Source: an uncultured Gemmatimonadota bacterium (GTDB lineage: Bacteria > Blakebacterota > Blakebacteria > Blakebacterales > Blakebacteraceae). Taken from it: a stretch of DNA of 64,000 nucleotides. The stretch's first letter is position 1; the number at the start of each line of letters is the position of its first letter. The position numbers and the translations under genes were made by a program. The notes beneath the pieces were generated by a model. It was given only the letters and a program-made list of their open reading frames with translations. It searched no databases and was not told where the DNA came from. Below, piece after piece: positions 1 to 64,000 of this stretch. Where the stretch lies: NCBI GenBank assembly GCA_964576115.1, contig CAZNUA010000012.1, positions 1-64,000 of the forward strand. Direction: 5' to 3'.

Positions 1-54
1 CAGCAGGGCCGGGCGGTCTTGCTGGGCTCGCACATCATCACCAGGAACCCCTAG
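1..54 (+). CDS. 3' end of a small protein, probably the accessory (delta/gamma-like) subunit of the Na+-translocating decarboxylase
   Basis: Frame 1 reads QQGRAVLLGSHIITRNP* and stops 13 nt before the biotin carrier gene; the call rests on operon position only. Confidence 0.4.
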   Translation, partial: QQGRAVLLGSHIITRNP

Positions 55-67
55 GGAGAGTAAGAAG

Positions 68-493
68 GTGAAACTGAAGATCACCGTTCATGGAGTCGCC
101 TACGAGGTCGATGTCGAGGTTCTCGATCCGGGTGACGGCTTCCCTGTTTCCGGTCCTCTGCCGGCTCCGGGTGTCGTCCCGGCCGAAGGGGGCAATCCGG
201 GTCCGGCCGCGCCGGCGGCAGGTCCGCCGACCGTCATGCCGGCGGCCCCGCCAGCCGCGGCTCCGTCCACGGAGCAGGCCGGCGGGCTGGTCACTTCGCC
301 GATCGCGGGTACGGTCATCGAGGTCAAATGCAGTGCGGGTCAGGAGGTCGATCAGGGTCAGGTCCTGCTCGTGATCGAGGCGATGAAGATGAACACTTCG
401 ATCGCCGCTCCGGTCGCCGGGACCGTCAAGAAGTGCACTGTGGCAGCCGGTGATAACGTCCGCGAAGGCGATACCCTGGTCCAGTTCGAGTAG
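68..493 (+). CDS. Biotin carboxyl carrier subunit of a Na+-translocating acyl-CoA/oxaloacetate decarboxylase (MmdC/GcdC-like)
   Basis: EAMKM biotinylation motif; Ala/Pro-rich linker; N-terminus MKLKITVHGVAYEVDVE; GGAGAG RBS before GTG. Confidence 0.92.
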   Translation: MKLKITVHGVAYEVDVEVLDPGDGFPVSGPLPAPGVVPAEGGNPGPAAPAAGPPTVMPAAPPAAAPSTEQAGGLVTSPIAGTVIEVKCSAGQEVDQGQVLLVIEAMKMNTSIAAPVAGTVKKCTVAAGDNVREGDTLVQFE

Positions 494-518
494 AACCTGG
501 CGAGCTGCGGGGGACCCG

Positions 519-1643
519 ATGCAGATCATCCTCGATTTCCTGCACTCAGGTGCAGTCGGAAACTTCACCTGGGGTAACCTGGTGATGCTGGTGGTGGGAG
601 GGGTCTTCATCTGGCTCGCCATCACCCGCGACTACGAACCGCTGCTGCTGGTTCCGATCGGATTCGGGATCCTGGTGGGAAATATCCCCTTCTCGCCGGG
701 GATGAACATCGGGGTCTACGAAGACGGCAGTGTGCTCTCGATCCTCTATCACGGGGTCAGATTCGGCTGGTATCCCCCCCTCATCTTTCTCGGTATCGGG
801 GCCATGCTCGATTTCTCCTGCATGCTCTCCAATCCCCGTCTCATCCTGCTGGGGGCGGCCGCCCAGACAGGTATCTTCCTGACTTTCCTCGGTGCCATCG
901 CCCTGGGTTTCGACCTGAAGCAGGCGGCGGCGATCGGAATCATCGGCGGAGCCGACGGGCCGACCGCCATCTTCCTCTCCTCCCAGCTTGCCCCCGGTTT
1001 CATCGGAGCGATCGCGGTGGCGGCCTATTCCTACATGGCCCTGGTACCGGTCATCCAGCCTCCGATCATCAGGCTCCTGACCACCCGCGCCGAGCGCCGG
1101 ATCCGCATGAAACCATCCCGCCCGGTATCGCGGCGTATCCGGATCATCTTCCCCGTGGTGGGATTTCTGCTGACCGCCTTCGTGGCGCCGGGTTCGATCC
1201 CCCTGCTGGGTATGCTCTTCTTCGGGAATATTCTGAAGGAATCGGGGGTGACGGAGCGGTTGGCGAAAACCGCCCGGACCGCACTCATCGACATCATCAC
1301 CATCGTGCTCGGTTTCGCGGTCGGTACCTCGACCGACGCCAGCCGTTTCCTCACCCCGGAGTCGCTCATGATCTTCGGGCTCGGAGCGGCCTCCTTCTGC
1401 GTGGCTACCGCCGCCGGGGTGCTCTTCGCCAAATTGATGAATGCCGTGGGGCGGGAGCGGGTCAATCCCATCATCGGCGCGGCGGGGGTATCGGCCGTGC
1501 CCGACTCGGCCCGGGTCTGCCAGATGGTCGGAGCCCAGGAGGATCCCGATAACTTCCTGATCATGCACGCCATGGCGCCGAACGTGGCGGGAGTCATCGG
1601 CAGCGCCGTCGCCGCGGGTGTATTCCTGGCCGTTCTGGGCTGA
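519..1643 (+). CDS. oadB: Na+-transporting decarboxylase beta subunit (OadB/MmdB/GcdB family)
   Basis: EPLLLVPIGFG, IGIIGGADGPTAIF, AYSYMALVPVIQPP, GVSAVP and MAPNVAGVIGSA motifs; start moved to ATG 519. Confidence 0.95.
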   Translation: MQIILDFLHSGAVGNFTWGNLVMLVVGGVFIWLAITRDYEPLLLVPIGFGILVGNIPFSPGMNIGVYEDGSVLSILYHGVRFGWYPPLIFLGIGAMLDFSCMLSNPRLILLGAAAQTGIFLTFLGAIALGFDLKQAAAIGIIGGADGPTAIFLSSQLAPGFIGAIAVAAYSYMALVPVIQPPIIRLLTTRAERRIRMKPSRPVSRRIRIIFPVVGFLLTAFVAPGSIPLLGMLFFGNILKESGVTERLAKTARTALIDIITIVLGFAVGTSTDASRFLTPESLMIFGLGAASFCVATAAGVLFAKLMNAVGRERVNPIIGAAGVSAVPDSARVCQMVGAQEDPDNFLIMHAMAPNVAGVIGSAVAAGVFLAVLG

Positions 1644-1710
1644 GGGCGGTCGGAATGCATCGGCGCTCGAATACCGTCGTCATTGCGGAATGGTGTACTG
1701 AGGAAGGACC

Positions 1711-3372
1711 ATGATCATGCGACACTGTCTGCTTTTGATCGCCGCCGGCATGCTGCTTGCCGGCTGTGGCGGTGCCCCCGGTCCGAGCGACCGTCCCGCT
1801 GACGATCTGCTTTCCCGACCCGATCTGCAGCGGATCGTCGAACTCGGGATCGCCCGAGACGGCGCCGCCCTGGGTGTCTTTCTGAACGATCCCGATCCGG
1901 CTGTACGCAGCCGGGCCGCTTTCACCCTGGCCAGCGTGCAAGATCCCGCCGCCCTCACCGGGCTGCTGCGCCTGCTCGACGACGACGTCCTCTTCGTGCG
2001 GGCCGAGGCCGCTTTCGCAGTGGGGCAACTGAGTGATTCCAGCGCCGCCGGGGCTCTTTTCGAAACCGTCGAGCGGGAGTCGAGCCCGATCGTCAGGCGC
2101 CGCTGCCTCGAAGCGCTCGGCAAGTGCGGCGGGCATCAGGCTCTGCGTCGGCTCGCCGCTCTCGTCGTGGCGCCCGCCCTCGAGCCCGATCTGGCCCTGA
2201 CGATGGCCCGTTTCGGCATGCGGAATATTTTCTCCGAGGAGGCGATCGACTACCTGGCCGGGGCTCTCACCGCCGACGATCCCCGGCTGCGCCGCAATGC
2301 CGCCTACTTCTTCGGCCGGATGGCGAATACCGCCATCTGGGAACGCGTCAGCAGCCAGGTGCGGGGAGCGCTCGATCGGCTCACCGTTGAAGACCCGGCC
2401 GCACTGTACCTGGTCCAGGCACTCGGGCGGCTGGGCGCGGTCGAAGATGTCGACCGGCTGCTGGCCGCCCTGCGTTCGGCGAGCGACTGGCGGGTTCGTT
2501 CCAATGCCGCCGCCGCCCTCGGCCCGCTCACCGACACCGAACGGGTGCGGCGAACCCTGCTGGCGGCCTGCGAGGATCCCTCACTCCACGTCGCCGTCTC
2601 GGCCGCCCGCTCGCTCGCAGGAGCGGCGGAGCGGATGACCGGGGGCGAGATCGACATTCTCGCCGCCCGGGTGGAGGCCCTCAACGATCCCTGGCAGGTG
2701 GCGGCCGAGTGGCTGACACTGCTCGTCGGCGCCGATCGGGCCGACACCGTGCGGTATTGGCGTGACGCCCAGCCCGACGACGCCGAACGGGCCCGCGCCC
2801 GGGCCGAGCGGGCTCTCGAGCCGCCCACCCGGCGGCCTCCCCGCCGTCCGCAAACCCCGGAGGAAGCGGAAACCGGACCGCCGCCGGTTCCGCCGCTGGA
2901 CTGGGATTACCTGGCCGGGATGGGGCCCGAGCCCCGGCTCGAGCTGGTCACCGACCGGGGTAGGATCCTCATCATCCTGCAGACCTCCGAGGCCCCGCTG
3001 ACCGTCCAGACGATCCTGCAGCTGGCCGACGGCGGCTTCTACGACGGCGTCGCCTTCCACCGCGTCGTACCCAATTTCGTGGTCCAGGGAGGGGATACCG
3101 GCGACCGGGATTCACCCGGTGCTCCGGCCGATCCCCTTCGCAGCGAGTTCACCCGCCTGCCCTACGAGCGGGGGGTGATCGGCATGGCCAGTTCGGGCAA
3201 GGATACCGAGGGTTCGCAGTTCTTCATCACTCACAGCATGCAGCCGCACCTTGACGGCCGCTATACCGCCTTCGGATATGTCGTTGAGGGAATGGATGTC
3301 GTCGATACACTCTATGAGGGTGATCGCATCGTTACGGCCCGCAGCCGGGCGGGGCGGTCGCACCGCCATTGA
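1711..3372 (+). CDS. Lipoprotein with HEAT repeats and a C-terminal cyclophilin-type peptidyl-prolyl isomerase
   Basis: Lipobox LAGC; DPDPAVRSRAAFTL-type HEAT repeats; FHRVVPNFVVQGGD, GMASSGKDTEGSQFFI and HLDGRYTAFG. Confidence 0.9.
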   Translation: MIMRHCLLLIAAGMLLAGCGGAPGPSDRPADDLLSRPDLQRIVELGIARDGAALGVFLNDPDPAVRSRAAFTLASVQDPAALTGLLRLLDDDVLFVRAEAAFAVGQLSDSSAAGALFETVERESSPIVRRRCLEALGKCGGHQALRRLAALVVAPALEPDLALTMARFGMRNIFSEEAIDYLAGALTADDPRLRRNAAYFFGRMANTAIWERVSSQVRGALDRLTVEDPAALYLVQALGRLGAVEDVDRLLAALRSASDWRVRSNAAAALGPLTDTERVRRTLLAACEDPSLHVAVSAARSLAGAAERMTGGEIDILAARVEALNDPWQVAAEWLTLLVGADRADTVRYWRDAQPDDAERARARAERALEPPTRRPPRRPQTPEEAETGPPPVPPLDWDYLAGMGPEPRLELVTDRGRILIILQTSEAPLTVQTILQLADGGFYDGVAFHRVVPNFVVQGGDTGDRDSPGAPADPLRSEFTRLPYERGVIGMASSGKDTEGSQFFITHSMQPHLDGRYTAFGYVVEGMDVVDTLYEGDRIVTARSRAGRSHRH

Positions 3373-3400
3373 GAGGACTCAGCCGGGGGGATAACGCCAG

Positions 3401-5071
3401 ATGGATGACAGAGCGAAGACAGTCGTCGGAACCGGGACCGTACTGCTTGCCGTCGCCCTCATTGCGGTCGCCGGGTGCGGCCGGGGCCCGGAGAGGATGG
3501 AGGGTGAGATGTCAGTGAGCGAGCGCGTGGACCAGTATATCGGCTTTCGTCTCGAAACCGATTTGAGCACACTGAGCGATGACCAGCGGGAGCTGCTGGG
3601 ACTTCTCCTCGAAGCCGCCGAAGCGATGGATGAGATCTTCTGGGCCCAGTCGTACGGTCCGCGGGCCGACCTCATGGCCGGTGTGCGCGATCGTCACCTG
3701 CGTACCTACATCGATATCAACTACGGGCCGTGGGACCGTCTGGCGGGGGACGAACCCTTCATGGAGGGTTTCGGGCCCAAACCGCCGGGGGCGCAGTTTT
3801 ATCCCGAGGACATGACCCGGGAGGAGTTCGAGGCCGCCGCGGAGGAGGAACCCGAACTGCGCAGCCTCTATACCGTCGTCCGGCGCGATACCGACGGTGC
3901 TCTCACGGCCGTTCCCTATCACGAGGTCTGGCCCGAACCGACCGCCCGGGCGGCGCGGCTGTTACGGGAAGCGGCCGAGCTGGCCGAGGATCCCGGTTTC
4001 CGGCGCTATCTCGAACTGCGGGCAACAGCGCTCGAGACCGATGACTATCAAGCCAGCGATTTCGCCTGGATGGAGATGAAGGACAACCGTATCGACGTGG
4101 TGATCGGTCCCATCGAGACCTACGAGGACCAGCTCTTCGGCGCCAAAGCCGCGCACGAGTGCTTCGTGCTGGTCAAGGACATGGAGTGGAGCGGGCGGCT
4201 CGAACGCTATACCGCCCTTCTGCCGGACCTGCAGCGGGCCCTGCCGGTGGACCCGCGCTACAAGCAGGAAACGCCGGGCCGGGATTCGGACCTCAATGCC
4301 TACGATGCCGTCTACTACGCCGGGGATGCCAACGCCGGTTCGAAGACGATCGCCATCAATCTGCCCAACGATCCGGTCGTCCAGCTCGAAAAAGGCGCTC
4401 GTCGCCTGCAGCTCAAGAACGCCATGCGGGCCAAGTTCGAAATGATCCTGGTTCCGATCGTGGAGATGCTCATCACCCCCGGGCAGCGCCGCAACGTCAC
4501 CTTCGACGCCTTTTTTACCAATACAATGTTCCACGAAGTGGCCCACGGGTTGGGGATCAAGAATACCCTGACCGGGCGTGGGACGGTACGCGAGGCTCTG
4601 CAGGATCTGGCTTCCTCGCTCGAAGAGGGGAAAGCCGATATCGTCGGGTTGTGGGCCGTGACCCGGCTGCACGAAGCCGGCGAACTGGGCGAGGCGGCCC
4701 TGCTGGATAACTACGTGACTTTCATCGCCGGTATCTTCCGCTCGATCCGCTTCGGTGCCTCGAGCGCGCACGGCCGGGCCAACCTGGCCCGCTTCGCGTT
4801 CTTCCGGGAAATGGGGGCCTTCACCCGCGACGAGGAAACGGGGACCTACACGATCGATTTCGATCGTGCCAGAGAGGCCACCGAAACGCTCGCCAACCGC
4901 ATCCTGACCATCCAGGGGGATGGCGACTACGACGCGGCCGCCGAGTTCATGGCCCGCTACGCCGTGATGGATCCCGACCTCGAGGCCGATCTGGAGCGCC
5001 TGGCCGGGGCCGGGATTCCGGTCGATATCGTCTTCGAACAGGGCCGCGACGTGCTCGGTCTCGAACGATGA
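3401..5071 (+). CDS. Zn-dependent peptidase of the M49 (dipeptidyl-peptidase III-like) family, lipoprotein
   Basis: Lipobox VAGC; GPIETYED, IAINLPND, HEVAHGLG and LEEGKAD motifs. Confidence 0.85.
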   Translation: MDDRAKTVVGTGTVLLAVALIAVAGCGRGPERMEGEMSVSERVDQYIGFRLETDLSTLSDDQRELLGLLLEAAEAMDEIFWAQSYGPRADLMAGVRDRHLRTYIDINYGPWDRLAGDEPFMEGFGPKPPGAQFYPEDMTREEFEAAAEEEPELRSLYTVVRRDTDGALTAVPYHEVWPEPTARAARLLREAAELAEDPGFRRYLELRATALETDDYQASDFAWMEMKDNRIDVVIGPIETYEDQLFGAKAAHECFVLVKDMEWSGRLERYTALLPDLQRALPVDPRYKQETPGRDSDLNAYDAVYYAGDANAGSKTIAINLPNDPVVQLEKGARRLQLKNAMRAKFEMILVPIVEMLITPGQRRNVTFDAFFTNTMFHEVAHGLGIKNTLTGRGTVREALQDLASSLEEGKADIVGLWAVTRLHEAGELGEAALLDNYVTFIAGIFRSIRFGASSAHGRANLARFAFFREMGAFTRDEETGTYTIDFDRAREATETLANRILTIQGDGDYDAAAEFMARYAVMDPDLEADLERLAGAGIPVDIVFEQGRDVLGLER

Positions 5072-5149
5072 ATCAGGGCTCACAGGAGAGCCGACCGCAG
5101 ACGCTCCGCATACCCCCCGGTACCTGCCACAAGGCAAAGGACCCATCCC

Positions 5150-5995
5150 ATGTCGAAACGTGCCTGCCTGCTGTTTTTGCCTGTTCTGTTTCTCGCCGGC
5201 CGTCATGACGCCGCCGCGCAGGAGAAGATCTGGAAAGATGTGGCCGAGTTCAGCTATGTCGTAACGGGCGGCAATGCCAGCTCGGCCACTCTCGGGTTCA
5301 CCAACAAGCTCACCTGGGACCTGGACGGAACCGCTCTGGTTCTCAACATCGGTGCCATCCGGGCCGAGAGTACGACCCGGGAACGCATCGTCACCGCCGC
5401 CGGACCGCCGCCCGCGGTGAGCGAGATATCCGATACGCGTCTGACCGCCGAGAGCTATCGAACCGGTCTGACCCTGGATCGCGATATCTCGGCCAGGATG
5501 TTCCTCTACGCCGGGGCGGGCTGGAAGCGGAACCGTTTCTCGGGTATCGAGAACCAGTTCTCGGCCGCCGGCGGGATCGGTACTACCTGGATCGATGAAG
5601 AAGGACACAGCTTCAAGAGCGAGTACGCGGCGACCTGGACCAGCCAGGAGGATGTGGTCCCCGGTCCCGAGGGAACCCGCTCCTTCGCCGGAGCCCGTCT
5701 GACCTGGAGCTACCTGATCCAGCTCTCCGAAAGTACGACCTATACCAACGATCTGGCGGTGGACGAGAACCTCAAGGACACCGTCGACCTGCGGGCCGAC
5801 ATGATCAACTCGCTGCAGGTGGCAATGAGCCGGAGCCTGGCCCTGAAGGTGAGCCTGCAGCTTCTCTTCGACAATCAGCCGGCGTTTGCGAACGCCGACG
5901 ATCCCGACGGCCTGCTGGGCGCGGGCGAGACGGTCCGGGTGGAGCTGGAGAAGCTGGATACGATATTTACCGTATCCCTGGTGGTAAATTTTTAA
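5150..5995 (+). CDS. Outer-membrane beta-barrel protein (DUF481/YdiY-like)
   Basis: Signal peptide; TGGNAS early strand; alternating beta strands; C-terminal Phe (SLVVNF). Confidence 0.8.
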   Translation: MSKRACLLFLPVLFLAGRHDAAAQEKIWKDVAEFSYVVTGGNASSATLGFTNKLTWDLDGTALVLNIGAIRAESTTRERIVTAAGPPPAVSEISDTRLTAESYRTGLTLDRDISARMFLYAGAGWKRNRFSGIENQFSAAGGIGTTWIDEEGHSFKSEYAATWTSQEDVVPGPEGTRSFAGARLTWSYLIQLSESTTYTNDLAVDENLKDTVDLRADMINSLQVAMSRSLALKVSLQLLFDNQPAFANADDPDGLLGAGETVRVELEKLDTIFTVSLVVNF

Positions 5996-5996
5996 C

Positions 5997-7394
5997 TCAG
6001 CTGTTTCCGGTCAGGGCCTCGATGCGGGCGATATAGGCGGCTGAGTCGAACTTGCGCGACGTACTCGCATAGGTCATCGAACGTACCTTGCCGAACACCT
6101 CGCGCTCGGGCCAGGGCCGGTCGTGCCGGCCTCCGATCGCCCAGGCGATATTGGCGTAGCCGTTGGGATCGCGTCCGTCGAGCAGGTAGCGGTCGTTCAG
6201 GGTCACGGCCGTCTGGTGCGCCTCGCGCGGAGTGCGCGACCAGTGCAGGATTTTCTTGGCCCAGTACATCCGTATGTAGCCGTGCATGAAGCCGGTGTGG
6301 ACCATTTCCTTCTGGGCCGCATTCCAGAGCGGATCGTGAGTTCGGGCCGCTTCGAATTCTTCGAAGGAATACAGGTGTGGGCGGGGGTCACCGGCGTGCT
6401 CGGCCAGGGTGGCCAGCCCCCAGGCGGGAAGTCCCTCGTAGCGATCGTAGTCGGGATTGCGGGCAACGTAATTAACGGCCAGTTCGCGGCGTACGATCAA
6501 TTCTTCGAGGTACGCCTCACGAGCATCGGAGGGCACCTCGGCTTCGTTGACCCGCAGGACGATCTGCAGCGGCCCGAGCTGTCCGAAGTGCAGCCAGGGC
6601 GAGAGCCGGCTGGTGCCGTCGGGGTGTTCGGGGTGGCGGCGGCGGGCGTCGTAACGGGCCAGGCGGTTGGCGATGAAGTCGTCCAGTTCGGCCAGGCCGG
6701 CCCGGGTTCCGGCCCGCATTCCGGCCAGACGGCCCGAGGCGGTGTCGATTTTCAGGCGGGCGAGCAGGCGGTCGACGTCGAATTCTTCCCCCCGGGGTCG
6801 CTCGGGCCCGGGCAGGCGCCGGTGCACGTCGGGATCGGGCGCCGCGACCACGAACCGTTCCAGCTCCCGGGTGATCTTGGGGCGCAAGGTGCGGGCGGCG
6901 TACTCTTCTTTGCCGAACAGGGCCGAGGGGATGAGGACGTCGGCATCCACGGTCACGAAGGGTACCTCCAGCTCGGCCGGAGCGGCCGTGCGCCACGCCT
7001 CCGGTTCGCGCAGCGGATTCTCGTCCCCGACAACCAGGGCGGCTTGCAGCTCCCGGGCCACGGCTCCCACATCACCTTCTGCACCGATCCGCAGCAGGAA
7101 AGCGGCTCCCCGGGCTTCGGCATCGTTGGCGGTCTCGGCCAGCCCCTCGAGCATGAAGGCGTAATGCCGCTCGGTGGCGTGCGGGAAGGAGGGTTCGAGA
7201 CGGAAGAGAACGACCAGCGGGATCCCGAGCGTGTTGGCGATGAGCACGGCGGTATTGAAGGCTTCGTTCCCCCGGGCCCGCTGAGCCCGCTGCATCCAGT
7301 AAAGAACGACCTTCCCCTCGCGGCGGAGAGGAAGGTCGTTGCGGAAACGCAGGCGGGGATTGGTCGTGAGCCGGTTCAGCAGCTCGTCAGGCAT
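5997..7394 (-). CDS. phrB: Class II CPD DNA photolyase
   Basis: VLYWMQRAQR, SRLSPWLHFGQ, EELIVRRELA, THDPLWNAAQ, MHGYIRMYWAKKIL and DGRDPNGY; ATG 7394 overlaps the end of the upstream gene. Confidence 0.95.
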   Translation of the reverse strand: MPDELLNRLTTNPRLRFRNDLPLRREGKVVLYWMQRAQRARGNEAFNTAVLIANTLGIPLVVLFRLEPSFPHATERHYAFMLEGLAETANDAEARGAAFLLRIGAEGDVGAVARELQAALVVGDENPLREPEAWRTAAPAELEVPFVTVDADVLIPSALFGKEEYAARTLRPKITRELERFVVAAPDPDVHRRLPGPERPRGEEFDVDRLLARLKIDTASGRLAGMRAGTRAGLAELDDFIANRLARYDARRRHPEHPDGTSRLSPWLHFGQLGPLQIVLRVNEAEVPSDAREAYLEELIVRRELAVNYVARNPDYDRYEGLPAWGLATLAEHAGDPRPHLYSFEEFEAARTHDPLWNAAQKEMVHTGFMHGYIRMYWAKKILHWSRTPREAHQTAVTLNDRYLLDGRDPNGYANIAWAIGGRHDRPWPEREVFGKVRSMTYASTSRKFDSAAYIARIEALTGNS

Positions 7395-8616
7395 AGATCG
7401 TCTGCAGTTCGGCGATCCGCTCGGCAATGTTCACCGTATTCGCGCAGCGGGCGGTGCAGCTCCGGCAGGCCGCACAGCTCTCGATCCCCCGTCCCGGTTC
7501 GATCTCGGTCAGGGTTTCGCGCGCCTGTTCGAAATTAGTGTACGCGGCGGCGTACATGTGAACCCGCATCAGGCTCGGGATATCGGCCTGGCCCGGGCAG
7601 GTCGCCAGACACTGCTCGCACTGCAGGCAGAAACCCAGCTCGTTGCGGATCCGGTTGTCGTCGAGGAACTGCTGCTCCTGCTCGGTCAGAGCGGGGTCGA
7701 GGGCGACACTGAAGTTCTGTTCCAGCTGCTCGTAGGTGGTATACCCCGGGATGGCGGTGCCGATGAACTCGTGTCCCAGCGCCCATTTGAGGACGGCCTT
7801 GTGCATGACCTCGGTGGGGTAAGTGGTCCGGCCCTCGGCGGGAACGTTGCGGCGGGCCAGATCGCGCACGCACTGCGTTTTCATGGCCACGATCCCGATC
7901 CCGGCCGCTGCGGCCTCCTGCATGGCGGCGGCGAGATCAGCCTGGCCCTCGAAAGCAAAGTTGAAGGACGAAAGGATGACATCGACCCCGCCGGCTTCGA
8001 CTGCGGCCCTGATGCAGGCAGCCATGTTCCGGTGCGTACTGAAGCCGGTAAAGCGGGCCTTGCCCTGTTCCTTGATCCGGGCCATGCCTTCCTGGAAGCC
8101 GGCATTGGAGATGTCGGCCGGATCCTGAATGGCATGCATGTACAGGATCTCGACGTGATCGGTGCCCAGGCGCTCGAGGCTCTGATCGCTGTGCTCGATG
8201 AAAGCTGCGGCGATCTGGTCGGGGGTCATGCCCCGCCGGGTGCGGGAGTGCAGGATCTTGGTGGCGATGACGGTCTCGTCCCGCACGCCCATCTCGCGCA
8301 GTGTGGCTCCAACCACTTCCTCGTTCCGGCCGCCCATATAGCTGGCGGCGGTGTCGAAGAACCGCACCCCCATCTCCCGGGAGCGGCGGATCAGATTGGC
8401 ATCGTCGGTGTTCATCACCCCCATGCTGACGATCGGCAGTTCGAAACCGGTCCGTCCGAGGGTGCGGGTGACGGCCTCGCCGGTCTGGACGGCGGTCCTT
8501 TTCGGCGCCGTATCGGCATCGAGCCGGCCCGGCAGGCCGGCCAGTCCGGCGGCGGCTGCACCGGTGGCGGCGGTGGCGAGGAATTCTCTTCGGCTGCGAC
8601 TCATTTCGGCTGACAC
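7387..8616 (-). CDS. Tat-signal aldo/keto reductase with a C-terminal 4Fe-4S domain
   Basis: SRREFL twin-arginine signal; RTLGRTG, FFDTAASY, IATK and SLERLGTDHVE; CLQCEQCLATCP and CAACRSCTARC; GGAGG RBS before GTG 8616 (alternative ATG 8604). Confidence 0.88.
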   Translation of the reverse strand: MSAEMSRSRREFLATAATGAAAAGLAGLPGRLDADTAPKRTAVQTGEAVTRTLGRTGFELPIVSMGVMNTDDANLIRRSREMGVRFFDTAASYMGGRNEEVVGATLREMGVRDETVIATKILHSRTRRGMTPDQIAAAFIEHSDQSLERLGTDHVEILYMHAIQDPADISNAGFQEGMARIKEQGKARFTGFSTHRNMAACIRAAVEAGGVDVILSSFNFAFEGQADLAAAMQEAAAAGIGIVAMKTQCVRDLARRNVPAEGRTTYPTEVMHKAVLKWALGHEFIGTAIPGYTTYEQLEQNFSVALDPALTEQEQQFLDDNRIRNELGFCLQCEQCLATCPGQADIPSLMRVHMYAAAYTNFEQARETLTEIEPGRGIESCAACRSCTARCANTVNIAERIAELQTIYA

Positions 8617-8730
8617 GTTCCTACCCTCCCTGGCAGTTCGGTGCTCTCGTCTTCCCCTTGCCGGGGCCGCTGCCCCGATCCGGTCGTACCTGTATAGCGT
8701 ATACCGGCTGCCGGGTCTATACTTCATCGC

Positions 8731-9555
8731 ATGACATACGATCACGAAACCATCCGTCTCGAGATCGAGCCGCCCCTGGCCGAAATCGTACTGACCCGGG
8801 AACAAGTGCACAATGCCATCTCTTCGGCAATGACGCGTGAGATCCTGGCTGCTCTGCACGTGGTCGAAGAGAGCCGCAGTGCCCGGATCCTGATCGTGCG
8901 TGGCGAGGGCGCCAATTTCTGTGCCGGGGCCGACCTGGCCGAACTCAAGACCCTGCAGCAGTCAGATTACGAGGGCAACCTGCAGGCCGGACGGGAACTG
9001 GCGGCCCTCTTCGGGCGTCTGTACTCCTTTCCCAAAGCCACCGTGGCCGCCGTGCAGGGAGCCTGCGTGGCGGGCGGGTGCGGTCTGGCCACGGCCTGCG
9101 ACCTCGTCGTTGCCGATCCCGGCGCCCACTTCCGGTATTCGGAAGTCTCGATCGGGTTCGTAGCCGCGATCGTCTCGATCTTCCTGGTGCGTGCGGTGGG
9201 TGAGAAACACGCCCGCGAACTCATGCTCACCGCTCGACGGGTTCAAGCCGAAGAGGCCGAACGGATCGGGCTGGTGAACGAGGTGACCGCCGAGGGTGAG
9301 TACCTCGAGCGGGCCCGCACCATCGCCCGGGAGATCGCCCTGAATTCCCCGGCCGCGATCCGGCACGCCAAGGAGGTCCTCACGGCTGTCCAGGTCATGG
9401 GCTTGGAAGAAGCGCTCAAATTCACCGCCGAGTACAACGCCCGGGCCCGGCTCGAACCGGAATGCCTCGAAGGAGTGCGGGCCTTTTTCGAGAAGCGCGC
9501 TCCCGCCTGGCGGGCCGACGTGGAAGAGATGCTCGCTGGAGAGAGTAACGATTGA
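8731..9555 (+). CDS. Enoyl-CoA hydratase/isomerase family protein (methylglutaconyl-CoA hydratase-like)
   Basis: FCAGADL, AGGCGLATACD, SEVSIGF and EGVRAFFEKR motifs. Confidence 0.88.
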   Translation: MTYDHETIRLEIEPPLAEIVLTREQVHNAISSAMTREILAALHVVEESRSARILIVRGEGANFCAGADLAELKTLQQSDYEGNLQAGRELAALFGRLYSFPKATVAAVQGACVAGGCGLATACDLVVADPGAHFRYSEVSIGFVAAIVSIFLVRAVGEKHARELMLTARRVQAEEAERIGLVNEVTAEGEYLERARTIAREIALNSPAAIRHAKEVLTAVQVMGLEEALKFTAEYNARARLEPECLEGVRAFFEKRAPAWRADVEEMLAGESND

Positions 9556-10451
9556 AGCCGATACGGGCTCTGGTCACCGGCGCAACCGGCTTCCTCGGCA
9601 ACCGCCTGCTCGATCACCTGAAAGATCCGGTCGTGCTCACCCGCAACCCGGTCCGGGCCCGTTCCCGCCTCGGTTCGGTAGAGACTTTCGCCTGGAATCC
9701 CCTTGATGAACCTGCTCCGGCCCGGGCTTTCGAGGGCGTCGATGCGGTCTTCAACCTGCTCGGGGAACCGATCTCGGGCCGTTGGACAGATGCGAAAAAG
9801 GAAGCGATCCGGGAGAGCCGGGTGCAGGGTACGTCTCATCTGGTGGCCGGAATGGGGGCGGCGGACACTCCCCCGTCGGTTCTCGTATCGGTCTCGGCGG
9901 TGGGGTACTACGGTGATCGGGGAGAGGAAGACCTCACCGAGGCATCAGGTCCCGGCGAGGGTTTCCTGGCCGGGGTGTGCACCGCCTGGGAGGCCGCAGC
10001 GTATCGGGCCGAAGAGCTGGGGGTGCGGGTCGTGACCCCCCGAATCGGCCTGGTGCTCGGCCGCGAGGGCGGGGCGCTGGCTGCCCTGCGACCGATCTAC
10101 CGGTCAGGTCTGGGCGGTCCCCTGGGTTCGGGGCGTCAGTACTGGCCGTGGGTGCATGTCGAGGATGTGATCGGCCTTCTGCTCTGGGTTGCGCGAACCC
10201 CATCGCTCTCGGGGGCGGTCAATGTGGCCGGCCCCGAACCGGCCACCAACCGCGAGATCTCCCGTGCCCTCGGGCGGGCCCTGCGCCGGCCGGCGGTGCT
10301 CCCGGTGCCCGGTTTCGCTCTGAGACTGGTGGTGGGGGAATTCGCCGGCGACCTGCTGGCCTCACAGAAAGTCGTGCCGGCCGCTGCGCTCGACCACGGC
10401 TTCGCCTTCCGCTTTGCCGACCATCGGGTTGCAGTGGCCGAGGCCATCTGA
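9552..10451 (+). CDS. TIGR01777/YfcH-family NAD-dependent epimerase-like oxidoreductase
   Basis: VTGATGFLG, SAVGYYG, LGSGRQYWPWVH and LLASQKVVP; start overlaps the upstream stop. Confidence 0.9.
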   Translation: MKPIRALVTGATGFLGNRLLDHLKDPVVLTRNPVRARSRLGSVETFAWNPLDEPAPARAFEGVDAVFNLLGEPISGRWTDAKKEAIRESRVQGTSHLVAGMGAADTPPSVLVSVSAVGYYGDRGEEDLTEASGPGEGFLAGVCTAWEAAAYRAEELGVRVVTPRIGLVLGREGGALAALRPIYRSGLGGPLGSGRQYWPWVHVEDVIGLLLWVARTPSLSGAVNVAGPEPATNREISRALGRALRRPAVLPVPGFALRLVVGEFAGDLLASQKVVPAAALDHGFAFRFADHRVAVAEAI

Positions 10452-10463
10452 TCGATTTTTCCC

Positions 10464-13184
10464 TTACATCGTCTTGAGCACCGTGCTCGGATCGACCCGG
10501 GCCGAGCGCCGGGCCGGGATCCAGATGGCCACGGTCGCCACCGCTCCCATGAGGATTGCAGCCCCGATGACGGTCAGGGGACTGACGGCGGCGATAGCGA
10601 ACAGCTGACTGCGCAGGAGCAGGCCGAAGAGAATCGCCAGGGCAACTCCGACCCCCCCGCCGATCAGGACAGTGCGCAGCCCCTGACCGATGACGGTCGC
10701 GATGACATGGCCCCGGTGTGCTCCGAGCGCGATCCGCACTCCGATCTCATAACGGCGCTCGGCGGTCAGGTACGACACTACGCCGTAGATGCCGATCGAT
10801 GTCAGCAGCAGAGCCGCCGAGGCGAAAAAAACCAGTAGCAGGGTCACGAAGCGGCTCTGCCGGGTCGTGGCCCGAGCCAGTTCTGACAGACGAACGATCT
10901 CTCTGACCGGTTGATCGGGATCCAGGGCCTGGACCTGCTCGCGAATGGCGTCGGTTACTTGCCGGGGAAGCAGGTCCGATTTCACCACCAGGTAACCCCC
11001 CCCGGTACCCGCGGCCGGGCGGGGAAGGTATACCTCGGGCCGGGTTTCGTCGATCGGCCCCCGGGCATGGACGTGCCGGACCACCCCCACGATCTCGAAC
11101 AGGTTCTCCTCGGAAGGGGGGAAGGAGAAGGAGAATCGGCGTCCGATCGGATCGCTGTCGGGCCAGTGCAGGGAGGCGAACAGTTCGTCCACCACAGCCA
11201 CCGAGCGGGCATCGGTGACATCCTCCTCCGAGATGACCCGTCCCCGCAGCAACACGATACTCATGACGGCGAAGTAGTCGGCGCTGATCGCGTTGGCTTC
11301 CGTCCAGTTCGCCTCGCCCGGAGCGGGTTCGGGTTCACCCTCGATATAATACCCGTTCTGCCAGCCATGGCCGCTCAGGGGCAAGGTGCGACAGGTTGCC
11401 GCAGCCTCGATCCCGGGCAGGGCCCCGATTCGCTCCCGCAGTTCGGAGAAGAAGGCCAGCTGCGTGCTCTCTTCCTGATAGCGCATCGGGGGCAGGCTGA
11501 TCTCACCGGCCAGTACGCCGGCGGGTTCGAGTCCCAGATCGGCGCCTGTCAGACGATTCAGACTGCGTATCATCTGGCCCGTGCCGGCCAGCAGAGCGAC
11601 GGCGAGTCCCACCTCGGCGACAATGAGCGTCTTCTGCAGACGGCGCCGGCGCACCCCGCCGGCGGGACCGGGCCCGGAGCGCAGGATCGAGGCCGGATCG
11701 CGGAAGGCCGTGAGCAGGGCCGGGGCCAGACCGAAGAGGAGTCCGGTCACGAGCGCCAGGAGCAGAGCCACGACCACCGCCCGGGCGTCGATGGCAACCG
11801 AAAAGGCGCGCGGCAGCAGGTCGGCCCAGAGGGGAGCGGCGGCCCGAACCGCAGCTGCCGCCAGAACGATGCCCAGAATCCCCCCGGCCAGCCAGAGAGT
11901 GACGCTACGAACCAGCAGCAGGCGGATGAGCCGGCCCCGGCCGGCACCGAGGGTGGCCCGCAGGGCGATCTCACTCTGGCGCGAGGTTGTCTGGGCGAGC
12001 AGGAGGGTAGCCACATTGGAACAGGCGATGATGAGCAGAAGTCCGACTGCGGCCAGCAGCTGCAGCAGGGGATCGTCGGCCCGGCGGGCGACGAATTCCT
12101 TCAGATCGCGCAGGTAGGCTCCATGTTCCTCGAGCTCGTCGGGGTATTCCGCTGCCATGGCGTTCGTGACCCGTTCCATGTCGGCGCGGGCCTGCTCGAA
12201 AGTCACCCCATCGGACAGCCGGCCGATGGCGAAGATGCCGGGATGGCTGGTACGGCCCCCGAGATAAGGGGCCGCCTGGCCGATCGGGACGAAGAGGTCG
12301 GGTGCCTCGGCCTCGGGGGGGAAAGCGAAGGTGGGTGGCATCACCCCGATGACGGTGTTGGGGATACCATCCAGGGTCAGGGTCGAACCGATGACCTCTT
12401 CATTGCCTCCCAGGCGGTTTTGCCAGAAGCCCCAGGTGAGCACGGTGACCGGATCACCGCCGACGCGGTCCTCGGCTTCGGTGAAGGTCCGGCCCAGCCG
12501 GGGCTCGATCCCCAGAATCCCGAACATCGAGGCCGTGACGGGAACCGCGCTCACGACCGTCGGCACACCCTGCCCGGTCAGATTGAATTCGGTCTGGTTC
12601 CAGCAGCCGATGTCCGCGAAACTCCGGTTTTCCTCCCGCCAGTCGAGGTAATTGACGTACGACATCGTCATCGCACCACCGCCGGGGGTGGATTCGAGCA
12701 TCAACACCAGCCGGTCTGAGTCGGGGAAGGGGAGGGGCCTGATCAGCACGGCATTGATCAGGCTGAAGATGATGATGACTCCCCCGATACCGAGCATCAG
12801 GGTGGCGACGGCGGTCAGGCTGAAGCCGGGATTGCGCCTGAGGATGCGCAAAGCGTGGCACACGTCCTGCCAGGTGTCGGCCGCCGCGGCCGCGAAGCCG
12901 CCCCGGCGGCGGGCGGTCTGTTCGACCCGTTCCAGGGCGACACCGACCTTCGGACGCTCGTGGCGGTACTCCTCTTCGAGAAGCTCGTCAACGAACTCCC
13001 GCCAGTCGCCCATTCGTTCCAGTACCATCCCGACCGCTTCGGAATCCGACTTTCCTTCCGCCCGCAGCCGGCGGTAGTGCTCCTCGAGATGGTCGCTCAG
13101 TTCGCCGATGATCCGCTCCTCCCGCAACCCGGTCATCTCGGGCAGGGGGAGGTTGGCCTTGATGAGTTCGTTCCAGTCAGGCAT
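10464..13184 (-). CDS. ADOP-family duplicated MacB/FtsX-like ABC permease with an N-terminal prefix domain
   Basis: ELSDHLEE prefix; RRNPGFSLTAVATLMLGIG; LLIIACSNVA; EIGVRIALGA; PARRSARVDP. Confidence 0.92.
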   Translation of the reverse strand: MPDWNELIKANLPLPEMTGLREERIIGELSDHLEEHYRRLRAEGKSDSEAVGMVLERMGDWREFVDELLEEEYRHERPKVGVALERVEQTARRRGGFAAAAADTWQDVCHALRILRRNPGFSLTAVATLMLGIGGVIIIFSLINAVLIRPLPFPDSDRLVLMLESTPGGGAMTMSYVNYLDWREENRSFADIGCWNQTEFNLTGQGVPTVVSAVPVTASMFGILGIEPRLGRTFTEAEDRVGGDPVTVLTWGFWQNRLGGNEEVIGSTLTLDGIPNTVIGVMPPTFAFPPEAEAPDLFVPIGQAAPYLGGRTSHPGIFAIGRLSDGVTFEQARADMERVTNAMAAEYPDELEEHGAYLRDLKEFVARRADDPLLQLLAAVGLLLIIACSNVATLLLAQTTSRQSEIALRATLGAGRGRLIRLLLVRSVTLWLAGGILGIVLAAAAVRAAAPLWADLLPRAFSVAIDARAVVVALLLALVTGLLFGLAPALLTAFRDPASILRSGPGPAGGVRRRRLQKTLIVAEVGLAVALLAGTGQMIRSLNRLTGADLGLEPAGVLAGEISLPPMRYQEESTQLAFFSELRERIGALPGIEAAATCRTLPLSGHGWQNGYYIEGEPEPAPGEANWTEANAISADYFAVMSIVLLRGRVISEEDVTDARSVAVVDELFASLHWPDSDPIGRRFSFSFPPSEENLFEIVGVVRHVHARGPIDETRPEVYLPRPAAGTGGGYLVVKSDLLPRQVTDAIREQVQALDPDQPVREIVRLSELARATTRQSRFVTLLLVFFASAALLLTSIGIYGVVSYLTAERRYEIGVRIALGAHRGHVIATVIGQGLRTVLIGGGVGVALAILFGLLLRSQLFAIAAVSPLTVIGAAILMGAVATVAIWIPARRSARVDPSTVLKTM

Positions 13185-13509
13185 GGCTCAATCCCGTCAC
13201 GTCGTTTATCGTCCGCGCGAATTCCTGCCAGCTTTCCCGTTGCCGGATGAGGACCTTCTCACCCTCATCCGTCAGGGTGTACACGCAGCGCCGGCGCTCG
13301 CCGCTCTTCTCGATCCAGCGGCCGGTGACCCAGCCCTTGCGCTCCATCCGGTACAGGGTCTGATAGAGGGTCGAGATACGGAACTCGATCCGGCCCCCCG
13401 AGCGTTTCTCGATCGCCTGGCCGATGGCGTAGCCGTGCTGTGGACCCTCGTCGAGAATGGTCAGGATCAGCAGGTCCATGCTGCCCTTCTTGAGTTCGGG
13501 ACTGAACAC
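13177..13509 (-). CDS. PadR-family transcriptional regulator coupled to the ADOP permease
   Basis: ELKKGSMDLLIL, HGYAI, TLYQTLYRMERKGW and RRCVYTLT; overlaps the permease start. Confidence 0.93.
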   Translation of the reverse strand: MFSPELKKGSMDLLILTILDEGPQHGYAIGQAIEKRSGGRIEFRISTLYQTLYRMERKGWVTGRWIEKSGERRRCVYTLTDEGEKVLIRQRESWQEFARTINDVTGLSHA

Positions 13510-13910
13510 CGGCGCCTCCCTTGTCGTATGGTATGGCGTTCTGTGTCGCGACGTTCCCGGCGCCGGACCGTCCGGCGGAGCAGGCGTCCGCCCGGGGGGG
13601 CCATTCCCGGCCGGGATACTTCCCGTCGTGATGTTTCCTGTAGTGAAGTATACGGCGGAAAGGAAGAGAGGGTTTCAGGGAGTCGGTGGCGCGACGGATT
13701 TTCCCGACAGAATGGGCAGTACAGGTCAGATGAACAAGTGGCTGGATCGCATGAGCCGGCAAGGTCGGCGGGACCGGATGAGCCCGCAGGATCGACTCGG
13801 CCGGCCGGACCGGCACCGACCTCGGGATCGCCGCCAACACTGAAAGCTGCAATCACACCGGGAGCTGCTCATGCCCCGGGATGGCGGCGAGTGAAGCAGT
13901 CCCGGCCGGT

Positions 13911-14069
13911 CTATTCCCCCCGTGGCCAGAACCGCTTCAGAGAGAATTTTTTCTTTCTCTTCTTCGCCCGTTCCTCTTCCACCTGCTGCAGCCGGGGGAG
14001 CAGAACGAGGACGAAGAAAGCGGCGATCAGGGGTACGGCGATAATGACTGCCAGGTAGATAGTACGCAT
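13911..14069 (-). CDS. 52-aa single-pass membrane protein with a basic tail (not in the ORF track)
   Basis: MRTIYLAVIIAVPLIAAFFVLVLLPRLQQVEEERAKKRKKKFSLKRFWPRGE*; GGGAGG RBS 5 nt before the ATG. Confidence 0.7.
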   Translation of the reverse strand: MRTIYLAVIIAVPLIAAFFVLVLLPRLQQVEEERAKKRKKKFSLKRFWPRGE

Positions 14070-14161
14070 CGTGACCTCCCGTTTCGGTCACTGAGATCGT
14101 GATGTTACATGACAATGATACGACGCTACGACGACCTTTTTTGCAGGTTCATTTTTCGATC

Positions 14162-14190
14162 TTGTAAATACATGCACGTGCATGTATTTT
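14162..14190 (+). promoter_or_regulatory. vapBC promoter overlapped by a perfect 24-bp palindromic operator
   Basis: AAATACATGCACGTGCATGTATTT (14166-14189) lies within TTGTAA-17 bp-TATTTT, upstream of an AGGAGG RBS. Confidence 0.8.
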
Positions 14191-14209
14191 CCGACGCAGG
14201 AGGGATGAT

Positions 14210-14449
14210 ATGCGCACGACGATCGAAATGAACCCCGAGCACCGGGCCCGTCTGCTCGAAATCGCCGCCCGCCGGGGTGAGAAAGGGTTCTCCGGAGTTG
14301 TAGCCGAGGCGATCGAGACCTACCTGGCCCGGCTTGATACCCTCGATGAGCTTCAGGCCCGGGCCCGGGAACTGCGCGGCCGGCTCACGGCCGAGGAAGC
14401 CGAGGAGATGCGGACCGAGATCGAGGAATTGCGGGAGTCGTGGCGATGA
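14210..14449 (+). CDS. vapB: VapB-like antitoxin (RHH-like N-terminus)
   Basis: 79 aa, MRTTIEM... start, acidic C-terminus; ATGA overlap with the PIN gene. Confidence 0.8.
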   Translation: MRTTIEMNPEHRARLLEIAARRGEKGFSGVVAEAIETYLARLDTLDELQARARELRGRLTAEEAEEMRTEIEELRESWR

Positions 14450-14823
14450 CCGTGGCCGACACCGATGTCCTCATCGATTTCCTGACCGGTACCGATCCCG
14501 GAGCCGGGGCCGTCATGCGACTGCTCGAGAAGGGGGAACTCCGGACCACAGCCATCACCCGCTTCGAACTGCTCTGCGGGATCCGCACGACGAAAGAAGA
14601 GGAGATCGTCACCGTTCTGCTCCGGGCTCTGCCGACCCTGCCGCTCGATGAGGCGGCAGCCGAGCGGGCGGCTCGCGTCCGCCGCACCCTCCGGGACCGG
14701 GGCGAGGAGATCGGCATGGGGGACAGTCTCATCGCGGGGATCGTGCTCGAGCGCGAGGCTGTCCTCCTGACCCGGAACCGGCGGCACTTCGAGCGGGTGG
14801 AGGGCCTGCAACTGGTCGGCTGA
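14446..14823 (+). CDS. vapC: VapC PIN-domain ribonuclease toxin
   Basis: VADTDVLIDFL, ITRFEL, GDSLIAG and LLTRNRRHFERV PIN motifs. Confidence 0.93.
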   Translation: MTVADTDVLIDFLTGTDPGAGAVMRLLEKGELRTTAITRFELLCGIRTTKEEEIVTVLLRALPTLPLDEAAAERAARVRRTLRDRGEEIGMGDSLIAGIVLEREAVLLTRNRRHFERVEGLQLVG

Positions 14824-14896
14824 TACCCGCCGTTTCGAACTCCGTATACCCTCCCGTCCCTCCCATCCGTCTTTCCAGAAAGGAAGGAATCGGATC

Positions 14897-15160
14897 GTGC
14901 TCTCGATACTCGGTGTTTCAATCAGTCTCCTCCTGGCCGGATCACCGTCGCACCCGCACCAGCTGCCGTCATCATCGGAGGATGTGACGGCGTCACAGGA
15001 TTCCCTGACGGCCATCTATGGGGCTGTGTTCGCGAGTCTGGATTCCTACCCCAATACGCAGCGCCGGAAACATCTTCTCGACCGTCGTATCCTGCAAAAG
15101 AGGACGGTCAGTGGGTTGTCACGGCCAGGGATACGATCGCAATTACCTGAGTCGCGTTGA
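14897..15160 (+). pseudogene. Short secreted-protein ORF, probably a truncated remnant
   Basis: AGGAAGGA RBS; hydrophobic signal MLSILGVSISLLLAG; only 87 aa, ending next to a convergent broken gene. Confidence 0.35.
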
Positions 15161-15170
15161 TCTGATTCCG

Positions 15171-15936
15171 TCAGGGATTCGGATGAAAGGTAAGCCGCAC
15201 CAGGGCCGGGGCGTCCTCCTCGGCAGCTCCGATGGTGAATAATTCGGGATCCCGCCAGGTACTCCCGGGCGGGAAGAAAAATCCGTGTTGCATCCGCCCC
15301 CGGTACTCACCGTCGGCGGTGAAGACATCGACCGGCCAGGTGCCGTCGTCGAGCGGTTCCCCCCGGCGATTGACCCAGATCTCACCCTGCGGGCCTTCCT
15401 GCATGGTGAGGAACCAGATCCGTTCCTGCAGCCAGGCCAGCCCCCCGGCGATATCGTTACCCAGGATTTCCCGCATTCCTTCGATCTGGTGGTCGGGGAT
15501 GGTCATCGGTTCGTGCTCGAGCCGGAACCGGCGGATGGCTCCTCCGCGCTCGCGGTCGATCTCCATGATCCAGTCGCTGTCCCAGGCGGAGAGATAGAGC
15601 CGGCCGATCGATGTCAGCAGCAGGGTGTCGAAGTTCGGATAATCGAAAGCGGCCTGAGCCATGGATGCCCAGCGGTCCATGGGCGTGGTTTCAAAGGTAT
15701 ACAGCGTATCGACAAAGGTACCCGCCCAGTCGCTGACGACGAGATGGGAGGTGGCGATGGTCTCATCGGCCGCGTTCCGCCGCCATGAACCGGCGATTGT
15801 GTAGATGCGATCCTCGAAGGTCTCCAGACTCCGCGGCCGGTTCGAGATCCCTGCCGCAGGCTGTCAGGGCCGGAAGCAGGGCCAGGAGGACGACAGGCAG
15901 CAGACCATCTTTTCGAGAGCGGAGCGACGATAGCAT
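15171..15936 (-). pseudogene. Frameshifted or internally deleted lipoprotein (beta-propeller-like)
   Basis: ATG 15936 with GAGGTG RBS encodes MLSSLRSRKDGLLPVVLLALLPALTAC (lipobox); the body (LETFEDRIY...GPQGEIWV...VDVFTADGEYRG) continues in another frame from about 15830. Confidence 0.6.
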
Positions 15937-16039
15937 ACAATCACCTCGGATACGGGCGGATCTGGATAGTGGACGTCCGGTTGGTCCGGACGTGTAGCTA
16001 GTTCTCGCCCGGAAACGGCTCTTTCCCGCGATCTCGGCG

Positions 16040-16711
16040 TCAGCCGGTCAGCAATCCATGGTCGCGCTTCACCTGCCAGGCGGTTGCGAAACTGCCGTAG
16101 GTTCCACGCGCCAGCTCTGAAGCGGAGAGATCGGGATCTCTCGCGATCATGACCCACATGTCAGCCCGGTAACTCGGACCTGAACGAACCCGTTCCCGGT
16201 AGGTGGTGTGTCGACGGGCCAGTTCAGCCTCCGACAGGACATCACCCCGGCGATCTCGCAGCACTCCGGCTGGAATACGCAGACAGGTCCCGGAGAAGCG
16301 GGGATCTTCTCCTCTGCGGCGGATATGGAAATCAGAGCCGGCCCGCAGGAGATCGATTCGGGAACCCGTGTGAAGCTTCATGAAGCGCAGGAAGCGACGA
16401 TCTCCGTTCAGCCATTGCGATACCGCAGTCCAGAAGGCGCGCACGCGATCAGAGGATTCGTGGAATACAGCCCGATAGAGACGATCGGCATTGATCCGAG
16501 GGTGGTGGATATCCAGCCAGCTGATAAGGATCGAAAGTACACGCAGATCGTCGCCATCCATTGCCTCACGAGAGGCTGCGATCAGAGTGTCCTCGATATT
16601 GGGATTCTCTGCCGGCCGGGCTGCGAAGTTCAGGCCGATGCCGACCATGGCTCCAGTCAGATTCTCACCGGTCGGCAGCTCCGTTGGTGTCGTCACACGT
16701 TTATAGGCCAT
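16040..16711 (-). CDS. Hypothetical partner protein with a putative C-terminal helix-turn-helix
   Basis: 223 aa; starts 1 nt after the nucleotidyltransferase stop; C-terminal DLSASELARGTYGSFATAWQVK looks like an HTH. Confidence 0.7.
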   Translation of the reverse strand: MAYKRVTTPTELPTGENLTGAMVGIGLNFAARPAENPNIEDTLIAASREAMDGDDLRVLSILISWLDIHHPRINADRLYRAVFHESSDRVRAFWTAVSQWLNGDRRFLRFMKLHTGSRIDLLRAGSDFHIRRRGEDPRFSGTCLRIPAGVLRDRRGDVLSEAELARRHTTYRERVRSGPSYRADMWVMIARDPDLSASELARGTYGSFATAWQVKRDHGLLTG

Positions 16712-16712
16712 A

Positions 16713-17240
16713 TCACAGACGTTCCTTCAGATCGTCCAGAACCTCCCGGACATGAGTCGGCCAATCCGGATTCCCGTCGTGTTCCTCGAGCCAGGGGGTG
16801 ACCTCATCGATCTCTTCTCTCGTCGGCGCCAGGGCCAGACAGTCCGGCAGATCGATACCCCGGTCGCAGAGTGCGAAGAGCTTGCACCGCAGCAGATCAA
16901 GGCGACCCAGCGTTCGGATCGTCAGGGCCTGTCCGACGAAGACAGGCTGAAGATGTTCCTGCCATCCATCCGGGAGATCACGCTTGAGTGACATCGGGCC
17001 GTTGTTCAACCAGTCGGTGTCGAGTGCAAGACCGTTCTCCCTGCACCATTGTGCGAAACTCCGGGCCGCTTCGATGATCTCGACGGGTATTTCGGGATCG
17101 AGGATATCCAGATCACGTGTGTGTCGGGATATGATCCCCAGCAGTCCCAGGGTTGCGGCACCGACAGCGATACACTCGAATAGTAACTCTCGATCACGCA
17201 GAAAACGATCAAACGCCGGGATGATCTCCTCAGGATTCAT
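16713..17240 (-). CDS. DUF6036-like (AbiEii-superfamily) nucleotidyltransferase
   Basis: AVGAATLGLLG...RHTRDLD NTase signature; DWLNNGP, LPDGW and KLFALCDRGIDLPDC. Confidence 0.8.
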   Translation of the reverse strand: MNPEEIIPAFDRFLRDRELLFECIAVGAATLGLLGIISRHTRDLDILDPEIPVEIIEAARSFAQWCRENGLALDTDWLNNGPMSLKRDLPDGWQEHLQPVFVGQALTIRTLGRLDLLRCKLFALCDRGIDLPDCLALAPTREEIDEVTPWLEEHDGNPDWPTHVREVLDDLKERL

Positions 17241-17274
17241 AGTATCAGTATAACTGATACTTAGGTTATGTCAA
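17241..17274 (-). promoter_or_regulatory. Sigma70 promoter of a leaderless transcript with an overlapping inverted-repeat operator
   Basis: Minus strand TTGACA-16 bp-TATACT-6 nt-ATG; inverted repeat AGTATCAGT-ata-ACTGATACT at 17241-17261. Confidence 0.85.
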
Positions 17275-17332
17275 AAGGCCATTCAGAGCAGATCATTCCG
17301 TCAGTGAATGGTTATTCCTCAGGTTGACATGT

Positions 17333-17368
17333 AAAACACGGGCCCGCCGGATGGCTCCGGCGGGCCCG
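17333..17368 (-). terminator. Intrinsic terminator of the nuoEFG-like/glutamate-synthase-like operon
   Basis: 13-bp stem CGGGCCCGCCGGA/TCCGGCGGGCCCG, 4-nt loop, followed by TGTTTT on the minus strand. Confidence 0.8.
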
Positions 17369-17404
17369 GTAATGGTCCTGCTGCGGGTCTGCTGCCCGGT
17401 TCTC

Positions 17405-18985
17405 TCAGCCGAGGATCTCGGCCACTTCTTCGGCGTCGACCTCGGTGATGTAGGGCAGGCCGGTCACATCGGCCGACTCGCGGGTCAGGCAGGCCACATC
17501 GTTGCGCTCGATGTGATCGAGCGTGAACTTGCGCTCCCCGGCCATGATCTGACGCACTCCCTGAGCCAGACGGCTGAAGTAGGTGTACACCCCCATGGCG
17601 CCGGTGGGCAGTTCGGCGAACCGGTCGGCACCCACCAGCTCCTTGAGTTCGGGAGCGGTGATGAAGACCTCTTCCTTCGACTCGCCGAAACGGCCCACGA
17701 AGACCGGCAGCATGCCCTCGTCCATGTGCCGACCGAGGGTCTTGCCCACCATGGCCGCGGCCAGCGGCGAACGCGCCATCGCGATCAGCTTGGTGTAGGG
17801 AGCGCCCAGGGCCAGGCCCTTGAAGATATTGTCCTCGAAGGTGAATCCACCGGCGAAGGCGATGTTGGGAACGAACTCGCCCTTGTCATCGAGGTGCTTG
17901 CACATCTGCCAGGTCAGGCTGTGCAGCTCGACCACCGGCACGCCCCACTCGTTCATCATCCGCCAGGGGCTCATACCGGTGCCGCCGCCGGCTCCGTCGA
18001 CCGTGAGCAGGTCGAGCTTGGCCAGCGAGGCGAACTTCACGGCCCGGGCCAGGTCGGCCGGACGGTAGGCGCCGGTCTTCAGGGTGACCTGCCTGGCGCC
18101 GGCGGCCCGCAGCTGCTCGACCCGCTCCATGAAGCTCTCGAGGCTGACCATGCCGACCCGGCTGTGGCGCTCGAACTCGTGGAACACACCGGCCTTGAAC
18201 GACTCGATGACACCCGGGTCGGTCGGGTTGGGCAGCACCACGTAACCGCGGCTGTAGAGTTCCTGGGCCTTCTCGAGGTTGGTGATCTTGACCTCGCCGC
18301 CGATGTCCTTGGCGCCCTGACCCCACTTCATTTCGACCGTCTCCACGCCCAGCTTCTCGATGGCGTACTCCTGCACGCCCAGGCGGGTGTCCTCGACGTT
18401 GGATTGCAGCACAACCGTGCCCTTGCCGTCGATCTGCCAGTTGCGGTAGGGCGTGATCCGGCTCTCCAGTCCCGGCGATTCGACCACCCGGCCGTTCTTG
18501 ATGGTGGCGCTCATGTCCATTCCGACCACGTTCTCGCCGATGGTGAGCGGCACTCCCCACAGGGCGCAACCGATGGACAGACCTTCCCAGTTCTGGGCGG
18601 CGACGTTGGTCGACCCCATACCGGCCACGACGAAGGGCAGGCCGGCGGTGAATGTGTTCTCGGCGCCGATCTCGCGCTCGAGCACCACGTTCGGAAAAAT
18701 GGCCTTGTCGCTGTCGGCTTCGATACCGTGCGCTCCGACGGCCGTACCCAGAATGGTCAGATGACCGTAGTCGATCGGGTACTCCTTCTCCGAGGCGGCG
18801 GTAATGATCCCGAAGGGCTGGGGATAGATCATTTCGGCCCCGCGGTAGGCCGACTTGCCGATCTCACACATTCCGATGCAACCGTCAACACAGGTGGCGC
18901 ACATCCCCGAAATAGTGGTGACGGCGTCCTCGGTGCGGTTCTTCGAAAGGGTGGCCGCGCTGGCGTTGATCTTGGTGTAAGACAT
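17405..18985 (-). CDS. Stand-alone FMN-binding glutamate synthase family protein (GltB2-like)
   Basis: EMKWGQGAKDIGGE, TVDGAGGGTGMSP, AFAGG and MARSP FMN-barrel motifs; N-terminal CATCVDGCIGMC; GGAGG RBS before ATG 18985. Confidence 0.88.
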   Translation of the reverse strand: MSYTKINASAATLSKNRTEDAVTTISGMCATCVDGCIGMCEIGKSAYRGAEMIYPQPFGIITAASEKEYPIDYGHLTILGTAVGAHGIEADSDKAIFPNVVLEREIGAENTFTAGLPFVVAGMGSTNVAAQNWEGLSIGCALWGVPLTIGENVVGMDMSATIKNGRVVESPGLESRITPYRNWQIDGKGTVVLQSNVEDTRLGVQEYAIEKLGVETVEMKWGQGAKDIGGEVKITNLEKAQELYSRGYVVLPNPTDPGVIESFKAGVFHEFERHSRVGMVSLESFMERVEQLRAAGARQVTLKTGAYRPADLARAVKFASLAKLDLLTVDGAGGGTGMSPWRMMNEWGVPVVELHSLTWQMCKHLDDKGEFVPNIAFAGGFTFEDNIFKGLALGAPYTKLIAMARSPLAAAMVGKTLGRHMDEGMLPVFVGRFGESKEEVFITAPELKELVGADRFAELPTGAMGVYTYFSRLAQGVRQIMAGERKFTLDHIERNDVACLTRESADVTGLPYITEVDAEEVAEILG

Positions 18986-19034
18986 TGTGACTCCTCCTGA
19001 AGCGCCCATGCTCACCGGGCTGCTGATGAAGCTG

Positions 19035-19760
19035 TTACTCTTCTCGACAGATATGCCCGGTTGCGGGCAGGTAGTCCCCTTCGGGACGCACACACGTTCC
19101 ACACTCCGGCGGCATCCAGCACTGTTGATCGTCGTACACCTCGGCGCACGACGGACTGAAGTTCAGACAGCCGCTGCAGATCGTTGTTTCGGCACTCGGT
19201 CCCTGACAGCGCAGCTGGCATGCCGGACAGATGTACATGCACCCGCCGCAGTGGCGGCAGATGTCGGAAAGTTCGTCGAAAGCGGTGGTGATGCGTCGGT
19301 CGGGTCCCCGGCCGACGAAACCGATGGCCCGGGCCATCATCTGCTCCTCACACATCCTCACGCAGAGGCCGCAGAGCAGGCAGTCCTCGTTCTCGCGGCG
19401 GAAGCGCGCGGTGGTGACACCGTGGGCCGAAGCGAGGTCCTGGACGACTTTCGAGGCCGGGGTCGAACAGACCATCAGCTCGAGGATCATCTTGCGGGCC
19501 TTGATGATCCGGGCCGAATGGGTACGGACCTGCATACCCTCCTCGCACGGGTAGGTACACGACGAGACGACCTTGGTCTTGCCCGGAGGGCCGATCTCGA
19601 CGATGCACAGCCGGCAGGCGCCGTAGCTCGAAAGTCCTTCGACCGAACAGAGCGTCGGGATGTTGATCCCGTACAGCTTGGCGGCCTCGAGGATGGTCGT
19701 CCCCTCGTACACCTCGACGGGCAGACCGTTGAGGGTCAGCGAGATCGTCTTCACGCTCAT
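19035..19760 (-). CDS. Short NuoG/HydA-N-terminal-like Fe-S subunit (2Fe-2S + 2x4Fe-4S + Cys-rich tail), with no catalytic domain
   Basis: IPTLC...GACRLC...VSSC; CLLCGLCVRMC; CRHCGGCMYICP; 241 aa; ATGA overlap with the NuoF-like gene. Confidence 0.88.
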   Translation of the reverse strand: MSVKTISLTLNGLPVEVYEGTTILEAAKLYGINIPTLCSVEGLSSYGACRLCIVEIGPPGKTKVVSSCTYPCEEGMQVRTHSARIIKARKMILELMVCSTPASKVVQDLASAHGVTTARFRRENEDCLLCGLCVRMCEEQMMARAIGFVGRGPDRRITTAFDELSDICRHCGGCMYICPACQLRCQGPSAETTICSGCLNFSPSCAEVYDDQQCWMPPECGTCVRPEGDYLPATGHICREE

Positions 19761-21628
19761 TCTCCACCTCCCGAGACAACGCTGATCGCTCCCTGGGGAC
19801 AGACTTCGAGGCAGGCTCCGCACTTGATGCAGACATCAGGATCGATGACGTGGACGGCGTCCTTCTCACCGCTGATCGCATCGGCGGGACAGACCTTGAA
19901 GCAGGCGTGGCATCCGTCACAGAGCGATTCCTGGATCTGGTAGCGGATGAGAGTGGTGCAGACACCAGCCGGACAGCGGCGTTCGGTGATGTGGGCCTCA
20001 TACTCGTCCCGGAAGTACCGCAGGGTCGAGAGAACGGGATTGGCGGCATTCTGCCCCAGCCCGCACATGCTGGCTTCGTTCACCGTATGCCCCAGCTCCT
20101 CGAGCAGCTCGAGCTGTTCGAGGGTGCCGCGCCCCTCGCAGATGTCGTCGAGGATCTCGCGCATCCGCTGGGTTCCCTTGCGGCAGGAATAACACTTGCC
20201 GCACGATTCCTGTTCGAGGAAACGGGTGAAGTACCGGGCGATATCCACCATGCAGGTGGATTCGTCCATCACGATCATTCCCCCCGAACCCATGATGGTG
20301 CCGGCTTCGGCCAGGGCTTCGAAGTCGATCGGCAGGTCCATGAGTTCGGCGGGCAGGCAGCCGCCGGCGGGGCCGCCGGTCTGGATTCCCTTGAACTCCT
20401 TGCCGTTCGGTATGCCGCCGCCGATGTCGTACACGAGCTGGCGGATGGTCGTTCCCATGGGGACTTCAACCAGGCCGGTGTTCTCGACCTTGCCGACCAG
20501 GGAGAAAATCTTCGTGCCCTTGCTGCCCTCGGAACCTATCGAGGAGAACCACCCGGCCCCCCGGGTGATGATGTGCGGCACGCTGGCCCAGGTTTCGACG
20601 TTGTTGATGACCGTGGGCTTGTTGCGGTAGCCGGACTGGGCGGGGAAGGGGGGGCGCTGTTTCGGCTCGCCCGTGCGTCCTTCCAGGGATGCGATCAGGG
20701 CAGTCTCCTCGCCACAGACGAACGCCCCGGCTCCCATGACGACTTTGAGATCGAAAGCGAAGCCGCTGCCGAGAATACCTTCACCGAGCAGACCGGCTTC
20801 GCGGGCCTGTTCCACCGCCCGGGTGATGTTGCGGACCGCGATCGGGTACTCGTGCCGGACGTAGACGAAGCCCTCTGAAGCACCGATGGCATAGGCGCCG
20901 ATGCACATCCCTTCGATCACCCGGTGCGGATTGCCTTCGAGGATTCCCCGGTCCATGAAAGCCCCCGGGTCGCCCTCGTCGGCGTTGCAGACGATGTACT
21001 TCGGCTCGCCCGGATTCTGGCGGCAGATACTCCATTTGCGTCCGGTCGGGAAACCGGCTCCGCCCCGACCCCTGAGACCGGAGTCGAGGATCTCCTGCAC
21101 GACCGCCTCGGGATCCATGTCGGTGAGCACCCGGGCCAGGGCTTCGTACCCGCCGAGGACGAAAAAATCATCGATCGATTCGGGGTCGATACGCCGATTT
21201 TCCTCGAGCAGCAGGCGGTCCTGATGCTTGTAGAAGGGGATGTCCTTCTCGTAGGGAACGGGCTGGCCGGTATCGGGGTGCGTGTACACGAGGCGGTCGA
21301 TGATTTCGCCGGCCCCGACAGTGCGTTCCAGGATGGTCGGAACATCAGCCGGCTTGACACCCCCGTAACAGATTCCGGCGGGATCGATGGTGACGACCGG
21401 GGCCAGGGCGCAGAAGCCGTGGCAGCCGGTACACCGGAAGGTGACCCGATCCTCCAGCCCCTGCTCCTTGATCTGCGCCCGGAAGGCATCGGCGACTTCG
21501 CCGGCGCCGCTGGCAACACACCCGGGACCGGTGCACACGGTAATGATGTCCCGGGCACTTTCCCTTGCCTGCTCCAGAGAAGTCCGGGCCTGTTTCAGCT
21601 CGTCGGGAGAAGAGATTCTGCCTGTCAT
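19757..21628 (-). CDS. NuoF/HydB/HndC-like NAD(H)/FMN-binding diaphorase subunit
   Basis: N-terminal CTGPGC/CTGCHGFC; GLRGRGGAGFPTG; CNADEGDPGAFMDR; GAGAFVCGEETAL; SCGKCYSCR; C-terminal 2x4Fe-4S. Confidence 0.95.
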   Translation of the reverse strand: MTGRISSPDELKQARTSLEQARESARDIITVCTGPGCVASGAGEVADAFRAQIKEQGLEDRVTFRCTGCHGFCALAPVVTIDPAGICYGGVKPADVPTILERTVGAGEIIDRLVYTHPDTGQPVPYEKDIPFYKHQDRLLLEENRRIDPESIDDFFVLGGYEALARVLTDMDPEAVVQEILDSGLRGRGGAGFPTGRKWSICRQNPGEPKYIVCNADEGDPGAFMDRGILEGNPHRVIEGMCIGAYAIGASEGFVYVRHEYPIAVRNITRAVEQAREAGLLGEGILGSGFAFDLKVVMGAGAFVCGEETALIASLEGRTGEPKQRPPFPAQSGYRNKPTVINNVETWASVPHIITRGAGWFSSIGSEGSKGTKIFSLVGKVENTGLVEVPMGTTIRQLVYDIGGGIPNGKEFKGIQTGGPAGGCLPAELMDLPIDFEALAEAGTIMGSGGMIVMDESTCMVDIARYFTRFLEQESCGKCYSCRKGTQRMREILDDICEGRGTLEQLELLEELGHTVNEASMCGLGQNAANPVLSTLRYFRDEYEAHITERRCPAGVCTTLIRYQIQESLCDGCHACFKVCPADAISGEKDAVHVIDPDVCIKCGACLEVCPQGAISVVSGGGE

Positions 21629-22170
21629 TGTGTTTCCTCGGCCCGTTCGCGATCGAGACGACGAAGCAGTCGCGGCACCTTACGGGAAGACATGTTGCCG
21701 TGGTACTCGCCATCGATGAGAACAAGAGGTCCCATTGCGCAAGCTCCCACACAGGCGACCGTTTCCAGCTCATATTCCCGGTCGGGGGTGGTCTGTCCGG
21801 CGCAGATGCCCAGCTGCCGCTCGAATTCCTTGAGAACCTGAGGGCCGCCGCGGACATGACAGGCGGTCCCCATACAGATCGTACAGGTGTGCCTGCCGGG
21901 AGGATTCAACTTGAAAGATCGGTAGAACGTTGCGGTTCCGAAAATGTCGATGGGGGGGATGTTCAGGCGCTCGGCGATGTATTTCATGGCGGGTACCGGC
22001 AGGTAACCCAGAATGTCCTGTGTATCCAGAAGAATGGCGATCAGTTCACCGCGGTCATGCCGATGATCCTCGAGGACAGCATCGACCTTGGCTTTCATGT
22101 CCTCGATATCGGCGGCCGGGTTGGATACGGCTGTACGGTCGGTGGAGCTTGCAGATGACATTCTGTACAT
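21625..22170 (-). CDS. NuoE/HydC/HndA-like 2Fe-2S subunit
   Basis: GYLP, ATFY, CMGTACHVRG and CVGACAMGP; start uncertain (22170, 22161 or 22098). Confidence 0.92.
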   Translation of the reverse strand: MYRMSSASSTDRTAVSNPAADIEDMKAKVDAVLEDHRHDRGELIAILLDTQDILGYLPVPAMKYIAERLNIPPIDIFGTATFYRSFKLNPPGRHTCTICMGTACHVRGGPQVLKEFERQLGICAGQTTPDREYELETVACVGACAMGPLVLIDGEYHGNMSSRKVPRLLRRLDRERAEETQ

Positions 22171-22613
22171 CCTTCCCCGGTGAGGAAAGGTCAGCGGTGC
22201 AAAGGGGTGCTTACGGGAAGCACCCCTGCGATACGACGCACAGTAACAATCGGAAGCGCCCGAACAGATGTCAACCATTTCAGGTCCGATTATCTGAAAT
22301 AAGGAAACGGGTGTTTTTCGGGGTCCGAGATATTTTTCAGGATGATGAGACCGGCCTGCTTCAACTGTCCTTCCGACCGGCGTGCCGCTACCTGTTGCCG
22401 GGAGGGCGGAATCCGGAGGAGGAACGACCGGCAGGTGGTGGGCGCAGAGAGCGCGGGGATGCCAAAAGTCCGAACCGGTAGTACCTTATATGTCTGGGAT
22501 TCGTATTGAAGGACGTTCCACTGCACCCGTAGTGTTCCGGTGCAGAGGGATCGGTGGGCTGTGCTGGATGGCCGGGGATCGTGCGGGAAACACCGTGTGG
22601 AGAAGGAGCCGTT

Positions 22614-23966
22614 ATGCCCGAAGCGGATGGACAGGCAGACCGGACCCGGCCCGACGGGAACGGCTGCGAGGAAACGGAATTCGATGCCCTGAGACGGGAG
22701 GTCGAGCGCTACCGGGCCGTTTTCGATGTGACCCGGGCCCTGGGGGGAACGCTCGATCTCGACCAGCTCCTCAACCTGATCATCGAGAAGATCAGCACCG
22801 TCATGGACGCGGACCGTTCCAGTCTCTTCCTGATCGACTGGGAGACAGAGGAACTGTGGTCGAAAGTCGCCCAGGGAGTCCGGTTCATGGAACTGCGCTT
22901 CCCCATGAGCGCCGGTCTGGCCGGGGCGGTCGCCACCACCGGCGAGCCGCTGAACATTCCCGACGCCTACGAGGACGAGCGCTTCAATCAGGAGTGGGAC
23001 AAGAAGACCGGCTACCGCACCCGTTCGGTTCTCTGTGTGCCGATGACCAACAAGGCGGGGGAGCGGATCGGTGTCATCCAGGTTCTGAACAAGGGGGGCG
23101 ACGGCGTCTTTACCGACGATGACCAGGAGATGCTGTCGGCCCTGGCGGGGATGATCGCGGTGGCGGTGGAGAACTCCCGGCTCTACGAGGATCAGAAACA
23201 GACCTTCATCTCGTTCGTCGAGACTCTCTCAACCGCGATGGATGCCCGTGACCCGATCACGGCTGGTCACTCGACCAGAGTGACCGACTATGCCGTGGCG
23301 ATCGGCGAACAGCTCGGGTATTCCGAAAAGCAGCTCGAGGTTCTGAACGCCGCAGCCCTGATGCACGACATCGGCAAGATCGGGGTACCCGAAGTGGTGC
23401 TCTTCAAGGACGGGCGGCTCGATGATGAAGAGTACAAGATCATCCAGACCCACGCCCTGCACACCCTCAACATCCTCGACAAGATCCATTTTACGCGGGA
23501 TTACGAGAATATCCCCATGATGGCGGCTACCCATCACGAACGGGTCGACGGCACCGGCTATCCCCTGGGATTGCGCGGCGACGATATCCCCGAAGAGGGG
23601 CGGGTCATGGCGGTGGCCGATATCTTCGACGCCATCACCAGCCGTCGTCATTACCGCGACCGGATGAACTTCGGCAAGGTCCTGCGGGTACTCGACGAAG
23701 AAGCCGCCGGCGGACATCTCCAGACCGATTTCCTCACGGCTTTCAAGGCTCTGCCCCTGAGCCGGGTCGTGGCCATCCTCGAGGCGGACAACACCGAGCT
23801 GGTGCCCGAGGAAGACATGAAAACATTCGGTGCGTACACCCTCGGTGAGCTGCAGGAGATCATCGAGAAGGATGAAGAAGAACGGAGTGATGTCGAGTAT
23901 GATCTCCTGGTTCGTTTCGGCTGCTGCTACGAACGAACCGCCCCCGGCCACGAGGAGATGGACTGA
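22614..23966 (+). CDS. GAF + HD-GYP cyclic dinucleotide phosphodiesterase
   Basis: GAF motif DKKTGYRTRSVLCVP...QVLNK; GHSTRV, HDIGK, HHERVDGTGYP and ADIFDA. Confidence 0.92.
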   Translation: MPEADGQADRTRPDGNGCEETEFDALRREVERYRAVFDVTRALGGTLDLDQLLNLIIEKISTVMDADRSSLFLIDWETEELWSKVAQGVRFMELRFPMSAGLAGAVATTGEPLNIPDAYEDERFNQEWDKKTGYRTRSVLCVPMTNKAGERIGVIQVLNKGGDGVFTDDDQEMLSALAGMIAVAVENSRLYEDQKQTFISFVETLSTAMDARDPITAGHSTRVTDYAVAIGEQLGYSEKQLEVLNAAALMHDIGKIGVPEVVLFKDGRLDDEEYKIIQTHALHTLNILDKIHFTRDYENIPMMAATHHERVDGTGYPLGLRGDDIPEEGRVMAVADIFDAITSRRHYRDRMNFGKVLRVLDEEAAGGHLQTDFLTAFKALPLSRVVAILEADNTELVPEEDMKTFGAYTLGELQEIIEKDEEERSDVEYDLLVRFGCCYERTAPGHEEMD

Positions 23967-24004
23967 AACCCGGTTTGGGGCCGGGTTACGCTCGGGAACG
24001 TGCA

Positions 24005-24553
24005 ATGGGTATTGCCACCAGGAAAGGCGACAGCGGCAGAACCCGCCTGCTTTCGGGTGAAGAGGTCTCCAAGGCCGACCCGCGGGTGGCGGTATACGGC
24101 GATCTCGACGAGGCGGTCTCGGCCCTCGGCTTGGCCCGGACCCTGGTCAGCACACAGCCTCTGCGGGAACGGATCCGGACCCTGCAGGAAGTCTGCTTTG
24201 CAGCCGGGGCCGAACTGGCGGCCCGCCCGCCGGCCCCCGAGCGGCTGCCCGATCGACTCGGTCCCGAGCACCTCGAAGCTCTCGATGAACAGATCGCCGA
24301 ACTCGAAGCCCACATCGTCCTGCCCCCCGTTTTCATCATTCCCGGCGCCACGCCGGGCAGTGCCGCTCTCGACCTGGCGCGGGCGGTGTTGCGCAGGGTC
24401 GAGCGCGGGATCATTGCCCTGCTCGAGAGCGACCCCGGGGCTGTCGACAATCCGGTCATGATTCCCTGGATCAACCGTCTCTCCGACGTTCTTTTTCTCC
24501 TGGCCCGGTTCGAGGAGCAGCAGCAGGGTCTGGAATTCGAGCGCCGGCGGTAA
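24005..24553 (+). CDS. PduO-type ATP:cob(I)alamin adenosyltransferase
   Basis: TRKGDSGRT, YGDLDE, FIIPG, ARAVLRRVER and INRLSDVLFLLAR. Confidence 0.92.
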   Translation: MGIATRKGDSGRTRLLSGEEVSKADPRVAVYGDLDEAVSALGLARTLVSTQPLRERIRTLQEVCFAAGAELAARPPAPERLPDRLGPEHLEALDEQIAELEAHIVLPPVFIIPGATPGSAALDLARAVLRRVERGIIALLESDPGAVDNPVMIPWINRLSDVLFLLARFEEQQQGLEFERRR

Positions 24554-24574
24554 CCCTCTGCTCCGGCAGGACTT

Positions 24575-25279
24575 TCAGAGGGCCGCCTCGGCCGAGGCGG
24601 TGAGTTCGTCGAGGCGCCGGGCCAGTTCGGTCCCGAGCGCTTCGATTTCTTCCGGGGCGGTGCCGGGGGGGACCGGCAGCGACTCGCCGTAGGCCACCAC
24701 CACCCGGGTCAGCGGCCAGGGCAGGATATAGCGGTCCCAGGCCCGCGTGAAAATCCGTGCCCGGCGCACCGCACAGGTGATCGGTACGATCGCACTGCCG
24801 GTTTTCTGGGCGGTGAAGAGAACGCCCGGTTTGACCTCGTGATAAGGTCCCCGCGGACCGTCCACGGCGAAGGCGCAATCCCGCCCTTCCTTCACCGTCC
24901 GGATGATGCCCACCAGCCCCCGCACCGCGCCCCGCGAGGCCGAGCCGCGGATGATGTAATAACCGAGCCCGCCGAGAACGAGACTCTGCAAGGTGCCGTC
25001 GCGGCTCAGACTGGTGAGAATGGCGACGCCGCGCCGACGCCAGGTGTGCACCAGCGGGAACTGGTGACCGTGCCAGAAGGCGAAAGCGACCCGGCCCCCG
25101 GCGGCGCTGCGACGGGCCGCTTCGAGATGCTCGCGCCCGATCTCGCGCACCCGCATCGTGGAGCCCAGAAGGCGGATGAAGACGCGCGCGGCCACGGCTG
25201 TCAGACGCTGCGCGGTCGTGGCCGGGGCCGGCTGGAGCGTTTCGCTCTCCGGATTCGGGTTCGGGGTATCCACAGTCAT
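24575..25279 (-). CDS. DUF374 lysophospholipid acyltransferase family protein
   Basis: AFWHG, SLSRDG, IRGSASRG, AVDGPRGP and AWDRYILPWP. Confidence 0.88.
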   Translation of the reverse strand: MTVDTPNPNPESETLQPAPATTAQRLTAVAARVFIRLLGSTMRVREIGREHLEAARRSAAGGRVAFAFWHGHQFPLVHTWRRRGVAILTSLSRDGTLQSLVLGGLGYYIIRGSASRGAVRGLVGIIRTVKEGRDCAFAVDGPRGPYHEVKPGVLFTAQKTGSAIVPITCAVRRARIFTRAWDRYILPWPLTRVVVAYGESLPVPPGTAPEEIEALGTELARRLDELTASAEAAL

Positions 25280-25382
25280 CGTATCCCGCCACAGAGTAAT
25301 CCCCCGCTCGCCCTGATGCCACCGGCAAGGCCCGGTGGACGGGCGTCAGGACGTCGGAGGCCGGAAGTAGGGTAAGGGTGCC

Positions 25383-25886
25383 ATGGTGCGCGATGATGTC
25401 CGCGAAGAGGCCGTCCGGGCCTTCACGCTCGGATTCCGCTGTCAGAAAGCGGGCGAGATCGAGCGGGCGGTCTATGCCTATCGACGCTCGCTCGAACTGC
25501 TCCCCTCGGCCGAAGCCCACACCTTTCTCGGCTGGGCGCTCTCCTTTCAAGGCCGGTTGGAAGAAGCCGTCGCCGAGTGTCGCAAAGCCATCGAACTCGA
25601 TCCCACCCTCGGGAACACCTATAACGATCTGGGGGCCTACCTGATCGAACTCGGCCGGCCCCGCGAGGCGGTGGTGTGGCTCGAAAAGGGACTGGCGGCG
25701 GTGCGCTACGATTCCCACTGCTATCCCTGGTTCAATCTCGGCCGGGCTCACGGCGCTCTGGGGAACCAGCGCCAGGCGCGTATCTGCTACCGCCGCGCGC
25801 TCGAGGCCGATCCGGCCTTCGTCCCCGCCCTGCTGGCCCTCAAGGGTGCGGTCCTGCCGGTTGCCTGCGAGCCCCGCGAGGGCTGA
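25383..25886 (+). CDS. Tetratricopeptide repeat protein
   Basis: AEAHTFLGWALS, GNTYNDLGAYL and PWFNLGRA TPR helices. Confidence 0.85.
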   Translation: MVRDDVREEAVRAFTLGFRCQKAGEIERAVYAYRRSLELLPSAEAHTFLGWALSFQGRLEEAVAECRKAIELDPTLGNTYNDLGAYLIELGRPREAVVWLEKGLAAVRYDSHCYPWFNLGRAHGALGNQRQARICYRRALEADPAFVPALLALKGAVLPVACEPREG

Positions 25887-25956
25887 AAGGCCCGTCGCAC
25901 AGCACCTCTCCGACTGCCACTTGACAGATCGGCCGGAAACGATTCTCATAGCTTCC

Positions 25957-27780
25957 ATGGGAATCCGCTACCTCGACGGGACACGGCTGCAGCGTATCTT
26001 CATCGCCGCTGCCAACTGGGTCAACGCCCGCCGCGAACACCTCAACGCCATCAATGTCTTCCCCATTCCCGATGGTGATACGGGGACGAACATGGCTGCC
26101 ACCCTGACTTACGGGGTCGACGGTATCGCCCACCTCGAACATCCCAGTCTCGATGAGGTGCGCCGGATTCTGGGCCGGACAGTTCTGATCGGCGCCCAGG
26201 GCAATTCCGGTTTCATCCTGGCCCAGTTCATGCGCGGCTTCCTCGACGGCATTGCCGCCGGCACCCGGCGCATCCATCGCGAGGAACTGGGAGCGGCCTG
26301 TCAGAACGGCTTTCGCCGGGCGTACGAGGCGGTCCTCGAACCGGTCGAGGGCACCATCCTGACCGTCATGCGGGAGTGGGCCCGGACAGTGGAGGCTCTC
26401 TCGGCCGAACTCCGGGACCTCGGCGAGATCCTCACCGGAGCTCTCGAACGGGCCCGCGCCGCCCTGGCCGAGACCCGCGAGCAGATGCCCCTGCTGCGCG
26501 AACACGAAGTGGTCGATGCCGGAGCGCAGGGATTTGTTCACATGTTGGAGGGGATCAACGAGTTCATCCGCAAGGGAGCGGTCCACCCCGGCCGTCCTCC
26601 GGCTCTGGAGCGAACCCCGGCTTCGATCGTGGATGCCGCCGCACAGGCCGGGGAGATCGGCAATCGCTACTGCACCCAGGCTCTGCTCGAAGAACCGACC
26701 TGTGGAGTGGCCGAGCTCCGGGCCCTGCTCCAGGACCTGGGTGACTCGCTGATCGTGAGTGGGGGGTCAGACCTGCTCAAGGTGCACCTGCACACCGACG
26801 ATCCCGAAGAACTCTTCACCCTGCTTGACGGCTACGGCACGCTGCTCCAGACCCATGCCGAGGACATGCAGTCGCAGACCGAAGCGGTGGCCGGCCAGCG
26901 GCGGTCGATGCGCCGGCGGGCGGCCAGGGGCGAAGTGGCGATCGTGATGGATTCGACCTGCGATCTGGATCCCGATGTGGCTGCGACCGCGGGGATCGGC
27001 ATCGTACCCTGTTACGTCACCTTCGGTGAGGACCGCTACCGCGACCGGGTCGAACTCGACACCACCCGTTTTTACGAGATGTGTGCGACCCGGGCCGAAC
27101 ATCCCCTCTCATCCTCTCCGAGCCTGGCCGACTTCCAGACCGTCTACGACGAGGCTCTCACAACCCACGACCACGTCCTCTCGCTCTGCCTGACGAGTAA
27201 AATGAGCGGGGTCTACCAGGTGGGGGCCCAGGCCGCCCGGGAGCTCGATCCGGAACGGATCACGGTGGTGGATACCGAAGTCTTCAGCCTCGGTCTGGGC
27301 TACATGGGGCTCCAGCTGGCCCGGCGTGCCAACGAGGGAGCGGCCGTGCCCGAACTGCTGCATCACCTGCAGGAAATGCGGGAGCACTCCCGCCTGTACT
27401 GCATGACCGATACTCTGGAATATGTCATCAGAGGCGGGCGGGTCGGAAAGCTGCGTGGTTTCGTGGGTAAGACCCTGGGGCTGCTGCCGGTCCTCAGCCT
27501 GCAGAGCGGCCGTCTCGAACCGGTGGGAGCGGCCCGGGGCGCCGAGAGGGGTATGGCGGATATCCTGCGTCGCCTCGATGATGAGATCCCCGAGGGAATG
27601 CCGGTCTGCGGGGTTGTCGGGCATGGGGGAAATCCCGGGATGGCCGGGAAGATCGGCGCCGAATTCGAGCGACGGTACAACCCGGTCGAAATGGTCTACC
27701 TGGAAATCGGTCCGGCGGTCGGGGTGCATGCCGGTCCGGGGGTGTGGGGCATCTTCTACATCGCCGCCGATACCCTGTAA
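25957..27780 (+). CDS. DAK2 + DegV fusion (fatty acid kinase FakA-FakB-like)
   Basis: LNAINVFPIPDGDTGTNM, GAQGNSG, PVEGTILTV, VVDAG and KVHLHT; then DegV motifs DSTCD, SSSP, SKMSG, RGGR and VGVHAGPG. Confidence 0.9.
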   Translation: MGIRYLDGTRLQRIFIAAANWVNARREHLNAINVFPIPDGDTGTNMAATLTYGVDGIAHLEHPSLDEVRRILGRTVLIGAQGNSGFILAQFMRGFLDGIAAGTRRIHREELGAACQNGFRRAYEAVLEPVEGTILTVMREWARTVEALSAELRDLGEILTGALERARAALAETREQMPLLREHEVVDAGAQGFVHMLEGINEFIRKGAVHPGRPPALERTPASIVDAAAQAGEIGNRYCTQALLEEPTCGVAELRALLQDLGDSLIVSGGSDLLKVHLHTDDPEELFTLLDGYGTLLQTHAEDMQSQTEAVAGQRRSMRRRAARGEVAIVMDSTCDLDPDVAATAGIGIVPCYVTFGEDRYRDRVELDTTRFYEMCATRAEHPLSSSPSLADFQTVYDEALTTHDHVLSLCLTSKMSGVYQVGAQAARELDPERITVVDTEVFSLGLGYMGLQLARRANEGAAVPELLHHLQEMREHSRLYCMTDTLEYVIRGGRVGKLRGFVGKTLGLLPVLSLQSGRLEPVGAARGAERGMADILRRLDDEIPEGMPVCGVVGHGGNPGMAGKIGAEFERRYNPVEMVYLEIGPAVGVHAGPGVWGIFYIAADTL

Positions 27781-27792
27781 TCGATTCTCCGT

Positions 27793-28440
27793 TTACTCTC
27801 TGAGACCCATGTCCAGGATGAAGGGATTGGTCCGGCGTTCCTCGCCGACGGTTGTGTCGGGACCGTGACCGCAGTAGAGCACCGTCTCGTCGGGCAGGGT
27901 GAGGATTTCGTCACGGATGCTCTGCATCAGCCGGTCGAAGTCGCCGCCGGGCAGATCGGTGCGCCCCACGCTTCCGGAGAAGATCGTGTCCCCGACGAAA
28001 GCGATCCCGTCGCCGATGAGGGTGAGGCCTCCGGGGGAGTGCCCCGGTGTGTCGACGACCCGGAAGGAGTGGCTGCCGGCCGCCACGCTGTCGCCGGCAC
28101 TGAGGATGCGGTCGGGCGCGGGTGGGGGCGGTACCCGGATCCCCAACCAGCGCTGGGCGACCTCGGGAGCGTGGGTCAGGACCACCGCTTCGGGGGCCGA
28201 GGCGAGCAGGGGCACACCCAGTTCGGCGACGATCTCGCCGGCTGCCAGAACGTGATCGAAGTGGGCGTGGGTCAGGACGACCGCTTCGAGTTGCCACCCG
28301 ACCGCGCCGATGCGGTCGAGCAGAATGTCGGCGTCGGCCCCGGGATCGACGATGAAGGCCTGACGGTCGACCTCGTCACCCACCAGATAGCAGTTGGTCG
28401 CCAGAAGTCCGACTTCGATCTTGTCTACTGTCAGTGCCAC
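27793..28440 (-). CDS. MBL-fold hydrolase (glyoxalase II/YcbL-like)
   Basis: THAHFDH, TPGHSPG, GDTIF..SVGRTDL and GHGP. Confidence 0.9.
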   Translation of the reverse strand: MALTVDKIEVGLLATNCYLVGDEVDRQAFIVDPGADADILLDRIGAVGWQLEAVVLTHAHFDHVLAAGEIVAELGVPLLASAPEAVVLTHAPEVAQRWLGIRVPPPPAPDRILSAGDSVAAGSHSFRVVDTPGHSPGGLTLIGDGIAFVGDTIFSGSVGRTDLPGGDFDRLMQSIRDEILTLPDETVLYCGHGPDTTVGEERRTNPFILDMGLRE

Positions 28441-28520
28441 TCGTTCACCTTCTTCATCCCGTTCCAGAGCGTGGTTCCCGGAGCCTGAACCGCATCTGGA
28501 ATCCCGAAGGGAGCTCTGCC

Positions 28521-28988
28521 ATGAGTCTGGAAGCCGGCGTTACAGCCCCCGATTTCACCCTGCCCGACGACAGCGGTAACGAGATCTCTCTCTCCGACTT
28601 CCGCGGCCGCCCCGTGATTCTCTACTTCTACCCCAAAGATAACACTCCGGGGTGTACCACCGAAGCCTGCGATTTCCGCGACAATATGGCCCGGGCCACC
28701 GCGCGCGGAGCGGTCGTGCTGGGTATCTCTCCCGACTCGGTCGCAAGCCACGGCAAATTCAAAGCCAAACACGAACTGCCCTTTCCCCTGCTGGCCGATA
28801 CCGAGCGTGAGGTCGCCCGGCTCTACGGGGCCTGGGGCGAAAAGAAGATGTACGGCAAGATCCGTCTGGGGCTGATCCGTTCCACATTTCTGATCGACGC
28901 CGACGGTACGATCGCCCGGGTCTGGCCGAAGGTGAAGGTCAAAGGGCACGTCGACGACGTACTGGCCGCCCTCGAAGAACTGCACTAG
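28521..28988 (+). CDS. bcp: Thioredoxin-dependent peroxiredoxin Bcp
   Basis: YFYPKDNTPGCTTEAC and RSTFLID. Confidence 0.94.
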   Translation: MSLEAGVTAPDFTLPDDSGNEISLSDFRGRPVILYFYPKDNTPGCTTEACDFRDNMARATARGAVVLGISPDSVASHGKFKAKHELPFPLLADTEREVARLYGAWGEKKMYGKIRLGLIRSTFLIDADGTIARVWPKVKVKGHVDDVLAALEELH

Positions 28989-29059
28989 TGCCCTCTCGGA
29001 GTAATCCACCGGCTGCGGTCCGCGCTGGCATCCGGCCGGAGTTTGTACAGGGGCACGGG

Positions 29060-29920
29060 TCAATCCGCATCTTGAGAAAATCTCGCGGCGATCCGGGTAT
29101 CGAGTTTATCCAGCCATTCGTCGGGCACGTGCAGGTCCCCGGTTCCGATCCCCAGGCTGAGATCGGGCTTGCGGGTGCCGTGGAAGTCGCTTCCCCCGGT
29201 CCGCACCAGATCGAATTCGGCGGCCAGCTCGTCATAGAAGCGGCTCTGCTCGGGGGTGTGTGAGGGGTAGAGGACTTCGATTCCTTCCAGGCCCTCCGCT
29301 GCGAGTTCGGTCACGAACCGCCGCAGAGCCTCTCCTGCCCGGCCTGTCTGACAGGGGTGGGCCAGAACGGGGATGCCCCCTCCGGACCGGATGAGCTCGA
29401 AAGCCCGGGCCGGTTCGTATTTGAGTTTGGGCTCGTAGGCGGGGGCGTCGACACCCACGTAACGATCGAAGGCGTCATCGAGATCTTCGGCGGCTCCTGC
29501 CGCGCAGAGGGTCTCGGCGATGTGGGGACGGCCGATCACATCGCTCCCGGCCCGGGCCGCAACCTGCTCCAGCGTGATGGAAATTCCCATCGCCTGCAGG
29601 TTGGCGATGATCTTCGGATTGCGCTCGGCCCGGGCGGTTTTGAGCCGTTCGATCCCGGCCGCGAACGCAGGCCGGGCCGGATCGATGCCGTAACCGAGAA
29701 GGTGCAGGGTGCCGCCGGTGAACCGGGCCGAGATCTCGATACCCGGCACGACCCGCAGTCCCAGGCGCCGGCCGGCGGCCAGGGCTTCGGGCACGCCGTC
29801 GCAGGTATCGTGATCGGTGATGCCAACGGCTGAGAGGCCGGCCTCGCAGGCGGCTGCGACCAGTTCGCCCGGAGTCAGGGTGCCGTCGCTGGCGGTGGTG
29901 TGGGTGTGCAGGTCGATCAT
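29060..29920 (-). CDS. PHP-domain phosphoesterase (TrpH/YciV-like)
   Basis: DLHTHTTASDG, ITDHD, GRPH, LAHP and GGSDFHG. Confidence 0.9.
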   Translation of the reverse strand: MIDLHTHTTASDGTLTPGELVAAACEAGLSAVGITDHDTCDGVPEALAAGRRLGLRVVPGIEISARFTGGTLHLLGYGIDPARPAFAAGIERLKTARAERNPKIIANLQAMGISITLEQVAARAGSDVIGRPHIAETLCAAGAAEDLDDAFDRYVGVDAPAYEPKLKYEPARAFELIRSGGGIPVLAHPCQTGRAGEALRRFVTELAAEGLEGIEVLYPSHTPEQSRFYDELAAEFDLVRTGGSDFHGTRKPDLSLGIGTGDLHVPDEWLDKLDTRIAARFSQDAD

Positions 29921-29945
29921 GGATCGAACCGCGTTCCAGCCCGGT

Positions 29946-30683
29946 CTACTCCTCCTCGGGCGGGCGGCGGCCCGAGACCAGCAGGGCGCCCGCTTCGCGG
30001 AAATTCTTGAGCTGTTCGAGGCTCCGGAACCACTTCCCGTCCACTTCGGCGGGCGGTTCGGATTCGTCGCGGATCCGCTGGTCGCCCACATCGATGAAGC
30101 CGCAGGCGCGGAAGAGAGTGTTGTACTGATCGGCTCCCTTGCAATGCATCGGCACCTCGATCAGATCGCTCCAGTGGTGGACCCACTCGTTCTCGAGGTA
30201 GAAATGCATGGCGACGAAAAAGGTGCCGCCGGGCTTGAGAACCCGGAACATCTCATGGCCGACCTTGACCTGGTTGGGATAGTAGTAAAAGGATTCGATA
30301 GTGACGATGTGATCGACACTCGCATCCTCGAGAGGCAGTTCCTCGGCGCCGGCGGTCTCGAACCGCAGGTTGGCGGGATTGTCGCTGTGAGCTGCGGCCC
30401 TCTCGATCATCTTTGGAGCCAGATCGATCCCGATGATCTGGCCGCCGGAGATGACATCAGTGGCCAGGTGGCGGCTGAACCAGCCGTCGCCGCAGGAGAG
30501 ATCGAGAACAATGTCTTTGTCCTGAACCGGCAGTTCGGCGGCTATCGCCAGGCCCAGGTGCTGGTGGTTCTCCTGCATCAAAGCCACCTCATCCTCGGTG
30601 GCGAGGGCATCGAATGTCTCGCGCAGACGCTCCCACGTCTCAGGGGTGCGGTTCTGCTCGTCTGGGCTCGCGTGCTCGGTCAT
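29946..30683 (-). CDS. Class I SAM-dependent methyltransferase
   Basis: VLDLSCGDG, GIDLAPKMI, AEELP and RVLKPGG; GGAGG RBS. Confidence 0.85.
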   Translation of the reverse strand: MTEHASPDEQNRTPETWERLRETFDALATEDEVALMQENHQHLGLAIAAELPVQDKDIVLDLSCGDGWFSRHLATDVISGGQIIGIDLAPKMIERAAAHSDNPANLRFETAGAEELPLEDASVDHIVTIESFYYYPNQVKVGHEMFRVLKPGGTFFVAMHFYLENEWVHHWSDLIEVPMHCKGADQYNTLFRACGFIDVGDQRIRDESEPPAEVDGKWFRSLEQLKNFREAGALLVSGRRPPEEE

Positions 30684-30761
30684 GGGTCCTCCGAAGAAAT
30701 CGTAACCGGTTCTCTCTATCTTGCCCCGATAGAAAGCCCAACTTATAGTGCCTGCGCGACC

Positions 30762-31691
30762 ATGCCAATACCTGATGAGAAGAGAGCGGGACCGGGGCGC
30801 AAACCTTCCTGGCTGCTGACCCGCGCCCCCGGCGGTCCGGCCTATGCCGCTCTGAAGAAAAAACTCCACTCTCTCGAGCTGCATACAGTTTGCGAGGAGG
30901 CCAACTGCCCCAACCAGGGGGAGTGCTGGGGCACCGGAACCGCCACGGTCATGATCCTGGGCGATATCTGTACCCGGGCCTGCCGTTTCTGCGACGTCAG
31001 GAGCGGCGATCCGGCAGGTATGGTGGACGACGCCGAACCGGAGAAGGTCGCCGCCATGCTGGCCGATCTCGATCTACGCTACGTGGTCGTTACCAGCGTG
31101 GACCGCGACGACCTGCCCGACGGCGGGGCCGGCCATTTCGCCCGCACCATCACGGCCATCCGAACCCGCCATCCCGACCTGATGCTCGAAGTTCTCATCC
31201 CCGACTTCCGCGGCTCACACCCGGCTCTGACAAACGTCATCGCCGCCGGTCCCGAGGTGGTCGCACACAATGTCGAAGTGGTCCCGCGTCTGACCCGCAC
31301 GGCGCGTGACCGGCGGGCGTCGTGGGAACTCTCGCTCCGGGTTCTGGCCGACATCAAGGTTCTGGCGCCGGATGTGCGCCGGGCTCCGGTGTGGACCAAA
31401 TCGAGTCTCATGGTCGGACTGGGCGAGAGCGAGCCCGAGATGGCTGCGGCCATGGACGAGCTGCGTTCGGTCGGAGTGGATTTTCTGACCGTCGGTCAAT
31501 ACCTGCAGCCCAGCCGCAGACACCTGGCCGTGCAGGAGTATGTCACCCCCGAGCAGTTCGAGCGCTACCGGACCATGGGGGAAGAGAAGGGTTTCGCCTA
31601 TGTGGCGAGCGGGCCGCTGGTGCGCTCGTCCTACCGGGCCGGAGAATACTTCATCGCGGCCGTCATCGAATCCGGTCGGGCAGTTACCTGA
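30762..31691 (+). CDS. lipA: Lipoyl synthase
   Basis: CEEANCPNQGEC, CTRACRFC, TSVDRDDL, GQYLQP and RSSY. Confidence 0.96.
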   Translation: MPIPDEKRAGPGRKPSWLLTRAPGGPAYAALKKKLHSLELHTVCEEANCPNQGECWGTGTATVMILGDICTRACRFCDVRSGDPAGMVDDAEPEKVAAMLADLDLRYVVVTSVDRDDLPDGGAGHFARTITAIRTRHPDLMLEVLIPDFRGSHPALTNVIAAGPEVVAHNVEVVPRLTRTARDRRASWELSLRVLADIKVLAPDVRRAPVWTKSSLMVGLGESEPEMAAAMDELRSVGVDFLTVGQYLQPSRRHLAVQEYVTPEQFERYRTMGEEKGFAYVASGPLVRSSYRAGEYFIAAVIESGRAVT

Positions 31692-31712
31692 ACAACGAAT
31701 GAGGAGAGTGTC

Positions 31713-33119
31713 ATGCCCCAGGCGTACGAAGCGGTTGTCATCGGTTCGGGGCCCGGCGGATACGTGGCCGCAATCCGTCTGGCCCAGTTAGGGAAGAAAA
31801 CCCTCTGCATCGAAGCCGAGCGACTCGGCGGGGTTTGTCTGAACCGCGGCTGCATTCCCTCCAAGGCCCTGATCGCAGCCGCAGATCTCTACCACGCCGT
31901 CGGAAGCGAGGGGAAAACTTTCGGGATTTCGGTCGAGGGTCGGAGCCTGGATTTCGGCAAGACCCAGAAGTTCCGGGAGCGGGTGGTGAAGAAGATGACC
32001 GGTGGGGTGGGGGCACTCTTCCGGGCCTGGGGAGTCGAAACCCTGCAGGGTATGGCTGCCTTTGCCGATCCGAACACCCTGACCGTGACGACCGCCGACG
32101 GCGAAGAACGGATTGCCTTCGAGTCGGCCGTGATCGCCACCGGCTCGCTCCCCTTCTATATCCCGGGGTTCGAACCCGACGGCGACCGGGTGGTGGGTTC
32201 GCGCCAGGCCCTGGAATTCGCGGAAGTACCGGCCAGCCTGCTGGTGATCGGGGGGGGTTATATCGGGCTCGAGCTGGGGATTGCCTACCGCAAGTTCGGG
32301 ACCGCGGTGACGGTGGTCGAAATGCTGGAGAGTCTGCTGCCCCTCTCGCCCTCCAATCTCGCCGAGCCGGTCGCCCGACGCTGCCGCAAGCTGGGTATCG
32401 AGGTGCATCTGGGCACCGCCGCCCGCACCCTCGAAAAGCGCACCGACGGCCTGACGCTCATCGCCGAAGTCCCAGGGGGCGAAGAGGTGCGTCTGGAGGC
32501 CGAGCGGGTGCTGGTTACGATCGGCCGCCGGCCTCGTACCGACGAACTCAACCTCGCCGCGGCCGGTCTGGAGACCGACGATAAGGGTTTCATCCCGGTC
32601 GACGAGCACCGGCGCACGGCGGCAGAAAACATCCGGGCCATCGGTGACGTGGCCGGCCCGCCCCTGCTGGCCCACAAGGCCAGCAAGGAGGCGATCGTAG
32701 CGGCCGAAGATATCGCGGGTCGCGAGGCGGTGTATGATCCCCGGGCCGTACCGGCGGTGATCTTCACCGATCCCGAAGTCGCCTACGTCGGACTGAGCGA
32801 AGAGGAAGCCCGCGCCGCGGGTCACGAGGTCATGACCGGCCAGTTCCCTTACGCCGCTTCGGGCCGGGCCGCGGCCATCAACCGGCAGGAGGGCTTCGTC
32901 AAGGTGATCGGGGAAGCCGGCAGCGGCAAGCTGCTGGGGGTGCAGATCGTCGGCCACGAGGCCGCCGATCTGATCAACGAGGCCTGTGTGGCCCTCGAAG
33001 CGGGTCTGAGCGTAGAACAGCTCGGGCACGCCATGCACCCGCACCCCACCCTGGGAGAGATCGTCATGGAGGCGGCCGAAACCGCTCTCGGGCAGGCGGT
33101 ACACGGACAACTAGAATAA
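31713..33119 (+). CDS. lpdA: Dihydrolipoyl dehydrogenase
   Basis: GSGPGGY, GGVCLNRGCIPSK, GGGYIGLE, LAHKA and HPHPTLGE. Confidence 0.95.
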   Translation: MPQAYEAVVIGSGPGGYVAAIRLAQLGKKTLCIEAERLGGVCLNRGCIPSKALIAAADLYHAVGSEGKTFGISVEGRSLDFGKTQKFRERVVKKMTGGVGALFRAWGVETLQGMAAFADPNTLTVTTADGEERIAFESAVIATGSLPFYIPGFEPDGDRVVGSRQALEFAEVPASLLVIGGGYIGLELGIAYRKFGTAVTVVEMLESLLPLSPSNLAEPVARRCRKLGIEVHLGTAARTLEKRTDGLTLIAEVPGGEEVRLEAERVLVTIGRRPRTDELNLAAAGLETDDKGFIPVDEHRRTAAENIRAIGDVAGPPLLAHKASKEAIVAAEDIAGREAVYDPRAVPAVIFTDPEVAYVGLSEEEARAAGHEVMTGQFPYAASGRAAAINRQEGFVKVIGEAGSGKLLGVQIVGHEAADLINEACVALEAGLSVEQLGHAMHPHPTLGEIVMEAAETALGQAVHGQLE

Positions 33120-33303
33120 TTCACGCCTCCGACACATTTGTGCACCGGGAGTTCTGGAATCGGAACCGGGCTTCGACTATATTGGGAGCCGCATCAGCGG
33201 TCGGATCGTACTGACCGTACCGTTGCGTGACGATTTCTTTGAGAAACGGACGAGCTTCGGAACCCGCCAATCCACCAGCTCAAGACACAGGGAGAGAGCG
33301 CCT

Positions 33304-34575
33304 ATGGCGACGCTGAAAGACAAACTCGCAGAACTGATCCCCGGTCGTCGCGAGGAGATCAAGAACCTGGTCAAGGAGCACGGTGACAAAATCATCTCGG
33401 AAGTCACCGTCGCCCAGGCCTACGGAGGTATGCGCGGAGTCAAGGGACTGGTCTGCGACACATCTCTGGTGGACCCCGAAAAGGGTCTGATCATCAGGGG
33501 CATTCCGATCAGTGAACTGACCGACCGCACCCCGGAGGAGATCTTCTACCTCCTCTGCGTCGGTGATCTGCCCGGCGAAGCCGAAGTCGAGAACGTGAAG
33601 AAGGAATTCGCGGACCGCAGCGAGGTCCCCGGTTACGTTTTCGACGTGCTGCGAGCCATGCCCGATGACGCGCACCCCATGGACATGCTCGTCACCGGTA
33701 TCCTCGCCATGCAGAACACCTCGGTCTTCGCCAAGCGGTACAACGAGGGCATGAAGAAGCAGGATTACTGGGAAGCGGCCCTCGAGGACTCGCTCCAGCT
33801 GCTGGCCAAGCTCCCCTCGGTGGCGGCCGCGGTCTACCGGATCCGCTACGACAAGGGCGACCTGATTCCGTATGATCCGGCCGTCGACTGGTCGACCAAC
33901 TACGCCCGGATGCTCGGTTCGGACGATCCCGAATTCGCCGACCTGATCCGGCTCTACCTGGTGCTGCACTCCGACCACGAGGGCGGGAACGTGAGCGCCT
34001 TCACCTCCCATGTCGTCGGTTCGGCCCTGAGTGACCCCTACTACGCGGTCGCAGCGGGTCTGAGCGGTCTGGCCGGTCCCCTGCACGGTCTGGCCAACCA
34101 GGAGTGCCTGAAGTTCCTGCACGAGATCCTCGAGCGCTTCGACGGCAAGGCTCCGACGGCTGACGAGATCAAGGACTACACCTGGGAGATCCTGAACTCC
34201 GGACGGGTTGTGCCGGGTTACGGCCACGCGGTCCTGCGTGCCACCGACCCGCGCTACACGGCGCAGTGGGAGTTCGGAAAGGCCCACTTCCCCGACGACG
34301 AGCTCTTCAAGACGATGTCGATCGGCTTCGAGGTCATCCCGCATGTGCTCATGGAGCACGGCAAGGCCAAGAACCCGTGGCCGAACGTCGACGCTGCGTC
34401 GGGAACCATGCTCTACCACTACGGCATCACCGAGATGGAGTACTACACCGTGCTCTTCAGCGTGAGCCGGGCCATGGGCATGCTTTCGCAGCTCGTCACC
34501 AGCCGGGCGATGATGGAGGCCATCACGCGGCCCAAGTCGGTTACGACCGGCTGGATGAAGTCGCAGGTCGACTGA
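33304..34575 (+). CDS. gltA: Citrate (Si)-synthase, eukaryotic type
   Basis: YGGMRG, HPM, HSDHEGGNVSA, LAGPLHGLANQE, VVPGYGHAVLR and NPWPNVDA. Confidence 0.93.
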   Translation: MATLKDKLAELIPGRREEIKNLVKEHGDKIISEVTVAQAYGGMRGVKGLVCDTSLVDPEKGLIIRGIPISELTDRTPEEIFYLLCVGDLPGEAEVENVKKEFADRSEVPGYVFDVLRAMPDDAHPMDMLVTGILAMQNTSVFAKRYNEGMKKQDYWEAALEDSLQLLAKLPSVAAAVYRIRYDKGDLIPYDPAVDWSTNYARMLGSDDPEFADLIRLYLVLHSDHEGGNVSAFTSHVVGSALSDPYYAVAAGLSGLAGPLHGLANQECLKFLHEILERFDGKAPTADEIKDYTWEILNSGRVVPGYGHAVLRATDPRYTAQWEFGKAHFPDDELFKTMSIGFEVIPHVLMEHGKAKNPWPNVDAASGTMLYHYGITEMEYYTVLFSVSRAMGMLSQLVTSRAMMEAITRPKSVTTGWMKSQVD

Positions 34576-34636
34576 TCGCACAGTCCGTACCGGCGCAGTA
34601 ACAACCGCTCGTACCGCGGTTGCCGGCATCAACAGC

Positions 34637-34673
34637 GAAGGACCCCGGGCTCCGAGTCCGGGGTCCTTCTTCT
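34637..34673 (+). terminator. Intrinsic terminator after citrate synthase
   Basis: GAAGGACCCCGGGCT-ccg-AGTCCGGGGTCCTTC followed by TTCT. Confidence 0.75.
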
Positions 34674-34755
34674 CCGATAGGGTGGCAACCCGCGGTTTCC
34701 TCCTCTATGTTAGTGGCCTGATCGTTCCGTACCGTCCGCTCAAGGAGAGCCAGGT

Positions 34756-35670
34756 ATGTCTGCCATCACGAAGATTCTCTGTCCGACCGATTTTTCCGGA
34801 TTCAGCAACCGGGCTTTCGACCATGCCCTGGTCTGGGCTCGCACTTTCGGTGCCGACGTACACCTGCTGCATGTCGTCACGGTCCACAACTTCGATCCCT
34901 TCAACCCCGAACTCGGCTTTCCCGGCCAGAGCGTGCAGGAAGACCTGCAGCGTAGCGCCGAGGCGCAGCTGGATCAGCTGCTCGCCCACACCGCCGATAC
35001 CGCCCCGACCGTAACCCGGGAAACGCGGACCGGTTTCAGTCCCTGGGGCGAGATCCTCGACTGTGCCGGCGAGCAGGACGCCGACCTGATCGTCATGGCC
35101 ACTCACGGCTACCGCGGCCTGGGCCGTCTCTTCCTGGGCAGCACGGCCGAGCAGGTGCTCGAACACGCCTCCTGTCCGGTACTGCTCCTGCGTCCCGATG
35201 ATTCCGAAAAGGTCGTCGAACCGGCTGAGATCGGCACGATTCTGCTGCCCACCGATTTCAGCGAGGCCGCCTCCGCCGCAGCTCCCCTGGCCTTCGAACT
35301 GGCCGAAAAGTTCGGGAGCAGCGTCACCCTGCTGCACTGCGTGGAACAGGAGATCAATCCCTCCTACTTCGCGATCGGTATCACCAGCATTTTCGAAGTC
35401 AACGACTCGATCATCACGGTTTCGCGCGAGAAGATGGCCGAACTGGTGCCCGAGGACTTCGACTCCGATCGGATCAACGACCTGGTGGTACTCGAAGGCT
35501 CCTCGACCGTCAAGATCGCCGAGTACGCCCGTAGCGAGGGGATCGACCTGATCGTCATGGCCACCCACGGTTATACCGGTCTCGAAGAAGTGCTGCTCGG
35601 CTCGACCACCGACCGCACCGTGCGCCGATCGCCCTGCCCGGTTCTGGTCACGCGAGCCGGGATATCCTGA
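34756..35670 (+). CDS. Tandem-domain universal stress protein
   Basis: Two copies of ILxPTDFS...DLIVMATHG...LGST...CPVL. Confidence 0.93.
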   Translation: MSAITKILCPTDFSGFSNRAFDHALVWARTFGADVHLLHVVTVHNFDPFNPELGFPGQSVQEDLQRSAEAQLDQLLAHTADTAPTVTRETRTGFSPWGEILDCAGEQDADLIVMATHGYRGLGRLFLGSTAEQVLEHASCPVLLLRPDDSEKVVEPAEIGTILLPTDFSEAASAAAPLAFELAEKFGSSVTLLHCVEQEINPSYFAIGITSIFEVNDSIITVSREKMAELVPEDFDSDRINDLVVLEGSSTVKIAEYARSEGIDLIVMATHGYTGLEEVLLGSTTDRTVRRSPCPVLVTRAGIS

Positions 35671-35703
35671 GACCTTTCGTCCGGGAGGAAACCGACGCCG
35701 ACC

Positions 35704-36632
<929 letters not shown>

Positions 36633-36636
<4 letters not shown>

Positions 36637-37565
36637 CGGTCCGATTGGGTAACTGGTCGCTGACCTCGATTGCCGGAGGTGATTTCGTCCTCGATGGGGG
36701 GGCCATGTACGGCGTGGTGCCGAAGGTGATCTGGAAAACGATCCACCCCGTCGATGAAGACAATCGTATCCCCATGACAATGCGCTGCCTGCTTCTGCGC
36801 CGCGAAGTCGAAGGACGCGAGCGGATTGTGCTGGTGGATACAGGAGCGGGCACCAAGCTCTCCGACAAGCTGGTCACGATTTACGGCATCGATTACTCCC
36901 AGCACGATCTCATCGGCAGTCTGGCCGCGGCCGGGGTCACCCCGACCCAGGTGACCGATGTCATCCTCACCCACCTGCATTTCGATCATTGCGGCGGGGC
37001 GACGATGTCGGTTGCCCGGCCGCCCGGTGAGGAAGGAGATGCCGCCACCGGAGGGAAGGGGGAGACGGACGTGCGGCCCACTTTTCCCAATGCCGTCTAT
37101 CACCTGCAGCAGCGGCAGTGGGAGTGGGCCCTGGCGCCCAGCGAGAGGGACCGGGCCTCCTTCCTGGAGAAAAACTACGTCCCCCTCGAGCGAAGCGGTC
37201 AGCTCAATCTGGTAGAGGGGGAGATCGAAATCCTGCCCGACATCTTTCTCCTGGTCGTCAATGGGCATACCCCGGGACAGCAGCTGCCTCTCATCCGCAC
37301 CACCCGGCGTACCTTCCTGTACTGCGCCGACCTCTTTCCCTTTGTGTCGCACCTCCATCTGCCCTACATCATGGCCTACGATCTGGCTCCCCTGCGAACC
37401 CTGGAGGAGAAAAAACGGGTTCTGCCCCGGGCGGTGGAGGAGGAGTGGGTGCTTTACTTCGAACACGACGCGGCGACCGAGTGCTGCACGGTCGAAGAAA
37501 CCCCCCGTGGCTACCGGGCGGCTGAAACCCTCTCGCTCGAAGACTGCTTTACCTCCTGTGAGTGA
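36633..37565 (+). CDS. MBL-fold metallo-hydrolase (YtnP-like)
   Basis: LDGGAMYGVVPK, THLHFDHCGG, GHTPG and YFEHD; ATGA overlap with trxB. Confidence 0.9.
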
Positions 37566-37702
37566 GGCCGGTTTGCCCCCTCATTGCTAAAAGAGACCCG
37601 GCGGTCCAGTTTCGGGTTGCGGACCCCGAAAGTGGTGCATAGAGTGCTGAGGAAATCCGGGATCATCAGCGAGATCTCTCACCAGATGGAGGATAGAGAC
37701 GG

Positions 37703-37960
37703 ATGCCGAGCGTCATTTGCGAACCCTGTATCGGAACGAAGGACACCGCCTGCGTCGACGTTTGTCCGGTCGACTGCATCCACCCGACCAAGGATGAGCC
37801 CGAGTTCGAGGAAGCCGATCAGCTCTTCATCGACCCCGACGAGTGCATCGAGTGTGGCGCCTGTCAGCCTGTCTGTCCGGTCGAGGCGATCTTCGAGGAA
37901 GAGGACGTGCCCGACCAGTGGCAGTCCTTCATCCAGAAGAACGCCGACTACTACGCCTGA
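37703..37960 (+). CDS. Ferredoxin (FdxA-type dicluster)
   Basis: CEPCIGTKDTACVDVCPVDC and CIECGACQPVCP; GGAGG RBS. Confidence 0.92.
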   Translation: MPSVICEPCIGTKDTACVDVCPVDCIHPTKDEPEFEEADQLFIDPDECIECGACQPVCPVEAIFEEEDVPDQWQSFIQKNADYYA

Positions 37961-38158
37961 TCCCTCATAGCGGGCACTGGTACTGAGCCGGAGCGGCTGC
38001 CGGACGGCAGCGCCGCTTCCGGTGATGGCGATAATCGGCCTCTGGAGGGTCAAACGACCCTCCGGGGGCCTTGGTGTGTCATACAATCGGCACGTTGAGC
38101 GTCATTCCCTTTTCTGCTAGCATACCTGAGGCTGCTTCCAGACTTTCCCGAGGCTCGG

Positions 38159-38566
38159 ATGATACGGTACAGATCTTCAACCGGTTTTACCCTGATCGAA
38201 CTGCTGATATCGCTCGTGATCGTCGCCCTGCTGGCGGCGGTTGCCATCCCGCGATTCAGGAACATGTCCAGCAAAGCCAAGATCTCGGCCGCCGAGCAGG
38301 AAGTCGATCAGGCCGTCCAGGGGCTCTGGTACTACCGGACCGAAAACGACAGTACCAGCTTTCCCCCCTCCTCGATGATCACCAACTATGAGGAACTGCG
38401 GGCGACCATCTCCGAGTACATCGGCTGGCCCCCCCAGCAGAGCAACGCCTCCTTCACCTTCGTCTCCTATGCCGGAGCCGATACAGGTTTCACCCTCTCG
38501 GCCCGGGCCCGGGATTCAGACCGGACCCTCATCGTCGCCACCCATATCGGCCTTACCACGCATTGA
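38159..38566 (+). CDS. Type IV pilin / pseudopilin with a prepilin cleavage motif
   Basis: GFTLIELL followed by a hydrophobic helix to AIP. Confidence 0.85.
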   Translation: MIRYRSSTGFTLIELLISLVIVALLAAVAIPRFRNMSSKAKISAAEQEVDQAVQGLWYYRTENDSTSFPPSSMITNYEELRATISEYIGWPPQQSNASFTFVSYAGADTGFTLSARARDSDRTLIVATHIGLTTH

Positions 38567-38597
38567 TCGCGTTCCGACCCGGCCCTTCACGGGCAGA

Positions 38598-38627
38598 GAA
38601 AAGCCGGCAGGAGACCCCTGCCGGCTT
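38598..38627 (-). terminator. Intrinsic terminator between the convergent pilin and beta-barrel genes
   Basis: AAGCCGGCAGG-agacc-CCTGCCGGCTT with a short T tract on the minus strand. Confidence 0.65.
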
Positions 38628-38686
38628 GTACGGATCCGGCCCTGCTCGGAATCAGGCCCCGGATACCTGAGGCTGTAGGGCGCGCT

Positions 38687-39850
38687 TTAAAAACCGATCG
38701 CGGCCGCCAGCGAGAAAAGTCGCTGCTGCTCCACTCCCGCCGGCGTCCACTGCTCGACATGGGAGACAGCGGCCGAGAGATCCACGATCAGCAGGTGAAT
38801 CCCCGCTCCGAGAGAGAGATTGCCGTTGAAGTATCCGGCCCGCAGGGCGATCAGGGGCAGTTTGACCTCGGCTCCGAGATGGAGCTTCTCGAGGTACTGC
38901 TCACCCCGTACGTTGAGCACGTCGCGCAGGTCGGCCTCCAGAGTGATGTCCCGGATGATCACCAGGGGAATCCCCAGCAGCAGTTCCATCGGCTTGAGTC
39001 GCACTCCGGCCGCAATCTCCGGCTCCCAGTCCCGGGCGAGTTCCTCATCGGCCGTGCTCACCAGACCGCGCACCACCCCCCCGGCGGCGAAAGCCTTGCC
39101 CAGAGTCACCATACCCCCCACGTCCACCTGCAGGGCGGTCGGCGGATCGTCGAGCCAGTTGTCCTTCGTGGCGAAACCGTTCAGGAATTGTATCGGGTCG
39201 TCGACGTCCTCCGGCTCGAGGATCTGGATTGCGGAGCGTTGCCGCTGCATGAAGCGTACCCCTACCCCGCCGTGAAACATACGTCCGAGCTGCAGGCCCA
39301 GGCCGGCGTTCACGACCATGTCGGCTGCGGCGGCGACCCGCACCTGCGGCGGCAGGGGGGTCGGGGTCAGGACCGGCGGCATGGCCCGCAAACCGAGCCG
39401 GGAGACCGAATAGCCCGACAGACAGAGCGACCCGATCTGCACGCCGACCAGGGGATCGACTTTCAGCTGATACCACCGGTCGGTATAGCCGTTCAGATCA
39501 TTCAGGAAGCTGGTCTGTGTTGCCAGAGGCTGGCCTGCAAAGTGCACCGGGTCGAGCATCTGGGAATTGTCGCTGAGGAAGTTCACGAAGTTGATGGCAT
39601 CGTTGTTCGTGCCCAGCTGTGCGCCGAGATAGACGTGCAGGCCCTTGCTCTGGGTCAGCGCGCCGGGGTTGAAGTAGCCCGCCTCGATCGGTCCGGCCGA
39701 CAGGAGCATGGCCCCGCCCATACCCTGGGCCCGGGTGCTGTAGCGCATCGGGATCGGCGTCTGGGCCGTCGCCGGGGTAGCGGTCATCACAACCAGCACG
39801 GCGGCCAGAAAGATGACTGCGGTGGTGCGGTTGGTCTGCGAACGTATCAC
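38687..39850 (-). CDS. Outer-membrane beta-barrel protein (TraF/FadL-like plug motif)
   Basis: Signal peptide; RAQGMGGA...YFNPGAL; LRAGY; C-terminal Phe. Confidence 0.7.
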   Translation of the reverse strand: MIRSQTNRTTAVIFLAAVLVVMTATPATAQTPIPMRYSTRAQGMGGAMLLSAGPIEAGYFNPGALTQSKGLHVYLGAQLGTNNDAINFVNFLSDNSQMLDPVHFAGQPLATQTSFLNDLNGYTDRWYQLKVDPLVGVQIGSLCLSGYSVSRLGLRAMPPVLTPTPLPPQVRVAAAADMVVNAGLGLQLGRMFHGGVGVRFMQRQRSAIQILEPEDVDDPIQFLNGFATKDNWLDDPPTALQVDVGGMVTLGKAFAAGGVVRGLVSTADEELARDWEPEIAAGVRLKPMELLLGIPLVIIRDITLEADLRDVLNVRGEQYLEKLHLGAEVKLPLIALRAGYFNGNLSLGAGIHLLIVDLSAAVSHVEQWTPAGVEQQRLFSLAAAIGF

Positions 39851-40023
39851 GGGACACCCCTTCCGTTCGGGCCGGCGGCGGGCTGGCGGCGGCCGCCGGG
39901 CGAAAATGCTTTCGCCCTCCCCGGAGGAAAGGGCTTGGCGGAGAGTGTACGCAGGGCCGCCGGCGGGCGCAAGCCGGCGAGGGAAGATACGGGAAAGGCC
40001 CCGGGGTCGGGTCAGGTGCGGGT

Positions 40024-41784
40024 TCAGGTGCGCTTGCGGGCCAGAGCGGCGAGCAACTCCCCGGGGGGCCGGGTGTTGAGCACGTCGGCGGCTTCAAGCC
40101 AGGCCCGGCGGGCCACCCGCACCCCATAGTCCATGAAATCGAGGTGGGCGGGGCGATGGGCGTCGGTGCAGATGACGATGTCGACCCCGGCGGTCCGGGC
40201 CAGCCGGGCGTGCCGGTCGCCCAGGTCGAGCCGGCGGGGATTGGCGTTGATTTCCAGGGCGGTGCCGGTCCGGGCCGCAGTTTCGATCACCGCTTCGACA
40301 TCGAGCGGATAGGCCTCGCGCTCCCCCAGCATGCGACCGGTCAGGTGACCGACGGCGAAGACATGCTCGGACTCCATGGCCCGGCAGATGCGGGCCGTCT
40401 GTTCTCCGGCGTCGAGCCGGAAGGCGGTGTGGACCGATGCGATCACCAGGTCGAGTTCGGCCAGCAGCTCGTCGGGGTAATCGAGCGAACCGTCGCGCAG
40501 GATATCCACCTCGGTTCCGACCAGGACCTCGATGTCGTTGTAGTGCTCGTTGGCTTCCCGAACACGGTCGATCTGCCACCGCATCCGGTCGGCGTCCAGA
40601 CCGTTGGCGATGGTGAGCGAGCCGGAGTGATCGGTCACGGCCAGGTAGGCGTACCCGCGGGCCCGGCAGGCCTCGATCAGCTCTTCCAGAGTCTGGTGAC
40701 CGTCGCTGGCGTCGGTGTGGGCGTGGAGTTCACCCCGGATATCGCCCGGTTCGATCAGCTCGGGCAGGGTGTTCTGAGCCGCGGCGGCGATCTCGCCGGA
40801 GTCCTCGCGCAATTCGGGAGGGATGAAGGGCAGTCCCAGGGCGGTGTAGCACTCCGCTTCGGTCGCCGCACTCAGGCGGCGGCCGGCCCGGGGATCCTCC
40901 CGTGCCTTTTCAGAGAGACCGCCGACATCGAAGATGCCGTACTCGTTGATCTTGATGTTTCGGCGGGCCGCCATTTCGCGCAGGCGGATGTTGTGTTCCT
41001 TCGAACCGGTGAAGTGCATCAGAGCCGCTCCGAAGACCTCCGGTTCGACCACCCGCAGGTCGATCTGCATCTCATCGGGGGTTCGCAGGCTCGATTTCGT
41101 CGGCCCCTCGGCCAGAATCCGGGCCGCCCAGGGACCGGTCGTGAAAGCTTCCATCACCGTTTCGGGCGAGGTCGAACCCGCCACCAGGTCGATATCTTTG
41201 ACCGTCTCCTTCATGCGCCTGATGCTGCCGGCCAGACTGACCGATTCGACGGCGTCGTGCGCGGCCAGGGCCTCCACTACCTCTTCGGCCCGGGGCAGGG
41301 CCGATCCGAGCGGGCGGCGTTCGGCGACCCGGCGGGCGAAGGCGATCCCATCCAGGATATTCTGCGCGCTCTTCTCGCCGAAGCCCTTCAGGGCGGCCAC
41401 CTCTCCCCGGCGGCAGGCCGCCTCGAGTTCGTCGAGGCTCTCCAGACCCAGTTCGGCGCGCAGTTTCAGGGCCTTCTTCGGTCCCAGTCCGGGGATCTTC
41501 GTCATCGCGACCAGCACCGGGGGGGTCTGGAGCCGCAGCCGCTCGAGCTCGCCGATCGTGCCGGTCTCGAGATACTCCTCGATCCGGGCCGCCAGGTCGG
41601 TGCCGATGCCTTCGATATCGGTCAGGGTGCCGGCTTCGGCCCGCTCGGCTATATCCTCCTCCAGACCCTCCAGGGTCGCCGACGCGCGGCGGAAAGCCCG
41701 GATCCGGAAAGGATTTGCTTCGTTCAATTCATTGAGATCGGCGATCTCTGAAAAAAGGGCGGCTAGTTGGAGGTTGGCTGACAT
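40024..41784 (-). CDS. polX: DNA polymerase X with a PHP exonuclease domain
   Basis: NPFRIRAF, GSIRRMKETVKDID, IDLR and FTGSKEHN; PHP motifs HAHTDASDG, TDH and CTDAH; start moved to ATG 41784. Confidence 0.95.
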   Translation of the reverse strand: MSANLQLAALFSEIADLNELNEANPFRIRAFRRASATLEGLEEDIAERAEAGTLTDIEGIGTDLAARIEEYLETGTIGELERLRLQTPPVLVAMTKIPGLGPKKALKLRAELGLESLDELEAACRRGEVAALKGFGEKSAQNILDGIAFARRVAERRPLGSALPRAEEVVEALAAHDAVESVSLAGSIRRMKETVKDIDLVAGSTSPETVMEAFTTGPWAARILAEGPTKSSLRTPDEMQIDLRVVEPEVFGAALMHFTGSKEHNIRLREMAARRNIKINEYGIFDVGGLSEKAREDPRAGRRLSAATEAECYTALGLPFIPPELREDSGEIAAAAQNTLPELIEPGDIRGELHAHTDASDGHQTLEELIEACRARGYAYLAVTDHSGSLTIANGLDADRMRWQIDRVREANEHYNDIEVLVGTEVDILRDGSLDYPDELLAELDLVIASVHTAFRLDAGEQTARICRAMESEHVFAVGHLTGRMLGEREAYPLDVEAVIETAARTGTALEINANPRRLDLGDRHARLARTAGVDIVICTDAHRPAHLDFMDYGVRVARRAWLEAADVLNTRPPGELLAALARKRT

Positions 41785-41802
41785 GGCAGTAATATAGCGG
41801 GC

Positions 41803-43308
41803 ATGATGCACGTGCGCAGACCCCGATACTCCGCAGCGATGCTGTTGAGTCTGACACTGGCTGGTGCGGCCGTAACCGGTGTCCGGGGACAGACACGTTC
41901 GATCGATCGTCCCGCAACCGAACCGCAGGAAGCGGACTGGTCGGTCACCTACGTGGTCCGGCCCGCTCTGGAGAGCGGTCTGGTCGAAATGACGGCGGTC
42001 CTGGTGGGCGAGGTCGGCAGCGGCGTGGTCTGGCGGTACGCCGAGGGTGTGCAGCGCCGGGGCAATCTGACCCGTCCCGATGCCTATGACGGTTTCGGTC
42101 AGCAGCTGCGAGTCACGCTGCATCCCCGCGGCTGGATGATCACAGGCGGGTCGGGAGCGGGCATGCGGCTGGTGTGGCAGGTCTCGGCACCCGGGCCCGA
42201 ACCGGTCGGGGTGCGGGGAGTGGGTCTCGGGGCCGAAGCGATCTATGCCCAGGGGTACGAGCTCTTCCTGGCCCCCGATCCCGAGCTGACCGCTGTCGGA
42301 GCCGACGACGAGGCTGTGGGACGCGGTCCGGTTGCGATCAGGTGGGAGGTCTTCTTCGATATTCCCATATCCTGGCGGATCATCGTCCCGTGGGAGGGCG
42401 TGGGCCGTCGCTACGATCCCGTCACCGCGGGGGGGTTGTGGAACACCATCATCGCCGCCGGCGACTTCCGGCGTCAGACGATCCGGGCCGCGGGGGTGGA
42501 GGTCACGATCGGTATTCAGGGCCGGCGTCCGGCCCTTGATGCAAGTGTCGGTGACATTGTACGCCGCATCCTGCTCTTCGGGCAGAACACCTTCGGTCTG
42601 GTGCCGGGGGACCGCCTGACGGTGCTGCTCCCCACGGTCGCCCGAGGCGGGGAAGAAGTTCTTCGGCTGGGCGGAAGTGTCGCCCTGGGCTGGGAAAGCA
42701 CGGTCCGCCTGCCCGGCGACGTCGGCGCTCTGCACCAGCTGGCCCGCGAGATCTTCGGTCTCTGGCAAGGTGCCCTGAAGGGCATACCGGCCTGGTATGT
42801 CGAAGGGGGTACCGATTACCTGGCCTGGCTGGTGCTCTATCGGGAGAGCCTGATACCCCGCGCGACCTTCCGCCAGCAGTTACTGATAGCCGAGCGCCGG
42901 TACCGCGACCATCCGCAGACCGGGGAGTGGTCTTTCGCGCAGGAGGAGGCCCGCTTCGGCACGACCCTGCCCGAATGGCCCGATCTGCCGCTCAGCGCCG
43001 CCGATATGGGCAGCCTGGCTCGCAGCCGCGGGGTGATCGTCAGTCTCATCCTCGATGCGGTTCTGGCCCGGGAGACCGACGGCGAGCGGCGGCTGATCGA
43101 TCTGGCGGGGGTCGTCTATCGGCGCACCGCAGGCGTCGAAGATCACCTGGTCGGAGACGCCGCCCTGATGGCGGCGTGCGCCGAGGTGACCGGGGGGAAC
43201 TACCTCGACTCCTTCTTCCGCGATCTGGTCTTCATTCCCGGTTCACCGCTGGTGGTCGAAGCGCTGACCGAAATTCTGGCGCGGGAGAGCGGCCAGCATC
43301 CCGACTGA
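41803..43308 (+). CDS. Secreted gluzincin/M61-like protein with a degenerate zinc motif
   Basis: Signal peptide; LAREIFGLW where HExxHxW is expected; WYVEGGTDY; SRGVIVSLILD. Confidence 0.6.
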   Translation: MMHVRRPRYSAAMLLSLTLAGAAVTGVRGQTRSIDRPATEPQEADWSVTYVVRPALESGLVEMTAVLVGEVGSGVVWRYAEGVQRRGNLTRPDAYDGFGQQLRVTLHPRGWMITGGSGAGMRLVWQVSAPGPEPVGVRGVGLGAEAIYAQGYELFLAPDPELTAVGADDEAVGRGPVAIRWEVFFDIPISWRIIVPWEGVGRRYDPVTAGGLWNTIIAAGDFRRQTIRAAGVEVTIGIQGRRPALDASVGDIVRRILLFGQNTFGLVPGDRLTVLLPTVARGGEEVLRLGGSVALGWESTVRLPGDVGALHQLAREIFGLWQGALKGIPAWYVEGGTDYLAWLVLYRESLIPRATFRQQLLIAERRYRDHPQTGEWSFAQEEARFGTTLPEWPDLPLSAADMGSLARSRGVIVSLILDAVLARETDGERRLIDLAGVVYRRTAGVEDHLVGDAALMAACAEVTGGNYLDSFFRDLVFIPGSPLVVEALTEILARESGQHPD

Positions 43309-43336
43309 ACGCCTCCGATATCGGCCGGTGCAGTCC

Positions 43337-45007
43337 TCAGCTCCCTTCGTAGACAACCTTTCCATCCACGATGGTCAGAATAACCGGCGTCTTGAGCCAG
43401 TCACGCGGTTGTGAGGCGAAGAGGTCGCCGGCGAAAACGGCGATATCGGCCAGATAGCCGCGCTGCAACCGACCCTTGATATGCTCCATGCTTTCGGCCC
43501 AGGCGCTTCCGGCGGTGTAGGCTGTGATGGCTTCGGCCAGCGTGATTCTCTCTTCGCCGAACCAGCCCCCCTCCGGTCCTCCTGCGGGGAATTCCCGGGT
43601 CACGGCGGCATACAGCCCCAGGCGGGGATCGAGCGGTTCCACGAACCAGTCGGTTCCGAACGCGACCGGGATGCCGGCTTCGAAGAAACTGCCCACCCGG
43701 TACGCGATCCGGCAGCGTTCGGTCCCGATCCGCGCTTCGGCCCAGCGCATGTCGTCGATGGCGTGGCTCGGCTGGATCGAGGCGATGATGCCGAGTTCCT
43801 GAAACCGCTCCAGGTCGGAGTCGCGGAGCACCTGGGCGTGCTCGATACGGTGGCGGCGTTCGGTGCGGCGGTCGGGATTGGCGGCCCGGGCGGCGGCATA
43901 GGCATCGAGGGTGACGGCGTTGGCCCGGTCGCCGATGGCGTGGGTGGCAACCTGCAATCCCAGGGCGTCGGCGGCGGTGATCAACCGGGTCAGCTCGGCG
44001 GGCGCAATGATGGCCAGACCCGAAGTCGAAGGTTCGTCGGTGTAGGGCTCGAAGAACCAGGCACTGCCGGCTCCCATACTGCCGTCACTGAAAATCTTTA
44101 CGGTTCCGCGCTGCAGCCACTCGTCTCCCGACGGCCCGGCGATCCCTTCGGCGGCGAGAGTGTCACGCAGCGCGATCGGGTACCAGGCGTTGACCCGTAC
44201 GGTAAGCAGCCCTTCGGCCCGTAGCTGCTCGTATACCCGCCAGATCTGTCGATCGGCGTTGTCCTGGATGCTTGTCACGCCGACCTGCGAGGCATGACGC
44301 GAGGCCGCCAGCAGCCCCCGGCGGACCGTGTCGTCGCTGTTGGCCGGAATGACGTCGTACACCAGATCCTGGGCGGTATCGATCAGAATACCGGTCGGCT
44401 CCCCCGTGACCGGATCCCGGACGATCTCGCCCCCCTCGGGATCGGGAGTGTCGGCTGTGACCCCGGCCAGTTCCAGGGCCAGCGAGTTGGCCAGGCTGAT
44501 GTGGCCGTCGAGGCGGGTGACGAAAACGGGGTGATCGGGGGTGACCGGATCGATCAGCTGACGGGTCGGGTGGGCATGGTCGGGCCAGGCCTCGTGATCC
44601 CAGTTGCCGCGCAGGATCCACTCCCCTGCCTCGAGCCCGGCGGCGAAGGAGACGATCCGGTCGCGGAAGTCGTATCGGTCATGGGCCGAACGCAGCTGAA
44701 CTCCGGCCAGACCGAGTCCACCGTCGAGGAAGTGGACGTGGGCATCGTTGAATCCGGGCACGGCCAGAGCGTCCGGATAGCGCCGGATATCGGTCCCGGC
44801 TCCGGCCCGCCGCAGGATCGCAGTCGAATCGCCGAGGCTCGCGATGCGGTTGCCGCGTACGGCCAGGGCCTGGACGAACGGCCGGTCGGGATCAGCGGTG
44901 AAAATACGGCCGGCGACCAGGATCAGGTCGGCCGGGCGGCCTGTGCCACAGGCCGTCAGGACCGCTGTCAGCAGGCAGATCGCACCGCGCAGGCATAAAC
45001 GGTACAT
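43337..45007 (-). CDS. YtcJ-like amidohydrolase, lipoprotein
   Basis: Lipobox LTAC; PGFNDAHVH, KIFSDGSMG, HAIGDRA, RIEHAQ and FGTDW. Confidence 0.92.
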   Translation of the reverse strand: MYRLCLRGAICLLTAVLTACGTGRPADLILVAGRIFTADPDRPFVQALAVRGNRIASLGDSTAILRRAGAGTDIRRYPDALAVPGFNDAHVHFLDGGLGLAGVQLRSAHDRYDFRDRIVSFAAGLEAGEWILRGNWDHEAWPDHAHPTRQLIDPVTPDHPVFVTRLDGHISLANSLALELAGVTADTPDPEGGEIVRDPVTGEPTGILIDTAQDLVYDVIPANSDDTVRRGLLAASRHASQVGVTSIQDNADRQIWRVYEQLRAEGLLTVRVNAWYPIALRDTLAAEGIAGPSGDEWLQRGTVKIFSDGSMGAGSAWFFEPYTDEPSTSGLAIIAPAELTRLITAADALGLQVATHAIGDRANAVTLDAYAAARAANPDRRTERRHRIEHAQVLRDSDLERFQELGIIASIQPSHAIDDMRWAEARIGTERCRIAYRVGSFFEAGIPVAFGTDWFVEPLDPRLGLYAAVTREFPAGGPEGGWFGEERITLAEAITAYTAGSAWAESMEHIKGRLQRGYLADIAVFAGDLFASQPRDWLKTPVILTIVDGKVVYEGS

Positions 45008-45123
45008 GGATGGCTCCCGTCCTTCTCGTGAGAAAAGACTGAGGCTATACTGTCACTTTCACCCCGGCCAGGCAACCGGGACGCGGCTCAGTGGGCGGTG
45101 ATGAACGGGAGGCATGCAGCGCC

Positions 45124-45822
45124 ATGGAGAGAATGTATCGCACAGGGGGAGTGAGCCCGGGACTGCGGGCTGTGCCGGTGCTGCTGGCCCTGTTCCTGGT
45201 TTTCTCGCCGACGGCCGAAGCGCAGTACCGGGGCGGCCGCCGGCCCCCGAAACCGCCCCTGCAGCGCAAGGGCCTGCTCTACCTCGAGGCGGGCTGGTTC
45301 AGCGCCGTCCCGGGGCAGGATTTCGCCTCGCCCTCCGGAGGCGCCGCCGAGAACGGGAACGGCTTGCGGATCGGTGCCGGAAGCTGGATCGGACCGCACC
45401 TGACCGTGGGTTTCGAACTCGCTCTGTATACCGTGCAGCGTTTCTCGAACGTCGTGCCCTACGATCTGCAGACCTACGACAATATCACCGGCATGGAATT
45501 CGAGGTCGGCGGCTGGCAGCTGCAGAGCCGCTACCATCTGAACATCAGGAAGCGGATCATGCCCTATGTCGTTTTCGGGATCGGGCGGGTGAGGCCCAAT
45601 TTCATGATCCACTTCACCCACGAGGGCCGCGATCTCACCTCGGAGCGCCGGCAGACGGGGATCATCTATGCCGGCGGGGTCGGGGCCGATATTGTGCTTG
45701 GTAACCATGCCACCTTCATGCTGGAATGGCGGTGGATGAGCTGGTTCGGTGACTGGTTCATCCCCGGCGCGCGCTACTGGGAGGTCCAGCGCAGCGGCGT
45801 CGGCGTCGCCTGGCACTTCTGA
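45124..45822 (+). CDS. Small outer-membrane beta-barrel protein
   Basis: Signal peptide ending AEA; MPYVVFGIG; GVGVAWHF C-terminus; start uncertain (45124 or 45133). Confidence 0.7.
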   Translation: MERMYRTGGVSPGLRAVPVLLALFLVFSPTAEAQYRGGRRPPKPPLQRKGLLYLEAGWFSAVPGQDFASPSGGAAENGNGLRIGAGSWIGPHLTVGFELALYTVQRFSNVVPYDLQTYDNITGMEFEVGGWQLQSRYHLNIRKRIMPYVVFGIGRVRPNFMIHFTHEGRDLTSERRQTGIIYAGGVGADIVLGNHATFMLEWRWMSWFGDWFIPGARYWEVQRSGVGVAWHF

Positions 45823-45844
45823 ATCCGAACCTTCCGCGGGAACG

Positions 45845-46894
45845 ATGTTCGCTGATACCGCCACCCTGCATGTGAGCTCCGGTACCGGGGGGAGCGGTTG
45901 TGTCTCCTTCCGCCGCGAGAAGGGTGTCCCCCACGGTGGCCCCGACGGCGGAGACGGCGGCCGGGGGGGGGATGTGATCGTGGCGGTCGATCCGGCCCTG
46001 CGGACCCTGCTCGATTTCCGACGCCACCCCCACGTCCGCGCCGGCCGCGGCGCGCACGGCGAGGGTTCGAACCGAACCGGCGCCGCCGGCAAAGATGTCA
46101 CGGTCCGGGTGCCCCCGGGCACGGTCGTGATCGACGCCGGAACCGGCGAAGTTCTGGCCGACCTGGTGGATCCCGGGGCGCAGATCACGGTCGCCCGCGG
46201 CGGGCGGGGGGGGCGGGGGAACGCCCGGTTCGCGAGCAGCGTGAACCAGGCCCCCCGGCAGTGGGAACCGGGCGCCGAAGGCCGGGAGCGCACCCTGCGT
46301 TTCGAACTGCGGCTCATCGCCGATGCCGGACTCGTCGGCCACCCCAATGCCGGCAAGAGCACTCTGCTGGCGCGCCTCTCGGCGGCCCGACCGAAGATCG
46401 CCGACTATCCCTTTACGACCCTGGAACCGAACCTCGGCCTGGTCGATCTCGGCTCGTGGGAGAGTTGTGTCGTGGCCGACATCCCGGGGCTTATCGAGGG
46501 CGCCAGCACGGGGAAGGGACTGGGCACCGACTTCCTGCGGCACATCGAGCGCACCCGGGTGCTCCTCTACCTGGTGGACATCTCCGGTGACGATCCCCTG
46601 GCCGAACTCGCGATTCTGCGCGCCGAACTCCGGGCCCACTCTCCGGCCCTGCTCGAGCGGCCTTCGGCCCTGCTCCTCTCCAAGCTCGATCTGGTTCCGA
46701 CTGAGGATCGGGAGGTCTACTTCGAACTGCGCGATCTGCCCGCCGCCGCGATATCCGGCCCGGACACGAACGTCCTGCCACAGGTCGAGGGCATGCCCTG
46801 TCTTGCTTTTTCCTCCCACAGCTCGGAGGGGCTGGTTGCTCTCCGTCCCCTCCTGCTGACTCTGCTCGAAGCGGCACCGATGAGCGGTGAGTGA
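45845..46894 (+). CDS. obgE: GTPase Obg/CgtA
   Basis: FRREK...GGPDGGDGGRGG, GHPNAGKS, YPFTTL, DIPGLIEGA and HIERT. Confidence 0.96.
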   Translation: MFADTATLHVSSGTGGSGCVSFRREKGVPHGGPDGGDGGRGGDVIVAVDPALRTLLDFRRHPHVRAGRGAHGEGSNRTGAAGKDVTVRVPPGTVVIDAGTGEVLADLVDPGAQITVARGGRGGRGNARFASSVNQAPRQWEPGAEGRERTLRFELRLIADAGLVGHPNAGKSTLLARLSAARPKIADYPFTTLEPNLGLVDLGSWESCVVADIPGLIEGASTGKGLGTDFLRHIERTRVLLYLVDISGDDPLAELAILRAELRAHSPALLERPSALLLSKLDLVPTEDREVYFELRDLPAAAISGPDTNVLPQVEGMPCLAFSSHSSEGLVALRPLLLTLLEAAPMSGE

Positions 46895-47077
46895 CAGCCC
46901 CTCCGGAGTGCGCTAGACTCTGCAGGCCGTTCCCCCCCGGTGAATTTCCCCGATGAGCCCCTCCTGACATATCCCCGGCAGTATCTGCCCGGTTGCTCGT
47001 CCCCCCGACTCGTCCCCCCTGTTCGCCCTCCCGGTCTTCCCTCAGCCGGCGGGTGCGGACATCGGAGGTCACAGGTA

Positions 47078-48277
47078 ATGAAACACCGGCTCGAGGAGCG
47101 GATTCTCGAAGTTGAAGAAGCGATCGTCCTGGGTGCAGCGAGCGGTTATGCCGCCCCCCGTCTGGGGCGGGCCGCGCGTCAGTGCCGGAGTCTGGACGAC
47201 CTGCTCGGCAGGTCCGACGCCGACCTCTGCCGGCTGCCCGGCATCGGCGAAAAAACCCTCCCCCACGTGCGCCGGATCGCGGATATCGATCTCGAACGCG
47301 AGCAGGCCCGGCTGGACAGACTCGGTCTCACGGTACTGGTGCCCGGCCGGCCCGGCTGGCCGCCGCTCATGAGCGAAAACATCTCGGTTCCCCCGCTGGC
47401 CCTGTACGTGCGCGGCGATCCCGCCCCGCTGGGCGAGGCGGCCGTAGCAGTGGTCGGCACCCGGAAAGCGTCTCCGATCGGGTTGCGGGTCGGCGAGGGG
47501 CTCGGTTTCGATCTCGGCCGGATACCGCTCACCGTTGTCTCGGGACTGGCGGTCGGTATCGACGCCGCGGCTCACAGGGGCTGTCTGGCGGGAAGCGGGA
47601 GGACCGTTGCGGTCCTGGCGCACGGGCTCGATCGGGTTCATCCGGGCCAGAACCGGAAGCTCGCCGACGGGATCCTCGATGGCGGCGGCGCGTTGGTCTC
47701 GGAATATCACCCGGGAGTCAAACCGCTGGCCGAGACCTTCGTGCCCCGCAACCGCATTATCGCCGGCCTGAGTCTGGCCACGGTGGTGGTGGAGGGGAAA
47801 GAGGGCAGTGGAGCCCGGCATACGGCCAGGTTCGCCGGCGACTTCGACCGCGAGGTTCTGGCCGTTCCCGGTTCCCCTCTCGACGACCGGTCGAACCTGC
47901 CGAACGAACTCATCCGCACCGGGGCGACGCTGTGCCGCGGAGCCTACGATGTCATCAGCGTCATCGGCGACTGGGAGATCGGAAGCCTGCGCGAGGCCCT
48001 GGCGGACCGGGCCGCATTCCTGCGCCGGCAGGCGGCCGATGCCCTGCGGGGACTGGGACCCGAGGCGGATCGGATCGTCAGGATTCTGGCTGACGAACCG
48101 CTTCACATCGACGGCATCTGCCGGTTCACCGGCATCGCCGCCGAGCGGGTTCTGAACCTGCTGTTGCAGCTCGAGATCGAGGGCATCGTGGAACAGCTTC
48201 CGGGGATGCGCTACATGCCGATATACAACCCGCCCGATCCCGAACCGGAAGAGGAGACACTCCGGCGGATCACGTGA
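47078..48277 (+). CDS. dprA: DNA-processing protein DprA
   Basis: AVVGTR, VSGLAVGID, FVPRNRIIAGL and AVPG; C-terminal winged helix. Confidence 0.93.
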   Translation: MKHRLEERILEVEEAIVLGAASGYAAPRLGRAARQCRSLDDLLGRSDADLCRLPGIGEKTLPHVRRIADIDLEREQARLDRLGLTVLVPGRPGWPPLMSENISVPPLALYVRGDPAPLGEAAVAVVGTRKASPIGLRVGEGLGFDLGRIPLTVVSGLAVGIDAAAHRGCLAGSGRTVAVLAHGLDRVHPGQNRKLADGILDGGGALVSEYHPGVKPLAETFVPRNRIIAGLSLATVVVEGKEGSGARHTARFAGDFDREVLAVPGSPLDDRSNLPNELIRTGATLCRGAYDVISVIGDWEIGSLREALADRAAFLRRQAADALRGLGPEADRIVRILADEPLHIDGICRFTGIAAERVLNLLLQLEIEGIVEQLPGMRYMPIYNPPDPEPEEETLRRIT

Positions 48278-49568
48278 CGGCAGTATCCCGCAGACCGGCC
48301 GAACGGGCGTGCGCTTCGAGCCCTTCGAGACGGGCCAGACGCTCGACATCGCGCCGGAAACCGGCCGGGGGGGGTACCGGTCCGCTCCGGTACCAGGTGC
48401 GCACCCGCAGGAAGGTGAAGACCGAAAGCCCGCCGCTCCAGCGGGCGGTGCCGCCGGTGGGCAGAACATGGTTGGGACCGGCCCCGTAATCGCCGAAGAC
48501 CTCGGCCGCACCGGGGCCGATGAAAAGGGCTCCGTAGTGCCGCACCCGGCCGGCGAACCCGTCCGGATCGGCGAGATGGAGTTCGAGGTGTTCGGGAGCC
48601 AGACAGTCGCAGAGTCCGGCGGCCTGCTCCCGGTCCCCGGCTACGACGGCGAAACCGTTTCCGAGGGCGGCCCGGGCGGTCTCGCGAGCCGGCAGGTCGG
48701 CCAGCCGGCGGTGCAGCGCTCCCTCCACCGCCTCGACGAGAGAGGGCTCGAGGGCAATCAGAATCGGCCGGGCGTCGGGAGCGTGCTCGGCCTGGGCCAG
48801 CAGGTCGGCCGCGATGAGTTCGGGATCGCTGCCGGCGTCGGCGACGACGACCAGTTCCGAGGGACCGGCCAGGCTGTCGATTCCGACCCGGTCGCTGACC
48901 AGGTACTTGGCGGCGGTGACCCAGCGGTTGCCCGGGCCGACCACGACATCGCAGCGGGGTACCGCACGCGCTCCGCAGGCCAGGGCGGCGACGGCGTGGG
49001 CGCCGCCGGCGGCGAGCAGGGCCCTGGCTCCGGCAATTGCGGCCGCCGCCAGGGTGACGGCGGCGGGGCGCGGCGAGGCGACCCAGACCTCTTCGACCCC
49101 GGCCGTGCGGGCCGTGATGGCTGTCATCAGGACCGAGGAAGGCAGGGGGTAGCGGCCCCCGGGAGCGTAGCAGCCGGCCCGTTCGACCGGGACCGCTTCC
49201 TGCCCGGCGAGGCCGGCCTCGATTCCGATCTCGAATTCGGCCAGCGAGCCGCGCTGCTTCGCGGCGAAGGCGCGGATGCGGCTCGCGGTCCGTTCGAGCA
49301 CCCCCCGGTCGTCGGCATCGAGGGCAGCCAGGGCCGCTTCCAGGGCGGAGCGGTCGAAGATGAGGGGGGCGCCCGGCTCGATATCTCCGAGTCGCTCGGC
49401 GTGCGAGCGCAGGGCGGCCTCGCCTCCGCTCTCGACCTCGGCTACGATCCGGGCCGCCTCGGGCACGATCGAGCGATCGAGAGCCGTGCCGGCGTGCGAA
49501 CCGGTACCGTGTGAGGGCAACAGGGCGACCTCGGCCGGCGTGAGCCGGGGCAGCAGGGGAGCGTTCAT
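48270..49568 (-). CDS. hisD: Histidinol dehydrogenase
   Basis: YAPGG, VGPGN, AGPSE, DLLAQAEH, APEHL, DYGAGPNHVLPT and EGLEAH. Confidence 0.95.
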   Translation of the reverse strand: MNAPLLPRLTPAEVALLPSHGTGSHAGTALDRSIVPEAARIVAEVESGGEAALRSHAERLGDIEPGAPLIFDRSALEAALAALDADDRGVLERTASRIRAFAAKQRGSLAEFEIGIEAGLAGQEAVPVERAGCYAPGGRYPLPSSVLMTAITARTAGVEEVWVASPRPAAVTLAAAAIAGARALLAAGGAHAVAALACGARAVPRCDVVVGPGNRWVTAAKYLVSDRVGIDSLAGPSELVVVADAGSDPELIAADLLAQAEHAPDARPILIALEPSLVEAVEGALHRRLADLPARETARAALGNGFAVVAGDREQAAGLCDCLAPEHLELHLADPDGFAGRVRHYGALFIGPGAAEVFGDYGAGPNHVLPTGGTARWSGGLSVFTFLRVRTWYRSGPVPPPAGFRRDVERLARLEGLEAHARSAGLRDTAVT

Positions 49569-50890
49569 CGCGGACCTCCTTCGACCGACCGGTCGGGAAC
49601 CGGCCTTTTGGTGACCGGGCCGGGAGAAGCACCGGCCGGTTTGGCGTCCCCGGGCCGGCGGGAGAGACGTAGCGCGCGTCGATCGAGTTCGCGCTCCACC
49701 TCGGCCAGATCCACTCCGCCCCGGACCAGGGCGGTAAGGGTGAAATAGAGCAGGTCGGCCGCCTCGGCGGCGATGTCTCCGGGCTCTGAGGCGGCGGCCA
49801 GCTCGGCGGCTTCCTCGGTGAGCTTGGCCTCGAGAAGGCCGGGTTCGGTGAGCAGGCGGCGGGTGTAGGAGCCCTCCGGAGCGCTGTGGCGGCGGCCGGT
49901 CAGGCGGCGGGCCAGGGTGGGAAGTCCCCCGACCGGTCCCCAGCACGACCAGGTGCCGAGATGGCAGAAACCCGGCTCGGACTGACGCACGGTGAAGAGC
50001 AGTGTGTCGCGGTCGCAGTCGGGAGTTACGGACAGCAGACTCTGGCTGGCCCCTGAACTCTCGCCCTTGATCCAGAGGCCGCGGGAGCGGCTGCGGTAGA
50101 TACCGCGCCGCTCCCGGAGAGCGGCTTCGAGACTCTCGGCATCCGAATACGCCAGACCGAGAGCGCGGCCGTGTTCATCGGCTACGACCGTCGGCCAGAG
50201 CCCGTCGGGCCGGTCGCTCACCAGGACGGCCGCCACCGCTTCGGCAAGCGACAGGCGTCCGGTGTACAGCGCCATGCCGACCTGGGCGTCGACACCCAGG
50301 CGGTCGAGCTCGGCTACTTCGCCGGCGGTCGTGATCCCCCCGGCCACGGTCAGGGCGGTTTCGGGTACGGCCCGGTGCAGCCGGCGCACTCGTTCCAGGT
50401 CGATTCCGGCAAGCCGCCCCTCGCTTTCGACCAGGGTGACCAGGAAGCCGCCGACCAGACCCTCGAGCTCAGCCATCCGCTCCTCGATGCCGCGCCCGGT
50501 GCCTCGGCGCCAGCCATCCACCACCACCTCGCCCTCGCGGGCGTCGAGCGCGGCCACGACCCGTTCGGGAGGCAACTGCGCCAGCACCTCGGGTTCGGCG
50601 GCAGTGCCGAGCACGACCCGCACGGCCCCGGCGTCGAGCCAGGCCCGGGCCGTGTCGGCATCCCGGATGCCGCCCCCCACCCGGCAGGGGGCCAGGGAGA
50701 GTAGTGCCCGGATCAGGGCGGCGTTCGAACCCCGCCCCAGAGCGGCGTCGAGATCCACGACCGCGATCTCGCCCAGGATCCCGAAACGTTCGGCCAGAGG
50801 GCGGGGATCGCCGGCGTCGAGCACTTTCTCGGCTCCTCCGACGAGCTGAACCGCCCGGCCGTCCATGAGATCGATCGAGGGCACGATCAC
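49565..50890 (-). CDS. HisA-HisI-HisE fusion protein
   Basis: HisA-like barrel VPSIDLMDGRAVQL/VGGGIR/ALDAR/VAGG; HisI SRSR..LWIKGESSG, DCDRD, CH...SC; HisE SYT...EEAAEL...EAADLLY; GTG overlaps the hisF stop. Confidence 0.88.
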   Translation of the reverse strand: MIVPSIDLMDGRAVQLVGGAEKVLDAGDPRPLAERFGILGEIAVVDLDAALGRGSNAALIRALLSLAPCRVGGGIRDADTARAWLDAGAVRVVLGTAAEPEVLAQLPPERVVAALDAREGEVVVDGWRRGTGRGIEERMAELEGLVGGFLVTLVESEGRLAGIDLERVRRLHRAVPETALTVAGGITTAGEVAELDRLGVDAQVGMALYTGRLSLAEAVAAVLVSDRPDGLWPTVVADEHGRALGLAYSDAESLEAALRERRGIYRSRSRGLWIKGESSGASQSLLSVTPDCDRDTLLFTVRQSEPGFCHLGTWSCWGPVGGLPTLARRLTGRRHSAPEGSYTRRLLTEPGLLEAKLTEEAAELAAASEPGDIAAEAADLLYFTLTALVRGGVDLAEVERELDRRALRLSRRPGDAKPAGASPGPVTKRPVPDRSVEGGPR

Positions 50891-51708
50891 GGCCGCACCC
50901 TCACGCCCCGGTCGGCCAGCCAGGCTTTGAGATCGGCGACCGTCAGCTCGTCGTCGTGGAAGATCGAGGCCGCCAGTACGGCCGCGGCGCCGGTCTCGAG
51001 GGCGGCCAGCAGGTGTTCGGGGCCCGCCGCGCCGCCCGAGGCGATGACCGGTACCCCGACGGCCCCGGTCACGGCCGCGAGTAGCTCCAGATCGTACCCG
51101 TGGCGGGTGCCGTCGCGATCCCAGCTGGTCAGCAGTATCTCTCCAGCTCCCAGATCGGTCCCGATCCGGCACCAGCTCACCGGATCGAGATGACGCCGTT
51201 CGGTTCCCGACTCGATCACCACCTCCCACACCGCTTCGCTGTTCCCCGCGACCGGTTCGCTGCGACCGGAGTCCGGGACCGTTCCGGCATCCGGCCCGGG
51301 CCGGGGCCGGCGGGCGGCATCCACCGCCAGCACGGTGCATTGCCGGCCGAAGGCTTCGGCCAGCTCGATCAGCAACTCGGGCCGGCGAACGGCGGCCGAG
51401 TTGACCGCTACCTTGTCAGCCCCCGCCTCGATCAGGTCGGCCGCCGCCGCCACGCTCCCGACTCCTCCGCCGACGGTCAGCGGGATCGCGAGCCGGCGAC
51501 GGACGCGGCGCACCGTATCCAGAGCGGTCCGGCGGCCTTCGGGGGTGGCCGAGACGTCGAGGATGACGATCTCGTCGGCCCCCTGGGCGGCATAGAGTTC
51601 GGCCCGTTCGGCGGGCGAGCCGGCGTCGCGCAGATCGGCGAAGCGCACTCCCTTCACGATCCGGCCGGCATCGATATCCAGGCAGGGAATGATCCGGACA
51701 CTCAGCAT
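50887..51708 (-). CDS. hisF: Imidazole glycerol phosphate synthase cyclase subunit
   Basis: RIIPCLD, GADE, PLTVGGG, GAGEILLTSWDRDGT, VIASGG and LAASIFH. Confidence 0.95.
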   Translation of the reverse strand: MLSVRIIPCLDIDAGRIVKGVRFADLRDAGSPAERAELYAAQGADEIVILDVSATPEGRRTALDTVRRVRRRLAIPLTVGGGVGSVAAAADLIEAGADKVAVNSAAVRRPELLIELAEAFGRQCTVLAVDAARRPRPGPDAGTVPDSGRSEPVAGNSEAVWEVVIESGTERRHLDPVSWCRIGTDLGAGEILLTSWDRDGTRHGYDLELLAAVTGAVGVPVIASGGAAGPEHLLAALETGAAAVLAASIFHDDELTVADLKAWLADRGVRVRP

Positions 51709-52328
51709 GCCGCACCCCCTTGCGGTCCGGTTCCGAGCCACCGTTGCAGCAGAGCGATGCCCCAGCCCCCGGAGAGTTCGGGGTGAAACTGGCAGGCCAG
51801 GACGCCGCCGCGCTCCAGGGCCGCCACGAACCGGCCTCCGTGATCGGCATGGGCACAGCGCCAGCCGGCGGGAGCGCGTTCGAGCCGGTAGGAATTGGCG
51901 AAGTAGGCATGGCCCGGTTCGAGCAGGGTGCAGTCCCGGTCGGGGGTGATCAGGTTCCAGCCCAGCTGCGGTACCGGGACCGAACCGGGAAAGCGGATGG
52001 CGGTGCCGGGGACGGCTCCGAGTCCCGGCACACCGGGACTCTCGTCACTGCCCTCTGTAAGCAGCTGCAGGCCCAGACAGATCGCCAGCAGGGGCGTGCC
52101 GGCTGCGATCCGTTCGCCGAGAGCCGCTCCCGTGCCGTCGGCTTCGAGGCGCTCCATGGCCCGGGCGAAAGCGCCGACTCCGGGCAGAACGACCCGGGGG
52201 GCTGTGCGCACCTCGGCCGCCGAGCGGGCCAGCCGGACCGCGGCTCCGGCCCGTTCCAGACCGGCCCGGACCGAGGCCAGATTGGCTGTGCCGGTGGGTA
52301 CCACCACGACCTGCGGTTCACAGGTCAT
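51702..52328 (-). CDS. hisH: Imidazole glycerol phosphate synthase glutaminase subunit
   Basis: LPGVGAF, ICLGLQLL, VPQLGWN and QFHPE. Confidence 0.94.
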   Translation of the reverse strand: MTCEPQVVVVPTGTANLASVRAGLERAGAAVRLARSAAEVRTAPRVVLPGVGAFARAMERLEADGTGAALGERIAAGTPLLAICLGLQLLTEGSDESPGVPGLGAVPGTAIRFPGSVPVPQLGWNLITPDRDCTLLEPGHAYFANSYRLERAPAGWRCAHADHGGRFVAALERGGVLACQFHPELSGGWGIALLQRWLGTGPQGGAAC

Positions 52329-52918
52329 GTCAGGGTCTCCTTGGTGCTGGGTAGGCGTTGCGAACCGTCGTGCTCGACGGCCCGGCGCAGGGCCAGAGCC
52401 AGGGCCTTGAAAGCCGCTTCGGCCCGGTGGTGATCGTTGGTGCCGCGCAGCACGTCTACGTGCACCGCAGCACGGGCCGTGCTCGCGAAGGAAGCGATGA
52501 TGTGGGGCACGGTCTGGCAGGCCAGCGCTCCGAGCCGCTCGCCCCGCAGATCCAGTTCGGCCACCGCCCAGGGACGGCCCGAGAAATCGACCACCGCCCG
52601 GGCCAGGGCTTCGTCGAGGGGGGCATGAGCCGAGCCGAAGCGGGCGATGCCGCGTCGCTCGCCCAGGGCCCGGTCGAAGGCGGTCCCCAGGGCCAGGGCG
52701 CAGTCTTCGGCGCTGTGGTGGTCGTCCACCTCGAGATCGCCCCGGCACTCGAGGTTCAGGTCGAAGCGGGCGTGCCGGGCCAGGGTGGTGAACAGGTGAT
52801 CGAGAAAGCCGATGCCGGTGGCGACTTCGGTCTTACCCTCGCCATCCAGGTCGAGAGTCAGGCGCACCTCGGTTTCGGCGGTCATCCGCTCGATGTCGAC
52901 ACGACGACGGGGATTCAT
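52325..52918 (-). CDS. hisB: Imidazoleglycerol-phosphate dehydratase
   Basis: TGIGFLDH, GDLEVDDHHSAED, NDHHRAEAAFKA and PSTK. Confidence 0.96.
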   Translation of the reverse strand: MNPRRRVDIERMTAETEVRLTLDLDGEGKTEVATGIGFLDHLFTTLARHARFDLNLECRGDLEVDDHHSAEDCALALGTAFDRALGERRGIARFGSAHAPLDEALARAVVDFSGRPWAVAELDLRGERLGALACQTVPHIIASFASTARAAVHVDVLRGTNDHHRAEAAFKALALALRRAVEHDGSQRLPSTKETLT

Positions 52919-53973
52919 GATCTGACTCCTTTGGCGGTGGTGGCGCGGTCCGGGTGAGAATCCGGCCGCCCGGACGGTTCAGCCGGCCCGCGCAGGGCGT
53001 GCAGGGCATCCAGCAGACGTGAAAATTCGCTGTCGTTCCCGGGGCAGGTGAGGCGCAGGTAGGAGGCCAGCGCCGGTACCTCGTCGAAACGGCGTACAGC
53101 GACTCCCCGCTCGGCCAGACGCCGGTGCACCGCGCCGGCGTCGGTAAAGCGGGCGGTGACGAAGTTGGCCTGCGAGGGCAGGGGACGGGCCCCGAGGGAG
53201 CGCAGGTCGCTCTCCAGCCGGGTGCGCTCGCGCCGCACCCCGGCGACGTAACGCTGCATCGCGGTTTCGTCCCGTTCGAGACGCAGGGCGGCCAGCACTG
53301 CGCTGGGACCGGCGACGGGGTAGTTCTGCCCGGCCAGGCGCAGCCGGCCGATCAGCTCGACCGGACCGGCGGCATAACCCACCCGTAGACCGGCCAGGCC
53401 CCACGCTTTCGACAGGGTGCGCACGATGACGGCGTTGGGTTCGTCCAGGATCCGGGGTGTGGGATCATCATCGGCGAATTCGACATAGGCCAGGTCGAGC
53501 AGGACCGGAGTGTCGGGCACCGCCCGGATCAGTTCGACGAGCTGCGGGGTGTCGATCACGGCGCCGGTCGGATTGTTGGGCGAGGTCAGGACCAGCAGGG
53601 CGGTCCGCCGCCCGCAGCGACGGAGGATCGTACCGAAGGGAAAAGGTTCATCCAGCCAGGGAACCTCGACGATCCGGCCCCCGGCCAGGGAAGCGAAACG
53701 CGCCAGCATCGAAAAGGCCGGAACGGGCAGAACCATCCGGCCGCGGCCGGCCAGGGCGATCCGCATGATGCGGTCGAGAGCGTCGTTGGAACCGTTGGTG
53801 GCGATGACCCGTTCCGGGGCGATCCCGAGCCGGGCGGCCAGGAGTTCCTCGAGCGGACGCGACACGGGATAGCGGCGGAGCAGGTCGGCCGGGGCCCGGG
53901 CAAGCTCGCCCAGCAGGCCGGTGGAAGGCAGGCCCCCCTCGTTGGCGTCGAGCAGCAGGCGGGAAACGCTCAT
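52915..53973 (-). CDS. hisC: Histidinol-phosphate aminotransferase
   Basis: LDANE, RYP, SPNNPTG, DLAYVEF and RTLSKAWGLAGLRVGY. Confidence 0.93.
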   Translation of the reverse strand: MSVSRLLLDANEGGLPSTGLLGELARAPADLLRRYPVSRPLEELLAARLGIAPERVIATNGSNDALDRIMRIALAGRGRMVLPVPAFSMLARFASLAGGRIVEVPWLDEPFPFGTILRRCGRRTALLVLTSPNNPTGAVIDTPQLVELIRAVPDTPVLLDLAYVEFADDDPTPRILDEPNAVIVRTLSKAWGLAGLRVGYAAGPVELIGRLRLAGQNYPVAGPSAVLAALRLERDETAMQRYVAGVRRERTRLESDLRSLGARPLPSQANFVTARFTDAGAVHRRLAERGVAVRRFDEVPALASYLRLTCPGNDSEFSRLLDALHALRGPAEPSGRPDSHPDRATTAKGVRS

Positions 53974-54845
53974 GGGACGATCTGGGCCGGTTTGGTGACC
54001 ACGATGTCGGTGCCGCCCCGGGCCTTGATTTCGGGAATGAGGGTCGGCAGCTCGTCGCGGGGAATGGCGATCTTCACGGCATACCCGGCCTCGCCGTGCA
54101 GGGGGGCGATGGTGGGTTCGCGCATGCAGGGCAGGATTCTGACGAGGGGTTCGAGCCGTTCGGCGTCCACGTTGACTTCCACCATCACCCGCCGGCGGGC
54201 CTCGAGTACGGAGGCGAGCAGCAGCACGAACCGTTCGACCGCCTGGCGGCGGTCCGGATCCTCGAGTACGGCGGCATGGGCATAGAATCGGGTCGATGAG
54301 GACATCAGCTCGTCGAGCACATCGAGCCGGTTGGCACGCAGGGTCGAGCCGGTGGCGGTATTGTCGACGATGCAGTCGGCATCCTCGGGCGGGAAGACTT
54401 CGGTGGCGCCGTAGGAGCGGACGAAAACCGCCTCGAGCGAGTGCTTCTCGATCCAGGCCCGGGTCAGGCGCTCGTATTCGGAGGCCACGATGAGCCGCCG
54501 GGGCGGCAGCCAGCCGTCGACGATGATCTTCGAGGGGGCCGCAGCCACCACCTCGACCGGATCCAGCCCGGTATCGAGCAGCTCAACCACGCCGCCGTCG
54601 AGTTCGGCCACCCAATCGGCGCCGGTGAAACCGATGTCGCGCGAGCCCACCTGGAGCATTTCCACGATATTCTGCGGCTTCAGGATCTTGACCTCGAGCC
54701 CGGGATAGTCGGTGACGGGGCGATAGGCGCGGCTCGAGGTGCGCAGCCGGATACCGGCTTCGGCCAGCAGGGCGAGGACACCCTCCTGCATGCGGCCTTT
54801 CGGCAGCCCGAGCCGCAGGGTCGGGATTTCAGGGGACGACGTCAT
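53970..54845 (-). CDS. hisG: ATP phosphoribosyltransferase, long form
   Basis: LPKGR, GADW, GATE and DNTATGSTLRAN; C-terminal regulatory domain. Confidence 0.95.
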   Translation of the reverse strand: MTSSPEIPTLRLGLPKGRMQEGVLALLAEAGIRLRTSSRAYRPVTDYPGLEVKILKPQNIVEMLQVGSRDIGFTGADWVAELDGGVVELLDTGLDPVEVVAAAPSKIIVDGWLPPRRLIVASEYERLTRAWIEKHSLEAVFVRSYGATEVFPPEDADCIVDNTATGSTLRANRLDVLDELMSSSTRFYAHAAVLEDPDRRQAVERFVLLLASVLEARRRVMVEVNVDAERLEPLVRILPCMREPTIAPLHGEAGYAVKIAIPRDELPTLIPEIKARGGTDIVVTKPAQIVP

Positions 54846-54894
54846 CGGGGACTCCTTCTCTGCGGCCCCGACCCCGGACGACGCGTCTTCCCCG

Positions 54895-54929
54895 AAAAAA
54901 AATCGGCGCCGGCCGGAGCCGACGCCGAT
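54895..54929 (-). terminator. his attenuator terminator
   Basis: Minus strand ATCGGCGTCGGC-tccg-GCCGGCGCCGAT followed by T7, 50 nt upstream of hisG. Confidence 0.9.
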
Positions 54930-54955
54930 GGAAAAAGTACGCTGGTCGGGCGAAC

Positions 54956-55030
54956 CTACACCATCAGCCGGCCCCGGGTGGGGGGATGAGCATGATGATG
55001 ATGGCGGCTGCCCGAAATCATTCTGTCCAT
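54956..55030 (-). CDS. hisL: his operon leader peptide
   Basis: MDRMISGSRHHHHAHPPTRGRLMV*, with five CAT codons, directly upstream of the terminator and hisG. Confidence 0.88.
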   Translation of the reverse strand: MDRMISGSRHHHHAHPPTRGRLMV

Positions 55031-55039
55031 GGCGGGCCC

Positions 55040-55068
55040 AATATCCCGGACAACTCGGTTGTTGTCAA
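55040..55068 (-). promoter_or_regulatory. Putative his operon promoter
   Basis: TTGACA-17 bp-GATATT, 9 nt before the leader ATG. Confidence 0.6.
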
Positions 55069-55100
55069 GCCCCTCGCGTCTGACCGACAATAACGTGATC

Positions 55101-56189
55101 ATGGTCAGCCGCCCCTCCCGAGCAGAACCGATAGCAGACGTGCGCCTTCCTGCACTCCACTGCACCGCCGCGGCCGGCACGGCTGTCCTGGCGCTGGCGG
55201 TCCTCCTCGCTCTGCTCAACGCCTGTACCGGTCCCCCCGAGTCCCGGCCGGGCGAGGTGAAGGTGCTGGTGCTCAATTTCGATCCGCACATCCCCGAGCT
55301 CGGAAACCGGCCGGTGCACGAAGCCCTGGAGTGGAACGATCCGCGCGAGCTGGCCGAGGGATTCGCGTCGGCGGTAGCCGAAGTCAGTGGTGGAAGGGTG
55401 CGCTACCGGATCGTGGAGTGGCGCGACATCGACACCTTCATCCCCAAGACCGACGGATTCCTCTACACCGCTGACACTTTTCTGCAGTGCTGGCGCAACC
55501 GGGAGAGCTGTCACGATCCCGACGGATCGGATTACCCCCGCCTCGTCCGCGAACACGGGGTGGTACCGCTCGTCGATGAGGGCACGATCGACGAACTCTG
55601 GCTCTTCGGAGCCCCCTACTTCGGCTTCTGGGAATCGGCCATGGCCGGGCCGGGAGCCTTCTATATCAACGGCGGTGTCTACGAAGAGGTGCCCAGCCGG
55701 CGCCCGTTCGCGATCATGGGTTTCAGCTACGAACGGGGAGTAGCCGAGATGCTGCACAATCTTTGCCACCGCACCGAGGCGACCATGGAGCGGATCTACG
55801 GCGGCTGGGAGGTCGACCGGCTCGACACCAACTGGGCTCGCTTCGCGGCCAACGCCCACCAGTCGGGAGGAGTGGCGGCGGTGGGGACCTGCCACTTCCC
55901 GCCCAACGGCGAGGCCCACTACGACTACGACAATCCCCGGGTGGTGCAGAGTTCGGCTGTGGACTGGCTCGCATTTCCCGACCTGACCGGCCGCAGGGCA
56001 CCGGTTAGCTGCGAGACCTGGGGCGGCCCCGATTATCAGCTCAACTATCTGCGGTGGTGGTTCTCCCACCTGCCGCAGGCCGCCTGTACGAATTCCGACG
56101 GTCGGCTCAACAACTGGTGGGAGTACGTCTTCGGTTTCTGGATGTACGCTGCCGACGGTTCGCCGTTGACCACCGATCCGGCACCCTGA
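55101..56189 (+). CDS. Hypothetical lipoprotein, possibly metal-binding
   Basis: Lipobox LNAC; aromatic-rich body with DELWLFG and EMLHNLCHRTE; start uncertain (55101 or 55140). Confidence 0.6.
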   Translation: MVSRPSRAEPIADVRLPALHCTAAAGTAVLALAVLLALLNACTGPPESRPGEVKVLVLNFDPHIPELGNRPVHEALEWNDPRELAEGFASAVAEVSGGRVRYRIVEWRDIDTFIPKTDGFLYTADTFLQCWRNRESCHDPDGSDYPRLVREHGVVPLVDEGTIDELWLFGAPYFGFWESAMAGPGAFYINGGVYEEVPSRRPFAIMGFSYERGVAEMLHNLCHRTEATMERIYGGWEVDRLDTNWARFAANAHQSGGVAAVGTCHFPPNGEAHYDYDNPRVVQSSAVDWLAFPDLTGRRAPVSCETWGGPDYQLNYLRWWFSHLPQAACTNSDGRLNNWWEYVFGFWMYAADGSPLTTDPAP

Positions 56190-56237
56190 ATCGAGCGGGT
56201 GCCGACTGCAATCTCCGCCTGCAAGGAGGCAGATGTC

Positions 56238-59200
56238 ATGATCGCTTTCTCCCCCGTCAACCGCACCTGCCGGGGTTCGGCTCGGGCCCGGCGCGTCACC
56301 TTTATCGCTTTCCTGCTCGCCCTGGCGCTTGCGTGCGGTCCGGGCATCGTTCCCGGCACGGTTTCCCGCGTGGCGGCTCAGAGGGCTCCGGACGTAAGCG
56401 GCGAGCTGTTCGGCCAACTGGCCCTGCGCGGTATCGGACCGGCCAACATGAGCGGACGGGTGGTGGATCTGGCAGTTTTCGAGAGCGATCCAACTCTCTT
56501 CTACGTGGCCACCGCCACCGGGGGATTGTGGAAGACTGACAACAACGGGGTGACCTTTACCTGTGTCTTCGAACGTGAGGCGGTCCACTCGATCGGGGCC
56601 GTGACGCTCTGTCAGACCAATCCCGACCTGATCTGGGTCGGTACCGGTGAGCGGGCCAACCGGCAGAGTTCGGGCTGGGGCAACGGCGTCTACCGCTCCA
56701 CCGACGGAGGACGGAGCTGGCACAACCTGGGGCTGCGCGATTCCCGCCACATCGGCCGGATCGCCATCGATCCCACCGACTCCGACATCGTCTTCGTGGC
56801 GGCCATGGGCCATCTCTGGGGCCCGAATGCCGAACGCGGGCTCTACCGCACCACTGACGGCGGCCGCAGCTGGGAGCAGGTGCTCTTCATCGACGATGAT
56901 ACCGGGGTGGTCGACGTGGCCATCGATCCCGATGATCCGTCCATCGTGTACGCCGCCACCTACCAGCGGCGCCGCCGGACTTTCGGTTTTCACGGTGGGG
57001 GGCCGGGGAGCGGACTCTGGAAATCCACCGACTCCGGAAGGAACTGGTGCGAGCTCACCCGCGGTCTGCCCGAGGGGGACAAGGGCCGGATCGGTATCTC
57101 GATCTACCGCCGCGATCCGCGTATCGTGTATGTCTGCGTGGAACAGGGCTGGCGCTACAACGCCTCGACCGCCTACGGCGAGCGGCGGGCCGGCGTTTAC
57201 CGCTCGGAAGACCGCGGCGAGAACTTCACGCACATGAGCGATTGGAATCCCCGGCCGATGTACGCCAGCCAGATCTACGTCGACCCCAATGACGATCGCC
57301 GGGTCTACATGCAGAACTCCTTCAGTGTCTCGACCGACGCCGGTCAGACCTTCCACTCCATCAGCAACTCCCTGCACGGCGACGATCGCATTGTCTGGGT
57401 CGACCCGGCCGATTCCCGTCACCTGATCAAGGGCGACGACGGCGGGCTTGGAATCTCGTGGGATCGGGCCGAAAGCTTCCTCTACCTGCCTCACCTGCCC
57501 GTGAGTCAGTTCTACCGGGTGGGGGTCGACTATGCCGAGCCCTTCAATATCTACGGCGGTCTGCAGGATAACGGCAGCTGGTACGGTCCCAGTGCCACGT
57601 ATCGACGGGAGGGGATCCTGAACGAGGACTGGATCCGCACCGGGGGCGGAGACGGTTTCTTCAACGTTCCCGATCCCGCCGACGAACGCACTCTGTACAC
57701 CGAATCGCAGTACCTCATGCTCTCACGCCGCGATCTGGTGACCGGCGAGAGCCAGTCGATCCGCCCCGGCGATCCGCACGGAGCCATCGGCGCCCGCCGC
57801 AACTGGGATGCCTGGGGACCGGGGCTGCCCGAGCCGGAACTGGGCAACGCCATGGCGCCGGCCAACTGGGACGGACCTTTCATCCTCAGCCCGCACGATC
57901 CGCAGACCGTCTACGCCGGCACCGACACTCTGTGGCGGAGCACCGACCGCGGCCGGACCTGGACCTCGCTGGGGGATATGACGACCGGTACCAACCGGCG
58001 CGAGTTGCTCATCATGGGCCAGCGGCCGCATGACGAGACCCTTTCGCTCGACGACGGTATCCCCTACTGGCCGACGATCACGGCCATCGAGGAGTCGCCG
58101 GACGTGCGCGGTCTGCTGTACGTCGGCACCGACGACGGCAACCTGCAGGTTTCCGCCGATAACGGACAGACCTGGACCAACGTGGCCGACCGTTTTCCCG
58201 GCCTGCCGGGGCCCCGGTGGGTGTCCGATATCGAGGCCTCCCACTACCGGGTCGGGGTGGTGTATGCAGCCTTCGACGGGCACCGCAGCGACGACAACGG
58301 CAATTATCTCTATCGCTCCGAGGACCGGGGGCAGAACTGGCGTTCGATCACCGGCGACCTGCCCCCCGAACGAGTGGTCCGGGCTGTGCATGAGGATCCG
58401 CGCAATCCGGAGGTGCTCTGGCTGGGGACAGAATTCGGCTGCTTCGTCACGCTCGATGGCGGCGGGCACTGGGTGGAGCTGAAGAACAACCTGCCGACTG
58501 TGGCGGTCAACGACCTGCTGGTGCACCCCCGCGACAACGATCTGGTGCTCGGCACCCACGGGCGCGGCATCTGGATTCTCGACAACGTCAATGCACTGCA
58601 GGAACTCACTCCCGGGGTCGTTGCTTCTCCGGTCCATCTCTTCACCATCGAACCGGCCGTCATGATCCGCCTGCAGAGCGAAAAGGCTCACAGCGGCGAT
58701 ATGATCTTCCGCGGGCCCAACCCCCCCGCGGGAGCGATCATCGATTTCTGGCTCTCAGCCGACGACCCGGCCGACTTCTCGCTCGAGGTCCTCGACGCCG
58801 CCGGGCAGTGGGTGGCCGACGTGCGGGTGCGTTCGCCCCGGCGCGGAATCAACCGGGCTGTCTGGAATCTGCGCTGTTCCCCCTTTTATGCCGGGCCGGG
58901 CCGGGAACGAGCCGAACGTTCGGGTACCTCCTTCCTCATAACTCCGGGTGAGTACACGGTCCGCCTGCAGGGCGGGGGAACGGTTTGCGAACAGATTCTC
59001 GAGGTATCAGAGGATCCGAGGATACCGGCTACGACCACCGAACGTCGGGCCTGGACACAAAAACTCCTGAGTCTCGGCGATCTCATCCGGGACTGCGGTG
59101 TTCTCGTGCAGGAAATAAACGAAGCCGCCCCCCTGGCCGAAGCTTTGCGCGAGAGCCGACGGAACCGGGAACTCAAGACCGAAGCTGCTGAATTACAACG

Positions 59201-59510
59201 GATGGGCCGGGAACTCTCGAGCCGGATCCGCCGTCTGGCGAGCGAGATATCGGGCTGGACGGGGCTCCCCACCACCGATCAGCTGAACGAGGAAGAGTAC
59301 TTCCGGGCGATGGTGGATACCCTGCGCGAGCGCCTGGAAGCCCTGCGGGAACGGCTCGGTGAGGCTGTGAAGCCCCGGCCGGGCCTTTCGGCCCCCGACC
59401 CCCCTCATCTCCCGGTCGGATTGAGGGATTGCGGGCGGGGATCCGAACGCGAGCTGCGTCAATTTGTTACACAGAGCTCTGAAGCGCGGGAATACGGACA
59501 TAACATGTAA
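56238..59510 (+). CDS. VPS10/sortilin-like BNR-repeat secreted protein (glycosyl hydrolase-like)
   Basis: IGPANMSGRV; repeated SxDGGxSW/STDxGxTW Asp-boxes; GGLQDNGSW; THGRGIWILD; AGGAGG RBS. Confidence 0.9.
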   Translation: MIAFSPVNRTCRGSARARRVTFIAFLLALALACGPGIVPGTVSRVAAQRAPDVSGELFGQLALRGIGPANMSGRVVDLAVFESDPTLFYVATATGGLWKTDNNGVTFTCVFEREAVHSIGAVTLCQTNPDLIWVGTGERANRQSSGWGNGVYRSTDGGRSWHNLGLRDSRHIGRIAIDPTDSDIVFVAAMGHLWGPNAERGLYRTTDGGRSWEQVLFIDDDTGVVDVAIDPDDPSIVYAATYQRRRRTFGFHGGGPGSGLWKSTDSGRNWCELTRGLPEGDKGRIGISIYRRDPRIVYVCVEQGWRYNASTAYGERRAGVYRSEDRGENFTHMSDWNPRPMYASQIYVDPNDDRRVYMQNSFSVSTDAGQTFHSISNSLHGDDRIVWVDPADSRHLIKGDDGGLGISWDRAESFLYLPHLPVSQFYRVGVDYAEPFNIYGGLQDNGSWYGPSATYRREGILNEDWIRTGGGDGFFNVPDPADERTLYTESQYLMLSRRDLVTGESQSIRPGDPHGAIGARRNWDAWGPGLPEPELGNAMAPANWDGPFILSPHDPQTVYAGTDTLWRSTDRGRTWTSLGDMTTGTNRRELLIMGQRPHDETLSLDDGIPYWPTITAIEESPDVRGLLYVGTDDGNLQVSADNGQTWTNVADRFPGLPGPRWVSDIEASHYRVGVVYAAFDGHRSDDNGNYLYRSEDRGQNWRSITGDLPPERVVRAVHEDPRNPEVLWLGTEFGCFVTLDGGGHWVELKNNLPTVAVNDLLVHPRDNDLVLGTHGRGIWILDNVNALQELTPGVVASPVHLFTIEPAVMIRLQSEKAHSGDMIFRGPNPPAGAIIDFWLSADDPADFSLEVLDAAGQWVADVRVRSPRRGINRAVWNLRCSPFYAGPGRERAERSGTSFLITPGEYTVRLQGGGTVCEQILEVSEDPRIPATTTERRAWTQKLLSLGDLIRDCGVLVQEINEAAPLAEALRESRRNRELKTEAAELQRMGRELSSRIRRLASEISGWTGLPTTDQLNEEEYFRAMVDTLRERLEALRERLGEAVKPRPGLSAPDPPHLPVGLRDCGRGSERELRQFVTQSSEAREYGHNM

Positions 59511-59597
59511 GTACTTTCATTGTATTTATGTTTTTTCGCGGTTTTTCCCTGTTTCTGAAGAGAGAGTTCCTTAGGTTGAAAATAACGTTCATCTTCC

Positions 59598-59725
59598 GCA
59601 GTCTCGGTACGGGGCGGGTTCAGAGTGGACCCGCAACCCGTCAGGCCCGCCCGGTACCCCGCGGGCTCTGCGAGACAAGTACCAGTATCCGAGCGCAATA
59701 CCCCCGTCAGGTCAGGTGCGACTGC
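59598..59725 (+). ncRNA. Candidate structured cis-regulatory leader (riboswitch-like) upstream of the lysine 2,3-aminomutase gene
   Basis: Nested stems GTCTCG/CGAGAC, GCGGGTT/GACCCGC and GCCCGC/GCGGGC; twice-repeated GTAC..GAG(T/C)G..CCCGTCAGG. Confidence 0.4.
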
Positions 59726-59779
59726 TCCTGTGCCTGTATACAGTGAACCACCACTCAGCCCCTCGAGGTGAATCACGTT

Positions 59780-61087
59780 ATGTCCCCGACAACCACGAAT
59801 CGTGAAACGGTCATCGAGAGAATCTGTGAAGACGGCGTCACCGCCGACTGGAAGGACTGGCGCTGGCAGATCAAGAACGCGGTGAGGGATCTCGACACCC
59901 TGCAGCGGGTTCTCGATATCACCTTCGACGACGAGGAGAGACTGGATCTGGAACGGACGGTGGCGAAGTTCCCCTTCTCAGCCACCCCGTACTATCTCTC
60001 CCTGATCGACACCGCCAATTACCGTAATGACCCGGTCTTCAAACAGGCGGTGCCCGATCCCCTCGAACTGATCACCGAAAACTGCGAGATGACCGATCCC
60101 CTGGCCGAGGACAAGGACAGTCCGGTGCCGGGGATTACCCACCGGTACTACGACCGGGTTCTGTTGCTGGTCAGCAACACCTGTTCGATGTACTGCCGCC
60201 ACTGCACGCGCAAGCGCAAGGTGGGCGATGCCGATTCGATCCCCACCCGCGATATCATCGACACCGGTCTCGACTACATCCGTTCCACTCCCCGGGTGCG
60301 CGACGTGCTGCTCTCGGGCGGCGATCCCCTCATGCTCAAGGACGAATACCTCGATTACATCCTGACCGAACTGGACGCCATCGACCACGTCGAGGTGGTC
60401 CGGATCGGAACCCGCATGCCGGCGGTCCTGCCCTTCCGGATCACCGACGAGCTGGTCGAGATGCTCAAACGTCACCACCCGCTGTGGGTCAACACCCACT
60501 TCAACCACCCCCGCGAGCTCTCGGGGTCAGCCCGAGCCGCCCTGGCCCGGCTGGCCGATGCCGGGATACCGCTGGGGAACCAGAGCGTGCTACTGGCCGG
60601 CGTGAACGACTGCCCGCGGATCATCAAGCGGCTCGGTCATCTACTGGTGCAGAACCGGGTCCGGCCCTACTACCTCTATCAGTGCGATCTCTCCGAGGGG
60701 CTGTCGCACTTCCGCACCCCGGTCGGCAAGGGGATCGAGATCATGGAGAACCTGATCGGTCACACCAGCGGGTTCTCGATCCCACGCTACGTGATCGACG
60801 CTCCCGAAGGTGGCGGCAAGATCCCGATTCAGCCCAACTACATGATCTCGCGCGGGACCAACAAGGTCGTCCTGCGTAACCACGAGGGCGTGATTACGGT
60901 CTACGAAGAACCCGACTCCTACCAGCAGACCTTCTGCGACCGCAACTGCGCCGAGTGCGAGCTGGAGCTCGATCTCGACGAGGCCGGCGAGTACACCGCC
61001 ACGGGGATCTACCAGCTTCTTTCCACCTGGGACGACACCATCAGCCTGACCCCCGAAGGAACAGAGCGCCTCGAGCGGCGCGACTGA
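59780..61087 (+). CDS. ablA: Lysine 2,3-aminomutase (radical SAM, PLP), AblA/KamA family
   Basis: [53 protein letters not shown] and DAPEGGGK; C-terminal [17 protein letters not shown]. Confidence 0.93.
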
Positions 61088-61096
61088 GAGGACCGC

Positions 61097-61588
61097 ATGA
61101 GCACCCGCATTCTCATCGTCGGCAGCTGGGCCAAGGAGCAGATCACGGTCGAGAATATCAGGCGCGCGGACGACTACGAGGTCCATGCCTGGCTCGACAC
61201 CAACAATCCCGGCATCACCGGTCAGGTGGACGGCTTCGAGATCGGCAGTCTGTATGCGATCGACGAGATCGTGGACTACGCCGTCCGGCAGACCGTCGAC
61301 CTGGTCCTGCCGACCACTGCGTCCCCGCTCTCGGCCGGGCTTGTCGATGCCCTCTCGGCCAAACAGGTGCCGGTCTTCGGTCCCGTCCGGGACGCCGCCC
61401 GGCTCGAATCGGACAAAGCCTGGACCCGCCGGCTGATGCAGAAGTGCTGTCCCGAGGCGATTCCCTCCTTCCGTGTCTTCACCGACCGGGACGAGGCCGT
61501 GGCTCATGCCCGCGAGCGCGACTTTGAAGTGGCCGTGAAGCCGACCGGTCTCACCGAAGGGCTCGGGGTCAGGGTTTTCGGCGATCAG
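61097..61588 (+). CDS. PurD-like ATP-grasp ligase with a divergent N-terminal motif (partial, runs into gap)
   Basis: ILIVGS, NPGI, PLSAGLVD, VFGP...AARLESDK and VAVKPTGLTEGLGV; GSWAKEQ replaces GSGGREH. Confidence 0.8.
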
Positions 61589-61688
61589 NNNNNNNNNNNN
61601 NNNNNNNNNNNNNNNNNNNNNNNNNNNNNNNNNNNNNNNNNNNNNNNNNNNNNNNNNNNNNNNNNNNNNNNNNNNNNNNNNNNNNNNN
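61589..61688. other. Scaffold gap (100 N, true size unknown)
   Basis: Run of N interrupting the PurD-like gene. Confidence 0.99.
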
Positions 61689-61689
61689 C

Positions 61690-62178
61690 ATGACCCTGAC
61701 AATCCGACAGGCCCGTGAGGACGATTTCCTCCGGGTTCATGCCTTCATCGACCGCTGTGAGATCCTCGTCACACATCCCGAACACGTCTATCGGATCATT
61801 TTGCGTTATTTCGCCGACAGCTGTTACGTGGCCGAGCGCGACGGCGAGATCGTCGGTTTCCAGATGGGCTTTCTCTCCCAGCGCCACCCCGGAACGTATT
61901 TCCTCTGGCAGATCGGAACCGATCCCGCCCTGCGTCGCCAGGGAGTCGGCCGGGCCCTGCTGGCGCACGCCGAGGAGGATCTGCGCGACAGCGGTTGCGA
62001 GCGGATCGAGGTCACCATCGATCCCGAGAACGTCGCGTCTGTCCGGATGTTCGAAAAACGGGGCTATGTCAATATCAGCCGCCGCGAAGGCGACACGGTC
62101 GAAGTGAACGATATGACAGCCGTGAAAGATTTCTACAGCCCCGGCCGCCACTTTGTCCTGCTCGAGAAGGTCCTGTAA
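61690..62178 (+). CDS. GNAT acetyltransferase, EctA-like
   Basis: YFADSCYVAERDGEIVGF, FLWQIGTDPALRRQGVG and TIDPENVASVRMFEKRG. Confidence 0.85.
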   Translation: MTLTIRQAREDDFLRVHAFIDRCEILVTHPEHVYRIILRYFADSCYVAERDGEIVGFQMGFLSQRHPGTYFLWQIGTDPALRRQGVGRALLAHAEEDLRDSGCERIEVTIDPENVASVRMFEKRGYVNISRREGDTVEVNDMTAVKDFYSPGRHFVLLEKVL

Positions 62179-62564
62179 GATACAGCCTGTCACAGGTCCG
62201 GGTACGGTCCAGACGATCCGGATGATCTCAGACTGTCTGACGGACTCGATGCCGGCGTGAAGAGCGCTTTCAACCGGCCGCTTTTCGCCAGCTATCTCCT
62301 GATCGTGATCCTGGTTCTGCTGCCGGTTCTGATACTCCTCTTCTGATCGGCGCCGTCGCCGGCTTCCTGTCCGCTCGATGGACCAGCCGGGTCGCGTTCG
62401 AAGGGCCCGCGATTTTCCGGTAACTATTTCGACCGTGGGATCGTTCAATACATCAGTTCGTGATATCACTTTCATAGGTCATGGCCGGGAACGTGGCCGG
62501 GAGCCAGACGAGTATCCTTCTCCTCTTTCGGTGCGACCGGGTTTCGAGAGTCAGGAGTCAGACG

Positions 62565-62909
62565 GTGAGCGGTATCGATAGTATTTACGGAACGGTCGAT
62601 CTGATGATCCTGCAGACGCTGCAGGCAGAAGGCCCGCTGCACGGCCTGGGGATCGCCGAGGAGATCCACCGGGTCTCGGAAACCGAGGTCAGCGTGGAAG
62701 ACAGCGCGCTGTACCCCGCTCTGCGCCGGCTCGAGGAGCAGGGTCTGATCGAGGGGGAATGGAAGATCTCCGAGCGCGGACGGCGGGCCCGGTTCTACGA
62801 TCTGACACCGCGCGGACGAGAACACCTCGATGTCCAGACGAAGGAATGGGCCCGGCGGGTGGGCGTCATCGGCCGCGTGCTCGGCTTCGGGGGGGTGAGG
62901 ATCCGATGA
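62565..62909 (+). CDS. PadR-family transcriptional regulator
   Basis: GTVDLMIL, LHGLGI, ALYPALRRLE and RRARFYDLT; AGGAG RBS before GTG. Confidence 0.92.
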   Translation: MSGIDSIYGTVDLMILQTLQAEGPLHGLGIAEEIHRVSETEVSVEDSALYPALRRLEEQGLIEGEWKISERGRRARFYDLTPRGREHLDVQTKEWARRVGVIGRVLGFGGVRIR

Positions 62910-64000
62910 AGAACCCTGCTGGCCGTACTGACCCTCGCCCTGGGCATCGGTTCGGTCACCGTCATCTTCAGCGTGGTGAACGCCGTGCTCATCAGACCGT
63001 TGCCGTACGAGGATCCCGACGGGCTGGTGCAGATCATGGAACGGGTCGAGACCGTCTCGCCCACGATACCGGTCTCGCAGGGTCTCTTCCTTGCCCTGCG
63101 GGAGCAGACCACCACCCTGGCCGGCCTGGCCGCTTCGGATTTCGTGACCTTCTCGGTGATCGGCGGAGAGGAACCCGTCCAGGAACCGGGGGTCATGACG
63201 ACGGCCGACTTCTTCACTCTTCTCGGCGCCCGCCCCGAACTCGGCCGCTTCTTCACCCGGGAGGAGGAAACCGCCGGATCGAACGGCGTGGCGGTGCTGA
63301 GCTTCGGTGCCTGGCAGAGCCTCTTCGCCGGTGATCCCGAGGTCATCGGCCGGCGGATCCGGTTGATCACGACCTACCAATACGGTCCGCCGCGCAGTCT
63401 GCCCGAGGAGGTGACCGTTATCGGCGTGCTCGGGGAGGATTTCGTCTCCCCGTACGGGAATACCCGTATCTTCGTTCCCCTGGGGATACAGGGGGAGCGT
63501 GAGAACAGGATGCACCAGTACCTCTGGCTTCTGGGGCGGCTTGGTCCCGGCACGACCGCTGAAACCGCCCGCGCCGAGATGGATGTGATCGTCCAGGGAG
63601 TCGATCCCCAGTTCAGGGGGACGAGAGGTAATGAAGACTGGGACAACGGCGTCACCCTGACCTCGTTCTGGGAGGTCCAGCGGGGATACCTCCGCAGCTC
63701 CCTCCAGATCTTCTTCGTGGCGGTAGGTCTGCTGCTGCTGGTGGGATGCGCCAATATCGCCAACCTGCTTCTGGCCCGCGGTNNNNNNNNNNNNNNNNNN
63801 NNNNNNNNNNNNNNNNNNNNNNNNNNNNNNNNNNNNNNNNNNNNNNNNNNNNNNNNNNNNNNNNNNNNNNNNNNNNNNNNNNTCTGCTGCTGCTGGTGGG
63901 ATGCGCCAATATCGCCAACCTGCTTCTGGCCCGCGGTGCCGGCCGCGGCCGGGAGATGGCCGTGCGGCTCGCCATCGGCGCTTCGCGCCGCCGGCTCGTC
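62906..64000 (+). pseudogene. ADOP-family ABC permease, 5' end deleted or frameshifted; partial at the window edge
   Basis: TLLAVLTLALGIG...NAVLIRPLPYEDPD...[17 protein letters not shown]...[10 protein letters not shown]; the coupled ATG 62906 is out of frame with this body. Confidence 0.7.
63783..63882. other. Scaffold gap flanked by an exact 55-bp duplication
   Basis: 63728-63782 is identical to 63883-63937. Confidence 0.95.

Follow-up and report, generated by a model that had tools for sequence, protein, structure and literature searches.

An operon in an uncultured Gemmatimonadota bacterium that may encode a Bfu-type iron-sulfur flavoenzyme with a glutamate-synthase-like FMN subunit

Among described systems, the tungsten-dependent aldehyde oxidoreductase WorABCSL of Acetomicrobium mobile (a Type 2 Bfu enzyme; PDB 9MQX) is an instructive parallel to the locus described here. 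According to the available text of PMC12318220, it likewise combines BfuC, BfuB and a short BfuA (WorA, about 245 aa) that lacks a His-ligated cluster and supplies the core with electrons that come from a separately encoded catalytic module. That module consists of the tungstopterin subunit WorL and the poly-ferredoxin WorS, whereas the operon in our window (the whole 64,000-nt stretch analyzed) encodes an FMN barrel. The C-terminal part of WorA consists of a four-Cys zinc finger and an adaptor helix; its counterpart in the window has eight conserved Cys there. The BfuBC core is also common to the window, the NiFe-HydABCSL of A. mobile (PDB 7T2R/7T30) and [FeFe] HydABC (8A6T, 7Q4V, 7P5H), but in these enzymes a hydrogenase active site lies in or beside a long BfuA, and the window operon has none.

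Glutamate-synthase-derived parts are joined to a Bfu core in the NfnABC/Stn transhydrogenases as well, which carry a GltD-like NADP(H) domain (PDB 9BOV, 9N5U, 8OH5). They lack a GltB-like FMN subunit, whereas the window operon lacks any GltD-like domain. Where a GltD-like domain does occur, in a long form of the cassette found in other genomes, it is fused to the NAD(H) subunit rather than to BfuA as in Nfn/Stn. The FMN domain of GltB and ferredoxin-dependent glutamate synthase (GltS) (PF01645; PDB 1EA0, 1OFD, 1LLW) shares with the window's FMN protein an FMN TIM barrel, a QGAK motif and the DGxGGTGxSP flavin-phosphate region. Glutamate synthases receive electrons from GltD, ferredoxin or FrhB; the donor proposed here is the Bfu module. 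No description of the four-gene set was found in literature searches.

The genes, here called E, F, G and X, follow one another in that order and are all co-oriented on the minus strand (Table 1). They appear to form a single operon encoding one iron-sulfur flavoenzyme. The sequence-only reading had described the same four genes, and both ATGA overlaps, the 49-nt gap and the single strong terminator are all present. Its statement that the operon includes neither a glutaminase nor GltD was also borne out: the genes checked next to it include none for a hydrogenase, a Mo/W protein, an amidotransferase or GltD. Judged from its spacing to an upstream GGAAGG, the ATG at 22161 may be a better start for E.

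Table 1. Features of the operon, in window coordinates, and conserved Cys of subunit G, in residue numbers
Feature	Position	Strand	Details
E, NuoE/HydC/BfuC-like [2Fe-2S] subunit	21625..22170	-	181 aa from ATG at 22170; Pfam and solved relatives
F, HydB/BfuB-like NAD(H)/FMN subunit	19757..21628	-	623 aa; Pfam, motifs, solved relatives
G, short NuoG/BfuA-like subunit	19035..19760	-	241 aa; Pfam and WorA likeness
X, FMN TIM-barrel protein, presumed catalytic subunit	17405..18985	-	526 aa; partial PF01645, fold matches
E/F ATGA stop/start overlap	21625..21628	-	read in sequence
F/G ATGA stop/start overlap	19757..19760	-	read in sequence
G-X spacer, 49 nt	18986..19034	-	AGGAGG ribosome-binding site 7 nt 5' of X ATG
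Intrinsic-terminator-like hairpin after X	17339..17368	-	13-pair stem, 12 G-C, 4-nt loop, T-rich tail
G conserved Cys, first part	38, 49, 52, 68; 127, 130, 133, 137; 168, 171, 174, 178		
G conserved Cys, C-terminal stretch (8)	181, 185, 195, 198, 205, 214, 220, 223		

Subunit E matches 2Fe-2S_thioredx (PF01257, 2.9e-45), and its Cys 99, 104, 140 and 144 make a C-x4-C...C-x3-C pattern. Its closest solved relatives are HydC (7p5h_C, 6.2e-42) and 8a6t_C; no NCBIfam equivalog cut-off was reached. Subunit G contains Fer2_4 and Fer4_7, i.e., a [2Fe-2S] domain and a 2x[4Fe-4S] domain, and has no motif for a His-ligated cluster. The closest solved relative of G is WorA (9mqx_A; 5.6e-35, residues 6-213). 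Across 60 sequences, 19 of its Cys are invariant and one is conserved at 98%.

Pfam divides F into an N-terminal 2Fe-2S_thioredx piece, Complex1_51K, SLBB, NADH_4Fe-4S and two C-terminal Fer4 domains. The cluster sites comprise an N-terminal [2Fe-2S], a [4Fe-4S], a Cys/His/Cys-x4-Cys site and a C-terminal 2x[4Fe-4S] ferredoxin domain. Every motif quoted for this subunit in the sequence-only reading was located (DEGDPGAFM at 217, GGPAGG at 418, TCMVD at 458, AHI at 545, and RCPAGVC at 551), as were two C..C..C...CP motifs, at 570 and 600. The alignment of F with NiFe-HydB 7t2r_B is nearly gapless from residue 29 to 616 (588 residues, E 3.5e-238), and F matches WorB at 2.1e-219. Among solved structures it is closest to B subunits from enzymes proven to bifurcate (7t2r_B, 8a6t_B, 7q4v_B, and 9mqx_B), and it also aligns to 9bov_B and 9n5u_B. 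Schut et al. 2022 (PMC9304861) defined the extras that separate bifurcating BfuB from non-bifurcating NuoF homologues, and all those given in the available text are present in F. Identity to counterparts in related loci is 51-77%. A different F, in which NuoF is fused to a GltD-like domain that replaces the C-terminal ferredoxin domain, occurs in 38 of 65 classifiable loci; ferredoxin coupling is therefore not a constant of the family.

Protein X is very conserved, at 64-92% identity in numerous bacterial phyla and in some archaea, and has at least 8000 relatives. Its Pfam match to Glu_synthase (PF01645) is partial, covering residues 279-397 and only 116 of 369 model positions, and scores 50.6 bits (cut-off 20.4), against typically about 475 bits for archaeal-type split GOGAT FMN subunits. 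There was no NCBIfam match, no solved relative was found by sequence, and the X profile searched against the PDB gave a marginal similarity to solved GltS (E 0.067). The X family aligned to the GltB FMN domain by hhalign with E 2.3e-4 and 44% probability, over the C-terminal half only. An FrhB-fused, F420-type GltS-like protein (P0262) shares 36% identity with residues 26-397 of X, and both have an N-terminal Cys motif, which in X is C29-x2-C32-x3-C36-x3-C40. In a MAFFT L-INS-i alignment that took in an FrhB-fused GltS-type protein as intermediate, the nearly invariant K220-x-G-Q223-G-A-K226 of X aligns with GltB IKIAQGAK (Q969/K972 of 1llw), and the DG-x-GGTG-x-SP and (R/H)H...S(I/L)E motifs align likewise. 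In the alignment with GltB, X lacks the residues that ligate the [3Fe-4S] cluster of GltS; a glutaminase, a central and a GXGXG domain are absent from it as well. X is distantly homologous to the FMN domain of glutamate synthase and keeps the QGAK catalytic-lysine motif.

The AlphaFold2 model of X (pLDDT 85.8, pTM 0.86) matches flavocytochrome b2, glycolate/lactate/mandelate oxidases and type-2 IPP isomerase in VIA-align at Z 26-27.6 over 290-319 aligned residues, with no GltS entry among the 50 matches listed. In Foldseek, GltS 1ofd is only nominally on top (1.1e-10 versus about 1e-9). Searches with this predicted structure thus place FMN alpha-hydroxy-acid oxidases/dehydrogenases level with or above glutamate synthase.

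The sequence-only reading had called for a survey of the four-gene order. We kept 80 related loci and scored G, F and E where at least 800, 4200 and 5000 nt of upstream DNA were available, respectively. G is the immediate upstream neighbor of X in 73/73 loci, F is present in 59/60, and E is present in 55/57, so the arrangement is not a matter of chance. This near-universal synteny backs the earlier proposal that the module is wired to the FMN protein. The G-X spacer is 0-176 nt in 76 of the 78 gaps measured. The loci span Zixibacteria, Aminicenantes, Planctomycetota, KSB1, Bacillota, Ignavibacteria, Methanoperedens, Thermoplasmatales and others, and the gene set is kept in many anaerobic phyla. 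At locus L080, the 7 kb upstream yielded neither F nor E, and at L017 an ELFV (glutamate-type) dehydrogenase gene, not F, is located just upstream of G. In 10/80 loci, an ELFV dehydrogenase gene in the same orientation is found no more than 1 kb from the cassette, in one case 3 nt past X. Other neighbors include upstream sigma-54 response regulators (16 loci) and glnA (3 loci).

We also surveyed nine genomes of the window's phylum, each at least 80% complete. All nine have X and glnA (glutamine synthetase), and none has a match to GATase_2 (the GOGAT glutaminase) or to the GXGXG domain; the missing glutaminase thus holds beyond the operon. Control searches were positive in 13/14 and 14/14 genomes. 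The genome that the window comes from has no clear PF01645 match other than X, and its two ELFV dehydrogenases could be alternative ammonia assimilators. Given five POR_N matches (2-oxoacid:ferredoxin oxidoreductases), the organism has a ferredoxin economy. In Planctomycetota, any GATase_2 match occurs in 10/32 genomes with an X-family match and in 67/169 without, so the anticorrelation of X and GOGAT is incomplete.

Overall, what the sequence-only reading observed was confirmed, and its interpretation was supported in part. We see roughly even chances that the operon encodes an uncharacterized Type-2-like Bfu enzyme that interconverts 2-oxoglutarate plus NH3 and glutamate via NAD(H) and ferredoxin. 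X, as a stripped-down synthase domain of glutamate synthase, would replace the hydrogenase, formate dehydrogenase or tungsten module of this HydABC-like family. NAD(H) would react at the FMN of F, ferredoxin would dock at the C-terminal 2x[4Fe-4S] domain of the same subunit, and the [2Fe-2S] cluster of E would join the core. Electrons would pass from the [2Fe-2S] and two [4Fe-4S] clusters of G through its Cys-rich C-terminal part to the four-Cys cluster and then the FMN of X, where 2-oxoglutarate and free ammonia would yield 2-iminoglutarate and then L-glutamate. Alternatively, glutamate could be oxidized in the reverse reaction; glutamine would play no role. We infer that X forms part of the E-F-G complex, as we do the cofactor content of the G tail and X N-terminus and the substrate, ferredoxin use and reaction direction.

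The 2-oxoglutarate + NH4+/glutamate couple lies at about -0.13 V, above NAD. Among the third substrates of the known Bfu enzymes considered here, H2 (-414 mV) sits between NAD and ferredoxin, and the very low-potential aldehyde/acid couple of Wor (-520 mV; PMC12318220, available text) sits below both. The glutamate couple does not fit these usual energetics, and NADH alone is thermodynamically sufficient for reductive amination. The glutamate-forming Bfu enzyme is favored because of the operon structure, cross-phylum synteny and BfuB-type extras in F, the resemblance of G to WorA and of X to GltS, the glutamate-metabolism neighbors, the co-occurrence of X and glnA without GATase_2/GXGXG in the phylum, and the ferredoxin economy. 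It is weakened by the marginal sequence similarity of X to GltS, the oxidase-like fold ranks, the missing [3Fe-4S] ligands, the energetics, the loci with GltD-type F, the incomplete GOGAT anticorrelation and the two ELFV dehydrogenases.

It is highly improbable that a BfuABC-like module whose partner is encoded elsewhere simply neighbors an independent FMN protein. L080 and L017 would fit such an arrangement, but G and X adjoin, with short spacers, at every scorable locus across many phyla and both domains, the operon has no other catalytic gene for the module, and X has a cluster motif and no electron donor of its own. A simple ammonia-using glutamate synthase that depends on NADH and does not bifurcate, in which E, F and G would serve only as an NADH dehydrogenase feeding X and ferredoxin would have no role, would agree with the sufficiency of NADH and with the long-form F that lacks a ferredoxin domain, and NuoEF-type modules of that kind are known (PMC9304861, available text). 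We nevertheless consider it distinctly unlikely: the alignment of the window's F with B subunits proven to bifurcate runs from end to end, and F has three features, an N-terminal [2Fe-2S], the Cys/His site and a C-terminal 2x[4Fe-4S], that the same text gives as absent from non-bifurcating homologues.

A stronger contender, though still on the unlikely side, is the same complex with other chemistry, the substrate of X being another 2-oxo/2-imino acid, an alpha-hydroxy acid, or a low-potential acceptor near -400 mV. Such an acceptor would suit normal Bfu energetics, which the glutamate couple fits poorly, and the likeness of X to GltS would merely reflect a common FMN barrel and imine/oxo-acid chemistry. 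The VIA-align ranks and short PF01645 match are consistent with this, as are weak PF01070 matches in some relatives of X; X itself has no PF01070 match at E <= 0.01. The QGAK lysine motif, which is GltS-specific, and three further GltS motifs kept in X argue against such other chemistry, as do the ELFV dehydrogenase, glnA and sigma-54 regulator genes nearby. Paralogues of X point both ways: one, 48% identical, is flanked by a RidA-family imine deaminase and an iron-containing redox enzyme at 2/2 loci examined, whereas another, 42% identical, has a GltD-like gene on either side and a canonical gltB about 5 kb away.

We predict that the four minus-strand genes E (NuoE/HydC/BfuC-like), F (HydB/BfuB-like NuoF), G (short NuoG/BfuA-like) and X (an FMN TIM-barrel protein resembling glutamate synthase, GltS) most likely encode one Type-2-like enzyme of the Bfu (BfuABC/HydABC-like electron-bifurcating) family, one that appears to carry a new kind of catalytic module. 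The sequence-only reading had proposed a co-oriented four-gene operon, and this was borne out: ATGA overlaps join E to F and F to G, a 49-nt gap separates G from X, with AGGAGG 7 nt 5' of the X start, and a terminator-like hairpin closes the operon. E may instead start at the ATG at 22161, which has the better spacing relative to a GGAAGG. Also as that reading had stated, the Pfam domains of the four genes include no amidotransferase, specifically no class-II glutamine amidotransferase domain. None of the four subunits reached an NCBIfam equivalog cut-off, and X had no NCBIfam match of any kind. No sigma-70-like promoter was found upstream of E in a promoter scan, and inspection by eye of 22170-22400 gave no convincing sigma-54 promoter.

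Features of the predicted operon, with Pfam domain assignments
Feature	Position	Strand	Description
E	22170..21625	-	181 aa; thioredoxin-like [2Fe-2S]
F	21628..19757	-	623 aa; N-terminal [2Fe-2S] piece, Complex1_51K, SLBB, NADH_4Fe-4S, two C-terminal Fer4
G	19760..19035	-	241 aa; Fer2_4 and 4Fe-4S dicluster domain
X	18985..17405	-	526 aa; partial Glu_synthase match, residues 279-397
Terminator-like hairpin closing the operon	17368..17339	-	13 pairs, 12 of them G-C, then a T-tail

The immediate neighbors of the operon are unrelated to it. Just upstream and divergent lies a gene for a 470-aa protein with GAF and HD_5/HD domains (22554-23966, plus strand), which could be a regulator. Downstream, a sigma-70-like promoter (11/12 match) follows right after the operon terminator, at 17274..17247 on the minus strand. 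It precedes a DUF6036 nucleotidyltransferase gene (16713..17240, minus strand) and a 223-aa ORF that overlaps this gene and matches no Pfam family; this pair (region 16040-17274) looks like a toxin-antitoxin-type module.

According to Schut et al. 2022, what marks out the Bfu family is a BfuBC core that never varies; its reaction tightly couples NAD(H), ferredoxin and a third substrate, and the catalytic subunit is attached to BfuA (PMC9304861). They describe extra BfuB features, namely an N-terminal [2Fe-2S] domain, a Cys/His/Cys-x4-Cys site and a C-terminal 2x[4Fe-4S] domain, whose clusters they state to be missing in non-bifurcating homologues (PMC9304861). F has the NuoF-like FMN/NAD(H) domain of BfuB, with a predicted [4Fe-4S] site beside the FMN (Complex1_51K, 3.7e-47; NADH_4Fe-4S, 1.2e-32; Pfam) and the motifs GRGGAGFPTG at 187, CGKCYSC at 476 and CGLG at 522. 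In addition, residues 24-102 match part of PF01257, and two Fer4 domains lie at 564-616. Every motif previously quoted for this subunit is present, and the claim of a HydB/BfuB-like cluster set was upheld: potential ligands for all of the extra BfuB clusters were identified (TCMVD at 458, AHI at 545, RCPAGVC at 551 and two C..C..C...CP motifs), an observation about ligand presence only. The best solved relative is the NiFe-HydB chain 7t2r_B (E 3.5e-238), which aligns nearly without gaps over residues 29-616, followed by HydB (8a6t_B and 7q4v_B), WorB (9mqx_B) and NfnB (9bov_B and 9n5u_B). Complex-I NuoF chains rank lower (1e-113, residues 150-550 only). Bifurcation has been shown for the enzymes to which these closest solved B-subunit relatives belong. 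E resembles BfuC in its PF01257 match (2.9e-45), its similarity to HydC 7p5h_C (6.2e-42) and its four Cys in the usual pattern. Judged by these ligands and relatives, the predicted electron module formed by E, F and G is of the bifurcating (Bfu) type.

F occurs in two forms among the 65 classifiable related loci. The short form, with a C-terminal ferredoxin domain, is encoded in 27, and a long form of about 1050 aa in the other 38 (e.g., L019:3123-6299, L057:3121-6279 and 36 other loci). In long F, a NuoF with the N-terminal 2Fe-2S domain is fused to a GltD-like unit (Fer4_20 and Pyr_redox_2) that replaces the C-terminal 2x[4Fe-4S] ferredoxin domain, which suggests that NADPH may be used in place of ferredoxin. 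Since long F is without the ferredoxin domain, ferredoxin coupling is not constant across the family. Elsewhere in its own genome, beyond the window, there is one more NuoF-like gene of HydB size (G000:C25:30030-30545, open frame of 639 aa), which makes a further Bfu-type enzyme probable in this organism.

G was compared with the Type 2 BfuA of Schut et al., which carries one [2Fe-2S] and two [4Fe-4S] clusters, has no His-ligated or fifth cluster and works with a separate catalytic subunit (PMC9304861). The 12 Cys that would ligate one [2Fe-2S] and two [4Fe-4S] clusters are invariant in G, and the His-cluster motif is absent. Its best solved relative (5.6e-35) is WorA (9mqx_A, 247 aa). In the tungsten aldehyde oxidoreductase WorABCSL, WorA serves as a short BfuA, likewise without a His-ligated cluster, and joins the core to a catalytic module that is encoded separately (PMC12318220). 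The tails of the two proteins differ: that of WorA is a four-Cys zinc finger, whereas G has eight extra Cys (181, 185, 195, 198, 205, 214, 220 and 223) that are 98-100% conserved across 60 aligned sequences. We infer that these residues may hold one or two extra metal centers, which could bridge to X.

Relatives of X number at least 8000. Among these, the top 120 measure 524-541 aa, with 66-92% identity across 97-100% of the length. Their sources are many bacterial phyla as well as archaea, and most are annotated simply as 'FMN-binding glutamate synthase family protein'. Bacterial and archaeal versions are still ~65-70% identical, and such extreme sequence conservation argues for a central role. 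A genome scan returned 598 stretches encoding X, and examination of the best 80 loci indicated that the four-gene arrangement of the window is conserved. G is directly upstream of X in 73/73 loci with at least 800 nt of upstream DNA, F is present in 59/60 (at least 4200 nt) and E in 55/57 (at least 5000 nt). The exceptions are L080, with neither F nor E within 7 kb, L013, with no E match, and L017, described below. The linkage to E, F and G is specific to the X clade at 63% identity or above; none of the three genes was found in any of six regions examined around more distant X-like paralogues (57%, 48% and 42% identity) of Planctomycetota.

Other gene neighborhoods were noted among the cassette and paralogue loci. 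On a Zixibacteria contig with only 2.9 kb of upstream DNA (L017:661-2734), an ELFV dehydrogenase gene, not F, is directly 5' of G-X. The 48%-identical Planctomycetota paralogue, without E, F and G (L095:1700-4875 and L097:1838-4905), is flanked by a Haem_oxygenas_2-type iron enzyme on one side and a RidA/L-PSP imine-deaminase-family gene on the other. The 42%-identical paralogue (L098:4512-10401) lies between two GltD-like genes, with a canonical gltB ~5 kb away on the same contig. In Methanoperedens, a second, 45%-identical paralogue is divergent from the cassette (L010:565-3604) and is followed by flavin biosynthesis genes for CTP-dependent riboflavin kinase and DHBP synthase.

X scores 50.6 bits against PF01645 (curated cut-off 20.4), over profile positions 185-300 of 369 only. 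An AlphaFold2 model built from a 35-sequence alignment (pLDDT 85.8, pTM 0.86; residues 1-28 below 50) predicts an FMN-type TIM barrel, a fold also found in the alpha-hydroxy-acid oxidases. Foldseek places ferredoxin-dependent glutamate synthase 1ofd at the top (1.1e-10), closely followed by flavocytochrome b2 and lactate, glycolate and mandelate oxidases (~1e-9). VIA-align placed flavocytochrome b2, those oxidases and type-2 IPP isomerase at Z 26-27.6 (rmsd ~2.9 A, ~297 residues aligned), with no GltS entry among the 50 matches listed. The fold therefore leaves the family of X undecided, as neither search separates GltS from the oxidases. At the sequence level, X has no match at E <= 0.01 to PF01070, the alpha-hydroxy-acid oxidase family, and sequence searches of solved structures yielded nothing beyond designed TIM barrels and GltS matches of marginal score (E 0.3 and E 0.067).

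More specific information comes from sequence motifs. The FMN domains of five canonical gltB genes, mapped onto 1ea0/1llw numbering, were aligned by MAFFT L-INS-i with the X family and P0262, an FrhB-fused GltS-type protein 36% identical to X. The X segment K220-W-G-Q223-G-A-K226 aligns with I-K-I-A-Q-G-A-K of GltB, the QGAK of which maps to Q969/K972 of ferredoxin-dependent GltS (1llw numbering), K972 being the catalytic lysine. Further motifs shared with GltB are GE, (R/H)H...S(I/L)E, VKL/LKT and DG-x-GGTG-x-SP, and across a 35-sequence set the motif residues of X, including QGAK, show at least 90% conservation. An hhalign comparison of the X family with the GltB FMN domain covers only the C-terminal half of X (318-504; E 2.3e-4, probability 44%); the correspondence at QGAK is taken from the MAFFT result. 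On the basis of these motifs and the profile match, X is a homologue of the GltS synthase domain. The [3Fe-4S] ligands of GltS (C-x5-C-x4-C) are absent from X: C400/C406/C411 of GltB (alignment numbering) face Cys-free sequence, and the sole Cys cluster motif of X is C29-x2-C32-x3-C36-x3-C40, at least 90% conserved. X was rejected as a canonical glutamate synthase, being without the [3Fe-4S] ligands, the glutaminase and the GXGXG domain.

Taken as one enzyme, the complex would exchange electrons with NAD(H) at the FMN of F and with ferredoxin at the C-terminal domain of F; five POR_N matches in the window's own genome represent 2-oxoacid:ferredoxin oxidoreductases. Electrons would pass via G to the N-terminal cluster of X and on to its FMN, where 2-oxoglutarate and NH3 would be interconverted with glutamate. 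Synteny backs X as the putative catalytic subunit, presumably bound to G. Energetics are the weak point of the glutamate reading, given a glutamate couple at about -130 mV. Schut et al. list NADH at ~-280 mV, H2 at -414 mV and ferredoxin at ~-500 mV (PMC9304861). These potentials imply either that a highly favorable reduction consumes NADH together with reduced ferredoxin, or that NADH is the mid-potential donor. Consumption of both has been proposed by Schut et al. for Rub-Bfu and Nuo-Bfu (PMC9304861). Under the second option, the complex would be a flavin-based bifurcating glutamate dehydrogenase that splits NADH electrons between 2-iminoglutarate (~-0.13 V) and low-potential ferredoxin, which we consider unlikely: 2 NADH + Fd(ox) + 2-oxoglutarate + NH4+ <-> 2 NAD+ + Fd(red) + glutamate. 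The forward reaction would yield glutamate from free ammonia without ATP and with a gain of reduced ferredoxin. In reverse, reduced ferredoxin supplied by 2-oxoacid oxidoreductases would pull an otherwise unfavorable glutamate oxidation in amino acid fermenters, and Etf-type lactate dehydrogenase makes comparable use of ferredoxin. If true, bifurcation of this kind would be a thermodynamic regime new among Bfu enzymes and would provide a glutamate synthase (GOGAT) substitute in many anaerobic lineages.

Genes related to glutamate and nitrogen recur near the cassette. In a census of 749 ORFs from the 80 loci, which were clustered and the recurrent ones named, ELFV (glutamate-type) dehydrogenase genes were found in 14 loci, in 10 of them on the same strand and within 1 kb of the cassette. 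The dehydrogenase gene is just 3' of X in six loci (once at 3 nt), and three loci have one on either side. In 16 loci a sigma-54 response regulator gene precedes the cassette in the same orientation; histidine kinases occur in 8 loci and glnA in 3. The window's own operon is flanked by no ELFV dehydrogenase, sigma-54 regulator, glnA or histidine kinase. A small protein (~105-175 aa) without a Pfam match is encoded between the sigma-54 response regulator and E at L019:1727-2182 and ~16 other loci; several long proteins fell into the same cluster, so the cluster may represent a shared domain.

The phyletic pattern also bears on whether X could replace GOGAT. The window's phylum is represented by only nine genomes of at least 80% completeness, and X and glnA are each present in 9/9. 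GATase_2 (PF00310) and GXGXG (PF01493) were each detected in 0/9, with the control ringing in 13/14 and 14/14 known genomes, respectively. The window's genome, 93.7% complete, yields no clear PF01645 match besides X and encodes two ELFV dehydrogenases. GATase_2 was likewise found in 0/5 cassette-bearing genomes of other lineages. For two other phyla, genomes were scored as X-positive at an X-family match of E <= 1e-100. Among a sample of 201 Planctomycetota, canonical large GltB (E <= 1e-30) is encoded by 3/32 X-positive versus 63/169 X-negative genomes, and any GATase_2 match by 10/32 versus 67/169; the weak matches proved to be archaeal-type split GOGAT in 3/3 cases examined. The 11 Planctomycetota genomes with cassette-type X (at least 63% identity) include none with canonical GltB and two with the split type. 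Among 151 Acidobacteriota, the X-negative counts of which take in one genome flagged as unpublished (G261), canonical GltB occurs in 1/14 X-positive versus 47/137 X-negative genomes and a typical PF01645 match (E <= 1e-60) in 3/14 versus 69/137. Pooled, canonical GltB is present in 4/58 X-positive versus 110/306 X-negative genomes, with a Fisher p of 2e-6 that overstates the case because the genomes are related. Cassette-bearing genomes tend to lack canonical GOGAT, although not always, and most cassette-free Planctomycetota and Acidobacteriota likewise lack it. The pattern fits replacement of GOGAT by X without proving it; as a strict rule, replacement was rejected, given canonical or split GOGAT in some X-family-positive genomes.

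The split GOGAT loci of Planctomycetota (L100:1883-7818, L101:1708-4384 and L099:2179-3807) all encode a 504-542-aa protein with Fer4 and a full PF01645 domain. L100 and L101 also have a GATase_2-like gene (372-383 aa), and L100 alone has glnA. The same genomes bear X-like genes elsewhere.

Full-text literature searches brought up no published account of a Bfu module that carries a GltB-like subunit, and neither 'glutamate' nor 'GltB' occurs in the main text of PMC9304861. If the glutamate reading holds, the cassette would encode an enzyme not described before, placed where carbon, nitrogen and redox metabolism meet, in many uncultured anaerobes and in the whole small phylum of the window. Built on a Bfu core, this enzyme could make glutamate from ammonia with no need of glutamine, or else consume glutamate with the help of ferredoxin. 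The annotation of ammonia assimilation would change for genomes seemingly without GOGAT, the FMN barrel would be a catalytic module new to the Bfu family, and the enzyme would put to the test whether a Bfu core can handle a third substrate at a potential above that of NAD.

Elsewhere in the window, we identified a 644-aa fusion (25846-27780, plus strand) of Dak2, a FakA-like middle domain and a DegV domain, which would unite fatty acid kinase subunit A with a FakB-type binding protein in a single polypeptide. The ORF at 29817-31691 (plus strand, GTG start) encodes a radical SAM protein resembling lipoyl synthase (LIAS_N and Radical_SAM). About 320 residues ahead of its domains have no Pfam match, and the start may lie further in, as the ORF overlaps a minus-strand ORF at 29060..30091. 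The region 48001-54000 has a G+C content of 0.71-0.72, versus 0.60-0.69 elsewhere in the window.

Follow-up and report, generated by a model that had tools for sequence, protein, structure and literature searches.

Among the closest described counterparts of the locus reported here is the AblA/AblB pathway of methanogens, Methanoperedens and some bacteria, which yields N-epsilon-acetyl-beta-lysine. It begins with the same enzyme (the AblA equivalog), it too employs an acetyltransferase, and in Methanoperedens it likewise stands in an MscS context (PMC11337218); three loci carry both systems. The AblA/AblB pathway needs no ligase, whereas the cassette described here has an ATP-grasp ligase together with a GNAT acetyltransferase, and AblB, whose model has 266 positions, is unrelated to this 162-aa GNAT (E 0.17). 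The ligase, named PurDL here, is predicted to share a three-domain fold with PurD (glycinamide ribonucleotide synthetase, EC 6.3.4.13), but falls in a separate clade, differs at eleven switched positions and is a second copy. EctA, the L-2,4-diaminobutyrate N-gamma-acetyltransferase of ectoine synthesis, is the best model and structure match of the GNAT, and its acetylation of a diamino acid at the distal amine offers a plausible analogy for beta-lysine; the GNAT nevertheless scores below the EctA cut-off, and its family has a conserved C-terminal tail of its own. Acetyltransferase and ATP-grasp functions are also combined in Ngg, a bifunctional fusion of GNAT and ATP-grasp ligase that produces N-acetylglutaminylglutamine amide, a dipeptide osmolyte. 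The resemblance to Ngg would be one of this logic only (TIGR03103 matches weakly, at 26-29 bits), as the ATP-grasp lineage, domain order and substrates differ and there is no meaningful sequence relationship. Literature searches for the cassette, its product or a PurD paralogue in such a role returned nothing relevant. The haloarchaeal proteins termed 'PurD-like' in PMC3261824 are different, having neither GARS_N nor the motif aspartate.

We propose that kamA, purDL and the GNAT gene form a single operon whose product, made from L-lysine, would be an acetylated amide of beta-lysine serving as a compatible solute, a reading that we consider probable, though with modest confidence. The cassette lies on the forward strand of the window, that is, the whole stretch of 64,000 nucleotides that was analysed. 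It opens with kamA (59780..61087), which encodes an AblA-type lysine 2,3-aminomutase of 435 aa (TIGR03820; Pfam Radical_SAM and LAM_C) and has a second possible start, a GTG, at 59768. A spacer of 9 nt (61088..61096), containing on direct reading a ribosome-binding-site-like GAGGA, separates kamA from codons 1-164 of purDL (61097..61588; Pfam GARS_N and GARS_A), whose full protein has 440 aa and is represented by P0001. The frame then enters a scaffold gap (61589..61688), whose 100 N take the place of 826 coding nt of PurDL, and the final 5 nt of the gene (61689..61693), with the TGA stop codon at 61691-61693, are covered by a contig entering from the left. The GNAT gene (61690..62178; 162 aa, Pfam Acetyltransf_1, EctA-like) begins within this end of purDL, the stop codon of the one and the ATG of the other overlapping by 4 nt (ATGA). 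The first-pass annotation had given the same positions for an intact kamA, a PurD-like gene after 9 nt and a 162-aa acetyltransferase.

Every one of the assembly's 85 gaps has a length of exactly 100 N, and the one in PurDL has no duplicated flanks. Beyond 61588, contigs of public sequencing runs (X1-X4) encode residues 165-174 of P0001, and the contig that reaches 61689 from the left encodes its final ten residues and the stop codon; these runs may be the assembly's own source runs, and they therefore close the gap without being an independent replication. The true gap length is 826 nt (1323 - 492 - 5). As the contigs continue the PurDL frame on both sides, the gap contains ligase sequence only and no further gene. 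The linkage of the GNAT had initially been made dependent on the scaffold join, which the run contigs, carrying the PurDL frame from either side, reveal to be real; the accompanying caution that other genes might be hidden in the gap can be set aside. A scan of positions 59300-62700 detected neither a promoter-like site nor, downstream of the GNAT gene, a terminator, which is uninformative. The GC content of the cassette is 62.6%, the window mean being 65.4% (sd 2.9%, 2.3-kb windows), which gives no signal of transfer.

KamA scored 733 bits on the NCBIfam model TIGR03820 (lys_2_3_AblA; cut-off 525.4) and 491.8 bits against the solved L-lysine 2,3-aminomutase 2A5H. Its translation includes the radical-SAM CxxxCxxC cluster (CSMYCRHC), and the alignment places aspartates where 2A5H has D293 and D330, which we take to be the residues that hold the epsilon-amine of lysine. 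AblA was found above the cut-off in none of 12 relatives, and in a genome of the same genus (G001), which is without this cassette, an M20 peptidase comes after a different and shorter KamA (48% identity).

The ligase is, by sequence, a paralogue of PurD that is distinct from the housekeeping enzyme. A canonical purD is present on another contig (C8) of the same genome and scores about 523 bits (523.6) on TIGR00877; it is the separate canonical purD that the first-pass annotation had suggested looking for. The PurDL fragment at 61097-61588 scores 96 bits on that model (profile positions 2-159), covers GARS_N and the start of GARS_A, and is 35% identical to the canonical PurD of its own genome; among 40 relatives it matched canonical PurD only, at no more than 37% identity. 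Over residues 1-164 the fragment and P0001 are 100% identical, and P0001 served as the full-length PurDL. At full length PurDL scores 294.8 on TIGR00877, marginally above the purD equivalog cut-off of 288; its best solved match is the PurD structure 2YRW (172.5 bits), and its predicted structure (Atlas model, pTM 0.91) reaches a TM of 0.96 against clusters named PurD. In a phylogenetic tree, 47 PurDL sequences lie on one side of a branch with an SH-aLRT of 100%, apart from 44 canonical PurDs; this tree, rooted at its midpoint and with a canonical set picked by shared sequence patterns, suggests that PurDL descended from an archaeal PurD. A second, canonical purD (415-509 bits) is also present in four of five other carrier genomes. 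No further PurD turned up in the fifth (G049; 1.8 Mb, of unstated completeness), so that PurDL may retain residual PurD activity.

The residues of PurDL divide into a retained and a rebuilt set. Its D217, R296, D299 and E301 align with Asp217, Arg292, Asp295 and Glu297 of the glycine site of human GARS and are invariant across the PurDL family, being among 53 conserved positions, ATP/Mg residues included, that are common to PurDL and canonical PurD. At eleven positions the PurDL family departs from residues that are near-invariant in canonical PurD; these switches include W11 for G, K13 for R, T73-T74-A75 for GPE, L156 for K in the B-loop and A231-S232 for GG. The N-terminal loop reads W-A-K-E-Q in PurDL and G-G-R-E-H in PurD, and the helix that starts with GPE in PurD starts with T-T-A; W11 and K13 occur in 100% of PurDL sequences and the corresponding G and R in 100% of canonical ones (n=44), as do L156 and the lysine that it replaces in their respective families. 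The PROSITE pattern PS00184, R-[LF]-G-D-P-E as quoted in PMC3261824, is not matched, PurDL having R-P-G-D-P-E with an invariant P297. In human GARS, Arg13 and helix 75-80 lie at a sulfate site proposed to be the site of the product phosphate, and the lysine of the B-loop GLAAGK is conserved among the GARS enzymes compared (PMC2978367). The PurDL clade has thus changed at the positions to which the binding of phosphoribosylamine and phosphate is assigned. As the glycine-site residues are kept and the phosphoribosylamine side is rebuilt, beta-lysine may be the amine acceptor of the reaction, rather than the activated acid.

The GNAT belongs to Pfam Acetyltransf_1 (E 1.8e-22). Its best NCBIfam model is EctA (TIGR02406), at 74.5 bits with a cut-off of 120.6, and among solved structures EctA 6SJY/6SK1 comes nearest (70 bits), whereas BLASTP against the AblB of Methanoperedens gives an E of only 0.17, so that its early description as nearer to EctA than to AblB holds. 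The AblB model TIGR03827 has no match in the whole genome, nor has EctC (PF06339), on which the control genomes are likewise silent. The GNATs that come after PurDL, or are joined with it in one protein, at 25 related loci share 42-56% identity with this one. This family has a conserved C-terminal tail to which general EctA-like matches do not extend, and profile positions 1-160 are covered only in the 31 closest clusters. When PurDL and GNAT were modelled as a complex (alignments A2 and A3), the score was 0.00, the mark being 0.32, which is no argument for binding or against it.

The cassette is widely conserved. In a set of 48 PurDL-family loci from many phyla of bacteria and archaea, the same GNAT lies downstream of PurDL in 46, the remaining 2 ending at contig ends; the two proteins are fused in 21 of the 46, and the 4-nt overlap recurs in 9 of the 25 with separate genes. 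An AblA-type kamA (63-71% identity) is located upstream in 32 of the 48 loci, a divergent member of the KamA family (35-49% identity) stands there in 4, and an adjacent kamA is missing in 12; in one locus (L065) a ThrC-like PLP enzyme takes its place. Neither a kamA nor a GNAT neighbour was found at any of 32 control loci with canonical PurD. The synteny of kamA, PurD-like gene and GNAT, which the first-pass annotation had singled out for checking, is thus conserved across phyla, frequently with fusion of ligase and GNAT. Where kamA is not adjacent, AblA scores above the cut-off elsewhere in four of five genomes, the fifth reaching 509 bits. Pairwise distances of KamA, PurDL and GNAT correlate (Spearman 0.55-0.68, Mantel p 0.001, 28 cassettes), a correlation inflated by rows that are related to one another, the Methanoperedens loci for example, and are compatible with joint inheritance. 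Among the carriers are many small-genome lineages of anaerobic sediments. The gene for the MscS channel is present in 8 of the 48 loci, 7 of these 8 in Methanoperedens, and apart from it the surroundings of the cassette at these loci contain no conserved transporter or stress gene, nor any conserved exporter, regulator or additional tailoring gene.

The distribution of AblB follows the arrangement of the cassette. Of 16 genomes with kamA abutting purDL, none was found to encode AblB; all 4 that carry an unlinked ligase-GNAT fusion encode it, with kamA adjoining ablB. Three Methanoperedens loci have the order mscS-kamA-ablB-purDL-GNAT, placing ablB and the GNAT in one cluster. PMC11337218 reports salt induction of an mscS-kamA-ablB operon in Methanoperedens, downstream of which lie 'genes of unknown function'. 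The sequencing runs that contain the DNA of our window are labelled sediment metagenome and seawater metagenome, and no RNA run is listed among them.

We envisage a series of linked steps. Family membership indicates that KamA would produce beta-lysine. PurDL, as an ATP-grasp carboxylate-amine ligase derived from PurD, would then make an amide bond involving beta-lysine, in keeping with its retained ATP/Mg residues and acyl (glycine) site and its rebuilt phosphoribosylamine pocket. Most economically, glycine or a similar small amino acid would be activated as an acyl phosphate and passed to an amino group of beta-lysine, which would replace phosphoribosylamine; conversely, the carboxylate of beta-lysine could be activated and joined to another amine. 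The GNAT, translationally coupled or fused to PurDL, would acetylate a remaining free amine and leave a net-neutral zwitterion. Finally, in what is the weakest of these steps, the product may accumulate as a compatible solute in saline settings, replacing the AblB route where AblB is missing and running beside it where AblB is present. An acetylated beta-lysine amide is our best reading of the product, possibly based on glycyl-beta-lysine, the candidacy of glycine as co-substrate being drawn from residue conservation alone. More specifically, and only tentatively, PurDL could form N-glycyl-beta-lysine and the GNAT could cap it to give acetyl-glycyl-beta-lysine (C10H19N3O4; calculated [M+H]+ 246.145), a new dipeptide-type compatible solute used in place of, or beside, N-epsilon-acetyl-beta-lysine by anaerobic methanotrophic archaea, Omnitrophota, Elusimicrobiota, Atribacterota, Acidobacteriota and others.

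The failure to find AblB in the 16 genomes with abutting kamA and purDL means that something must consume beta-lysine there, and the GNAT could do so simply by replacing AblB, in which case the product would be ordinary N-epsilon-acetyl-beta-lysine, with PurDL as a spare or stress-adapted PurD isozyme linked by chance. The score of PurDL above the purD cut-off, its retained glycine-site residues and the failure to find a second PurD in G049 fit such an isozyme. Unrelated jobs are hard to square with a ligase and a GNAT that stay together in nearly all loci and are fused in almost half of these, and an isozyme with a switch at eleven near-invariant PurD positions, the N-terminal loop and the B-loop lysine among them. 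Moreover, the fusion is still kept in genomes that already have kamA-ablB, and ablB shares a cluster with the GNAT in three Methanoperedens loci. We therefore regard this explanation as improbable.

Somewhat less improbable, but still unlikely, is that the cassette makes a beta-lysine-containing molecule with a role other than osmoprotection, for instance a bioactive small peptide (with the GNAT providing self-protection), a compound for signalling or storage, or a cell-envelope or protein modification. Beta-lysine amides do occur in antibiotics, a preprint deals with a negamycin gene cluster, and the osmotic-stress neighbour is missing at most loci (40 of 48 are without MscS). Yet the cassette comprises three genes only, with no conserved exporter, regulator or tailoring gene; it is scattered across many lineages of anaerobic sediments whose genomes are small, lies within the mscS-kamA(-ablB) osmolyte cluster in Methanoperedens and alternates with AblB between genomes. 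It is very improbable that kamA serves lysine fermentation or catabolism and that both downstream genes are unrelated to it. KamA-type enzymes do start lysine fermentation in clostridia, but this KamA is an AblA equivalog, and its linkage to PurDL and GNAT is kept across phyla. In addition, neither beta-lysine 5,6-aminomutase (PF09043, on which the control genomes were also silent) nor the BKACE/Kce family (PF05853) is matched in the genome, which is 93.7% complete, in line with the initial remark that the lysine-fermentation genes kamDE/kdd/kce were not visible at the locus.

The preferred reading, an operon for an acetylated beta-lysine amide, leads to testable predictions through the AblB pattern (0/16 with abutting genes, 4/4 with the stand-alone fusion). 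Mostly uncultured and of environmental importance, the carriers comprise Methanoperedens and many candidate phyla. Annotation pipelines call PurDL phosphoribosylamine--glycine ligase, and metabolic reconstructions may consequently count a purine step that may not exist and overlook this pathway. If our proposal is true, the cassette would provide these organisms with a new beta-lysine-derived metabolite for osmoadaptation, and PurDL would clearly exemplify the gain of a new function by a core purine enzyme.

The cassette opens with kamA, encoding an AblA-type lysine 2,3-aminomutase (59780-61087, + strand), and is followed, after a 9-nt spacer that includes GAGGA, by a 164-codon fragment of purDL, a gene for a PurD paralogue and putative ATP-grasp ligase, which starts at 61097 on the same strand, has Pfam matches to GARS_N and to the beginning of GARS_A, and enters an assembly gap of 100 N (61589-61688). 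An EctA-like GNAT gene of 162 aa (61690-62178, + strand) has its first base 1 nt past the gap. KamA, whose gene the first-pass annotation had called intact, scores 733 bits on TIGR03820, the AblA equivalog model (cut-off 525.4), and falls well under the cut-offs of the glutamate, arginine and EpmB models. It aligns over 377 residues (491.8 bits) with the solved lysine 2,3-aminomutase 2A5H, and the positions matching D293 and D330, which we take to hold the lysine epsilon-amine, are aspartates. The 5' neighbour of the cassette, a 1103-aa Sortilin/BNR-repeat protein, is seemingly unrelated; on the 3' side, a PadR-family regulator (62481-62909) and a MacB_PCD-domain permease (62973-63782) look like an unrelated efflux-type pair.

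All 85 gaps in the assembly are exactly 100 N. The two others on this contig (window 63783-63882 and C12 70162-70261) carry the same 55 nt on each side and thus are unmerged contig overlaps with no DNA missing, the former artificially cutting a MacB/FtsX-type permease gene whose start lies near 62973; the gap at 61589-61688 has no such flanks. A database search with the PurDL fragment retrieved P0001, a full-length 440-aa protein identical at 164/164 residues, and a search of the assembly found no other copy of its C-terminal 276 residues. Four public runs, labelled as sediment and seawater metagenomes and possibly the assembly's own source, contain this stretch. Their contigs extend beyond 61588 in frame into P0001 residues 165-174, and a contig reaching 61689 from the left encodes the last ten P0001 residues and a TGA overlapping the GNAT ATG. 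Since the run contigs encode P0001 on both sides, what the gap replaces is 826 nt of the ligase gene alone; the linkage of the GNAT gene across the scaffold join, previously in doubt, therefore holds, and the gap hides no other genes, contrary to an earlier caveat. Translation of the ligase gene and of the GNAT gene is coupled. Within the GNAT gene (61905-62086, 182 nt), a lower-depth second contig with 9 single-base differences occurs in 4/4 runs, and a second strain probably co-occurs in their samples.

A separate canonical purD, which the first-pass annotation had proposed to look for, lies on contig C8 of the same genome (523 bits; 523.6 scored as protein), and its product is 35% identical to the PurDL fragment. 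P0001 itself scores 294.8 bits on the PurD model TIGR00877, barely above the cut-off of 288, which is why sources and the Atlas label such proteins phosphoribosylamine--glycine ligase. Among the 120 homologues listed, 108 share 49-100% identity with the fragment, after which identity drops sharply to 38% at most; 25 of the 108 carry a C-terminal GNAT domain and are 601-640 aa long. In a tree of 91 sequences (quick search, midpoint root; the truncated L059 and the frameshifted L066 left out), one branch (SH-aLRT 100%, stem length 0.62) separates the 47 family members from 44 canonical PurDs. Phyla and domains are mixed within this clade, which adjoins archaeal canonical PurDs, far from the bacterial ones, and this position suggests an origin next to the archaeal enzymes. 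A second, canonical purD was found in 4/5 other carrier genomes (415-509 bits); in the fifth, G049, only the paralogue was seen. The window ligase is thus a PurD paralogue and not the housekeeping PurD.

Aligning P0001 with solved PurDs, with residue roles taken from the reports on human GARS (PMC2978367) and Aquifex PurD (PMC8880213), placed the human glycine-site residues Asp217, Arg292, Asp295 and Glu297 at D217, R296, D299 and E301, and Arg385 at R387; all five are invariant across the family. A comparison of 47 family members with 44 canonical PurDs gave 53 positions that each group conserves and 11 that are switched (canonical to family): G to W11, R to K13, A to I16, G-P-E to T73-T74-A75, the B-loop K to L156, H to F218, G-G to A231-S232 and A to S372. 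According to the human GARS report, Arg13 and the beginning of helix 75-80 lie at a sulfate site proposed to be the product-phosphate site, Glu14 is suggested to orient the phosphoribosylamine ribose, and the B-loop GLAAGK is conserved among the GARS enzymes compared (PMC2978367). With the glycine-site residues kept and 11 positions switched, acyl-phosphate chemistry on a small amino acid looks intact, and the pocket side assigned to the phosphate and the amine substrate is rebuilt.

The view that the GNAT is nearer to EctA than to AblB, the acetyltransferase in N-epsilon-acetyl-beta-lysine synthesis, was borne out. Its top NCBIfam model is EctA (74.5 bits, under the cut-off of 120.6) and its closest solved structures are EctAs (6SJY and 6SK1 at 70 bits, 3D3S at 54 bits), whereas its similarity to a Methanoperedens AblB is not significant (E 0.17). 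Twenty-six family GNATs are 42-56% identical to the window protein and have characteristic motifs in common, a conserved C-terminal tail among them. When a profile of these GNATs was run against 1.84 billion representatives, 31 clusters reached E 1e-30 or better, all matching to the profile end (position 146-160), some listed members being N-terminal fragments; the weaker matches, many among those listed, mostly span only about positions 1-122. This GNAT family is small and distinct.

The arrangement of kamA, PurD-like and GNAT genes, for which the first-pass annotation had proposed a search in other genomes, is conserved. A synteny scan with one genome per species gave 80 loci, of which 48 encode a family member (47-57% identity) and 32, serving as controls, encode canonical archaeal PurDs (35-40%). 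The 48 occur in Methanoperedens, Thermoplasmatales, Methanocellaceae and Promethearchaeia among archaea, and in Omnitrophota, Elusimicrobiota, Atribacterota, Calditrichaceae, KSB1, Acidobacteriota, Anaerolineales, Planctomycetia and Bacteroidota. A GNAT lies 3' of the ligase in 46/48 family loci (tblastn), the remaining two (L023, L059) ending at a contig edge; ligase and GNAT form a single reading frame in 21/46, and 9/25 loci with separate genes have the 4-nt overlap of the window. AblA-type kamA (63-71% identity) is upstream in 32/48, directly adjacent in 28, with ablB between in three (L024, L039, L044) and an ABC ATPase gene between in one (L050). A divergent KamA-family gene (35-49%) is upstream in four (L045, L061, L064, L067) and the flank of 12/48 holds no kamA-family gene, while control loci have neither a GNAT nor a kamA neighbour (0/32). 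Four of five genomes without adjacent kamA encode AblA above cut-off elsewhere (762-784 bits); the fifth, of 1.3 Mb, has an AblA-model match at 509 bits.

Several loci depart from this arrangement. In a single-cell euryarchaeote (L065:6612-7613), a ThrC-like PLP enzyme (NCBIfam PRK06381, 368 bits) takes the usual kamA place and overlaps the ligase start, with CorA and MscS genes close by. Two Bacteroidales loci (L061:2151-3347, L064:6776-7972) have the ligase::GNAT fusion beside a KamA-family protein that is shorter and divergent (356 bits on the AblA model, under cut-off), adjoined by purE and a phosphoribosyltransferase gene. A same-genus relative (L109, G001:C155:5944-7890) lacks the cassette; its KamA is shorter (48% identity) and an M20 peptidase comes next, an order resembling the Bacillus kamA-yodQ arrangement. 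The window's own genome has two further long ORFs (C16:62709-63713, C63:14586-15287) that encode radical-SAM-like proteins, with weak AblA-model matches of about 90 bits and no Pfam family at E 1e-5; similar matches recur in relatives.

The distribution of AblB bears on what the cassette does. In the four genomes with unlinked AblA above cut-off, where the ligase::GNAT fusion stands by itself, kamA lies about 1.47 kb upstream of ablB (325-357 bits), separated by a hydrophobic, putatively transporter-like ORF of about 470-490 aa (e.g. L102 in G042:C14, L104 in G045:C142). The ablB match of G042 lies inside an open frame of 759 aa, suggesting that transporter and AblB are fused there. Among genomes with kamA immediately next to the ligase, 0/16 gave an AblB match (the window's own, the one with a completeness figure, 93.7%; G048; ten others; and four Methanoperedens). 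Given both patterns, the partner of KamA is either AblB or the ligase-GNAT pair, and at three Methanoperedens loci it has both. Of all the indirect evidence, this speaks most strongly for beta-lysine as the feed of the ligase-GNAT pair, and for that pair as a separate route.

ORF clustering around the 48 loci gave a single further recurrent neighbour, an MscS-type channel at 8 loci, 7 of them in Methanoperedens. At L044, from M. nitroreducens, the genes run mscS, kamA, ablB, purDL, GNAT and then a gene for a 604-aa KamA-family radical-SAM protein, with an LEA/KGG stress protein nearby. The 604-aa protein (L044:9810-11621; likewise in L036, L037, L039 and L066, all Methanoperedenaceae) has a KamA-family core (TIGR00238, 316 bits; under every equivalog cut-off) and a ~190-aa N-terminal extension, and may be a second aminomutase in the same cluster. 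According to a study of a salt-exposed Methanoperedens enrichment, N-epsilon-acetyl-beta-lysine builds up there, and the ynaI(mscS)-kamA-ablB operon is salt-induced, with 'genes of unknown function' lying 41 bp downstream of it (PMC11337218). In our set, purDL and the GNAT gene lie downstream of ablB at 3/3 ablB-bearing Methanoperedens loci. As for lysine fermentation, whose genes had been described as not visible, the statement stands for Kce/BKACE, to which the window's own genome has no match; its lack of a match to beta-lysine 5,6-aminomutase, and likewise to EctC, is shared by control genomes that were equally silent.

To the observed gene content, coupling, conservation, paralogy and residue pattern we add a proposed pathway, in which KamA would supply beta-lysine, PurDL would use it in forming an amide bond, and the GNAT would acetylate an amine that is still free. 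The second substrate should be a common metabolite, since the cassette conserves no further gene for biosynthesis. Because the glycine site is intact and the amine site is rebuilt, the most economical version has glycine activated and beta-lysine as the acceptor. The carboxylate of beta-lysine could be activated instead, in which case its beta-amine could sit in the glycine-amine site. The literature searched gave no description of the cassette, of beta-lysine with ATP-grasp ligases or of such PurD paralogues. A functional precedent for joining a GNAT to an ATP-grasp ligase is Ngg, in which the two are fused and which makes N-acetylglutaminylglutamine amide. An osmolyte role, drawn from the Methanoperedens context, the alternation with AblB and the marine and sediment run labels, is the least secure step of the proposal; an acetylated, net-neutral product would suit a compatible solute.
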